Of a DNA stretch of 29,875 bases, positions 1 to 29,875 are shown piece by piece. Under the pieces are notes generated by a model. It was not told the origin of the DNA. It ran no database searches and saw only the letters and a list, made by a program, of their open reading frames with translations. The number at the start of each line of letters is the position of its first letter. Positions within the stretch are counted from its first letter, which is position 1. Both the position numbers and the translations under genes were made by a program. The stretch is taken from the NCBI GenBank assembly GCA_044343545.1, contig JAWBZR010000006.1:1-29875 (forward strand), read 5' to 3'. The DNA comes from Candidatus Aenigmatarchaeota archaeon. GTDB taxonomy: Archaea > Aenigmatarchaeota > Aenigmatarchaeia > CG10238-14.

Positions 1-60
1 GACCGACTAACGGACTAGGTCCTGAACCTAGCGCCCTTGGCCAGGCTAGGCGACTCCTGC
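1..60 (-). tRNA. tRNA-Leu(CAG), 5' part; 3' end lies outside the window
   Basis: Reverse complement reads GCAGGAGTCGCCTAGCCTGGCCAAGGGCGCTAGG-TTCAGGA-CCTAGTCCG..., giving a D-arm, anticodon stem CTAGG/CCTAG with anticodon CAG, and the start of a long variable arm. Confidence 0.9.
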
Positions 61-223
61 CTATTAAACTATACAATAACTTAAATTTATCTATATTAGA
101 ATGGGTATGGTGGTAGAATAAACACAATTTCAATGGAGAGAATTCTTCGAAGCATGACACACTATATTTTTCTAATTTTGGCTCTTTTACAAAATCTCGT
201 TGTGAGAAAACAATAAAAGATTG

Positions 224-319
224 TGCAGGGGGAGAGATTCGAACTCTCGAACTCACTAAGAGACAGGATTTCCTCGAGCCACTTAAGTCCTGCGCCTTTG
301 GCCGCTTGGCTACCCCTGC
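224..319 (-). tRNA. tRNA-Leu(TAA) with a 12-nt intron at position 37/38 (intron 270-281)
   Basis: Reverse complement GCAGGGGTAGCCAAGCGGCCAAAGGCGCAGGA-CTTAAG[TGGCTCGAGGAA]A-TCCTG...GAGAGTTCGAATCTCTCCCCCTGCA; acceptor, D, anticodon, variable and T arms all pair; CCA is not encoded. Confidence 0.92.
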
Positions 320-356
320 TTAGATATAATTTAATTTAAAATTTGCCGAGTTAAAA

Positions 357-971
357 TTAAAATTTTATTCTTTCAACATCGCTTGAAAAATCTTTCAACT
401 TTTTATCCAAAACTTTAATTGCTTGCATAAAAACTTGATCTACCTTTAAACCACAAACGCTTTCAATAACAAAAATGTATTTGTTATCTTCATTCTTGTA
501 TCCTACTACTGCCCCTTGCCACTTTGCGTGTTTTCTTCCTATACCTAATTCAGCATACGCTTCCAGTTCAAGCTCTTGCCCTTCAGCCAAATAAACTATT
601 GGTATCTTATCAAAGAGAGGTTTTACCCTATCATCTGTCGTTTTCAAATCACCAGAATAAACCATGCAGGGACCTATTTTTTTCAACGCGAAAGCGACTT
701 GACATCTTGTGCAACCTCTTCCTTCGCAAACACACTCGTCTTTAAAATTGAAATATTCTGGATCGAAAGTAAGGGGTATCAACCCCAACCTATGAGCTAT
801 TATTTCATCCCATAAGACGGAATCATTTATATGAAAATCAACCCATTCTATCGCCATTGTTGGAATTTCTGAAAGCATTATTCTCCTTAACTCGCCGGCC
901 AAGGCCGAATTTATGTTTTCTATTTGAATTCTCATCTTATAATCGTTTTTTTCTATTATCTTTACCTTCAA
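357..971 (-). CDS. rpoD: DNA-directed RNA polymerase subunit D (Rpo3)
   Basis: LRRIMLSEIPTMAIE, DEIIAHRLGLIPL, Cys cluster CVCEGRGCTRC, GRKHAKWQ; TTG start with GGTGG SD-like motif. Confidence 0.95.
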   Translation of the reverse strand: MKVKIIEKNDYKMRIQIENINSALAGELRRIMLSEIPTMAIEWVDFHINDSVLWDEIIAHRLGLIPLTFDPEYFNFKDECVCEGRGCTRCQVAFALKKIGPCMVYSGDLKTTDDRVKPLFDKIPIVYLAEGQELELEAYAELGIGRKHAKWQGAVVGYKNEDNKYIFVIESVCGLKVDQVFMQAIKVLDKKLKDFSSDVERIKF

Positions 972-1141
972 GAAACCACCGAAAATTTTTGTGAATGTTC
1001 AAATATAAATTGATTTAACATTTTTAATTTTTTCTATTGTTTAGACCTTTAAATGCAAAACCCGTGTTTTTCAGTTTTTAGAAAATATACTCAGAAATTT
1101 GATGTTATTTATAAAACAGTGAGGGTAAAAATATTTTCAAT

Positions 1142-1792
1142 ATGAGTAAAATAGAGGGTGTAATAGAATTAGATGGTGTCTTGCTTTTCCCTATTTCATG
1201 GTTAAGCAACAAAAGTTTTTGTGAGTATCAGCTCTACTTGGAAAAAATAAGAAAAATCAAAGTGGACAAGACGATAGAAATGATAATCGGTGAAATTGTT
1301 CATAAAAACATGGAGCAAGAATTTTTGGAAATAGCGAAGAAAGAAATGAGCGTGGAAGATGCTTTGAGAATTTCCAAAGCTGAAGGTGAAAGTTTTTTAA
1401 TAAGAGAACTGAGCATAAGATCTAAAAAATACGGAATATATGGTAAGATCGATGAAGTTCAAATATTTCCCGAAAATATTTTTATAATCGAAGACAAACC
1501 TGGCTATGTAGCTTATAGCAGTATAAAAAAACAAGTTTTAGCGTATTCTCTTTGCATGTTAGACCAATTCAAACCTGACAGGGAAATTTTTAGCGTTCTA
1601 AGGAATAGAGATGATGGTCGGGTATTTTGGCAAGAAAAATTTAATGAGCAATCTATGAATTTTGTTTTGAAAGATATATTAGAAGTTCACGACCTAATAA
1701 GGGGTGTTAGAACGCCTACTTCCACGTTCAACTCAAACAAGTGTAAAAAGTGCAGGTTTAATGGTGTTTGTGATAGGTGCTTAATAAAGTGA
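1142..1792 (+). CDS. cas4: Solo Cas4-family PD-(D/E)XK nuclease with 4-Cys Fe-S cluster
   Basis: N-terminal FCEYQ Cys, G-x-x-x-H, GKIDEV, IIEDK, QVLAY, and C-terminal CKKCRFNGVC. Confidence 0.8.
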   Translation: MSKIEGVIELDGVLLFPISWLSNKSFCEYQLYLEKIRKIKVDKTIEMIIGEIVHKNMEQEFLEIAKKEMSVEDALRISKAEGESFLIRELSIRSKKYGIYGKIDEVQIFPENIFIIEDKPGYVAYSSIKKQVLAYSLCMLDQFKPDREIFSVLRNRDDGRVFWQEKFNEQSMNFVLKDILEVHDLIRGVRTPTSTFNSNKCKKCRFNGVCDRCLIK

Positions 1793-1828
1793 GAGTAAAA
1801 GGCGCCAGCTGGCAAGTGAGAGTTTGAG

Positions 1829-2110
1829 GTGAATTTTAAATTGAAGCAAGAGACGATAAAAAAAATCGGGAAAATACTTCTTGTGCTTAAAGAAAGCGAA
1901 AATTGGATTCATTTGAGAGAAATAAGCAGAAGAAGCGGTATACATCATCAAACAGTCTCTGAAATTTTAGATAAATACTTAAATCAATTTATTTTGACTC
2001 AAAATTTCAATGAATACGGTTTAAGGCTTAAATTAGTTAAATTAAAGGATAAAAAAGTTGATTTAAAAAGTGTTTTATTGTATCTTAAGTATAGGAATAA
2101 AGTTGAATGA
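1829..2110 (+). CDS. Small winged-helix/HTH DNA-binding protein
   Basis: WIHLREISRRSGIHHQTVSEILDKYL HTH signature. Confidence 0.75.
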   Translation: MNFKLKQETIKKIGKILLVLKESENWIHLREISRRSGIHHQTVSEILDKYLNQFILTQNFNEYGLRLKLVKLKDKKVDLKSVLLYLKYRNKVE

Positions 2111-2115
2111 CCCCA

Positions 2116-2198
2116 TGTAATATGTATTACAATACTTTTTATTTTTTCTTTTTAGCTTGTGAAAAGTTTTAAATTTTCTTTTTGTAATAGGTATTACA
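2116..2198. promoter_or_regulatory. Two palindromic operator-like sites TGTAATA-NG-TATTACA (2116-2131, 2183-2198) flanking a BRE/TATA-like box (2161-2174)
   Basis: Both 16-mers have perfect 7-bp arms; the second overlaps the ATG at 2198. Confidence 0.65.
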
Positions 2199-2413
2199 TG
2201 ACGGTCTTGTTGATTTACGATATACCCACAACAAAGAAAAATTTGCTTGTAAGAGTTTGGAGAGAGTTGAAAAAGATAGGGGCTCAGAAGCTCGTGAATT
2301 CTGTTTGGAGTGTTGAAAATGAAATCCAAACAGAAATAATCACAGAAATTAAAAATATGATATTGAAAGCTGGCGGTAACGCAAAAATTGTAAGGGTGGT
2401 TTCTATTGATTAA
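2198..2413 (+). CDS. Small Cas2-like / PaaX-central / ChrB-N-type ferredoxin-fold protein
   Basis: MTVLLIYDIP...RVWRELKKIGAQKLVNSVW matches the YDI...L-x-x-x-G-x-x-x-x-x-SVW pattern; ATG 2198 is preferred over 2159. Confidence 0.65.
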   Translation: MTVLLIYDIPTTKKNLLVRVWRELKKIGAQKLVNSVWSVENEIQTEIITEIKNMILKAGGNAKIVRVVSID

Positions 2414-3371
2414 AGTGTTAGGTATAGAATCAACGGCTCATACTTTTGGTGTAGGAGTAATTGAAGAAAAAAATATATTGTTCGATGAAAAATCTTTTTA
2501 CAAACCTCCTCCTGGGCAAGGGATGTTACCAAGAAAGGTGTTTGAATACCATTCTGACTATGCTCCAAAAATCGTTTTGGACGCATTAAAGTTAGGGGAT
2601 ATCGATGTCGTTGCTTTTTCTCAAGGTCCAGGTTTACCTAATTGTCTCGCACTCGGTGCAACCATCGCAAGATACCTGTCACTTAAATTATCAAAACCGT
2701 TAATAGGCGTAAATCATCCTATAGCTCATGTAGAAATCGGCAAAATGTTAACAGGATGTAAAGATCCTGTCGTCATATATTGCTCTGGTGGAAATACCCA
2801 AATAATTGCATTAACTGGAGGTAGATATAGAATATTTGGTGAAACTCTTGACATACCTATAGGCAATGCTTTTGATGTGCTCGCTAGGATTATGGGTTTA
2901 GAAATGCCTGGTGGTCCAAAAATAGAAGAATTAGCAAAAAATGGTAAGTGGATTGACCTACCTTATGTTGTTAAGGGTATGGATTTTTCCTTTTCTGGCA
3001 TACTTACAGCTTGTGAAAGATTGTATAAAAAGGGGTATAAAAAAGAAGATATAGCCTTTTCATTTCAAGAAACATGTTTTTCTATGTTAATCGAAGCAGC
3101 CGAGAGAGCTTTAGCGCATACAGAAAAAGATGAATTGCTAGTTACAGGTGGCGTTGCCGCAAATAATAGGTTTAAAGAAATGCTTGAAACTATGTGTAAA
3201 GAAAGAGGTGTAAAATTTTATGCTGTTCCTCTTAAGTATGCAGGTGATAATGGAGTGATGATTGCATGGACAGGGTTTCTTATGTTCTCTTGCGGAATAA
3301 CAACAAAAATAAGAGAGAGTGGTATAAAGAAAGATTGGAGAATAGATGAAGTGGACGTGAAGTGGACGTGA
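2406..3371 (+). CDS. kae1: KEOPS tRNA N6-threonylcarbamoyltransferase Kae1
   Basis: LGIESTAHTFGVG, FSQGPG, VNHPIAHVEIG, SGGNTQ, GETLDIPIGNAFD, GGVAAN, DNGVMIAW. Confidence 0.96.
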   Translation: MIKVLGIESTAHTFGVGVIEEKNILFDEKSFYKPPPGQGMLPRKVFEYHSDYAPKIVLDALKLGDIDVVAFSQGPGLPNCLALGATIARYLSLKLSKPLIGVNHPIAHVEIGKMLTGCKDPVVIYCSGGNTQIIALTGGRYRIFGETLDIPIGNAFDVLARIMGLEMPGGPKIEELAKNGKWIDLPYVVKGMDFSFSGILTACERLYKKGYKKEDIAFSFQETCFSMLIEAAERALAHTEKDELLVTGGVAANNRFKEMLETMCKERGVKFYAVPLKYAGDNGVMIAWTGFLMFSCGITTKIRESGIKKDWRIDEVDVKWT

Positions 3372-3378
3372 AGTCGAA
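3346..3378 (+). repeat. 11-bp phased repeat array (A/G)TGAAGTGGAC x3
   Basis: ATGAAGTGGAC GTGAAGTGGAC GTGAAGTCGAA starting at 3346, 3357 and 3368, spanning the kae1 stop codon. Confidence 0.65.
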
Positions 3379-3416
3379 AAAGAAAGATTAAATAATCCTT
3401 GAGAGATATTATTCTT

Positions 3417-4100
3417 ATGAGTCTTAAAAATGCTCTAAAGAAATTGTTAGGTATAAACAGATCATCAACAATTATCAACAGCAATCAACAGCAATTAACA
3501 GCAATTAACAGAAATCAACAGCAATTAACAGAAACTGAAAGCTATAATATAAGGGATTTGCAATATGCTAGAAGGATGGGTCAAATTGAACAAATGGCAG
3601 CGGATTTGGCTCTAATAAAAGAGAAAATAACTTCTCTTGACATAAAATTCGATTTAAGGGTTCCTGATGTCGTTTTAACTGAAAAAAAATTCGATAAAGA
3701 GATTGGATCCAACGAAGATTTTTATAAAGAGTTGGAAGCTATAAGGCAAAACATAGAAATTCTCAAAGAAATTATCAGCAATCAACAGCAATTAACAGCA
3801 ATTAACAGAAATCAACAGCAATTAACAGCAATTAACAGAAATCAACAGATGAAAATATTAGATGATATTAAGAGATCAGCAGAATTTTTGGAGGATAATT
3901 TGAGACAAAAAGAGGTTTTAAAACATTTGGACGATAAAAAATTGAGTAGCGAAGAAATAGGCAACTTGTTAGGAATTTCGAGGAGCAGGGCAAATCAAAT
4001 ATTGTTGGAGTTGGAAAAAAAAGGTCTTGTATATAGGATAAAATATGGCAAAAAAATATTATGGGGAAAAGTTGAAACTAGAACAGCTCGCTCTCGCTGA
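3417..4100 (+). CDS. Coiled-coil protein with N-terminal amphipathic helix, internal NQQQLTAINR repeats and C-terminal winged HTH
   Basis: MSLKNALKKLLG N-terminus; heptad-rich middle; LSSEEIGNLLGISRSRANQILLELEKKGLVYR wHTH; ATG 3417 is preferred over TTG 3399. Confidence 0.8.
   Translation: MSLKNALKKLLGINRSSTIINSNQQQLTAINRNQQQLTETESYNIRDLQYARRMGQIEQMAADLALIKEKITSLDIKFDLRVPDVVLTEKKFDKEIGSNEDFYKELEAIRQNIEILKEIISNQQQLTAINRNQQQLTAINRNQQMKILDDIKRSAEFLEDNLRQKEVLKHLDDKKLSSEEIGNLLGISRSRANQILLELEKKGLVYRIKYGKKILWGKVETRTARSR
3461..3530 (+). repeat. Intragenic tandem array 1: seven 10-bp units, consensus G(C/A)AAT(T/C)AACA
   Basis: ATCATCAACA ATTATCAACA GCAATCAACA GCAATTAACA GCAATTAACA GAAATCAACA GCAATTAACA. 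Confidence 0.95.
3778..3847 (+). repeat. Intragenic tandem array 2: seven 10-bp units, same consensus
   Basis: GCAATCAACA GCAATTAACA GCAATTAACA GAAATCAACA GCAATTAACA GCAATTAACA GAAATCAACA. Confidence 0.95.
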
Positions 4101-4341
4101 CGACTACAAAATCTCCTATGGATTTCACTGCACTAAAAGGTATTAAAAGCCTTCCCTTTTCGTCTTCTTTTAAGTTTAAATCCTTTAAAGCCTTTGTTGC
4201 CCCAGCAACTACTATATTGAGCAACTCGCCGCTTTCGGTTACAAAATCGATATTGCTGACAACACCGAATCTTCTCCCCGTTTCCTCGCTTATTATTGTT
4301 TTTCCAATAACAGATTTTGCCTTAATTCTTGTTTCTGGCAT
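4078..4341 (-). CDS. PRC-barrel domain protein (CdpB-like)
   Basis: IGKTIISEETGRRFGVVSNIDF...SGEL...IPFSAVKSIGDFVVV PRC-barrel pattern; ATG at 4341 follows a GGTGA SD. Confidence 0.85.
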   Translation of the reverse strand: MPETRIKAKSVIGKTIISEETGRRFGVVSNIDFVTESGELLNIVVAGATKALKDLNLKEDEKGRLLIPFSAVKSIGDFVVVSESELF

Positions 4342-4403
4342 TTTTTCATTCACCTTTTAAACTATTTGCATTGATAATAATATATTTTTTACTATTCTTA
4401 AAG

Positions 4404-5468
4404 TCAAGCTTCGGCAAGCATCGTTTTTGCCTTTCCAGATAATGAATAAACAAATTTGTTACCTACCTTCACTCTCTTTATCAAATCCTCTTCCATTAAC
4501 CTCTTTAATATGTTGTTCACAGACCTGATAGCGTGATCTTTCGTCTTATAATCCTTCATATCTATATTTTTCACAATTTCAGTTGGTGAAAGATCTGGCA
4601 TTTTATTTAACAAGTCCAGTATTTCTTTTTGTTTAGGTGTTAACGTGAACTTCATTTGCACTGCTTTAGGTAAGGATTTCATACTAAATATTTCTTCCAC
4701 TAATGAACCGTTTATAGAAGTCAAGTTTCTCGATGCGGCCTCTCTAACTAACTGATCGCAAATCTTGATTATTTCTCTTGGAAATCCTCCCGTGATTTGA
4801 TATATTTTTTTTACGGCATCCTGAGTGAATGGTTTTATGCCCGTGCCACCTGCTCTATCTATTCTCTTTTGTATTAAAGATTCTGTTTCCATTTCAGAAA
4901 GAGACTCTAAATATATTCTGGTATTTATTCTCATAAGCAACGTCGGGAGATCGGCTTCAAGTTTTTTTTCGAAGGTATTTAAGCCTGCAAAAATCATGAC
5001 AAGATTTGGAGTAAGATCGTTTAGAGTTCTCAACCATTCAAGAACTTCTTGGGAACATTCATGCGCCTCATCTATTAAAAAAATTGTTTTTTTCTTTGCT
5101 TTTTTGTTGAGATATTTAGGCAAGTTTTCGATGTTTATTTCTTTATATAAAATCTTGTCTATCAAACTATAACCTAGATGGTGCTTAAAAAGTTTTATTA
5201 AATCTTCTTTGGTCGTCGGAGGTTTTGGAACATAGTAACAAAAGAATTTGTCATAAGCTTTTAACTGAGCCTTGAGCCACAATAGTATAGTCGTCTTGCC
5301 CGCGCCTGTTGGGCCTATAACCATAGCTGCTTTATGCTCATTAAAAACATGATTTAGCAATTGCTCGGTTTGTTGAGAGTAGCCGACCATAAGGTCTGGT
5401 GAAACTGTTAATGTAAATGGATTTCTTGACCATCCAAATACTTTGAAATATTCATATTTTCCTTCCAT
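4404..5468 (-). CDS. ExeA-like AAA+ ATPase with C-terminal winged HTH
   Basis: FGWSRNPF N-terminal motif, Walker A GPTGAGKT, Walker B FLIDEAH, MIFAG, TGGFPREI, C-terminal LTPKQKEIL...SPTEI...NILKRLMEEDLI; ATG 5468 (MEGKY) is preferred over the longer ORF start at 5594. Confidence 0.85.
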   Translation of the reverse strand: MEGKYEYFKVFGWSRNPFTLTVSPDLMVGYSQQTEQLLNHVFNEHKAAMVIGPTGAGKTTILLWLKAQLKAYDKFFCYYVPKPPTTKEDLIKLFKHHLGYSLIDKILYKEINIENLPKYLNKKAKKKTIFLIDEAHECSQEVLEWLRTLNDLTPNLVMIFAGLNTFEKKLEADLPTLLMRINTRIYLESLSEMETESLIQKRIDRAGGTGIKPFTQDAVKKIYQITGGFPREIIKICDQLVREAASRNLTSINGSLVEEIFSMKSLPKAVQMKFTLTPKQKEILDLLNKMPDLSPTEIVKNIDMKDYKTKDHAIRSVNNILKRLMEEDLIKRVKVGNKFVYSLSGKAKTMLAEA

Positions 5469-5560
5469 AAACTTCACGTGGCTTTCACAAACAGTTAATT
5501 TAAGTGATTTTATCAATTTAAATTTTGTGTGAAGTTTACGTGAAATCGACGTGAAGTTAT
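5451..5560. repeat. Oppositely oriented 11-bp phased GTGAA box arrays around an AT-rich spacer
   Basis: TTCA(C/T) at 5451, 5473 and 5484 (minus-strand boxes); GTGAAGTTTAC GTGAAATCGAC GTGAAGTTAT at 5529, 5540 and 5551. Confidence 0.7.
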
Positions 5561-5599
5561 TACTATAAATATTAAGTTTAGAAAAAACAAACATTATTC

Positions 5600-6127
5600 A
5601 TGCCAAGATTATTCGTTTGCGTTTGGATACCTGAAAACATGAAAGCTAACATAATAAAATTTCAAGAAAAAATTTCTCGCTTACCTTTAAAAGCCAAATT
5701 TGTTGAGAAAGAAAATCTTCACCTCACAATAACATTTTTAGGAGAAAGAGAGGATATAGAAGATATAAAATCATCTTTGGAAGGTTTGAAAGGTTTCGGT
5801 ACTTTCAAAGTTTCTTTATCGGGACTAAAAATAATACCGTCTGAAAATTACATAAGAGTTATAGGCGTGAATGTGAAAGATGATGGAAGCTTTTCTAGAT
5901 TAATAAAGATGACAATAAAATTGATAGGTGGCGAGTATTATGAAACAGGCAAGTTAACTCTATGCAGAGTGCATTCAATAAATGAAAAACAAAGTGTGTT
6001 GAATTTTTTAAAAGAAAACAAGGATATAGATTTTGGAAGCTTTGAAGTGGAAAAGATATCTTTAGTCAAAAGCACTTTAACGCCAAAAGGGCCTATATAC
6101 AACACGATATATGAAGTGAATCTGTGA
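5600..6127 (+). CDS. thpR: 2H-phosphoesterase, RNA 2',3'-cyclic phosphodiesterase (2'-5' RNA ligase) family
   Basis: MPRLFV, ENLHLTITFLG, KSTLTPKGPIY; the second HxT motif reads KLT. Confidence 0.85.
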   Translation: MPRLFVCVWIPENMKANIIKFQEKISRLPLKAKFVEKENLHLTITFLGEREDIEDIKSSLEGLKGFGTFKVSLSGLKIIPSENYIRVIGVNVKDDGSFSRLIKMTIKLIGGEYYETGKLTLCRVHSINEKQSVLNFLKENKDIDFGSFEVEKISLVKSTLTPKGPIYNTIYEVNL

Positions 6128-6471
6128 TGAAAGAAAAACATTTCATCATATTGTGTTTTGCTATCTCACTCTTAGGTTTGATGGTCATCTACATTGCAGA
6201 CGAAATGACTCAACCTGAGTGGGTTTCCATATCACAAATAAATGAAGGTAAAAATTACGTTGCATTCAACGCGACGATTATTGGCATAAAAAGAACTGAT
6301 GTAGGCACATTCATAAAGGTTAAGGATAACACTGGAGTCATAGACGTGGTTGTTTTCGACGAAAAAATTAACACAACTGGCTTGAATGCGGGAATGTCTG
6401 TCAAAATAATTGGAAAAGTTCAAAGATATAAAGGAAAGTTGGAAATAATACCTTCAAGCATCTTGAGATAA
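6127..6471 (+). CDS. Membrane-anchored OB-fold protein
   Basis: N-terminal TM helix, then FIKVKDNTGVIDVVVF...GMSVKIIGKVQRYKGKLEI OB pattern. Confidence 0.75.
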   Translation: MKEKHFIILCFAISLLGLMVIYIADEMTQPEWVSISQINEGKNYVAFNATIIGIKRTDVGTFIKVKDNTGVIDVVVFDEKINTTGLNAGMSVKIIGKVQRYKGKLEIIPSSILR

Positions 6472-7617
6472 ATCCTCTGCTGTAAGTATTTTTGTTTTGC
6501 TTGTTTCAAATTTTTTTTCTGCTGAAGATGCTATTAAATATTCCACTCCCAACTTATCTGCTACTTCTGCCATTTCTTTATCAATCGTTCCGTCTATTAA
6601 CACTATTTTTGCATTCTTCAAAGTCTCGTTATTTTCTGAAAACTGTGTTAAAGGTAATTTTGCTGTCATCTTTAGCTTTTCATTAAAAACATACGCCGCT
6701 CTCGTTCCAACCATCTTATCGAGTATGTCTAATATTTTTTTCTTCTTTTCCGAATCCAAATCATCTCTTGACTCTTGAACGATCAATTTTTTTTGCCTCT
6801 TTTTTCTTATCGCTTCTACAAAAGGTAATTTTTGCCTCAAGCAAATGAATATCTCCTTATCAGCTAGCTCTTCCACTTCTTTCCCATCAGGTGCTCTTGC
6901 TACGTAATCTATCTTAACAAACCTTGAAAGTTTTTTGAGAACTAAATTGCCTCCTCTGTCCCCATCTAAAAACACCGTTACTTTCTTGTTTTTCACCAAC
7001 TCAGGTAGATATTTTGATATAGCAGTTCCGCCTATGGAAGCAACGTTCTTTATGCCTGCTTTTAACAGATTGATTACATCCGCCCTGCCTTCGACTAGAA
7101 TTATTTCTTCCGCGTTCATAGCATCGGGACCGCAATCTATGTCTTTGTATTTAACTATTTCTGATGACCTTACAGAATCTCTTATAGCTTCTGCCAATTC
7201 ATCCGCATCTGGCTGTTCTTTCATGAGTTTTTGAAGTATTTCCTTTGCCCTGTCGATAATATACTCTCTCTTGATCTCCCTCATATCTTTTACATCTTGA
7301 AGTGTTACCTTTGCCTCACAAGGTCCTATCCTTTCTATAGTTTCTATTGCCGCTGCTATTAATGCCGTTTCCGTGCTATCCAAGCTCGACGGAATATAAA
7401 TTTTCCCTTCTGTTTTTCCGTCAATTTCCTTTAGCTCGACGTCTATCCTCCCTATTCTCCCGGTTTTTTGTAATTCCCTCAAATCCAAATCACTACCAAG
7501 CAAACCTTCAGTTTGCCCAAAAATAGCACCTATGACGTCAGGTTTTTCCACCAAACCTTCGGCAACGAAGCTTGCCTCTATCAAATATTTTGTGGTTGTT
7601 TGAGCTATTTTCCCCAT
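6454..7617 (-). CDS. dnaG: Archaeal DnaG (TOPRIM, exosome-associated)
   Basis: VEKPDVIGAIFGQTEGLLG..LDLRELQKTGRIGRI, VEGRADV, FLDGDRGG, APDGKEVEEL; ATG 7617 follows a GGGGTGA SD. Confidence 0.95.
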   Translation of the reverse strand: MGKIAQTTTKYLIEASFVAEGLVEKPDVIGAIFGQTEGLLGSDLDLRELQKTGRIGRIDVELKEIDGKTEGKIYIPSSLDSTETALIAAAIETIERIGPCEAKVTLQDVKDMREIKREYIIDRAKEILQKLMKEQPDADELAEAIRDSVRSSEIVKYKDIDCGPDAMNAEEIILVEGRADVINLLKAGIKNVASIGGTAISKYLPELVKNKKVTVFLDGDRGGNLVLKKLSRFVKIDYVARAPDGKEVEELADKEIFICLRQKLPFVEAIRKKRQKKLIVQESRDDLDSEKKKKILDILDKMVGTRAAYVFNEKLKMTAKLPLTQFSENNETLKNAKIVLIDGTIDKEMAEVADKLGVEYLIASSAEKKFETSKTKILTAEDLSQDA

Positions 7618-7960
7618 AGTAAATATCACCCCTTTTGTTCAACTCTTCTATTTTCACCACCCTAAAAATCTTTTTAAATTCCCTTCTTAATGCATGGTTG
7701 TACTTTATTCTTTCCACCTCAAAAAATCTATATATCTTTTTCTTTATCAGTTCTCCTTCACGATCAAAGTCTGTTAAAACCACGTATTCTTTATCATACT
7801 TCAACTTTGGAATAAATTTTTCCAAGGATGATCCTGAAATGGCTTGTATATCATGTAGCTCCAAAGCTTGCAGAGCTTCTTTATCTTTCTTACCTTCGAC
7901 TATTATTGAAAAATTCTGTAATTTTGATAGTAATTTTCGGTAATCGTGATGTTCTAACAT
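7538..7960 (-). CDS. Small stand-alone TOPRIM domain protein
   Basis: IIVEGKKDKEAL and VLTDFDREGE motifs. Confidence 0.85.
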   Translation of the reverse strand: MLEHHDYRKLLSKLQNFSIIVEGKKDKEALQALELHDIQAISGSSLEKFIPKLKYDKEYVVLTDFDREGELIKKKIYRFFEVERIKYNHALRREFKKIFRVVKIEELNKRGDIYYGENSSNNHKIFDRGKLRCRRFGGKT

Positions 7961-8146
7961 CACTAACTCTATTTTTTAGAAGAACTATTTAAATTTTTCT
8001 CTTGCTTAAACAATTTTTAAATCACAAAAAATAACCTTAGAATCATTAGAAATCTTTAATTTCTTGGTGCTTTAAAATAAAATATGAATCAAAATATCGA
8101 ATTGCTTACATAAAAAATTAAGAAAATTTCAACAATTAACTAGTTT

Positions 8147-8641
8147 TCACAAAAGTTCACCCAAACATCGAAGATATGTATCAATTTCTCTGTTCTTCCA
8201 AGCATTATTTATTACTCCTAATTTATCTTCAATTACAGCTGCCTGGTCAAGGAGACCACGATGAATATGTGCTGCAGCTACAGGAGCTTTTTCTAATAAA
8301 GGACCTATTTTATTCAAAACATCCATTAGTTGATTTAAATAATAAAAAGCGAGGGGTATATCTAGAAGTGACAAGGCTTCTCTTAAATTTTTCCTAAAAC
8401 CACCCTCAACATAAGCTCCAATATATTTAATCACTACTTCTAAATCTTCAATACTGAGACTATATCCACCACTAGACAATAAATCACATAACCTAACTGC
8501 GGGCGTAAGATCGTCAGCTGTTGATGTTCTCATATGAGTTACTAATTGCCCTATAGTCGGATATAGTCGATTGTTTGTAACTCCGTTTCTTTGTCTGGCT
8601 GATAAAATTCTACTTACCCATGGATCGTAAGTTGATGACAT
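8147..8641 (-). CDS. Hypothetical helical protein
   Basis: 164-aa ORF with ATG start, flanked by AT-rich intergenic regions; no motif recognised. Confidence 0.55.
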   Translation of the reverse strand: MSSTYDPWVSRILSARQRNGVTNNRLYPTIGQLVTHMRTSTADDLTPAVRLCDLLSSGGYSLSIEDLEVVIKYIGAYVEGGFRKNLREALSLLDIPLAFYYLNQLMDVLNKIGPLLEKAPVAAAHIHRGLLDQAAVIEDKLGVINNAWKNREIDTYLRCLGELL

Positions 8642-8782
8642 AAAAAAGTTTTTGGATTTACTTATATTTAAATTTTACTACTTTTTAGTAAATATATATA
8701 TTTCAACTCAAGCAATTTTAAACACAAAAACAAAAATCTTAATAGTGTCAAATTTAAATTTCTATCAATTAGGGGTTTAAAT

Positions 8783-9391
8783 ATGGAAATCTTACTGAAA
8801 TTGGCTGAGAAGATAGAAAATAAAGAGTTAAGAAAAAAAGTAATCGAATACGTGAACGATAAAAAGCTTAAAAACCCTCACTTTTCAAAATACAAAAGAG
8901 AAGATTTGGAAAAAGCTGGAAGCTATTTTTCTGTTGGAAATTCACATTTTGGTCCTATCGAAAGAGACGTCGTGCACCATACAGCCGTGTTAACGCACAT
9001 GGTTATACAAATAGCCAAGATTGTCGAATCTGGTTATGGAATAAAAATCGATATGGATAGTTTAATAGCAGCTTCCATATGTCATGACATAATGAAATCC
9101 GTGGAATATAACAGAGATGAAAACAACGAATTAGAGCCAACGGGTGTAAGCTTGGATCATACGATGTTGGGTGTCGCTGAGCTTTATGCAAGAGAATTTC
9201 CTGAAGACGTGATACATATAGTTGCATCCCATGCTGGCGAAGCTGGAACTACGAAACCCAAATCTTTCGAAGCTTTAATATTTCATGAATTAGACTCGCT
9301 AGCTTCCGTGATAGAATATTATGCTATCGTTTATTCTAAATTGAAAGAAAAAATGAAAGCTTTCGAAAAGGAGAAAGAAGATAATGAATGA
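8783..9391 (+). CDS. HD-domain phosphohydrolase
   Basis: VHHT, ICHDIMK, LDHT, VASHAG, FHELD metal-binding residues. Confidence 0.85.
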   Translation: MEILLKLAEKIENKELRKKVIEYVNDKKLKNPHFSKYKREDLEKAGSYFSVGNSHFGPIERDVVHHTAVLTHMVIQIAKIVESGYGIKIDMDSLIAASICHDIMKSVEYNRDENNELEPTGVSLDHTMLGVAELYAREFPEDVIHIVASHAGEAGTTKPKSFEALIFHELDSLASVIEYYAIVYSKLKEKMKAFEKEKEDNE

Positions 9392-10511
9392 TTTTAAAAA
9401 TTTGGATGATGTGATTTCATTTTTAAAAAAGAGTTTAGAAAATGTGAAAAGTGGCGATAATGTCTGTATTATTCATCATGACGATGCTGACGGATGCACA
9501 TCAGCAGCTATGCTATCCATACTTTTATTCAAAAACATGAGCCAATTTCCTGAAACAATACCTATGAAGGCTCCTGCCAATGTTTCCAAAAATTTCATAA
9601 ACAAATTAAAAAGCATGAACCCGGACCATATATTTACATTAGACGTAAGCATAGATCCAAAAAAATTAGCACTATTTAATGGCTTTATCTTGGATCATCA
9701 CATACAAAATTTTCAAGACAAAGGAAATATTAATTATATTAATCCTAGATGCTTCGAGAAAATTGATGAAAAAGTTCCACCCACGTCTTTTATAATTTAC
9801 AAAGTTTTCAAGTTATTTTATCCGAACGAAAAGATTTCTTGGATAGCTGGTATAGGAATAACGGAAGATCACAGAGTTGAATTATGTAAAGAAGTTTTTT
9901 ATCAAGTAATGAAAGATTATCCAAATTTTTTCAGCGCGAATGAAATAACACAAGAAAGCATTGAAAGGTCTATTTTTGGAAAGTTGTGGGATGTCGTGAG
10001 ATCTGGTAGAATGATAAAGAAAAATGAAGGTGCGAGAATTGCCGTTCAAGCGTTGATAGAATGTAAAGATGATCCGATTAGCTTTTCAAAAGGCTTGACT
10101 CCAAATTCTTACACTTTAATAAAATTTTATGAAATTGTAAACAAAACTGTTAAGAGGATATTGGACGATGCTCCGAAAAAAGCAAGATTTTATTATGACA
10201 AGAAGATTTTGATTTACGAGCTGCCGTCCAGTAAGATAGAATCTTTGACTTCTTTCGTGTCTGATAAATTGAGAATAATGTATCCCGAGTGGGTTGTTTG
10301 CGTTATAAGTAATGGCTCTGATGACAAAAATTTGAAACTGAGTATAAGGGTTGAACATACCAGAAGGGACGTAAATCTTGCAGAAATAGTAGACAAACTA
10401 AAAAAAGACTTTCATGAATTAAAAGGAGGGGGGCATAAATCCGCTGTTGGAGTAAATATAAAAAAAGAATATCTTGAAAGTTTTTTAAAGAAATTTATCG
10501 ACTCTTTTTAG
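9384..10511 (+). CDS. DHH/DHHA1 phosphoesterase (RecJ/GAN-like)
   Basis: HHDDADG, TLD, LDHH, SIR, GGGHKSAVG. Confidence 0.88.
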   Translation: MNDFKNLDDVISFLKKSLENVKSGDNVCIIHHDDADGCTSAAMLSILLFKNMSQFPETIPMKAPANVSKNFINKLKSMNPDHIFTLDVSIDPKKLALFNGFILDHHIQNFQDKGNINYINPRCFEKIDEKVPPTSFIIYKVFKLFYPNEKISWIAGIGITEDHRVELCKEVFYQVMKDYPNFFSANEITQESIERSIFGKLWDVVRSGRMIKKNEGARIAVQALIECKDDPISFSKGLTPNSYTLIKFYEIVNKTVKRILDDAPKKARFYYDKKILIYELPSSKIESLTSFVSDKLRIMYPEWVVCVISNGSDDKNLKLSIRVEHTRRDVNLAEIVDKLKKDFHELKGGGHKSAVGVNIKKEYLESFLKKFIDSF

Positions 10512-10614
10512 TCTAAAAAGGATGGAAATTTCTTTTTTGGCATTTTCAAAAAAACCTTACTGCTCGGAAAGGTAGGTATATATTTAATTTATAAGTTTAT
10601 CTTAGGTGATAAAA

Positions 10615-10818
10615 ATGAAATGCACAAGGTGTCATTCGCCAAGAATTGTTACATTTATTGATTTTTTTGGAAACAAAAGGGCATTTTGCAGATCTTGTCA
10701 TGAATCGATGCTACTACATAAAGTTATTGTAACTCAGAAAAAGATAGCCGAATTTGCAGAATATTATAGAGGTGGTTGGTTTGAAGAGTTTAATGTTTCA
10801 GGAAAAATGTCTGTTTGA
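10615..10818 (+). CDS. Small CxxC...CxxC zinc-ribbon protein
   Basis: MKCTRCHSP...FCRSCH; GGTGA SD before ATG 10615. Confidence 0.65.
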   Translation: MKCTRCHSPRIVTFIDFFGNKRAFCRSCHESMLLHKVIVTQKKIAEFAEYYRGGWFEEFNVSGKMSV

Positions 10819-10889
10819 AGATAGAGGTGTACTAAGACTAAAAACTGTATTTATAAAAAATGACAGAATATTTGGTTCCATAAAACCTT

Positions 10890-11555
10890 TTAATTTTTTT
10901 TCTGGAGAACGAAAAAACCATGGTCCTTTTCAAAGGGATCTAGGACCACAAAATCCTCTACTGTAAATTTTTTTTCAAGCTTCTCCCTCTCCTCCTTATA
11001 AACAATTTTTGGGTTTTTAGTAACATCAATGCTTCTTGATTTGATAGCAATCATGGCAAAACCTTTATCTTTCAAAAAAAGCTCGCAATTTCTTATCAAA
11101 ACTTCTGACATATCTGGAATTGCAACGTCTGCATAAACAACGTCCACTTCCTCTATCCACCAATATTCTTCGGGTTTTCTTGCATCGGCCAAAATGGGAA
11201 CTATATTTTTTCTTTCAGCGGCTAAAGGCAACAACTCTCTTAAAACCCTTTCCGAAACTTCTATTCCATATATTATACCATTTTTTCCTACAATATCACT
11301 AAAATGGCTTGAAGTTGTTCCTGTTGCAATGCCCAAATAAAGAATTTTCTGATTTTTCTTTAAAGGAAACATTCTCAAACCTTTGTAAATTGCTGCGGCT
11401 GGTTTGGATCTTTCCGGATTCCAAATTCTGAATTCCTTGCCGCCTTTTTTCACTAACTTTTCTCCATAAACTGACTTGCCTGGTATCAAATTTTCAGTGG
11501 CTATTTTTCCATTTATCCAATAAATGCCTTCTGCTTTTAATTTTTCTTTCGCCAT
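10890..11555 (-). CDS. flpA: Fibrillarin, box C/D rRNA/tRNA 2'-O-methyltransferase
   Basis: VYGEK, FRIWNPERSK, LYLGIATGTTSSHFSDIVG, IKSRSIDVT, LDPFEKDH. Confidence 0.96.
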   Translation of the reverse strand: MAKEKLKAEGIYWINGKIATENLIPGKSVYGEKLVKKGGKEFRIWNPERSKPAAAIYKGLRMFPLKKNQKILYLGIATGTTSSHFSDIVGKNGIIYGIEVSERVLRELLPLAAERKNIVPILADARKPEEYWWIEEVDVVYADVAIPDMSEVLIRNCELFLKDKGFAMIAIKSRSIDVTKNPKIVYKEEREKLEKKFTVEDFVVLDPFEKDHGFFVLQKKN

Positions 11556-11558
11556 TTC

Positions 11559-12611
11559 TTAGCCTCTTAATATTTTTTCTATTTTTTCTTTCAATTCTTT
11601 TTTCAAATCCTCAGACCTATCTTCCTCGCCATAATAATCCATTTTTATGGCTATACTTAACTTGGAAGACAATACTCTTGCTATTTTTCCCCTCTTAGAT
11701 GGAGGTGCTTGTTGAATGAAATGATGAGTGAACAAAACACCGTGTTTTGGTGACTTTCCATGACCATGCAAATATCTAAATAAAGCCTTCTCTGCACCTA
11801 AAAGTTGAATGGTAGAAGATGGTTTTTTCGCGAGTTTATCAAAACCTCCAGCTAAATTTATTAACCTGGCTGCTAGTAGAGGTCCTGCTATTGCAGAAAA
11901 GTTTGGAGCAAATTCCTTTAAAATTTTTTCCAAATATTTTTCCATATCTTCTTTCAATTTATACATCTCAAGAATAATCGAAGCGTATTGCTTTAAAATT
12001 TTTTCATCATGCTCGTCAATTTCGATGCCCATGCTTTCTCTCGCCATATCAACCAATTTCCCTTCTTTTATGTGATTTCTTGATCCGTAATTTGCCACAA
12101 GCTTAACAAACGTTTCATGTTTTTCTACACTTTGTTCCATCTCTGGAAAATGTAAACCATACCACTCTCTAAGCCTGGCAACATATATGTTGATTGATTT
12201 TTCTATCTCATCTATAGCATCTATCACTTCCATCGCTATTCTATCTTTCTTCAAGACGTTTTTTATTCTCAATTTTGACAAGTTTATACCTACTTGGACG
12301 AGAAATTCATTAAATTCTTCCTGAGAAAACTTATCTTCAGCATATTCTCTCAATTTTTTTCTAATTTCTCTCTCGACGCGGTTATTTTCTTCATAATTAA
12401 AATTTTCCGTTTTTTTGCTCAAAACAAAAACATCATAATTTTTTTGCTTTAACTTGTTTATCAGAGAAATTTCTTCATTTGTTATTCCAGTTTCGTTTAA
12501 CAAGAATGCTACGTGTTTAGGGTTTTTTGGCAAATCAACTTTATCTATTATTTTCCCTTCTTCGTCCAAGGCAAACACGTAAATTGGCGTCAACACGATG
12601 TAACATTTCAT
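11559..12611 (-). CDS. nop5: Nop5 (Nop56/58) box C/D RNP protein
   Basis: RLREWYGLHFPE, APNFSAIAGPLLAARL, PSSTIQLLGAEKALF, PKHG. Confidence 0.95.
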   Translation of the reverse strand: MKCYIVLTPIYVFALDEEGKIIDKVDLPKNPKHVAFLLNETGITNEEISLINKLKQKNYDVFVLSKKTENFNYEENNRVEREIRKKLREYAEDKFSQEEFNEFLVQVGINLSKLRIKNVLKKDRIAMEVIDAIDEIEKSINIYVARLREWYGLHFPEMEQSVEKHETFVKLVANYGSRNHIKEGKLVDMARESMGIEIDEHDEKILKQYASIILEMYKLKEDMEKYLEKILKEFAPNFSAIAGPLLAARLINLAGGFDKLAKKPSSTIQLLGAEKALFRYLHGHGKSPKHGVLFTHHFIQQAPPSKRGKIARVLSSKLSIAIKMDYYGEEDRSEDLKKELKEKIEKILRG

Positions 12612-12650
12612 TAATTAAAGTAAGAGAGATATGTTTAAATAACACTACTA

Positions 12651-13793
12651 TCAAAATATCCTCACTTCTTCATTCAATATTTTTTCAGTCAATTCGAAAA
12701 ATTTTTGTTTTTGAATATTTTCCATCAAAAATCTTTTGATAATATTGTCTTTCTTCTTTTCAGCTAAATATCTTACACCAACAAAAGGTTCGTCTATTGG
12801 TTTTCCTATTTTGGATACAAGAATAATTTCGTTTTCAACACCAACTTCTTCATACAGTTTTTTTGAAACTTCCATCGCCAACAAATTGTAAATTTTACCC
12901 ACGTGAGAAACAGGATTCTTTCCGGCAACTGCTTCCAAAGAAGTGAATCTAAATGGTGTAATTAATCCGTTACATCTATTTCCTCTTCCAACTTGACCAT
13001 CATCGCCGTTTTCCCAAGAAACACCACTCACCGTTAAATATATGTTTTCACCTTTATCAGCAGTATTTATTTCAAACTTTGCTTCAAATTTTGATTCCAG
13101 AATTTCTTTCAATTTGCTCTTTTTGTAATAATAATCTTCCACGCTATCAACGAATTCAGAAATAAATGCAGCAGCTACAGTTATGTTAAATTCACTTTCA
13201 TGCCTAACTCCCATAACTTTTATGTCTTCACCTAAAAATTGATGTTTCTTCTTAAAGTTTTTACTGTTCAAAAACTGTTCGACTTCGAGAACCATATTTT
13301 CAAGTTTTGTTAACGGATAAAAACCGACACCAAAAGATGTATCGTTCGCTAGCGGAATTTCACCTTTATTAAAACTTTGATATAAATTAACCAAATCTAC
13401 AGATCCTGGATGTATTTTTATTTTTATTTCTGGAGATAATTTTTCAGCATTTGAAATATTTTTAAGTATATATTCAAGTGTTGTGTCGTAAAGCAATTTT
13501 CTTACATCATCCATGTTTTTTATTATACTTGCTGTTCCCGCTACTATAATTTCGGGTGGCTGTATTATTTTGCCTCCACCAAAAACGGGTTGCGCTACGC
13601 CGCCAACGATTAAACCTTTATCCAAGTTGTGATGCAAAATAAAACCTTTTTCTTTGATATAAAATTTTGACAATTCTCTCGAAGCGGATTCACATATTCC
13701 ATCTATAACCGTATCAGGGTGACCTAAACCTTTTCTTTCTACAACTTCGATGGTATTGACTTTATTTCTAAATCTCTCCAAATAAATTTGCAT
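12651..13793 (-). CDS. mat: Archaeal-type S-adenosylmethionine synthetase
   Basis: EVVERKGLGHPD, LHHNLDK, ANDTSFGVG, GDDGQVGRGNR, GKNPVSHVGKIYN. Confidence 0.95.
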   Translation of the reverse strand: MQIYLERFRNKVNTIEVVERKGLGHPDTVIDGICESASRELSKFYIKEKGFILHHNLDKGLIVGGVAQPVFGGGKIIQPPEIIVAGTASIIKNMDDVRKLLYDTTLEYILKNISNAEKLSPEIKIKIHPGSVDLVNLYQSFNKGEIPLANDTSFGVGFYPLTKLENMVLEVEQFLNSKNFKKKHQFLGEDIKVMGVRHESEFNITVAAAFISEFVDSVEDYYYKKSKLKEILESKFEAKFEINTADKGENIYLTVSGVSWENGDDGQVGRGNRCNGLITPFRFTSLEAVAGKNPVSHVGKIYNLLAMEVSKKLYEEVGVENEIILVSKIGKPIDEPFVGVRYLAEKKKDNIIKRFLMENIQKQKFFELTEKILNEEVRIF

Positions 13794-13853
13794 GAAAAAA
13801 TATTGATTACAAAATATTTATTTATTGCAAAATAAATAATTAAAGAGATTCTT

Positions 13854-14021
13854 ATGCAAAAGAAATGTAGTAAATGTGGCAAGTCCATAAAGGAAGTTGG
13901 AAGGTTGGTAAGGGTTACCTGGCTGGGTTTTAGGGCACCTTTATGCAAAAATTGTAGAAATTCCTTGAAGATGGAGGTAAAGCAAAGTAGAAAAAATATA
14001 AAAAAGGTTAGAGTGAGATGA
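13854..14021 (+). CDS. 55-aa basic zinc-finger microprotein (not in the ORF track)
   Basis: MQKKCSKCGKSIKEVGRLVRVTWLGFRAPLCKNCRNSLKMEVKQSRKNIKKVRVR; stop overlaps the next ATG (ATGA 14018-14021). Confidence 0.7.
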   Translation: MQKKCSKCGKSIKEVGRLVRVTWLGFRAPLCKNCRNSLKMEVKQSRKNIKKVRVR

Positions 14022-14221
14022 AGTTCATAAATTTCATGCTGATAATGCTTGGAATAGTAGGTGCTTCGCTCATATTAATAAGCTTGCTGAATATATTTTT
14101 GTTTAAAACTCCCGAAAATTTGACATCATTGATTAGCTATCTCTCTTTCGCAACTGGAATTTTATATTTACTTTTCATTTTCCTAATTTTGAAAATTTCA
14201 AAAAAATCGAATGAATTCTAA
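14018..14221 (+). CDS. Small two-TM membrane protein
   Basis: Two hydrophobic segments; ATGA-coupled to the upstream ORF. Confidence 0.55.
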   Translation: MKFINFMLIMLGIVGASLILISLLNIFLFKTPENLTSLISYLSFATGILYLLFIFLILKISKKSNEF

Positions 14222-15210
14222 CAGAGAGGTATAGAATCTATACCTAATTTTTCTTTCACTGCATTAGATAAATCTTCTTTGAATCCGTGGAAAGTATAGA
14301 CAATTTCTGGATCAGATTGTTTCATGATTTTTAAGAGACCGTTAAAATCTGCGTGATCGCTTAATGGGAAAGCTTCGTCGAGACCTCTTTGTTGCTTATA
14401 GCTTTCTTTAATTGCCCAACCACTAAATGCAGCGATTTTTATCGGATTTTTAAATTTCAAGGACCTCAAAAAATTCACATACTTTATTGAATTTGGAAAA
14501 ATTGATATAAATTGTTGATTTTTAGTAATATCAGTTGCCTTTGAAAACGGAATGTAACTTTTTGTTTGAAAACCATAATTTTTACATATTTCGTTTATGT
14601 CAAATATTTCATCATAAATTATTATTGGTAAATCGAACGCTTCAACTATTTTAGATATTATTTGTGCTTTTCCAACAGGATAACCCAAAAGTGCTACAGA
14701 AAATTTGTTTTCTACTTGCTCTCTTATCCACTTGATACTATTTTCAATAATTTCAGAAATTGGTGGAAACTGATAATCTTCTCTTCCAAATGTTGCTTCC
14801 AAAATCATTATATCGCTTTTTGGAACGTCTGCGCCCTTCAAATTAAATCTGTGCTTGTCACAAATATCACCGCTATAGAATATTTTTTTGTTTTTGTATT
14901 CTATTAGCAAGGATGTTGAACCTACTATATGACCAGAATTTAATTGCTTCACTATCAAATTTCCTATATTAAAATAATCAAAAGTTATGTAATTTATCAT
15001 TTCTGAATTTGTTCTATATCTTATCAAATCTCTTGTTGCCGAAGATGATATTTTTGGCAAGACGCTATCAACATTCTTTATATGATCCAAATGAGCATGT
15101 GAAATGAAAACCAAATCCGAATTTTCATTTACCGAATCGAGAAATATATTTTTTCCATCTATTTTTATTCCAATTCCGCCATTACAAAATACCTTTAAAT
15201 CCATTTTCAT
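14218..15210 (-). CDS. Metallo-beta-lactamase/beta-CASP family nuclease
   Basis: SHAHLDH, SGHIVGS, YSGD, LEATFG, VGKAQ, LSDHADF. Confidence 0.88.
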   Translation of the reverse strand: MKMDLKVFCNGGIGIKIDGKNIFLDSVNENSDLVFISHAHLDHIKNVDSVLPKISSSATRDLIRYRTNSEMINYITFDYFNIGNLIVKQLNSGHIVGSTSLLIEYKNKKIFYSGDICDKHRFNLKGADVPKSDIMILEATFGREDYQFPPISEIIENSIKWIREQVENKFSVALLGYPVGKAQIISKIVEAFDLPIIIYDEIFDINEICKNYGFQTKSYIPFSKATDITKNQQFISIFPNSIKYVNFLRSLKFKNPIKIAAFSGWAIKESYKQQRGLDEAFPLSDHADFNGLLKIMKQSDPEIVYTFHGFKEDLSNAVKEKLGIDSIPLC

Positions 15211-15261
15211 TTTTTTGTCTTATTAAAAATTAAATGTTTTTAAAAACAAAAAACTATATTT

Positions 15262-15828
15262 TTGTGGGGTGATTATTTGCTAATACTATTAGCTATTTTA
15301 GTAATAGCTGCTGTGCTTATACCAATATTTTATATCAATCGAATAATCATACTGTCGAACAGAATAGATAACGCATGGTCTCAAATAGATGTTCAGCTCA
15401 AAAAAAGAGCCGATTTAGTACCAAACTTGGTAGAAACAGTGAAAGGTTATATGAAGCATGAAAAAAAAGCTATAGAAATGGTAACAAAAGCGAGAGAAGA
15501 AATGTTAAAAGCTGATGAAAATATAAAAGCAAGAGAAAAAGCAGAGGCAGAATTGAGCAAAGCTTTAAAAACGATATTTGCTCTTGCTGAAAATTATCCA
15601 AAACTAAAGGCAAGCGAGAATTTTAAAATGCTTCAAGAACAATTGGAATCGATCGAAAATAAAATAGCATATGCCAGACAATTTTACAACGACGCTGTTT
15701 TAGAATACAATAATTTGACGACTACCATACCGGGTAAATGGTTTGTAGGTTTATCTGGCAAGCAAAAAACAAGAGAATATTTCCAGATAGGAGAAGTAGA
15801 AAGAAGCCCGGTTAAGGTAGAATTTTGA
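15262..15828 (+). CDS. lemA: LemA family protein
   Basis: N-terminal TM, NAWSQIDVQLKKRADLVPNLVETVKGY, ENYPKLKA, ENKIAYARQFYN. Confidence 0.95.
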   Translation: MWGDYLLILLAILVIAAVLIPIFYINRIIILSNRIDNAWSQIDVQLKKRADLVPNLVETVKGYMKHEKKAIEMVTKAREEMLKADENIKAREKAEAELSKALKTIFALAENYPKLKASENFKMLQEQLESIENKIAYARQFYNDAVLEYNNLTTTIPGKWFVGLSGKQKTREYFQIGEVERSPVKVEF

Positions 15829-16706
15829 TGGGCAAAACAAGCTTCTATAAAGAAATAGAAAAAAATAAAATAAAATCATTGGTTTTGACTTTTGCGGTTT
15901 TTTTCTTCCTTTTATTAACTTTTTATATTATAAGTTTATTTTTCGACCCTATGAATAGAAGTATAATAATATTTTTTGGTGTTATAGTTACTTTTGCTTA
16001 CATTTTTTTAAACTGGAATTATGGAGATAAAATAATTCTCAAAACACTGAATGCAAAAGAAGCTAGCGGTGAAAAATACTTGCAGCTAAATAATGTTGTT
16101 GAAGAAATCTCCATAGCAGCGGGTATACCAAAACCAAAAGTTTATGTTATAGAAACTTCTGAAATGAACGCCTTTGCTACTGGTAAAAACCCTCAAAATA
16201 GTAGTATAGTTGTAACTACAGGCTTATTGGAAAAGTTAAAAAGAGATGAATTAGCCGGAGTGATAGGTCATGAAATTGCTCACATAGCAAACTATGACAT
16301 AAGATTTTCCATGTTAGTTGCAACGATGGTTGGTCTTGTTGTGATTTTGAGTGACATGTTTTTAAGAAGTTTAAAGTATTCTGATACAAGAAAAAAGAAC
16401 GGAATTTTGATAATAGTTGGTTTGTTATTCGCTTTGATAGCACCAGTTCTAGTTAGAATAATTCAGTTTGCCATTTCAAGAAAGAGAGAATATTTGGCTG
16501 ACGCGACAAGTGCAAAGTTAACTAGATATCCGGAAGGTTTGGCTAGTGCTTTGGAAAAAATTATGAAACACAACAAAGCAACTATGCACGTGAGTGAAGC
16601 TCTATCTCATTTGTTTTTTGTCGATCCAAACAGGAATTATCTTGATTATCTATTTTCAACACATCCTCCAATCGAAGATAGGATAAGGGTTTTGAGATCG
16701 ATGTAA
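15828..16706 (+). CDS. htpX: HtpX-like M48 zinc metalloprotease
   Basis: NAFATG, HEIAH, SRKREYLAD, FSTHPP; TM segments. Confidence 0.93.
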   Translation: MGKTSFYKEIEKNKIKSLVLTFAVFFFLLLTFYIISLFFDPMNRSIIIFFGVIVTFAYIFLNWNYGDKIILKTLNAKEASGEKYLQLNNVVEEISIAAGIPKPKVYVIETSEMNAFATGKNPQNSSIVVTTGLLEKLKRDELAGVIGHEIAHIANYDIRFSMLVATMVGLVVILSDMFLRSLKYSDTRKKNGILIIVGLLFALIAPVLVRIIQFAISRKREYLADATSAKLTRYPEGLASALEKIMKHNKATMHVSEALSHLFFVDPNRNYLDYLFSTHPPIEDRIRVLRSM

Positions 16707-16709
16707 GAT

Positions 16710-17258
16710 TTAATCTTCCCTGCAATCTTCGCACATCCATTGGTCATCTTTAAAAACAAGATTGTCTGAATAGTTGCCGCAAACTTCACATATACCAGAC
16801 GTTATAGCATCTTCTATCGCTGGAAACGTGGTTCTCATCCTCATTCTCTCTTTTAGTATTTCTACATATTCTGGAATTGTCGTCGCTATGTCAGTTGTAG
16901 TTAAAATGCCCACAACTTTTCCGTTTTCGATAACTGGCAGTCTTTTTATTTTGTGTTTTCTCATCTTTTCAACGGCAACAGAAGCGTCAACATTGGAGTT
17001 AACAAATACCAAAGGAGTGCTCATAATTTCTTTTGCCTCTGTTTTTGCAGGATCTTTACCTTTTGCCACAATTTTTTTAGTCAAATCTGTTTCTGTTATT
17101 ATACCTACAGGATTGCCATTTTCTTCCACAATAATCGAACCTACTCTGTTTTCTGCCATTTTTTTGGCAACCTCCATCACACTATCCGTGGTCTTTGCTG
17201 TTAGAACTTTTTTTATCATGATTTTTTTTACTGGTATCTTCAAGTCCATTTTTGCCAC
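16710..17258 (-). CDS. CBS-pair protein with C-terminal zinc ribbon
   Basis: Two CBS domains (VGSIIV..PVGIITETD; IKRLPV..VVGILTTTD) plus CEVC...CEDC. Confidence 0.9.
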   Translation of the reverse strand: MAKMDLKIPVKKIMIKKVLTAKTTDSVMEVAKKMAENRVGSIIVEENGNPVGIITETDLTKKIVAKGKDPAKTEAKEIMSTPLVFVNSNVDASVAVEKMRKHKIKRLPVIENGKVVGILTTTDIATTIPEYVEILKERMRMRTTFPAIEDAITSGICEVCGNYSDNLVFKDDQWMCEDCRED

Positions 17259-17301
17259 TAATTTTATATTGCTGTTTTAATAATTTAAAGATTAGATTTT
17301 G

Positions 17302-17604
17302 ATGAGAAAAGGATATAGGTATGAGTATTTAGCAAAAAGAAAATTGATAGAAAAATATGGAAAACAAAACGTGATAAAATTAGCTATAGGTCAATCTGCC
17401 GACTTTATTATTTTAGCACCAAAACAAAATAAAATAGAAAAAATAGTTGAAGTTAAGGGGACTTGCAAAGAAAAGTTTTACTTGAAACCAAGAGAAAAAA
17501 CTCAATTTCGAAATATACATGAGCTTGCGAGGGAGCATGATATACCGGTTGAGGTTTGGATAAAAACGCGTGGCAAGGAGTTTGATGTAAGGGTGATGGA
17601 ATGA
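17302..17604 (+). CDS. Hjc-like PD-(D/E)XK nuclease (Holliday junction resolvase-like)
   Basis: RKGYRYE, ADFIIL, IVEVK; about 100 aa. Confidence 0.65.
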   Translation: MRKGYRYEYLAKRKLIEKYGKQNVIKLAIGQSADFIILAPKQNKIEKIVEVKGTCKEKFYLKPREKTQFRNIHELAREHDIPVEVWIKTRGKEFDVRVME

Positions 17605-18281
17605 AAATTTTAGTTGTTGGTGATAATCATAATGATTTGGAAAACATGATTAGTTTCTTAGAAAAATTGAAAGAATTTGATTTCGATGTGATAGCATACG
17701 TTGGTGATTTTAGCGATGTTGGGGTTACGAAAGGTTTTCAGCAGGAGGATGTTGCAAAAATTTTGATAGAAGAGTTGAAAATGCTTAAAAAACCGATTGT
17801 TGCCGTGCCGGGAAATAATGACAATAAAAATGTTATCGAGTTGCTGGAAAAGGAAGGTATAAGTGTGCATGGCAAAGGAAAAATTATTAATGGTGTTGGT
17901 TTTTACGGTTTTGGTGGGGCGAAAACACCTTTCAACACTTTTTATGAGCCTTCTGAAGAAGAAATAAAAAAGGGTTTGGAAAAAAGTTATGTTCAAGTAA
18001 TGAATGTTGAAAAGAAAGTTCAAATAACACACGTACCGCCTATAAATACAAAATTAGATCTAACTCTTACGGGACTTCATGTTGGTTCTGTTGTTGTAAG
18101 AAACTTTATAGAAAAATATTCTCCTACTGTTGCTCTTTGTGGTCACATACATGAAAGTAGGGGTGTTGATTATATAAACAAAACACTATTGTTAAATCCT
18201 GGTAGGTTTGCTGAGGGATATTATGGTATAGTCACTATTAATGAAAAGACAGATGGTTTTGTTTTTAACGTTATAGAATAA
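17601..18281 (+). CDS. Calcineurin-like metallophosphoesterase
   Basis: GDNH, VGD, PGNND, THVPP, GHIHE, NPG. Confidence 0.9.
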   Translation: MKILVVGDNHNDLENMISFLEKLKEFDFDVIAYVGDFSDVGVTKGFQQEDVAKILIEELKMLKKPIVAVPGNNDNKNVIELLEKEGISVHGKGKIINGVGFYGFGGAKTPFNTFYEPSEEEIKKGLEKSYVQVMNVEKKVQITHVPPINTKLDLTLTGLHVGSVVVRNFIEKYSPTVALCGHIHESRGVDYINKTLLLNPGRFAEGYYGIVTINEKTDGFVFNVIE

Positions 18282-18470
18282 CACACCCCTTTGTTGCAAG
18301 TGGAAATATTGAGTTTTATTATAAAAATTAATTCAGATGCAATATATTTATACATATAAATATAACACTGTTATATTTTATATTGTGACATTATGATATT
18401 TTCCACAAGAAACAATGGGGTGGGTTATATATACGTTCCAATAGAAAAAGGTTTATTTCTCAAGGAAACA
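18282..18470. other. Replication origin oriC: inverted ORBs flanking an AT-rich unwinding element
   Basis: Minus-strand ORB TTTCCACTTGCAACAAAGGGGTG (about 18284-18306), plus-strand ORB TTCCACAAGAAACAATGGGGTGGG (18401-18424), mini-ORB-like GTTCCAATAGAAA (18435) and TTTCTCAAGGAAAC (18456); directly upstream of cdc6. Confidence 0.88.
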
Positions 18471-18486
18471 TTTAATATAGATTGTT

Positions 18487-19701
18487 ATGGATACCCAAAA
18501 GACTATAAGAAACATATTCCAGGAATTTATATCAAAACCACCCCAGATTTTTAAGAACAGAGATGCCCTCTCATCAGAGTTTATACCAGAAACGATATTT
18601 CATAGAAACAAGGAAATTAACACGATAGCATCGATTTTAGCGCCTTCTTTGAAAGGAGCCAGGCCTTCAAACATTTTTATTTACGGTTTGACAGGTACGG
18701 GAAAAACTTTAGTGTCTAAGTATATCACCGAAGAATTGGAAAAAATATCCTCTCAAGGAAACTATCCGGTTAAAACATTATACATTAATTGCAAGATGAA
18801 AAAAATTTCTGACACGGAGTACAGGCTTGTAACAGAGCTTACTAGAATGTTGGGCTACAATCTTCCGACAACGGGCATGCCAACGGATTACATTTATCAA
18901 ACTTTTTTCAATGCGTTGGATTCGGAAAGAAGAATTATAATTTTGGTTTTAGACGAAATAGACGCGTTAGTTGAAAAAGTGGGAGACGAATTTCTTTATA
19001 ACTTGACGAGAATAAATCAAGAATTGAAACAAGCAAAGGTTTCTATAATAGGCATAACCAACGATCTTCATTTTATTGAAATTTTAGATCCGAGAGTAAA
19101 AAGCTCTTTGAGAGAAGAAGAAGTTTTATTCATTCCTTATAACGCAACACAATTGTATGACATATTGAAGCAAAGAGCGGACATAGCCTTTTCAGAAGGC
19201 GTTTTGTCAGAGGAAGTTATACCAAAGTGTGCTGCCTTGGCAGCGCAAGAGCATGGAGACGCAAGAAGAGCGTTAGAATTGTTAAGGGTTGCAGGCGAAA
19301 TAGCGGAAAGGTTGGGTGACAGCAAGGTTACGGAAAAACACGTGGATATGGCGCAAGAAAAAATAGATTATGACAGAATAGTAGAATCAACGAAAGTTTT
19401 GCCAAAACAAACTAAAGTCGTCCTTTGGGCGATATTGGAGTTGGCCGAAAAGAAAAGAGATGACATACAAACGGGAGATGTTTACGACATTTATCAGAAA
19501 AAATGCAAGGAAATCGGCTTGTATCCTTTGACTCAAAGAAGAATTTCCGATCTCATTTCAGAGCTTGATATGGCCGGAATAATAAACGCAAAAGTCACTT
19601 CCCTTGGTAGATATGGTAGAACAAGAGTAATATCTTTCAATCTTTCAGAGCCAATAAAACAAAAAATTAAATCCATATTGACTGAAAGCCTAGTGGTTTG
19701 A
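18487..19701 (+). CDS. cdc6: Orc1/Cdc6 replication initiator
   Basis: YGLTGTGKT, LVLDEID, LDPRVKSSL, HGDARRALELLRVAGE, C-terminal wHTH with GRYGRTR. Confidence 0.97.
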   Translation: MDTQKTIRNIFQEFISKPPQIFKNRDALSSEFIPETIFHRNKEINTIASILAPSLKGARPSNIFIYGLTGTGKTLVSKYITEELEKISSQGNYPVKTLYINCKMKKISDTEYRLVTELTRMLGYNLPTTGMPTDYIYQTFFNALDSERRIIILVLDEIDALVEKVGDEFLYNLTRINQELKQAKVSIIGITNDLHFIEILDPRVKSSLREEEVLFIPYNATQLYDILKQRADIAFSEGVLSEEVIPKCAALAAQEHGDARRALELLRVAGEIAERLGDSKVTEKHVDMAQEKIDYDRIVESTKVLPKQTKVVLWAILELAEKKRDDIQTGDVYDIYQKKCKEIGLYPLTQRRISDLISELDMAGIINAKVTSLGRYGRTRVISFNLSEPIKQKIKSILTESLVV

Positions 19702-20645
19702 TGGAAGAGCAAGAAATAATTAAAAAATTCTTGGATTTAGGCGTGCAACTCACGAACGAAGCATTTAGTATGGTAAAAAAAGATCCGGATTTTTTTCTCG
19801 CAGAAATCAAGAAACTCAAACCACGGCCTTTTTTTATAACAAAAGACATTTTGAATAAAATAATAGAAAAAAAAGAAAGGACGGATTTTAGAATTATAAA
19901 AACTATTCAGCTAGGAAAGAAAGCGTTAAGAGTGGAAGATTACGCAAACTTTTATTTGAAAAAATATGAGAAGATAAAGGAAATTTTTGTGCAAGCAGGA
20001 TATAGCGGAATGTCTATCAATAAAATCGGGGAAACCACGAAGGAATTTTGGACCATAGGTGTTGTAAAGGAGAAAAAGAAATCTTCTTTGGTTCTCGAAG
20101 ATCCTACGGGGGAAATAGACATATTTTTCGATGGTATAATGAGACAAAAAATTGATGAATTTTGTAGGGACGATGTTGTTGCGGTGTTTTGCGAAAAAAT
20201 TAAAGACAGGTTTGTTGTCAAAAAGATATCACATCCAGACATACCGTTGAGCAGAGAAGTGAAAAAGACAAAAGACGAGTTGTTCGTAAAGATTGAGCAA
20301 GGCGATGAATGTGTTTTATCACCGAATAAATATATCAGCCCAGCTTTTTTACAACTCGACGACATCGTTTTTTTGTTACTTCCGAGAAAATTCTTCGAAG
20401 CGTTAAAATTTAATATAACCTCTGAGGATATTGCAGGTTTGTTGAAGAAAAGATTTTTGCTACCATCAACTATTGACATCGCAATTGGCGAGATTGAAAG
20501 TTTGGTTTTGACGGAATTGCCCGACATAATAGTGACGGACTTGGAACCATCCCTTTGCAAAAACTATAAAGGGACTACAATTATTTCTGTTTTCGACAAG
20601 AGCTATGAAGTAAATCTTCACACGAGAGAGGTAAAAGAATTATAG
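19701..20645 (+). CDS. Inactivated, internally deleted DNA polymerase D small subunit (DP1) / B-subunit-like protein
   Basis: VEDYANFYLKKYEKI, OB fold LEDPTG...DDVVAV, HPDIP, LLKKRFLLP, LVLTELPDII, NYKG; no SDxH, GNHD or GHxH catalytic motifs. Confidence 0.78.
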   Translation: MEEQEIIKKFLDLGVQLTNEAFSMVKKDPDFFLAEIKKLKPRPFFITKDILNKIIEKKERTDFRIIKTIQLGKKALRVEDYANFYLKKYEKIKEIFVQAGYSGMSINKIGETTKEFWTIGVVKEKKKSSLVLEDPTGEIDIFFDGIMRQKIDEFCRDDVVAVFCEKIKDRFVVKKISHPDIPLSREVKKTKDELFVKIEQGDECVLSPNKYISPAFLQLDDIVFLLLPRKFFEALKFNITSEDIAGLLKKRFLLPSTIDIAIGEIESLVLTELPDIIVTDLEPSLCKNYKGTTIISVFDKSYEVNLHTREVKEL

Positions 20646-20697
20646 GATAAAGTATGAAGTAACTTTAAAATTCGGTTAAATTATTAAAAATAAACAT

Positions 20698-23409
20698 ATG
20701 CCCATAGAAATGCAAGTGCTGGATGTTGATTATGTAATGTTGAATGATCACCCGACGATAAGAATTTTCGGAAAAACAAGTGATAAAAAATCGATAACGG
20801 CTTTCGTCGAAGATTTTTATCCCTACTTTTATGTGCACGTTGAAGATGGAAAAGACGAGCAATTAATAAAGTATCTCGAGGAAAAACACAAGCAAATGCT
20901 AGTAAAGTTGGAAAAAGTTGAAAAGTTTTTACCGATAGGATATTCTAAGGAGCCAACGAAGCTTTGGAAAATAACAATAAAGAATCCTTCCAACGTGCCT
21001 TTGTTGAGGGATGAATTAAAGGCGAAGAATTTTGTTAAAGACGTTTTCGAAGCAGATATACTGTTTAGAAACAGATTCATGGCAGATAAGGATATTGTGG
21101 GTATGGGTTGGTATGAGGTTGACGGTATCGGTGTCAAGACAAGTATTGTGAAGACTGAAAAGGCGTTAACGCTTAAGAAAATAAAACCTATAGAAAAATA
21201 TGAGAATGCGCATTTGAAATATTTGAGCATCGATATAGAAACCTATTCTGAAGAATTCGGAATGCCAGATTCTTCAAAAGATCCTATAATAATAATAAGT
21301 TTGTTTTTTTACCCTTCTTTTAAAGGTAATAATACTTGCGTTTTGGTGGCGAAAAAAACCAAGAACGGTTTTGGAGACGTGAAGATGTTTAGCACTGAAA
21401 AGGACATGTTAGAGGAGTTCTTGAAAATTGTCGAAGATTTCGATCCGGATATAATATTGGGTTATAACAACACAAATTTCGATCTTCCTTACATAGAAGC
21501 TAGATTAGCGGCAAATAAATTACCGAAAACGTTGGGGAGGTGCAATCAAAAAGGAATTAATTGCACAAAATTGTCTTCAGGGTGCAAAATTACCATTCCT
21601 GGAAGAATAGTGGTGGATGTTTATTCCCTGATAAAGGAGGCGGTGACAAAGTTTGGCATGTATAAAGGTTTGAAAAGATTTAGTTTGGGAGATGTTTCAC
21701 AACTCATTTTGGGTGAAGGAAAGGTGGATGTGGCGCATAGCGAGATAAGTAAATTTTGGAATGATGATGGAGAAAATTTCACGAAGCTTATTAATTACAG
21801 CAGAAAAGACGCAGAGTTGCCTTTTAGAATGCTAATGGAAATGAACATGCTTGATAAATTTTTTGAAATAAGCAAAGTGAGCGGTTTAGTTTTGCAAGAT
21901 GTTTTGGATGGTGGCGAGGCCATGAGAATAGAGCAGCTCTTGTTGAGGGAGTTCAACAGGAGAGGTTTTATAGTACCTAACAAACCTGACAATCAAGAGC
22001 TGAATAAAAGAAACGAAGAAAGGATAAGTTCTGGTCTAAAAGGAGGTTTTGTGCTTTCGCCAGAAGTTGGCTTACATGATAAGGCGGTAGTTTATTTAGA
22101 TTTCAAATCGATGTATCCAAGCATAATGATAGCATTCAATATTTGTCCCACAACTCTTTTAAAGGAAGAAAAAGATGTTGAAAAAATCGTTTCGCCTTTT
22201 GGCACAGCTTTTGTGCATCCGAAAATAAGAAAAGGCGTGGTGCCTGAAATAGTTGAATATTTGATAAAAGCAAGAGACAGAGTAAAAAAAGAAATGAAAA
22301 ACGCAAAAACAGAGCAAGAAAAGAAATATCTCTATGCAAAACAGTATGCCTTTAAAACGGTTGCTAATGCTTTTTACGGTTACACTGGTTATTTGAGAGC
22401 AAGATTGTATGTGTTAGAGATAGCAAATACTATAACTGCCACTGGGAGGGAATTAATAAAGAGGGCAAAACACATAGTCGAGACAAATACACCATACAAG
22501 GTTGTTTATGCTGATACAGACTCTGTGATGGTCAAACTTGATACGGATGATGTTTCGGAGGCTTTCAAAATCGGCAATGAAATAGCAAAAATGATAAACG
22601 AAAGTATTGGTTACGGATTGGAAATGAAGGTTGAAAGCGTGTTTAAAACCATGCTCATATTGAGCAAAAAGAGATATGCAGGTTGGAGTTTTGAAGAAAA
22701 CAACGGTGGTTATACCGACAGCATAGTTACTAAAGGCATAGAAACCGTGAGAAGAGATTGGTGCAATCTCGTTTCCGAGACGCTTCAAGAAACGCTTGAA
22801 ATAATTCTAAAGGAGAAGGATGTTAGGAAGGCTTTGAATATAGTAAAGGAAAAAATAAGCGATATAAAGAAAGGTAAAATGGATATAAACAAGCTTGTGA
22901 TAACAAAAAGCATATCAAAGTCTTTGAAGACATATAAAGGCATACAGCCGCACGTAGAGCTTTTGAAAAAAATGAAGAGGAGAGATCCATCTTCAGCTCC
23001 TGGAGTTGGTGATAGAATAGGCTATGTCATAGTTAAAGGTACTGGTCAAGTTTCCAAAAGAGCGGAAGACCCGGATTATGTGATAAAACACAACATACCT
23101 ATAGATTCTGATTACTATATAGAGAATCAACTTTTACCTCCTTTGGAAAGAGTGTTCGAAGCTTTGTCAATAGGCAAGGCAGAAATTCTTGGTGTAGGCA
23201 AGCAATCAGGTTTGGTAGACATACTAGTCAACGGTAAGCCAGAAAGCGAATATCAAGAATATCTTGAAGAGATAGACGGTTTTGTTTGTGTTTCTTGCGG
23301 TAATGTTTTGCAAAGAGTTCCGATGAGTGGAAGGTGCGATGCATGTCGAGGAGAGCTCGTTTTTTACAAGGGAGACAAGAGATCAAGAATATTCATACCA
23401 GCTTCATAA
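20698..23409 (+). CDS. polB: Family B DNA polymerase, Pol-delta-like, with intact 3'-5' exonuclease and C-terminal DP2-type Zn finger
   Basis: ExoI DIE, ExoII YNNTNFD, ExoIII YSRKD; DFKSMYPS, KTVANAFYG, YADTDS, KKRY, GIETVRRDWC; C-terminal CVSC-x12-CDAC. Confidence 0.96.
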   Translation: MPIEMQVLDVDYVMLNDHPTIRIFGKTSDKKSITAFVEDFYPYFYVHVEDGKDEQLIKYLEEKHKQMLVKLEKVEKFLPIGYSKEPTKLWKITIKNPSNVPLLRDELKAKNFVKDVFEADILFRNRFMADKDIVGMGWYEVDGIGVKTSIVKTEKALTLKKIKPIEKYENAHLKYLSIDIETYSEEFGMPDSSKDPIIIISLFFYPSFKGNNTCVLVAKKTKNGFGDVKMFSTEKDMLEEFLKIVEDFDPDIILGYNNTNFDLPYIEARLAANKLPKTLGRCNQKGINCTKLSSGCKITIPGRIVVDVYSLIKEAVTKFGMYKGLKRFSLGDVSQLILGEGKVDVAHSEISKFWNDDGENFTKLINYSRKDAELPFRMLMEMNMLDKFFEISKVSGLVLQDVLDGGEAMRIEQLLLREFNRRGFIVPNKPDNQELNKRNEERISSGLKGGFVLSPEVGLHDKAVVYLDFKSMYPSIMIAFNICPTTLLKEEKDVEKIVSPFGTAFVHPKIRKGVVPEIVEYLIKARDRVKKEMKNAKTEQEKKYLYAKQYAFKTVANAFYGYTGYLRARLYVLEIANTITATGRELIKRAKHIVETNTPYKVVYADTDSVMVKLDTDDVSEAFKIGNEIAKMINESIGYGLEMKVESVFKTMLILSKKRYAGWSFEENNGGYTDSIVTKGIETVRRDWCNLVSETLQETLEIILKEKDVRKALNIVKEKISDIKKGKMDINKLVITKSISKSLKTYKGIQPHVELLKKMKRRDPSSAPGVGDRIGYVIVKGTGQVSKRAEDPDYVIKHNIPIDSDYYIENQLLPPLERVFEALSIGKAEILGVGKQSGLVDILVNGKPESEYQEYLEEIDGFVCVSCGNVLQRVPMSGRCDACRGELVFYKGDKRSRIFIPAS

Positions 23410-23435
23410 AAGCTTCACGAGACATTCACGCGCTC
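23392..23435 (-). repeat. 11-bp phased (G/A)TGAA box array x4
   Basis: TTCA(T/C) at 23392, 23403, 23414 and 23425, across the convergent polB / LAGLIDADG gene ends. Confidence 0.5.
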
Positions 23436-23999
23436 AAATTCAACGGGGTTCAGTATTTTTTTCACCAACGTTCTTTTTTTCTCATTCTCGAATCCTATCT
23501 TTTCTGCATATATTTGCAAGTTATGCTTTCCGTTAATTTCGAGCACATAACCTTTGCCCATCTTGTAGCAAAGTGCTTTTATTCCTTCCATTTCTAATAA
23601 AACTTTCAAAGACATCAATCCTTCCTTATTTATCGAAGAAAGCCTCAAACACCTTTCCTTCCTTCCCTTTCTTTTTCTCGCTCTTATTAAGCCGGAGAAA
23701 TCAAACACAGCTTTCAGGAACTCCCTTCTGAACTCTTCTGATGAAAATGCACGTGAAGGAACTTTCCATTCACGTCTACCCAAGCTTGCTCCCAGATCTT
23801 CTATCTCTAAAATTATTAACAAACTTTCGTAATGTTTTTTGCCACATCTTTTTCGTGTGTAAATTTTTTTGATCAGGGAGCGGAGTTTTTCTTTCGCTAT
23901 CTTTTTCAACTCTTCATCGGAAATTTCCACCCATATCCTTCTCCCACTCTTGACCCCCTTCATGGCAAGAATGCCGTAAACATAGCCATTTATTTCCAT
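23415..23999 (-). CDS. Stand-alone LAGLIDADG-fold protein, probably catalytically inactive
   Basis: YVYGILAMKG and EFLKAVFDFSG resemble the two LAGLIDADG helices; LSSINKEGL..LKVLL..GI and YAEKIGF..EKK are typical of DOD/WhiA-like domains. Confidence 0.7.
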   Translation of the reverse strand: MEINGYVYGILAMKGVKSGRRIWVEISDEELKKIAKEKLRSLIKKIYTRKRCGKKHYESLLIILEIEDLGASLGRREWKVPSRAFSSEEFRREFLKAVFDFSGLIRARKRKGRKERCLRLSSINKEGLMSLKVLLEMEGIKALCYKMGKGYVLEINGKHNLQIYAEKIGFENEKKRTLVKKILNPVEFERVNVS

Positions 24000-24079
24000 G
24001 GATTTGATTATGATACTTTAAATATAAATTTGTTGCATAAAATGGGTAGGGAATCATTTCACGTGCAGCTTTGTGAATT

Positions 24080-25270
24080 TCATATCCATAACACGTCTAA
24101 TTTTGAATAAAAGAGCAAGGTTGGGAGTATAAAAAAACCCATATTATTTGTCCTCTTCACGTGCAGTAATATTGGTAAAACGCCTATGGAAGTTGATGTA
24201 ATTAATAACAATAAACCCCAAGACCCGCAGGATATTAATGCTAAAATAATTAGGGAAGCAATGATGATTTTAGAAAAATTCCCATAGTTTACCTTTTCCA
24301 GAAAATTTAAGAGCTTCTTTCCAAGCAGGAAGCATACCAGTGAAGAGATGCCGGCCGAAAATAAAACAGCACCAAAAAACAGCAACATGAAGTCTTGTAT
24401 GCTTGTTAGCGATAAAGCCTCTGCCAAGCCACTCCTTATCTTACCTGTGGAGGCAAGCATTATTACAGTCAAAAGCATATTGGCAGCATTTAGTGATGAT
24501 AAAACGCTTAAACTTTCTTCTTCGGTTGTTCTTACGAGCAGGGATACCATCAAACCTATTTGGCTTTCTCCTGCTCCAGGTAAAAAGGCAGAAAGCGTGC
24601 CACAAAGCAAGCTTAGCAAGATCAATTTCACGTCAAGCTTCACGTCATCTTCACTCGTATCTTGTTTGGGTATACTTTCTTTTTGGACGAATAAAAGGTT
24701 AGGTATGCCGAAAAGACCCGTTAAGATGCAAAAGATTGCAACGTCTTGCTTCAAGCCCTTCCCGTTTAACGTTACTAAACCCAGAACACCTGAAAGTAGG
24801 AACAAGAGCAGCGCAAAGACTTTTCTCTCACCTTTTTCCACGAGTATTGTGACAATTACCAGTGTGCCGAGGAAGTAGGGAATGAACGGTTTTGCGAATT
24901 TTTGTAATTTTTCTGTAATTAAAAATAGCAGGGGTGACGTGGCGAAAATTAGCAATGCTGCAAGTAAAAACGAAATCAAGTTGATTTTCAAAGCTTTTAA
25001 TCCTTTGCCTTTCAATACGAGTTTATGACCGGGCAACACGTTGAGGACGGTGTTAGTGTCAGGTAGAGATAAAAATAGCGTGGGTATGTAGTTGAATATG
25101 ATGTTTGCAGTGGCAAGAGATGCTAAAAACACTATAAGCGTTTTTGTTTCCACGAACAAGCCAAGAGAAATGATCAAAAAATATATTTGGTTGGGATGCA
25201 CGCCGGGCAATAACCCTGCAAAGAAACCAACGAGAATACCAAAAAAACAAAAAAACAAAAAACCTATCAT
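24080..25270 (-). CDS. TctA-family (tripartite tricarboxylate transporter-like) membrane protein
   Basis: GLLPGVHPN, IPTLFL..P, VLPGH, LPG repeat in the second half; multi-TM. Confidence 0.85.
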   Translation of the reverse strand: MIGFLFFCFFGILVGFFAGLLPGVHPNQIYFLIISLGLFVETKTLIVFLASLATANIIFNYIPTLFLSLPDTNTVLNVLPGHKLVLKGKGLKALKINLISFLLAALLIFATSPLLFLITEKLQKFAKPFIPYFLGTLVIVTILVEKGERKVFALLLFLLSGVLGLVTLNGKGLKQDVAIFCILTGLFGIPNLLFVQKESIPKQDTSEDDVKLDVKLILLSLLCGTLSAFLPGAGESQIGLMVSLLVRTTEEESLSVLSSLNAANMLLTVIMLASTGKIRSGLAEALSLTSIQDFMLLFFGAVLFSAGISSLVCFLLGKKLLNFLEKVNYGNFSKIIIASLIILALISCGSWGLLLLITSTSIGVLPILLHVKRTNNMGFFILPTLLFYSKLDVLWI

Positions 25271-25275
25271 AAAGT

Positions 25276-25629
25276 TTACTTTGTCGAAGCAAGCTTGTAT
25301 ATTGCTTTTAATGCAACTACAAGCGCTGCGGGTGCTACAAAGGCTCTAAGGTTTGCCAAGGCGTCTGCCAACACTGCACCGATAGTCGGTCCACCCAAGC
25401 TACTCAGGCCGGCTGCACCTACTGATAGCAATGCTATAGATGCTATTAAAAATGAATCTGTTTCTTTTGATGTAACTGTCGTTAAACCGACTACCAGTCC
25501 CAAGATTACCAACAATAGGCTTAATAGGGTGTAATCTCCTACTACACCCAATCCCTGAAGCAAACCTAGCACTAATGCGAGCAACACACCCGCTAGGAAT
25601 GCCCACTCACCATATTTTTCTGCTGACAT
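25276..25629 (-). CDS. Small four-TM membrane protein
   Basis: GEWAFLAGV...LGLVVG...FLIA...FVAPAALVVALK; GGGGTGA SD. Confidence 0.75.
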   Translation of the reverse strand: MSAEKYGEWAFLAGVLLALVLGLLQGLGVVGDYTLLSLLLVILGLVVGLTTVTSKETDSFLIASIALLSVGAAGLSSLGGPTIGAVLADALANLRAFVAPAALVVALKAIYKLASTK

Positions 25630-25749
25630 ATCACCCCCAACGTTTATTATTGGTTTGAATAAAAATAAAATTAACTCTTACTACCACATTGATACAAATA
25701 TTGGTGCCAATTGATTTTTATAAAGCTTAGATCATAACAATAAATCTTA

Positions 25750-26754
25750 ATGCCATTTATCGTGACTTGCGATCCAGGTTTGGAGGATATAGCAGAAAAA
25801 GAAATAAAAGAGAAGGACAGGAAAGCGAAAGTAGAGAGGCTTCTCAATTTTCAGGGTAAGCTATTGGTGCATTCTAAAGCGAATTTGTTTGACTTGCATT
25901 CTGCCCATCACATAATAAAATTGATAAGGACGTTCAGCTTGAAAGAAGCCAACCTTGAAGAGCTAAAGCGCGAAGTAGAAAAGTCTGAAATAGAAGGCAT
26001 TGAAGCAGCAACTACATTTCGCGTGACGAGCCAAAGGTTTGGCAACCATCTATTTACTTCTGTAGATATGCAAAGAGTTGCTGGTGAAGTAATAGCTAAA
26101 AAATATGGCAAAAAGGTAGATTTGAAAAATTTTGATATGAATGTGAGAGTCGATCTCATAGGAAGCTTTGGCTATGTTGGCATCCAGTTGACAAGAGAGT
26201 CTCTTTACAAGAGGTATAAGAAGAAATTTAACCATCCGGCAGCAATAAAATCAACGATAGCTTATGGTATGTTAAGACTAGCCGATATTTCAAAAGACGA
26301 AACATTACTCGATCCTATGTGCGGTAGTGGCACTATACCGATTGAAGCAGCTTCTTTGTATGGAGGCAAGGTAAAGATTATAGCGGGAGATAAAAGTTTG
26401 AAATGCGTTGAGGGTTCAATGGAAAATGCTAAAATGAATTTTTTGGATAAATTCATAGATTTCAGGCAATTGGACGCATTGAAGCTGAAAGAACATGTTT
26501 CCCAGGTAGACAAGATAGTTACAAACCCGCCTTACGGTGTAAGAATTGCAAGGAAGGCTGATCTAAAAACGTTTTACAGAAAATTTTTAGAATCTGCCAG
26601 CGACGTGTTGCAACATAGAATGACCATCATAACGTTAAAAGCCGATATGTTCAGGAGCCTGGTGCTGTTCACAAGAAAATATAAGATAGTTCACGAGCGT
26701 GTGGTGGAAGCAGGAGGTATATATCCGCACATATTCGTTTTAGAAAAGATTTAA
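25750..26754 (+). CDS. trm14: THUMP-domain tRNA (guanine-N2) methyltransferase, Trm14-like
   Basis: GLEDIA, THUMP (TFRVTSQR.G.H.FTS), HPAA, DPMCGSGTIPIE, NPPYG. Confidence 0.85.
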   Translation: MPFIVTCDPGLEDIAEKEIKEKDRKAKVERLLNFQGKLLVHSKANLFDLHSAHHIIKLIRTFSLKEANLEELKREVEKSEIEGIEAATTFRVTSQRFGNHLFTSVDMQRVAGEVIAKKYGKKVDLKNFDMNVRVDLIGSFGYVGIQLTRESLYKRYKKKFNHPAAIKSTIAYGMLRLADISKDETLLDPMCGSGTIPIEAASLYGGKVKIIAGDKSLKCVEGSMENAKMNFLDKFIDFRQLDALKLKEHVSQVDKIVTNPPYGVRIARKADLKTFYRKFLESASDVLQHRMTIITLKADMFRSLVLFTRKYKIVHERVVEAGGIYPHIFVLEKI

Positions 26755-26788
26755 ACCTATATGCTTTATAAACTTAGATTTTCAATTT

Positions 26789-27118
26789 GTGTTTATGATG
26801 CCTCCTACCATGGATCCGAAAAAAGTCGAGCAACTTTTAAAGCAATTGGGAATGGAGATGGAAGAAATACCGGCAAGTCAAGTAATAATAAAAGCCGAAG
26901 CAGGTGATATAATTATTGATGAACCGCACGTCGTAAAGACGACTATGAGAGGTCAAGTTATATATCAAATTACAGGTAATGTGAGGCAAGAAATTTCATT
27001 AGAAGATATAAAACTAGTCATGGATCAAACAGGAATAAGAGATGAAGAAAAAGTGAGAAAAGCGATACAAGATGCAAAGGGTGACATAGTAGAAGCTATA
27101 ATGAGGTTAAAACAGTAA
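26789..27118 (+). CDS. nac: Nascent polypeptide-associated complex protein
   Basis: MDPKKVEQLLKQLGMEMEEI, YQITG, EDIKLVMDQTG, GDIVEAIMRL. Confidence 0.93.
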   Translation: MFMMPPTMDPKKVEQLLKQLGMEMEEIPASQVIIKAEAGDIIIDEPHVVKTTMRGQVIYQITGNVRQEISLEDIKLVMDQTGIRDEEKVRKAIQDAKGDIVEAIMRLKQ

Positions 27119-27157
27119 AACAAGAGATTTATGTTTTAAAATTCAAAATTAACTTCG

Positions 27158-28171
27158 ATGATGGAAATATTGCTTACATTTTTAATATCTTTTTTTACCT
27201 GCCTTTTTTTGACTAAAATCTTCATCGATCTTTTTGAAAGGAATAATATCATAGCTTTGGACTTGCACAAAAAAAACAAGCCTAGAGTTGCTAATAGCGG
27301 AGGATTGCCTGTGATGTTTTCTGCAACTTTTGGTTTAATGTTTTTCATAGGTTATAAGGTTTTTATCCAAAACACTTCCCAAGATCTCGTTTATCTTTTT
27401 GCGACTATGCTTTCGATAATATTGATAGGTCTCATAGGTTTTTTTGACGATTTGAATTGTCGCGAGGTAATAGAAGGCAAAAGCGAAATAAGAAAAGGGT
27501 TGAAACAATGGCAAAAACCATTGCTTACTTTGTTCGCTGCAATTCCATTAATGGTTGTAAGAGCAGGGAACACATCAATGAGTTTACCTATATTGGGTAG
27601 TGTAGATTTCGGTATATTTTATCCTCTAGCCATAGTACCTTTAAGTGTGACAGTAGCGGCGAACGTGATTAATATGCTAGGCGGTTTCAATGGATCCGAG
27701 GCGGGTATGGGTTGTGTTTACTTTTTTTCTCTTGGTGTTTTTGCACTTTTCATGAACAAGACGTTGTCCGCTGCCATCTATTTTTCCATGTTGGGAGCAT
27801 TATTGGCTTTTTTAAAATACAATTGGTATCCAGCCAAGATGCTTTCTGGTGATAGTATACAGTATGTTATGGGAGCTGCAGTTATAGGGGGAGGAATAAT
27901 AGGTGACATGGAAAGGGCAGTGTTCATTGTTTTGTTGCCTTTTTTCATAGAAGCTATCTTAAAATTAAGGTCTGGTTTAAAAGCTTCATGTTTAGGCAAA
28001 TTAAGAAAAGATGGAAGATTAGACCCACCTTATGGCAAAAAAATCTATTCCTGGACTCACATAATAATGAATTTAGGTAGATTTACTGAGAAGCAAGTCA
28101 CTATAGCTTTAATATTAATGGAAGCTATTTTTTGCTCTTTGCTTTTTATTTATTTGTATTTAATAATATAG
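27158..28171 (+). CDS. UDP-GlcNAc:dolichol-P GlcNAc-1-P transferase (AglH/Alg7, MraY-like)
   Basis: DLHK, SGG, IGFFDD, NVINMLGGFNG.EAG, YNWYPAKMLSGD; multi-TM. Confidence 0.88.
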   Translation: MMEILLTFLISFFTCLFLTKIFIDLFERNNIIALDLHKKNKPRVANSGGLPVMFSATFGLMFFIGYKVFIQNTSQDLVYLFATMLSIILIGLIGFFDDLNCREVIEGKSEIRKGLKQWQKPLLTLFAAIPLMVVRAGNTSMSLPILGSVDFGIFYPLAIVPLSVTVAANVINMLGGFNGSEAGMGCVYFFSLGVFALFMNKTLSAAIYFSMLGALLAFLKYNWYPAKMLSGDSIQYVMGAAVIGGGIIGDMERAVFIVLLPFFIEAILKLRSGLKASCLGKLRKDGRLDPPYGKKIYSWTHIIMNLGRFTEKQVTIALILMEAIFCSLLFIYLYLII

Positions 28172-28339
28172 AATTAATAAGTATGGAGGGATTGGCAAAT
28201 AAATATAATTTTAAAAAAATATTCGGAATTTTCGTTTGCAAAAAATTATGGTCAAATGTAAAATTTCAACACATTTTCGGTAGAAAATATATCTTGTTTT
28301 TTTGGAAAATATAGTAAAACAGCTTAAAAGGAATCAAAA

Positions 28340-28792
28340 ATGAAGGTATGCATTTCGTGTTCAGCGGGAGGACATTTAATAGAAGCTTTGCAGATTAAAA
28401 GTGCATACGAGAACCATGATTATTTTTTCTTGACATTTTATCAGAAAGGTATAACGGATGAAATAAAAAACGAGAGAGTATATTTTTTAAAAAATCCAGA
28501 GAGGAATCCATTTAAGATTATTAAATGTGCCATAGATACTTTCAAAGTTTTGAAAAAAGAAAAACCAAATATAATAATTTCAACAGGAGCAGGTTTTGCG
28601 ATACCTTCTATAATACTGGGGAAGTTAATTTTCAATTGTAAAATTATTTTCATAGAAACCTTTACACGAATACACGAACCTTCACTTTCAGGAAAAATTG
28701 CATATTATTTTTCTGATTTGTTTTTTGTCCAGTGGAAGAGTTTATTGAAAAAATATGGAAAAAAAGCCAAATACAGAGGTGCAGTATTTTGA
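28340..28792 (+). CDS. Alg14/PssD-like glycosyltransferase subunit
   Basis: SAGGHL, KPNIIISTGAG.A, IFIETFTR..PSLSGK, FVQW. Confidence 0.9.
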   Translation: MKVCISCSAGGHLIEALQIKSAYENHDYFFLTFYQKGITDEIKNERVYFLKNPERNPFKIIKCAIDTFKVLKKEKPNIIISTGAGFAIPSIILGKLIFNCKIIFIETFTRIHEPSLSGKIAYYFSDLFFVQWKSLLKKYGKKAKYRGAVF

Positions 28793-29271
28793 TATTTGTT
28801 ACAGTCGGGACAAGCAAATTTAGTTTTAACAGATTGATAAAAAAAATAGATGAATTAATTGGAGAAGGAAAAATAAAAGAGGAAGTTATCATTCAAATAG
28901 GATATTCAACTTATGAACCTAAATATGCTAAATGGTTCAGATTCGAATCTTACGCAAAAATGAAAGAATTGATACAAAAATCAAGAATAATAATCACTCA
29001 TGGTGGTGTTGGAAGTATTTTAACCTGTTTAGTTTACAAAAAAACAGTTATCGCAGTACCTAGAATGAAACGTTTCAAAGAACACGTAGATGATCATCAG
29101 GTGGATTTAGTTAAAGAACTTTCCAAAGAAGGCAAAGTTATAGCTGTTTTTGATGTTGAGGATATAGAAAAAGTTTTGTTCAAAAAAAATAAATTTAAAC
29201 ATAGATCCACGAAGAAACTTCTCATAAGCGAAATAAAAAAATATATTGATGAAATTGCTAAACTAATTTAA
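28789..29271 (+). CDS. Alg13/PssE-like glycosyltransferase subunit
   Basis: IFVTVGT, FNRL, IQIG, ITHGGVGSI, VPR..EHVDDHQ; TTG start overlaps the upstream TGA. Confidence 0.9.
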   Translation: MIFVTVGTSKFSFNRLIKKIDELIGEGKIKEEVIIQIGYSTYEPKYAKWFRFESYAKMKELIQKSRIIITHGGVGSILTCLVYKKTVIAVPRMKRFKEHVDDHQVDLVKELSKEGKVIAVFDVEDIEKVLFKKNKFKHRSTKKLLISEIKKYIDEIAKLI

Positions 29272-29875
29272 TGAAAGAAGTTCCTGTAACAATTTTTGTT
29301 CCTGTTAAAAATGCTGAAAAAACTATAAAGGCGTGTGTGGATTCTTTGCTAAAACAGACATACAAAAACAAGAAAATTTACATAATAGACAACATGTCTA
29401 CGGATAAAACATACGAGATTCTTAAGGGATACGGTAAAAAAATAAACCTTTTAAGAATGGCAGGACCTGTACCGAAGTTGCATAACTACATACTCGATAT
29501 TGCAAAAACAGAATTTATAGCATATACAAATGCCGATTGCGTAGCTGATAAAAATTGGTTGAAAAATCTTATAAAAGGTTTTGATTCAGATGAAATAGTA
29601 GCAACAGCAGGATATTGTGCAACTCCGAAAGGTCTTAATAAATTTCAAGAATTAATAGGATTAGAGCTTGAAAACAGATTTAAAAGGTTTCCAAAATATA
29701 TTAGTAGAGCGCCTGACATGAATTTATGTGTTAGGACAAAAATAGCTAGAAAAGTTAAATTCGACGAAAGATTTATTTGGTCTTGGGAAACAGATTTCGG
29801 TTACAGATTAACTAAGTTAGGAAAAATGAAACATGTACCTGAAGCCATCGTATATCATTATCATAGACCTGATGT
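29271..29875 (+). CDS. GT2 family glycosyltransferase (partial, runs off the window)
   Basis: MKEVPVTIFVPVKNAEKTIKACVDSLLKQTY...IIDNMSTDKT...YTNADC...WLKNL; ATG overlaps the upstream TAA. Confidence 0.88.
   Translation, partial: MKEVPVTIFVPVKNAEKTIKACVDSLLKQTYKNKKIYIIDNMSTDKTYEILKGYGKKINLLRMAGPVPKLHNYILDIAKTEFIAYTNADCVADKNWLKNLIKGFDSDEIVATAGYCATPKGLNKFQELIGLELENRFKRFPKYISRAPDMNLCVRTKIARKVKFDERFIWSWETDFGYRLTKLGKMKHVPEAIVYHYHRPD

Follow-up and report, generated by a model that had tools for sequence, protein, structure and literature searches.

A finger-bearing family-B polymerase and a shrunken, catalytically dead DP1 beside a probable replication origin in an Aenigmatarchaeota-type archaeon

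In P. abyssi the replication origin is followed by cdc6, by the gene for the small PolD subunit DP1 and then by the gene for the catalytic subunit (PMC2643942). Which replicase, then, is encoded beside the origin of an archaeon in which cdc6 and a DP1-like gene are followed by a gene for a family-B DNA polymerase (PolB)? The question is raised by the window, which is the whole stretch of 29,875 nucleotides that was analysed (Candidatus Aenigmatarchaeota archaeon, GCA_044343545.1 JAWBZR010000006.1:1-29875). As argued below, this is very probably an origin-proximal locus of a PolD-less, Aenigmatarchaeota-type DPANN archaeon that encodes a finger-bearing PolB together with a non-catalytic B subunit descended from DP1. 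The lineage assignment draws on the source names of homologues: of the 12 that name an organism, 8 read Aenigma(t)archaeota and the remaining 4 are labelled otherwise.

The origin region and its cdc6 gene

Both arms of the inverted repeat (Table 1) read TTCCAC..G.AACAA.GGGGTG, and beside the orc1/cdc6 gene they flank a stretch that contains short palindromes and is 84.9% A+T, compared with 66.1% for the whole window. Judged by eye, the arms share with the ORB oligonucleotides of Pyrococcus given in PMC1904270 a TTCCA start, a GAAA(C) stretch and a 3' G-run, whereas the spacing of the elements differs. In the 651-kb assembly, a 21-nt degenerate pattern at 0 mismatches matches only the two arms, and the 29-mer arm has no further match with up to 7 mismatches allowed. 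All the loci fetched from the same family (10/10) have similar sites upstream of cdc6; the pattern derives from that family, and its failure to match in the 20 loci of other families (0/20) does not equal absence of an origin there. These features of the sequence make 18278-18428 a probable replication origin.

The cdc6 product matches the ORC1-type NCBIfam model NF001625 (E 1e-157) with 525 bits, exceeding the cut-off of 501 bits. Its TGA stop codon and the ATG start of the DP1-like gene share one base (TGATG): GTGGTTTGATGGAA. An earlier note had read from this stretch an ORB-bearing origin, a cdc6 gene beside it and a TGATG coupling to the next gene, and all three readings stand.

Table 1. 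Features of the origin-proximal locus, in window coordinates
Feature	Position	Strand	Details
ORB-like element, left arm of inverted repeat	18278..18306	-	29 nt, 83% complementary to 18400-18428
A+T-rich spacer between ORB-like arms	18307..18399	.	93 nt; candidate unwinding element, putative function
ORB-like element, right arm	18400..18428	+	pairs with left arm
orc1/cdc6 initiator gene	18487..19701	+	404 aa; NF001625; Pfam Cdc6_lid, Cdc6_C
Shrunken, catalytically dead DP1 (B-subunit-like)	19701..20645	+	314 aa; NF003118, AF2 fold, ligand loss
Family-B DNA polymerase	20698..23409	+	903 aa; Pfam, exonuclease and polymerase motifs, C-terminal tail
Possible PCNA-binding (PIP-like) motif	23203..23226	+	QSGLVDIL, residues 836-843; G834, Q836 conserved
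C4 zinc finger	23287..23346	+	C864, C867, C880, C883 with Q-R-V-P loop; homologous to PolD DP2 Zn-III

A reduced DP1 and a polymerase with a DP2-type finger

The DP1-like protein consists of an N-terminal domain, an OB fold and, of a phosphoesterase fold, the C-terminal half without the N-terminal one. Its family can be recognised only through NCBIfam, fold search and alignment. The match to NF003118 (PolD small subunit; E 6.8e-20) is far under the cut-off and limited to residues 2-195 (profile positions 3-226 of 481), while Pfam returns only a weak OB match (E 0.0017) and does not find the phosphoesterase domain in the protein. An AF2 model (pLDDT 95.3, pTM 0.84) has as its top Foldseek matches only P. 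abyssi DP1 (6hmf_B, E 7.5e-14), and the B subunits of Pol epsilon, delta, alpha and zeta come next. With VIA-align, the model aligns with P. abyssi DP1 (6hmf_A) at Z 19.1 and rmsd 4.0 over 258 residues, and with the eukaryotic B subunits, which pair an OB fold with an inactive phosphoesterase, at Z 13-16.4, but the window's protein has lost about half of its phosphoesterase domain.

In an alignment with a canonical 493-aa DP1, none of the eight metal-ligand positions is kept (0/8), and phosphoesterase motifs II and III fall inside the deletion. This erosion is graded across the order: forms of 384-396 aa keep motifs I, IV and V, the shortest forms (314-316 aa) keep none of the motifs, and the genus of the window carries one of the most reduced forms among those compared. 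Residues of the OB fold, E134-D135 and a C-terminal NYKGTT segment are nevertheless invariant in 15 homologues. The 19701-20645 product had been taken for a DP1 devoid of every phosphoesterase metal ligand, for which a DP1/B-subunit profile match should be found; the ligand count, the profile match and the fold all agree with this.

The metallophosphoesterase gene at 17601-18281, immediately upstream of the origin, was considered as the detached nuclease half of DP1 and rejected, since its product matches YfcE/MJ0936-type phosphodiesterases and PF04042 has no match in the genome. General synteny explains its presence there, because the adjoining CBS-domain gene is also syntenic, in at least 18/30 loci.

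The polymerase gives strong Pfam matches (PF00136, E 7e-119; PF03104, E 1.8e-39). Its residues D179-I-E181, N257..F261-D262, Y367..D371, D468FKSMYPS and D606-T-D608 are what we take to be intact exonuclease and polymerase motifs, in line with the proofreading PolB first proposed for this gene, and KTVANAFYGY also occurs in the translation. Near-invariant residues in 31 PolB tails include G834 and Q836, and QSGLVDIL is a candidate PIP-like motif, judged by the PIP consensus. The genome encodes a second PolB of 780 aa on contig C1, and either of the two may carry out bulk synthesis.

The C-terminal finger holds the tail's only four cysteines (CxxC-x12-CxxC), which are invariant in 31/31 PolB tails, and it is homologous to Zn-III of DP2. 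A PolB-tail profile matched DP2 residues 1127-1161 (6knb_B, E 1.2e-7) and 1119-1152 (6hms_B, E 3e-6), DP2 chains being its sole significant PDB matches (next match, E 0.014). Thus, the C-terminal four-Cys finger that had been noted from the sequence can now be named specifically as DP2 Zn-III-like. Its loop corresponds to the KxRRxP loop that occupies the electronegative groove between OB and PDE in DP1 (PMC6355029); it reads Q-R-V-P in the window's PolB, as against RR-x-P in most relatives, and DP2 has R-R where the window's PolB has Q-R. The tail carries this one metal motif, about 20 residues beyond it and no helical bundle.

A complex model of the DP1-like protein with the PolB tail scored 0.75, while the best of three controls scored 0.01; the mark for this score is reached by 116/157 solved complexes and 2/215 mismatched pairs, although custom alignments and a riding zinc ion depart from the conditions of that calibration. 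At least 92% of the contacts recur between runs, and the partner pLDDT is at least 66. The modelled contacts join DP1-like residues 74-90, 122-125, 134-136, 157 and 260-261 with PolB 855-903, and the zinc finger lies within this predicted interface. Because structures of DP1-DP2 and of CTD-B-subunit complexes have been solved, resemblance to these may account for the pass. Even so, the model supports docking of the PolB tail on the DP1-like protein, as the earlier note had anticipated for these two products.

No DP2 was found. Neither PF03833 nor TIGR00354 has a match in the genome, which is 90.45% complete, and PF03833 has none in 61 genomes of the order (0/61), a result that means "not found" in incomplete assemblies, where DP2 might lie on unassembled DNA. 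The phosphoesterase of DP1 (PF04042) likewise has no match anywhere in the genome. A genome-wide search for canonical DP1 and DP2, which had been proposed as a check, thus returned neither elsewhere.

Known replicases and the ancestry of the pair

The pair is a member of a system already published for Aenigmatarchaeota, B6-aenigma1 PolB with an inactive DP1, as Kazlauskas et al. 2020 (PMC7544198) describe it: a PolB with a zinc module, an inactive DP1 and loss of DP2. In the same way, the window combines an intact-motif PolB, a single C4 motif nearest Zn-III of DP2 and an inactivated DP1, and DP2 was not found. In Table S4 of that paper, B6 and DP1 matches share an Aenigmarchaeota contig and are separated by 60 nt; the window's DP1, at 314 aa compared with 336 aa, differs from that DP1 in missing the N-terminal phosphoesterase half. 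A 2025 study (PMC12680538) examined the interaction of PolB and DP1 in other members with AlphaFold3 and showed it by yeast two-hybrid assay. The original caution that archaeal PolBs with such zinc domains are known from the literature was therefore well placed. The main texts of the two papers mention no operon or Cdc6 neighbour for the pair.

Compared with PolD of P. abyssi (6HMS/6T8H), the DP1 fold, the Zn-III sequence, the gene order and the predicted docking at the OB/PDE junction are alike. The catalytic subunit here is a PolB, however, and not the two-barrel DP2, of which the Zn-III module alone survives, as a fusion; the PolB tail has no counterpart of the helical bundle located after Zn-III in DP2, and the DP1 lacks the nuclease ligands of an active Mre11-like site. 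With eukaryotic Pol alpha, delta, epsilon and zeta the pair has in common a family-B catalytic subunit joined to a nuclease-dead, DP1-derived subunit via a C-terminal metal module. Where they have CysA and CysB, however, it has one metal motif; a helical bundle is lacking, its B subunit is far smaller, and it is not known to include other accessory subunits. As the earlier note put it, the pair may be either a relative of the eukaryotic enzymes or a convergent parallel to them. In the Baldrarchaeia (Asgard), PolB3 is also fused to a DP2 CTD, DP2 is missing and DP1 is kept, and two-hybrid assays showed interaction of PolB3 with DP1, as described in PMC12680538; the CTD there is full-length and eukaryote-like, whereas that of Aenigmatarchaeota, as here, is shorter and degenerate.

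How might such a locus have arisen? An ancestral oriC-cdc6-DP1-DP2 cluster may have been altered in place, a PolB recombining into the DP2 frame upstream of the Zn-III codons; this account of the present oriC-cdc6-DP1-PolB order is tentative, and we hold it somewhat doubtful. If it were true, the 314-aa DP1 would mark the minimal B subunit still able to hold a polymerase, within the graded series of erosion that the order displays.

It is unlikely that eukaryotic Pol alpha/delta and their B subunits descend directly from this lineage, as opposed to its being a side branch or a recipient. PMC7544198 places B6 with the Delta-like clade and suggests that B subunits may stem from an Aenigma-type DP1, and human and yeast Pol delta score 372-379 bits against the window's PolB, about level with Thermococcales PolB at 389 bits, which is suggestive of where the affinities of this PolB may lie. 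Yet the two-motif "B6-aenigma2" is attributed in PMC12680538 to Baldrarchaeia (Asgard) contigs misassembled into bins, and the Aenigmatarchaeota tail is judged there to be short, degenerate and structurally different. The single motif and missing helical bundle of the window's PolB agree with this judgement, and by the Z-scores given above the DP1-like model is nearer to P. abyssi DP1 than to any eukaryotic B subunit.

A non-catalytic B subunit beside the origin

In the mechanism that we favour, PolD has been lost and PolB ends in a finger derived from Zn-III of DP2. Together with the last ~15 residues of PolB, this finger would bind the DP1 remnant where its OB and phosphoesterase folds meet. 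The remnant, without a nuclease site, would serve as a non-catalytic B subunit and presumably as a scaffold, whose N-terminal and OB domains connect the polymerase with further factors of the replisome or the origin. To judge from their overlap, translation of the DP1 remnant is coupled to that of cdc6, and PolB begins 52 nt further on and is presumably co-transcribed; from this spacing we infer that initiator and replicase would be made together beside the ORB-flanked origin. Three metatranscriptome runs of the same study place 0 reads on 17300-24100, a result that is neutral as to transcription. The proposal in the earlier note that a PolB with a DP1-docking finger has replaced DP2 is supported by the DP1 fold, the Zn-III finger, the passing complex model and the failure to find DP2.

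The linkage of these genes in relatives had also been predicted, and it is conserved at two levels. The cdc6 ortholog (64-92% identity) abuts the DP1-like gene in 21/21 genomes possessing that ortholog; linkage of origin and cdc6 to DP1 is restricted to two of the seven sampled families (f1 and f7), which keep this ortholog, and in 30 genomes of the order the sole cdc6 match is a paralog, 29-39% identical and located elsewhere. In 30/30 fetched loci, which represent six of the seven families sampled, PolB immediately follows the DP1-like gene on the same strand after a gap of 3-81 nt. A single-protein search with the window's DP1-like sequence found it in 49/61 genomes and missed it in 12; five of these 12 were inspected, and a profile recovered the gene in all five.

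The DP1 remnant could instead be mainly a partner of Cdc6 at the origin, an initiation cofactor that recruits the polymerase without being its stable subunit. The overlap of its start with the cdc6 stop and the abutting genes of the 21 ortholog-bearing genomes favour such a role, as does the proposal, made from the recurrence of oriC-cdc6-DP1 linkage in Euryarchaeota, that Cdc6 recruits PolD through DP1 (PMC2643942). The 17 loci from paralog-only genomes and the three without any cdc6 match all retain the DP1-like-PolB pair, however, which makes PolB the constant neighbour of the DP1-like gene, and the modelled contact between finger and DP1 is a confident one. The two roles are compatible, but the cofactor role in place of a B-subunit role is quite improbable. 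It is highly improbable that the DP1-like gene is a decaying, functionless relic and that the finger serves, for example, in DNA or clamp contact, for although the phosphoesterase erodes progressively across the order and Zn-III of PolD also lines the DNA duplex (PMC6355029), the reading frame is open in 30/30 loci, the OB and NYKGTT residues are invariant, the predicted fold has very high confidence and none of the 31 tails has lost a finger cysteine.

The pair indicates that archaea can evolve the eukaryotic design, in which a zinc module ties a PolB to a nuclease-dead subunit of DP1 descent, and it would thereby offer a small, tractable model for B-subunit function. Published work has made this point before and has tested it in part. 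The additions here are the ancestral origin-cdc6-DP1 slot, the DP1-PolB adjacency in all 30 loci and the extra-short DP1.

A probable replicase locus and its putative origin

The earlier note on this DNA had described an ORB-bearing origin followed by cdc6, a DP1-like gene devoid of phosphoesterase metal ligands, and a family-B polymerase (PolB) with a four-cysteine finger. This observation is confirmed, and its interpretation as a two-subunit replicase in which PolB stands in place of DP2, the large subunit of PolD, is supported. The four features are listed below together with other genes of interest in the window and elsewhere in the genome.

Features of the replicase locus and other relevant genes (window positions unless a contig is named)
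Feature	Position	Strand	Remarks
Cas4/Dna2-like PD-(D/E)XK nuclease	1142-1792		
Toprim-domain (DnaG-like) protein	6454-7629		
DHH/DHHA1 RecJ-family (RecJ/GAN-like) protein	9384-10511		
YfcE/MJ0936-type metallophosphoesterase	17601-18281	+	PF00149, E 5.5e-17
Replicase locus	18278-23409	+	Putative origin, orc1/cdc6, DP1-like gene, PolB
orc1/cdc6	18487-19701	+	NF001625, E 1e-157, over cut-off
DP1-like gene	19701-20645	+	314 aa
PolB	20698-23409	+	903 aa; starts after 52-nt gap from DP1-like gene
Free-standing ORF	23415-23999	-	194 aa; LAGLIDADG_3 domain, E 1.7e-07
Second PolB	G000:C1:78679-80874 (locus L002, 1432-3774)	-	780 aa
Second Orc1/Cdc6 paralog	G000:C4:6544-7329	-	

The putative origin (18278-18428) consists of two inverted 29-nt ORB-like arms, 83% complementary to each other, that flank a 93-nt spacer with an A+T content of 84.9%. 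These arms are the sole sites of this kind across the whole assembly. Like published Pyrococcus ORB oligonucleotides (PMC1904270), they show a TTCCA start, a GAAA(C) stretch, and a G-run, with a different spacing. The metallophosphoesterase gene ends 3 nt inside the left arm. Farther downstream, the TGA of cdc6 and the ATG of the DP1-like gene have one base in common.

ORB-like sites were found upstream of cdc6 in all 10 loci fetched from family f1, versus none of the 20 other loci. In five of these f1 loci (L019, L020, L021, L023, and L043), extra ORB-like sites lie immediately 3′ of the PolB stop codon, so that the cdc6-DP1-PolB block is bracketed by such elements. This arrangement recalls the Thermococcales, where a second ORB cluster is located inside dp1 (PMC1904270). 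A pattern search of the window allowing up to 3 mismatches revealed no ORB-like site 3′ of PolB. The second Orc1/Cdc6 paralog has 37% identity to the window cdc6 and is the sole type found in most other families of the order, and a second origin may reside beside it.

An eroded DP1 and a polymerase with a DP2-like finger

Pfam detects nothing in the DP1-like protein other than a weak OB fold. The NCBIfam model for the PolD small subunit matches residues 2-195 (E 6.8e-20). With 87 homologues as input, AlphaFold2 gave a model of very high confidence (pLDDT 95.3, pTM 0.84). Every one of its top-ranking structural neighbors is P. abyssi DP1, with a Foldseek E of 7.5e-14 and a VIA-align Z of 19.1 (rmsd 4.0, 258 residues). 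Next in rank are the B subunits of the eukaryotic polymerases epsilon, delta, alpha, and zeta (Z 13-16.4).

Alignment with a canonical 493-aa DP1 carrying Pfam phosphoesterase domains indicates that none of the eight metal-ligand positions is kept and that the stretch comprising motifs II and III has been deleted. The protein still has its N-terminal domain and OB fold; of the phosphoesterase sandwich, the C-terminal half is left, with a conserved NYKGTT...TRE segment at its end. The homologues form an erosion series that extends from proteins of 384-396 aa with motifs I, IV, and V to many forms of about 360 aa with no such motifs, and the 314-316-aa group to which the window protein belongs is among the shortest. 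Seven homologues of 384-396 aa (P0079, P0081, P0082, P0085, P0087, P0093, and P0095) retain DxH, the His of motif IV, and GHxH and lack GNH(D/E).

The adjoining PolB carries D179-x-E181, N257...F261-D262, and Y367...D371 as exonuclease motifs and D468FKSMYPS, KTVANAFYG, and D606-T-D608 as polymerase motifs. Past the thumb comes a conserved GKQxGL stretch, possibly PIP-like by comparison with the PIP consensus. A variable linker then leads to a CxxC-x12-CxxC finger, whose four cysteines are conserved without exception in the 31 orthologous tails. Because no more than about 20 residues follow the finger, the helical bundle of DP2 and of eukaryotic CTDs is absent. Beginning 5 nt past the PolB stop codon is the convergent ORF with a LAGLIDADG_3 domain, which also weakly matches the intein-bearing part of an aIF-2 model and may be a homing-endonuclease remnant.

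When all PDB sequences were searched with a profile of these PolB tails, the matches were residues 1127-1161 of T. kodakarensis DP2 (E 1.2e-7) and P. abyssi DP2 (E 3e-6), with no non-DP2 match below E 0.01. The matched segment is Zn-III, a zinc module whose KxRRxP loop occupies an electronegative groove at the DP1 OB/phosphoesterase junction, and a 20-residue Zn-III peptide is described as having nanomolar affinity for DP1 (PMC6355029). The corresponding loop of the finger reads RR-x-P in most relatives and Q-R-V-P in the window.

The DP1-like protein was modeled in three runs in complex with PolB residues 809-903, a zinc ion being included. The predicted interaction scored 0.75 (0.72, 0.77, and 0.75) against 0.01 for the best control, with user-made alignments and a riding zinc ion that depart from the calibration of the scoring tool. 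This passes a mark that 116 of 157 solved complexes attained, as did 2 of 215 mismatched pairs; since solved look-alike complexes exist, it indicates likeness and does not amount to proof. Agreement of contacts between runs was at least 92%, and partner pLDDT was at least 66. The modeled contacts join residues 74-90, 122-125, 134-136 (with the invariant E134-D135), 157, and 260-261 of the DP1-like protein to PolB residues 855-903.

Distribution across the order

The window (G+C about 34%) is contig C19 of a genome of 651,488 bp in 22 contigs, rated 90.45% complete. This genome yielded no DP2 with PF03833 or full-length TIGR00354 and no DP1 phosphoesterase with PF04042, and its sole DP1-like match is the gene examined here. 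PF03833 likewise matched in none of 61 genomes sampled from the order, this one included. A PolB match (E <= 1e-20) was found in 60 of these 61; in 56 there was just one such match, near-full-length and 46-100% identical. The second PolB of the genome has 32% identity to that of the window and no zinc-finger tail, and its counterparts are present in most relatives. Among 12 homologue entries with organism names, eight are Aenigmarchaeota or Aenigmatarchaeota, and the other four are labeled WOR-3, Planctomycetota, Omnitrophica, and Asgardarchaeia.

The linkage of the two genes was examined in 30 loci picked so that six of the seven sampled families were represented, five of these loci from genomes in which a single-protein search gave no DP1-like match. 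A DP1-like ORF lies directly 5′ of PolB on the same strand in all 30 (gap 3-81 nt). An ortholog of cdc6 (64-92% identity) is present in 21 of the 61 genomes, namely those of f1 and one of f7, the window's own counted, and adjoins the DP1-like gene in every case; in one of the 21, the end of a contig splits the gene. Another 30 genomes lack the ortholog and carry a 29-39%-identical paralog elsewhere. The pair persists in all 17 loci fetched from paralog-only genomes and in three from genomes without a cdc6 match. Metallophosphoesterase homologues (48-73% identity) occur 5′ of the pair in 24 of the 30 loci, including families without an adjacent cdc6. A CBS-domain gene beside them is syntenic too, so their position looks like plain conserved gene order.

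Relation to known systems

The PolB and inactive DP1 system of Aenigmatarchaeota is already known. Group B6 PolBs of this phylum (B6-aenigma1) have been described as carrying a single metal-binding motif that resembles DP2 Zn-III most closely, with DP2 absent from most members; the same source describes an inactive DP1 clade, proposes that PolB replaced DP2 there, and in Table S4 has B6 and DP1 hits on a single contig with 60 nt between them (PMC7544198). More recently, AlphaFold3 and yeast two-hybrid evidence was reported for binding of DP1 to a PolB-DP2CTD fusion in Aenigmatarchaeota and Baldrarchaeia, with the CTD of the former termed shorter and degenerate and the two-motif B6-aenigma2 sequences moved to Baldrarchaeia (PMC12680538). 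By word search, the main texts of these two papers state no operon or Cdc6 neighbor for the Aenigmatarchaeota pair. A library search brought up no further paper on such an operon, which the FigShare neighborhood file of the 2025 paper may show. Linkage of oriC, cdc6, and DP1 is documented for Thermococcales, Halobacteriales, and Methanosarcinales, and cdc6-DP1-DP2 adjoin oriC in P. abyssi (PMC2643942).

Our local additions are threefold. Among the seven sampled families, two (f1, and f7 through one genome) retain the ancestral origin-cdc6-DP1 slot, DP1 and PolB are adjacent in every locus fetched from the order (n = 30), and the DP1 of the window's genus is especially reduced. Together, these features fit an in-place replacement of DP2 by PolB in which Zn-III would have been left behind.

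Follow-up and report, generated by a model that had tools for sequence, protein, structure and literature searches.

In eukaryotic replicative polymerases a family B catalytic subunit is joined to a catalytically dead DP1-like B subunit via a zinc-containing C-terminal domain (CTD). Members of the DP1/B-subunit superfamily follow one domain order, an N-terminal helical domain, an OB fold and a phosphodiesterase (PDE) domain, and the active exonuclease DP1 of PolD carries five PDE motifs. Within PolD, the Zn-III finger sits in the groove between OB fold and PDE (PMC6355029). The N-terminal domain of DP1 (DP1N) binds Gins51C, and the N-terminal helical domain of the Pol epsilon B subunit contacts GINS (PMC9023282). 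For Aenigmarchaeota lacking DP2, Kazlauskas et al. (2020, NAR; PMC7544198) described an inactive DP1 together with a CTD-bearing PolB (B6-aenigma1) and inferred that DP1 activity is not needed beside the exonuclease of PolB. A later report (Nat Ecol Evol 2025; PMC12680538) found yeast two-hybrid binding between Aenigmatarchaeota DP1 and PolB-DP2CTD, called the PolB CTD degenerate and counted the phylum among just two archaeal lineages with a reported eukaryote-like arrangement. The idea of a dead DP1 paired with a PolB is already published for the phylum; the present analysis is a confirmation with detail on a reduction series. The main texts of these two articles do not mention a deletion of half the PDE; such a deletion may appear in Supplementary Figure S15 of PMC7544198.

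The window, the whole stretch of 29,875 nucleotides that was analysed, is contig JAWBZR010000006.1 of a Candidatus Aenigmatarchaeota archaeon. It contains a candidate oriC, orc1/cdc6, a DP1-like gene and a PolB gene in this order:

17601-18281: stand-alone metallophosphoesterase, 226 aa, with all motifs, two genes upstream of the DP1-like gene (Pfam Metallophos)
18278..18428, no strand assigned: candidate replication origin immediately upstream of orc1/cdc6, with an AT-rich spacer of 93 nt between the arms of a 29-nt inverted repeat
18487..19701, + strand: Orc1/Cdc6 replication initiator, 404 aa (NF001625, Pfam)
19701..20645, + strand: DP1-like protein, 314 aa, very probably a non-catalytic polymerase second subunit (ORF, family model, alignments, structure model)
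20698..23409, + strand: family B DNA polymerase, 903 aa, exonuclease and polymerase motifs intact, with an appended CTD (Pfam, 19 orthologues)

The DP1-like ORF very probably encodes a selectively maintained, catalytically dead descendant of DP1 that serves the PolB encoded downstream as non-enzymatic B subunit. With the system of Kazlauskas et al. it shares the phylum, the lost PDE site, a genome in which no DP2 was found and an adjacent PolB with one DP2-Zn-III-like motif at its C-terminus. The open reading frame on the + strand is uninterrupted (19698-20645) and yields 315 aa from a TTG or 314 aa from the ATG at 19701, which encodes the start residue of relatives. Canonical DP1 proteins of the same phylum have 493-494 aa, in agreement with the original prediction of a protein much shorter than usual. 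The ATG overlaps the orc1/cdc6 stop codon (TGA, 19699-19701) by 1 nt. The earlier statement of an uninterrupted ORF coupled to cdc6 was right about frame and overlap, but the coupling is not a new link; most simply, it is the inherited cdc6-DP1-polymerase order. Canonical DP1 also follows cdc6 in a replication gene cluster.

Orc1/Cdc6 was assigned by NF001625 (525 bits, cut-off 501) and by the Pfam domains Cdc6_lid and Cdc6_C. Upstream of it, the inverted-repeat arms at 18278-18306 and 18400-18428 are 83% complementary and carry a G/C string and a GTGGAAA core. From archaeal origin architecture we take this element to be an ORB-like candidate oriC. An inverted-repeat search revealed comparable pairs upstream of cdc6 in two of five relatives (L044, L045). 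By exact-string search, the ORB-like core heptamer was present upstream of cdc6 in 2 of 16 relatives (G006, G103); none of the 16 had the paired ORB-like pattern.

The PolB gene begins 52 nt downstream of the DP1-like ORF. Its product matched DNA_pol_B (E 7e-119) and DNA_pol_B_exo1 (E 1.8e-39) in Pfam. The Exo I/II/III and Pol A/B/C motifs are all present, and invariant among 19 orthologues were D179-I-E181, N257/F261/D262 and Y367/D371 as well as D468, K553/N557/Y560-G561 and D606-T-D608. The earlier assignment of proofreading to the PolB exonuclease domain agrees with these residues. Three features follow the polymerase domain:

23203..23226, + strand: internal PIP-like box, residues 836-843, Q-x-G-L-x-x-I-L (conservation in 19 orthologues)
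23287..23346, + strand: C4 zinc finger of the CTD, C864, C867, C880 and C883 (invariant columns, hhalign)
23347-23406, + strand: tail after the zinc finger, to residue 903

The PIP-like box, with Q836 invariant and G834 nearly so, lies at the point where ordinary archaeal PolBs end and presumably binds PCNA; the second PolB of the genome has a terminal Q-x-x-L-x-x-W-F box and no CTD. The zinc finger contains a conserved R873-x-P875-L loop. As in B6-aenigma1, there is a single C-x2-C...C-x2-C motif, invariant in the 19 orthologues, and the CTD is nearest to the DP2 zinc finger: against DP2 C-termini (Zn-III) of the same phylum, hhalign gave a probability of 98.4% (E 7.7e-15, 50 columns). As the match of this CTD to the DP2 model TIGR00354 did not reach E 0.001, the homology to DP2 Zn-III comes, for this copy, from the profile-profile comparison only.

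DP2 itself was not found in the genome (90.45% complete, 22 contigs) with PF03833 and TIGR00354, models that detected DP2 in three known PolD-bearing archaea used as control. Within the phylum sample, a near-complete DP2 above the model cut-off was present in all seven genomes of one family (f11), and a further genome (G090) had one partial match of 558 bits.

A model of the DP1-like/PolB complex scored 0.73, the best of three controls 0.00; the score mark was attained by 116 of 157 solved complexes and by 2 of 215 mismatched pairs. Three runs agreed in at least 92% of the contacts, with a partner pLDDT of at least 73, and the PolB contacts were residues 873-878, 886-889 and 897-903. Since like complexes have already been solved, the score shows likeness to these and not binding by this copy, and it may come from solved DP1-DP2 and B-subunit-CTD complexes that the model has memorised. 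Of the PDE remnant, only residues 259 and 260 belong to the confident interface, so that contact with the CTD alone does not explain the retention of this remnant.

A main role apart from PolB is unlikely, although it survives best among the alternatives; the protein could, for instance, work with Orc1/Cdc6 or GINS in initiation or CMG assembly, or bind single-stranded DNA via the OB fold. Such a role would explain translational coupling to cdc6, with which the gene shares the 1-nt overlap. Adjacent and co-directional cdc6 and DP1-like genes were present in 16 of 18 selected loci, including two with a rearranged PolB; the full co-directional order cdc6, DP1, PolB was present in 14 of the 18. 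Conservation in the protein is highest in the N-terminal domain and the OB fold, DP1N of Thermococcus binds GINS (PMC9023282), and a GINS gene (Sld5 family) was found in the same genome, at 25975-26274 of contig C1. The linkage to the CTD-bearing PolB is, however, equally strong. Among 67 genomes listed with both a DP1-like gene and a short Zn-III-type match, the two lay on one contig less than 7 kb apart in 62, and in 53 the finger was co-directional and downstream of the DP1-like gene within 4.5 kb. Also against an independent role stand the conservation of the Zn-III-like finger, in PolD the binder of DP1, the score of the complex model and the two-hybrid binding reported for the phylum (PMC12680538). 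Such a role and that of a B subunit are mutually compatible.

As a probable B subunit of PolB, the protein retains the superfamily order with a PDE reduced to its C-terminal half: residues ~1-195 are the DP1 N-terminal and OB domains, and the final ~120 are a half-size PDE remnant:

19701..19886, + strand: N-terminal domain of four helices, residues 1-62, counterpart of DP1N (DSSP, conservation, NF003118)
20001..20246, + strand: OB fold (residues ~101-178) and conserved P-D-I-P linker (179-182) (Pfam, VIA, conservation)
20277..20642, + strand: half-size PDE remnant, residues 193-314 (alignments, conservation, pLDDT)

The NCBIfam DP1 equivalog NF003118 covered residues 1-195 only (E 4.7e-20, 72 bits versus a cut-off of 445). 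In the structure model, DSSP placed the N-terminal helices at 3-12, 19-25, 29-37 and 48-61. The N-terminal domain, the helix at 78-100 and the OB domain are among the best-conserved segments; over 82 sequences F10, L11, G14, Q16 and L22 were at least 90% conserved, and S105, D134 and P179 showed little or no variation. Pfam matched the OB fold at residues 124-172 below the cut-off (E 0.0017), and in VIA residues 100-180 aligned to OB domains with Z ~10. As the original prediction held, OB fold, linker and C-terminal scaffold are retained, and all strings quoted in it were located in the translation: PDIP at 179-182, LLKKRFLLP at 247-255, LVLTELPDIIVTD at 268-280 and NYKG at 288-291.

The AlphaFold2 model, built with 82 sequences, reached pLDDT 94 and pTM 0.81 and has the DP1/B-subunit fold. 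Foldseek ranked P. abyssi DP1 (6hmf_B, E 2.5e-14) first and eukaryotic B subunits next. Foldseek and VIA matches spanned model residues 26-314. VIA aligned 258 residues to P. abyssi DP1 6hmf_A (Z 19.1, rmsd 4.2) and gave Z 14.8-16.3 with the B subunits of human Pol epsilon, delta and alpha. A phmmer search of PDB sequences returned no match even at E 10; the PDB link to DP1 came via fold comparison only. P. abyssi DP1 (5IHE, 6HMF, 6HMS) and the protein have the N-terminal helical domain, the OB fold, the P-D-I-P linker and the C-terminal part of the PDE in common. Canonical DP1 differs in length (~490-620 aa versus 314), in having motifs I-V, all absent here, and in its DP2 partner, none of which was found here.

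The alignment to a canonical DP1 of 493 aa (P0104) located the loss. The missing block falls between C204 and V205, near nt 20312/20313, and extends from just past the motif I strand to just short of the motif IV strand; it would hold the D-x-H of motif I, the G-D of motif II and the G-N-H-D of motif III. This is the region that the earlier reading had described as reduced at SDxH/GD/GNHD. The position of the motif IV His is taken by P228 and that of the motif V H-x-H by D280-L281-E282; with T279 this is the TDLE named before at the GHxH position, and the alignment to P0104 and intermediate forms confirmed it. Motifs I-III are deleted and IV and V substituted, and the protein lacks every catalytic or metal-binding residue of the PDE. 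It is the His of motif III that is altered in the proofreading-deficient P. abyssi variant (Ala in the 6hms chain, His in 5ihe; the title of 6hmf names H451). No Metallophos match was obtained for the protein in Pfam. To speak of a deleted catalytic core was correct for the block of motifs I-III, but the PDE fold retains its C-terminal half, with ~122 residues (193-314) compared to ~272 in P0104, or ~45%. This remnant is conserved about as well as the OB domain. R251, P274, D275 and Y289 were invariant and N288, K290, G291, T292 and T293 at least 90% conserved over the 82 sequences, and pLDDT was 89-98 throughout.

The locus shares with eukaryotic Pol alpha, delta and epsilon (5VBN, 4Y97, 6TNY) a dead DP1 homologue, a partner CTD with zinc and a family B catalytic partner carrying its own exonuclease. 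Eukaryotic B subunits differ in a full-size PDE, as judged from target lengths of 410-570 residues, versus the ~45% kept here, and the CTD here consists of one zinc finger and a short tail, with neither the helical bundle nor a second Cys motif.

In genomes that lack a DP2 body, 37 DP1-like ORFs were compared: the His of motif III (equivalent to P. abyssi H451) was missing in all 37, and metal ligands were still present in nine. Lengths along this series decreased from ~384 aa over 361 aa to 315 aa. ORFs no longer than 320 aa had at least two independent origins in a midpoint-rooted tree; this count depends on starred branches rather than on a rooted reconstruction. The tree left out one ORF cut by a contig end (L010, 267 aa), and its columns took in the trait region wherever at least 30% of the rows were filled. 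The first step of the loss may have been the motif III His, then the metal ligands and then strand-helix units of the first PDE half, and the helical bundle may have been lost in parallel from the CTD of the catalytic subunit. Chances are about even that the genus stands at the end of such a stepwise erosion with about the smallest second subunit examined, the first half of the PDE excised and the zinc-finger groove kept.

The nine ORFs, which keep motifs I, II, IV and V, leave some room for a protein that is still an enzyme, either by a new active site in the remnant or as a split DP1 completed in trans by the metallophosphoesterase at 17601-18281. That protein has all motifs and occurred in the same neighbourhood in 11 of the 18 selected loci. 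Both versions are very improbable: the DP1-like protein holds none of the five PDE motifs, the motif III His is missing throughout the series, and the metallophosphoesterase is a complete domain of the YfcE/MJ0936/aq_1956 type, not of the DP1 type. Its best PDB matches were 2yvt and MJ0936, and BLASTP aligned only 43 residues to canonical DP1, around motif V. It was rejected as the missing half.

Near-full matches to the DP1-like protein formed 104 protein clusters of 304-493 aa, with source names mostly from Aenigmatarchaeota. The listed homologues were free of stop codons with one exception, a weak secondary match with three stops (G023). Selection was estimated by NG86 for five pairs within the genus, with amino-acid identities of 42-72%. 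For one pair (G000 and G010) dS was incomputable; in the four others dN (0.19-0.52) was well under dS (0.9-2.75). The omega values, 0.44 in one pair, are rough because dS is saturated (0.9-3.2). The non-synonymous rate was 2-5 times that of cdc6 and PolB. Between G000 and G006 the identity was 60-61% for the DP1-like protein, 92% for Cdc6 and 80% for PolB.

A decaying pseudogene, a DP1 remnant left open by chance after the loss of PolD, is effectively refuted already and extremely improbable: with all catalytic motifs and half the PDE fold gone and the fastest evolution in the four-gene block, the ORF may invite this reading, but homologues with an intact frame of similar length were found in 127 of 151 sampled phylum genomes, all four genomes of the genus hold 315-316 aa despite divergent sequence (42-61% identity), dN stayed below dS in every computable pair, the model is confident, the remnant motifs are invariant over 82 sequences and the start-stop overlap with cdc6 is kept in the coordinates of relatives. 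The original prediction of a maintained structural subunit is supported by frame, selection and predicted fold.

As a B subunit the DP1-like protein would receive the R873-x-P875-L loop and the C-terminal tail of PolB in a groove to which the pre-OB segment, the OB fold and one PDE-remnant loop contribute. Such docking would mirror that of DP2 Zn-III on DP1 and of the Pol alpha, delta and epsilon CTDs on their B subunits. The N-terminal domain may tether the polymerase to GINS/CMG, like DP1N in Thermococcus and Dpb2N in yeast, and proofreading would fall to the exonuclease domain of PolB. The order candidate oriC, cdc6, DP1-like gene, PolB-CTD may derive from an ancestral order, cdc6-DP1-DP2, by a swap of the DP2 body for a PolB.

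The locus is a clean and compact example of this arrangement. The DP1-like protein suggests how far a B subunit can shrink, to ~45% of the PDE and no catalytic residue, and offers a convenient small target for the surfaces essential to a B subunit, namely CTD docking and GINS tethering. If the erosion series is true, it would define the minimal interface between B subunit and CTD and provide a living series for the loss of activity in the eukaryotic B subunits.

The DP1-like protein, a homologue of the small subunit of DNA polymerase D (PolD), is encoded on contig C19 of a 651 kb genome of 22 contigs (90.45 % complete), placed in the Aenigmatarchaeota (DPANN) by the source names of its homologues.

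Genes of the locus in window coordinates
17601-18281, plus strand: metallophosphoesterase, 226 aa
18487-19701, plus strand: Orc1/Cdc6 (NF001625, 525 bits)
19701-20645, plus strand: DP1-like protein, 314 aa
20698-23409, plus strand: family B polymerase (PolB), 903 aa

The cdc6 stop codon and the ATG of the DP1-like gene have one base in common, and 52 nt lie between the stop of the latter and the PolB start. Among 18 fetched loci, hand-selected and not a random sample, cdc6, DP1-like gene and PolB were co-directional in this order in 14; the DP1-like gene was directly followed by PolB in 15 and directly preceded by cdc6 in 16. Immediately 5' of cdc6, at 18278-18428, lies a 29-nt inverted repeat (83 % complementary arms, a C/G string plus GTGGAAA core, 93-nt AT-rich spacer) that resembles two paired origin recognition boxes and is, on this ground, a candidate oriC. 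Comparable inverted pairs precede cdc6 in the related loci L044 and L045; none was found 5' of cdc6 in L038-L040. Convergent with the PolB 3' end is a free-standing 194-aa ORF (23415-23999, minus strand) with a LAGLIDADG_3 domain (E 1.7e-07), possibly a homing-endonuclease-like gene. A 101-aa ORF (17299-17604, plus strand), overlapping at its end with the start of the gene for the metallophosphoesterase, gave weak sub-threshold matches only, to PDDEXK/VRR-NUC/Hjc-type nuclease families (E 0.01-0.06).

The observation of a reduced DP1 was confirmed by alignment to a canonical 493-aa DP1 (P0104) from the same homology search and to intermediate forms, repeated with the DP1-like ORFs from 38 genomes; every sequence string quoted in the original prediction is present in the translation. 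The match to the DP1 equivalog model NF003118 was confined to residues 1-195 (E 4.7e-20, 72 bits versus a cut-off of 445), and a Pfam search found no Metallophos domain. The alignment lacks the block from just past the motif I strand to just ahead of the motif IV strand of the phosphodiesterase (PDE) domain, with the break between C204 and V205. P228 occupies the position of the motif IV histidine and D280-L281-E282 that of G-H-x-H (motif V), leaving about 122 PDE residues versus about 272 in P0104. A deletion of the catalytic core had been claimed; this holds for the motif I-III block, with motifs IV and V substituted, but the PDE fold keeps its C-terminal half. The upstream metallophosphoesterase adjoins the cdc6/DP1-like/PolB block in 11 of the 18 loci; it is a stand-alone protein of the YfcE/MJ0936/aq_1956 type with all motifs present, which rules it out as the missing half of DP1.

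The homology search returned 104 clusters, mostly of 315-370 aa and without Pfam domains, and 127 of 151 genomes of an evenly drawn phylum sample had a match. The matches listed in this sample were open frames without internal stops, except for a weak secondary match in genome G023 with three stops; the length was 315-316 aa in all four genomes of the genus. Four proteins (P0012, P0018, P0067, P0082) with source labels WOR-3, Planctomycetota, Omnitrophica or Asgard are probably from mis-binned contigs. The own genome and its closest relative share 60-61 % amino acid identity in the DP1-like protein, versus 92 % in cdc6, 80 % in PolB and 73 % in the metallophosphoesterase. The original prediction had named dN/dS and structure prediction as checks. 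With NG86, dN of the DP1-like gene was 0.19-0.52 in all five pairs and below dS (0.9-2.75) in the four computable ones; since dS was saturated, the omega values (0.11-0.44, versus 0.03-0.07 for cdc6 and 0.04-0.07 for PolB) show only constraint, weaker than in the neighbour genes. In 12 forms of at most 320 aa, conservation of the PDE remnant came close to that of the OB domain (majority frequency 0.68 versus 0.76). R251, P274, D275 and Y289 were invariant in 82 sequences, and an N-Y-K-G-T-T stretch was at least 90 % conserved. AlphaFold2 on this 82-sequence alignment gave a confident fold (pLDDT 94, pTM 0.81); the top Foldseek match was P. abyssi DP1 (E 2.5e-14), with eukaryotic B subunits next, and VIA gave Z 19.1 over 258 residues for 6hmf_A and Z 14.8-16.3 for human B subunits. 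The phylum-wide open frames, the omega range, the invariant residues and the DP1 fold led us to reject a pseudogene.

Erosion of the PDE was compared in 37 DP1-like ORFs whose genomes lack a DP2 (PolD large subunit) body. None had kept the motif III histidine, the equivalent of P. abyssi H451, whose replacement yields a proofreading-deficient variant; nine still had motifs I, II, IV and V. Motif I (D-x-H) was kept in 11 (L014-L017, L020, L021, L025, L030 and L052-L054, of other families), in all of which G-N-H-D is replaced by G-E-x-D or G-N-M-D; these may have retained metal binding, or have an altered activity, while paired with PolB. In the alignments, forms of about 383-403 aa have all strands, those of 327-361 aa have lost the motif III unit and those of 291-317 aa the motif I-III block. 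In a tree leaving out L010 and rooted at the midpoint only, forms of at most 320 aa occupied two or more clades with separate support, of which one is the genus studied here, nested within members of its family of 327-361 aa; short forms would thus have arisen at least twice. In PolD, a helical bundle contacts the PDE loops (PMC6355029). As PolB's C-terminal domain (CTD) is without this bundle, both sides of the secondary interface seem to have shrunk in parallel.

DP2 models found no match in the own genome, which encodes two PolBs. The second, of 780 aa on contig C1, has an ordinary terminal PIP box and no Cys-rich tail. In the PolB adjoining the DP1-like gene, the Exo I, II, III and Pol A, B, C residues are invariant among 19 orthologues, and an internal PIP-like box is followed by a C4 zinc finger (C864, C867, C880, C883) whose R-x-P-L loop is conserved. 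This box (residues 836-843, window 23203-23226, Q-x-G-L-x-x-I-L, Q836 invariant) is located where CTD-less PolBs terminate, so the CTD seems to have been added behind what was ancestrally a terminal PCNA-binding box. The tail profile matched the canonical DP2 C-terminus of family f11 of the same phylum over 50 columns (hhalign probability 98.4 %, E 7.7e-15). Near-complete DP2 above the model cut-off occurred in all seven f11 genomes of the sample; about 78 other genomes had only a 30-60-residue match (DP2 profile positions ~1013-1045) in frames mostly of ~870-960 aa, with a few outside this range. By coordinates, in the 67 genomes with both matches listed, DP1-like gene and finger lay on one contig within 7 kb in 62, the finger co-directionally downstream within 4.5 kb in 53. 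A partial DP2 match (558 bits) in genome G090 (family f2), located in a 622-aa open frame where contig C64 ends, may represent a genuine relic or else contamination.

With alignments as input for both partners, a predicted complex of the whole DP1-like protein with PolB residues 826-903 scored 0.73, 0.73 and 0.74 versus 0.00 for the best control, with at least 92 % contact agreement among the runs and partner pLDDT of at least 73. Of 157 solved complexes 116 attain the score mark, as do 2 of 215 mismatched pairs; such complexes being already solved, passing it indicates likeness to them and is no proof of binding by this copy. Confident contacts in the model involve residues 73-89, 121-137, 156 and 259-260 of the DP1-like protein and 873-878, 886-889 and 897-903 of PolB, in agreement with PolD, where the OB/PDE groove of DP1 holds the DP2 zinc finger Zn-III (PMC6355029).

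We observed a constrained DP1 homologue with a dead half-PDE, in a genome in which DP2 was not found, next to a PolB with exonuclease motifs and a Zn-III-like tail. The two proteins would form a heterodimer via the zinc finger, as modelled, with proofreading by PolB. The gene order would derive from an ancestral cdc6-DP1-DP2 order, as in Pyrococcus, by replacement of DP2 with PolB. By analogy with T. kodakarensis DP1N, which binds Gins51C, and yeast Dpb2N, which binds Psf1 (PMC9023282), the well-conserved N-terminal helical domain may tether the polymerase to GINS/CMG. The own genome carries a GINS gene.

DP2 is missing from most Aenigmarchaeota, which have a group of inactive DP1 and B6 PolBs with a DP2-like zinc-binding CTD; with the PolB exonuclease, DP1 inactivation was considered affordable (PMC7544198). 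Only Aenigmatarchaeota and Baldrarchaeia are reported to keep DP1 without DP2, the aenigmarchaeal CTD is described as a degenerate DP2 CTD, and AlphaFold3 and yeast two-hybrid are reported to show binding of DP1 to the CTD-bearing PolB (PMC12680538). The main texts of both papers, as far as searched, do not mention a PDE truncation, which the supplement of PMC7544198 may show. The feature is real and was correctly observed and interpreted: a maintained structural subunit with proofreading by the PolB exonuclease is supported by the constraint, the missing DP2 match and the exonuclease motifs, and is already published. The DP1-like protein belongs to this published system, and the reduction of its PDE to half a fold is a moderately new detail, an extreme form.

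Follow-up and report, generated by a model that had tools for sequence, protein, structure and literature searches.

A family B DNA polymerase of an Aenigmarchaeota-type archaeon with a DP2-type zinc ribbon in its tail that most likely anchors a degenerate DP1-like subunit

The window (the whole stretch of 29,875 nucleotides analysed here) encodes a family B polymerase, PolB, whose tail very probably took over Zn-III, a zinc ribbon of DP2 (the large subunit of PolD), and most likely uses it to anchor the degenerate DP1-like subunit encoded just upstream. The gene would be that of a replicative polymerase of an Aenigmarchaeota-type DPANN archaeon, with proofreading supplied by the exonuclease domain of PolB itself. 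The finding is real and had been correctly read in a first-pass annotation of the sequence, and it is already published rather than new; the small additions made here are a conserved gene pair, the persistence of a PIP-like motif and the extreme degree to which DP1 has eroded within the genus. The positions of the features are collected in Table 1.

Table 1. Features of the cluster, with positions in the window
Feature	Positions	Strand	Evidence
Orc1/Cdc6 gene heading the cluster	18487..19701	+	Pfam Cdc6_lid 1.7e-29, Cdc6_C 2.8e-27
DP1-like second subunit, 314-315 aa: N-terminal helical domain, OB fold, strongly reduced phosphoesterase remnant	19701..20645	+	
PolB body: N-terminal, 3'-5' exonuclease and polymerase domains, aa 1-822	20698..23163	+	Pfam and PDB matches
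PIP-like motif QSGLVDIL, aa 836-843, internal	23203..23226	+	Orthologue conservation; ends of PolB alignments
Variable acidic linker, aa 844-860	23227..23277	+	Length and sequence differ between orthologues
Cys4 zinc ribbon of DP2 Zn-III type, aa 861-889, GFVCVSCGNVLQRVPMSGRCDACRGELVF	23278..23364	+	Invariant Cys; DP2 profile matches
Terminal strand YKGDKRSRIFIPAS and stop codon	23365..23409	+	Conserved K-S/R-x-hydrophobic pattern

The PolB reading frame runs from 20698 to 23409 on the forward strand (903 aa, stop codon 23407–23409), and its Pfam matches are strong and full-length, with DNA_pol_B at 7e-119 (aa 399–822) and DNA_pol_B_exo1 at 1.8e-39. The best PDB scores in phmmer searches were about equal for Thermococcales PolB (5e-115) and human Pol delta (7e-112). 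Alignments with solved archaeal PolBs stop at query residues 829–842, which is 2–19 residues short of the C-termini in the full-length archaeal PolB chains checked; because of these alignment ends and the end of the Pfam match at 822, the last ∼60–65 aa of the protein are extra. Hence the first-pass annotation was right to call the tail an added domain, since archaeal PolB alignments end before it and the second PolB of the genome (contig C1, 780 aa) terminates in a canonical PIP box (...QDSLHFWFKK). The extension consists of the PIP-like motif (Q836–L843), a linker, the Cys4 finger (C864, C867, C880 and C883) and a short terminal strand, and both the PIP-like string, with codon 836 beginning at 23203, and the finger string GFVCVSCGNVLQRVPMSGRCDACRGELVF lie where they had been annotated. 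The motif QSGLVDIL has the Q and L of the canonical PIP box, Q-x-x-[LIM]-x-x-[FYW]-[FYW], and carries I-L instead of the aromatic pair. All but one of the 21 orthologues retain Q836, and they follow the pattern Q-x-x-[LIV]-x-x-h-h. This region was modelled as disordered (pLDDT < 50), with low pLDDT in the tail up to ∼aa 850. A longer tail profile (A3) retrieved neither PolB thumbs nor eukaryotic CTDs from the PDB, therefore the positional homology of the motif is drawn only from the ends of the whole-protein alignments. The PIP-like motif ahead of the finger would be the original C-terminal PCNA-binding peptide of the polymerase, now internal and presumably still able to bind PCNA. A PCNA gene lies on contig C20 of the genome.

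With its canonical C-terminal PIP box, the second PolB could be the main replicase and replicate the genome, leaving the window PolB and its DP1-like partner as a relic or an accessory (repair) polymerase, and the absence of aromatic residues from the PIP-like motif would fit such a role. We regard this as improbable, because the DP1-like/PolB pair is adjacent on the same strand in all 20 related loci, drawn from six families of the order, and follows orc1/cdc6 immediately, both in the window and, as N-terminal similarity inspected by eye suggests, in 9 of the 20 loci, and because the fold of the DP1-like protein is confidently predicted and the exonuclease and polymerase matches are strong over their full length. 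In the window, the TGA stop codon of orc1/cdc6 overlaps the ATG of the DP1-like gene (TGATG). Searches for the DP2 domains PF03833 and PF24846 gave no match in the organism's own genome, where the absence of DP2 is not proven because the assembly is ∼90% complete in 22 contigs, and PF03833 was found in none of 61 genomes of the order. DP2-bearing relatives exist in a family designated f12, and their DP2 has the finger, then helices, then a PIP (...KQFSLSSF). In situ replacement of the DP2 body by PolB, with the 3' end of the DP2 gene kept, is not supported by these loci: no DP1- or Cdc6-sized ORF flanks DP2 in any of the three f12 relatives with DP2 (ORF lists inspected by eye), and the parts of DP2 downstream of Zn-III, the helices and the PIP, are missing from the PolB tail.

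The finger of the PolB tail is a single Cys4 module, CxxC-x12-CxxC, of a kind that occurs nowhere else in the genome, and was modelled with pLDDT > 90; it would be expected to bind metal. Across 21 orthologous tails the four Cys and F888 (position 38 of alignment A1) are invariant and P24, G27 and G34 are at least 90% conserved; a few alignment rows start with M, the first TTG- or CTG-type codon having been taken as the start, which affects the first columns only. Judged from this conservation across 21 tails, the finger pattern is more than chance. The DP2 pattern given in the first-pass annotation matched as a finger, and only its C-x4-R-x-P spacing was off by one: the window finger and DP2 both read C-x5-R-x-P-x-x-G-x-C, and they align without gaps over 29–30 residues, with ∼38% identity over 29 residues. 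The loop QRVP in the window is the equivalent of the RRxP loop of DP2, and at its first Arg 14 of the 21 tails have RR, three (the window and two others) have QR, and four have neither Arg.

With the single window tail as query, DP2 was already the best match, weakly, in the PDB (E 0.11–0.23) and in NCBIfam (E 0.0014); Pfam gave only generic ribbon families below threshold, and a word-indexed homologue search returned two proteins only, the query itself and a 77% identical tail whose protein bears the name ‘Candidatus Aenigmarchaeota archaeon’. The 21-tail profile placed DP2 Zn-III first in the PDB at E 1.5e-9, 2.6e-8 and 2.6e-8 (6knb_B 1128–1156 at 1.5e-9; 6hms_B 1120–1147 at 2.6e-8), and the next best match was CTCF at 5e-4. 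Against 1.84 billion proteins the profile gave 215 matches at E ≤ 0.001, and the best 150 of these comprised 88 DP2, 29 PolB and 33 unclassified proteins, classed by flanking sequence with the finger itself left out; a Pfam check on 38 picked from the best 150 gave 18 DP2, 14 PolB and 6 other or none. PolB tails and DP2 also agree outside the Cys, at F-x-C, RR-x-P-L-x-G-K-C and C-x-G. Short ribbons with four Cys recur among proteins, and the finger might have been a generic or convergent zinc ribbon with no descent from DP2, with a role in stability or in binding DNA and not in docking a subunit. A Foldseek search with the tail model agrees with this to some extent, as do the sub-threshold Pfam families: nothing was found at E ≤ 0.001, and DP2 came first (E 0.04), followed by Nob1 and TFIIH ribbons at similar values and adenylate kinase lids; the modelled tail structure alone does not discriminate DP2 from generic ribbons. 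In PolD, Zn-III is also described as lying near the DNA minor groove (PMC6355029), so that a role at DNA would be possible in addition. A generic origin is nonetheless very unlikely, since in the profile search the E-value of DP2 is more than four orders of magnitude below that of the best generic finger, 117 of the 150 top library matches are DP2 or PolB, the non-Cys positions agree with DP2, and the tail adjoins a DP1 homologue in every one of the 20 loci. The searches thus did not end in generic ribbons with equal standing but preferred DP2, as had been proposed, and specific homology of the PolB finger to DP2 Zn-III is shown here at the level of sequence profiles. Whole-protein phmmer alignments to yeast Pol delta and Pol zeta extend through the finger (query to 883–888), reaching what we take to be their CysA region. 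This would suit a finger that is the counterpart of eukaryotic CysA, or of the Fe-S CysB as in Pol delta, and that serves mainly PCNA or replisome contacts instead of B-subunit binding, which we consider highly improbable because profile searches for eukaryotic polymerase CTDs, those of Pol alpha and epsilon suggested in the first-pass annotation included, found none in the PDB at E ≤ 10 (none at E ≤ 1 with A3), the tail has one Cys4 module and not two, the model docks the finger on the DP1-like protein, and the clustering published in PMC7544198 groups the finger with DP2 Zn-III/CysB.

On the preferred reading, that of a captured DP2 ribbon, the product of the upstream gene is proposed as the docking partner of the PolB tail. 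NCBIfam models of the PolD small subunit (PRK04036.1-3) match it at E 4.7e-20 over aa 1–195, and the profile of its family (A2) reached DP1 chains of the PDB at E 8.8e-24 to 1.7e-20, the alignment covering the OB fold and both ends of the DP1 phosphoesterase domain (PDE) with a large internal deletion between. A single-sequence search of the PDB gave nothing at E ≤ 10 and Pfam DNA_pol_E_B does not detect the protein; the homology is seen via the family profile and NCBIfam only. The AF2 model (pLDDT 92.4) has the order of OB fold and calcineurin-like phosphoesterase fold of the DP1/B-subunit family, and Foldseek matched it to DP1 (9f2a_A, 1.7e-14; TM 0.62, normalised by query length) and to the eukaryotic B-subunits of Pol epsilon (8e-10), Pol delta (p50, 8.5e-10) and Pol alpha, the eukaryotic matches spanning E 8e-10 to 1e-5. 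The active DP1 nuclease carries five metal-binding motifs, D-x-H, GD, GNH[DE], H and GH-x-H. When the columns of the A2 alignment were read against the DP1 alignment, these motifs were not found: the DP1-like protein has KIEQG at ‘SDIHVG’, LPR at ‘AHG’ and T--DLE at ‘GHVH’, and the GD and GNHD segments are deleted. Longer relatives (L041–L043) keep SDFHMD, LGDISS and GHFH. Homology to DP1 and erosion of the upstream protein are shown here, as is the adjacency of the gene pair. Co-reduction of the PolB tail and the DP1 PDE is not supported, because relatives whose DP1-like protein is longer (∼390 aa, with motifs kept in part) show no difference in the length of the PolB tail. A free-standing metallophosphoesterase encoded at 17601–18281 was considered as a split-off DP1 nuclease domain and rejected; it is of the YfcE/MJ0936/aq_1956 type, and the DP1-like protein retains both ends of its own PDE fold.

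A model of the complex between the PolB tail and the DP1-like protein had a median ipSAE of 0.70 (runs 0.77, 0.70 and 0.68), compared with 0.00 for the best control; this mark is attained by 116 of 157 solved complexes and by 2 of 215 mismatched pairs. The runs had at least 88% of contacts in common and partner pLDDT of at least 67. Because solved DP1–DP2 complexes exist, the model may pass by likeness and not as independent evidence. The modelled interface uses the RVPMSG loop of the PolB finger, equivalent to the RRxP loop of PolD, which is described as docking into the OB/PDE groove of DP1 (PMC6355029), and it also touches the OB motif E134-D135-x-T137-G138 of the DP1-like protein, whose E, D and G never vary across the family and whose T almost never does. 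Only 14 residues follow the finger in the window PolB; they are modelled as strands, and residues 897–901 (RIFIP) among them touch residues 76–79 of the DP1-like protein with the lowest expected error. In PolD, Zn-III docks in the groove that separates the OB domain of DP1 from its phosphoesterase domain; here, the borrowed finger and the terminal strand most likely hold the DP1-like protein as a non-catalytic B-subunit. From this model we infer that the PolB tail and the DP1-like protein bind each other physically in this organism.

The CTD of PolD DP2 consists of Zn-III, a helical bundle and a C-terminal PIP (P. abyssi 6HMS/6T8H, T. kodakarensis 6KNB). The window PolB resembles it in the finger F-x-C-x-x-C-x5-R-x-P-x-x-G-x-C-x-x-C-x-G, in a partner of the DP1 family and in the docking loop of the model, but it is without the helices after Zn-III (alpha1'–alpha3', which contact the DP1 phosphoesterase domain) and without a C-terminal PIP. 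The order of elements also differs, since the PIP-like motif precedes the finger in the window whereas in DP2 of f12 the finger is followed by the helices and the PIP (∼50 more residues). Eukaryotic Pol alpha, delta, epsilon and zeta likewise combine a PolB body, a C-terminal metal finger and a second subunit with OB and inactive phosphoesterase domains; however, their CTD has two Cys4 modules (CysA and CysB) on a helical core, compared with one module and no helical core in the window, and their second subunit has about 430–600 aa compared with 315 aa.

The feature is described by Kazlauskas et al. 2020 (NAR 48:10142, PMC7544198) as PolB group B6, subgroup ‘B6-aenigma1’, from genomes without DP2 and with inactivated DP1. 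Exonuclease and polymerase domains, a single DP2-Zn-III-like Cys motif and an inactivated DP1 are all present in the window as in B6-aenigma1, DP2 was likewise not found in the genome, and nothing essential differs. The window PolB is a putative member of the B6/Delta-like clade, for which the near-equal scores to human Pol delta and Thermococcales PolB are indirect evidence only. A study in Nat Ecol Evol 2025 (PMC12680538) reports yeast two-hybrid binding of DP1 to PolB-DP2CTD from Aenigmatarchaeota and Baldrarchaeia. The PolB3-DP2CTD of Baldrarchaeia is, like the window protein, a PolB carrying a CTD of DP2 origin, and its lineage keeps DP1 and lacks DP2; its CTD is full-length and eukaryote-like, whereas that of Aenigmatarchaeota, like the one in the window, is described in that study as shorter and ‘degenerate’, with ‘a different predicted structure’. 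A word search of the main text of PMC7544198 found no gene-order or operon wording and no PCNA or PIP motif, and the gene order together with the retained internal PIP-like motif was not found by word searches in the main texts of PMC7544198 and PMC12680538. Given the prior publication, the window therefore adds a clean further example and not a discovery.

We tentatively suggest, at somewhat less than even confidence, that the DP1-like/PolB pair is fixed and probably co-translated across the order, that in the family of the window it stands directly behind orc1/cdc6 and an ORB-like inverted repeat, and that in the genus the DP1-like protein has become a 315-aa ‘mini-B-subunit’ without nuclease motifs, held by a finger of ∼30 aa and the terminal strand only. 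With the pair behind orc1/cdc6 and the inverted repeat, the chimeric replicase would belong to a replication operon close to an origin. If true, no smaller natural CTD/B-subunit module would be known, and the module would offer a tractable minimal model of how eukaryotic polymerases hold a B-subunit, and such a very compact natural heterodimer would have practical value for biochemical and structural work. A PolB with a DP1-docking finger is what archaea have in place of the chimeras seen in eukaryotic Pol alpha, delta and epsilon, and this design, a PolB body with a DP2-derived CTD and an inactivated DP1-like B-subunit, bears on the origin of eukaryotic replicases, a point made in 2020 (PMC7544198) and tested by yeast two-hybrid in 2025 (PMC12680538).

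PolB-Zn, the family B polymerase of the window, was described in the first-pass annotation as ending in a PIP-like Q-x-x-L motif followed by an added, DP2-type zinc finger (DP2 being the large subunit of archaeal PolD), and both strings and their positions are exact when read in the ORF. The phmmer alignments of PolB-Zn to solved archaeal PolBs end at query residues 829–842, which is 2–19 residues short of the archaeal PolB C-termini where full-length chains were checked (e.g. 5mdn_A, 781 of 783), and the second PolB of the genome (G000 contig C1:77194-81387; L002:1432-3774, minus strand; 780 aa, without zinc finger) has the C-terminus ...QDSLHFWFKK, a canonical terminal PIP box. Because the archaeal PolB alignments stop earlier and the second PolB terminates at its PIP box, the final ∼60 residues of PolB-Zn are, as judged from sequence, an addition, as had been claimed. 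The PIP-like motif is retained upstream of the finger, with its Q present in 20 of 21 aligned tails, and the genome has one PCNA gene.

Features of PolB-Zn and of neighbouring genes (nucleotide positions in the window unless marked aa, which are PolB-Zn residues)
Feature	Position	Strand	Basis or remark
Cas4/Dna2-like PD-(D/E)XK nuclease	1142-1792		
Small OB-fold protein	6124-6471		
Toprim protein	6454-7629	-	
DHH/DHHA1 phosphoesterase	9384-10511		
YfcE/MJ0936-type metallophosphoesterase	17601-18281	+	Pfam Metallophos 5.5e-17; just upstream of orc1/cdc6
DP1-like gene	19701-20645	+	probable ATG at 19701, overlapping orc1/cdc6 TGA stop
Family B DNA polymerase (PolB-Zn), 903 aa	20698..23409	+	ORF translation
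DNA_pol_B_exo1	aa 115-316	+	Pfam
DNA_pol_B	aa 399-822	+	Pfam
PIP-like QSGLVDIL	aa 836-843; codon 836 from base 23203	+	read in ORF
Acidic linker, 17 aa	between QSGLVDIL and finger	+	read in ORF
Finger GFVCVSCGNVLQRVPMSGRCDACRGELVF	aa 861-889; Cys at 864, 867, 880, 883	+	read in ORF
14 residues after finger, then stop	stop 23407-23409	+	read in ORF
LAGLIDADG_3 protein, free-standing, 194 aa	23415-23999	-	Pfam 1.7e-07

The window tail alone placed DP2 of T. kodakarensis and P. abyssi on top in the PDB (E 0.11–0.23; gap-free to DP2 residues 1128–1157 and 1120–1148) and PolD large-subunit models on top in NCBIfam (E 0.0014 and 0.0043), and matched only generic ribbons in Pfam, all sub-threshold; this single sequence is weak evidence, yet it already leans towards DP2. 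With the profile of A1, a 21-row alignment of orthologous PolB tails, the best PDB matches were Zn-III, the C-terminal DP2 finger that docks on the small subunit DP1 (6knb_B 1128–1156, E 1.5e-9; 6hms_B and 6t8h_B, 2.6e-8), followed by a CTCF finger at E 5.2e-4, and no eukaryotic polymerase CTD was among the 37 PDB sequences listed at E ≤ 10. In a set of 1.84 billion representative proteins, 215 matched the profile at E ≤ 0.001; the best 150 were sorted by flanking sequence, the finger being left out of the seeds, into 88 DP2, 29 PolB and 33 unclassified sequences, the last mostly fragments below 150 aa along with a small number of long proteins rich in Cys or repeats. Pfam assignments for 38 chosen from these 150 (18 DP2, 14 PolB, 6 other or none) were consistent with the flank classes. 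In the AF2 tail model, pLDDT is >90 at aa ∼855–903 and <50 over the PIP-like and linker part, and its top Foldseek match was P. abyssi DP2 (35% identity and an rmsd of 0.8 Å across 31 columns), at an E of only 0.04 with generic ribbons close behind. Hence the A1 profiles clearly prefer DP2, bearing out the proposed finger type, whereas the modelled fold puts DP2 first but by itself would not discriminate it from generic ribbons.

The 315-aa DP1-like protein encoded upstream was detected in 49 of the 61 genomes of the order, and 20 loci covering six families were taken from positive genomes. At every one of them a ∼900-aa PolB with a terminal Cys4 tail lies adjacent to and directly downstream of the DP1-like gene on the same strand, the tail reading CxxC...CxxC in 19 and CxxC...CxC in one. 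In A1 (consensus DGFxCxxCNxxYRRxPLxGKCxxCxGExxF) all four Cys and a single Phe never vary, and conservation is nearly complete at P24, G27 and G34. A variant finger with C-x-C-GG as second Cys pair (e.g. ...GICDCGGE...) instead of CxxC occurs at L042:5605-5739 and in metagenomic fragments P0021, P0025, P0032, P0034 and P0078.

The DP1-like product matched the NCBIfam PolD small-subunit model (E 4.7e-20) over aa 1–195, the N-terminal domain and OB fold; Pfam DNA_pol_E_B matched nowhere in the genome. Its family profile A2 matched six DP1 chains (E 8.8e-24 to 1.7e-20); the alignment takes in the OB fold plus the start and end of the phosphoesterase domain and has a large gap inside. In Foldseek the confident AF2 model (pLDDT 92.4, pTM 0.80) was closest to DP1 (E 1.7e-14), and B-subunits came next, those of Pol epsilon, delta, alpha and zeta (8e-10 to 1e-4); the protein is a degenerate DP1. 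With A2 read against the DP1 alignment, it lacks all five calcineurin-like phosphoesterase metal-binding motifs; longer relatives of ∼390 aa retain SDFHMD, LGDISS and GHFH, and extremely little of the phosphoesterase domain is left in the window's genus. Co-reduction of PolB tail and DP1 is unsupported by A1 and A2.

PF03833 and PF24846, used to search for DP2, had no match in the genome (651 kb, 22 contigs, 90.45% complete), where the only DP2-type finger is that of PolB-Zn. PF03833 was found in none of the 61 genomes of the order and in 9 of 201 in the phylum sample, namely all eight of family f12 and one f2 genome, on a contig of about 3 kb. This f2 match, a DP2 N-terminal domain at G120:C64:998-1843 (locus L053), is the sole one from the window's order in the phylum sample, and could be contamination or rare PolD retention. 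Replacement of DP2 by PolB in situ is unsupported: the DP2 genes of three of three f12 relatives lack flanking DP1 or cdc6, as judged by eye from ORF sizes, and the PolB tail lacks the DP2 segments that follow Zn-III.

Around the pair, orc1/cdc6 precedes in the window and 9 of 20 loci (by eye, N-terminal similarity). Just 5′ of it lies a 29-nt inverted repeat (arms 18278–18306 and 18400–18428, 83% complementary, AT-rich 93-nt spacer), which may be the replication origin; its arm, TTTCCACAAGAAAC...GGGGTGGG, is similar to archaeal origin recognition boxes. In 8 of 20 loci (L041, L043, L045, L047, L049–L052; by eye) a ∼235-aa phosphoesterase like that of the window is encoded ∼1 kb 5′ of the DP1-like gene, a conserved neighbourhood; being of YfcE/MJ0936 type, the window's copy was rejected as the lost DP1 nuclease domain. 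The LAGLIDADG_3 gene, convergent with PolB-Zn and 6 bp from its stop, may be a polymerase-linked homing-endonuclease relic; like ORFs adjoin PolB in L034, L035 and L039 (by eye), and 7 of 14 PolB-Zn homologues scanned from elsewhere carry inteins with LAGLIDADG domains. Nucleic-acid-metabolism genes also cluster at 1142–10511.

Complex prediction for the DP1-like protein and the 89-aa PolB tail, with alignments for both, gave a median ipSAE of 0.70 (runs 0.77, 0.70 and 0.68; best control 0.00), passing a mark attained in 116 of 157 cases by solved complexes and in 2 of 215 by mismatched pairs. Between runs, ≥88% of contacts agreed, and partner pLDDT was 67 or more. Predicted contacts involve Y855, I859, F862, loop R873–G878, E886–F889 and R897–P901 of the tail, and residues 74–90, OB 122–125 and 134–138, 157 and 260–261 of the partner, of which 134–138 is the family-conserved ED-x-TG motif (invariant E, D and G). 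PMC6355029 describes a PolD Zn-III loop bearing R1131/R1132 that inserts in the DP1 OB/PDE groove, and a 20-aa Zn-III peptide with nanomolar affinity for DP1; the modelled contacts mirror this docking. Because DP1–DP2 complexes are already solved, the pass may reflect likeness to them, and the model supports, short of demonstrating, binding. Very probably, a DP2 Zn-III finger captured by PolB would hold the inactive DP1-type B-subunit.

The feature is already known, and our search brought up no paper on the subject beyond PMC7544198, PMC12680538 and PMC6355029. The main text of Kazlauskas et al. 2020 (PMC7544198) reports, within PolB group B6, a 'B6-aenigma1' set mostly from Aenigmarchaeota whose CTD contains a single metal motif nearest DP2 Zn-III; DP2 is missing from most Aenigmarchaeota, and an inactivated DP1 group co-occurs, a description that matches the window system exactly. 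The main text of a 2025 Nat Ecol Evol paper (PMC12680538) treats the Aenigmatarchaeota CTD as a degenerate DP2CTD, moves two-finger 'B6-aenigma2' sequences to Baldrarchaeia, and reports, from yeast two-hybrid and AlphaFold3 models, that DP1 binds PolB-DP2CTD in both lineages and does not bind canonical PolBs. One protein, named Candidatus Aenigmarchaeota archaeon, has a tail with 77% identity to the window's, and by sequence the window lineage fits the published Aenigmatarchaeota polymerase. A word search of the main texts of PMC7544198 and PMC12680538, supplements aside, found nothing on gene order or the PIP-like motif; what the present system adds to those main texts is the conserved gene pair, the internal PIP-like motif and the extreme phosphoesterase reduction.
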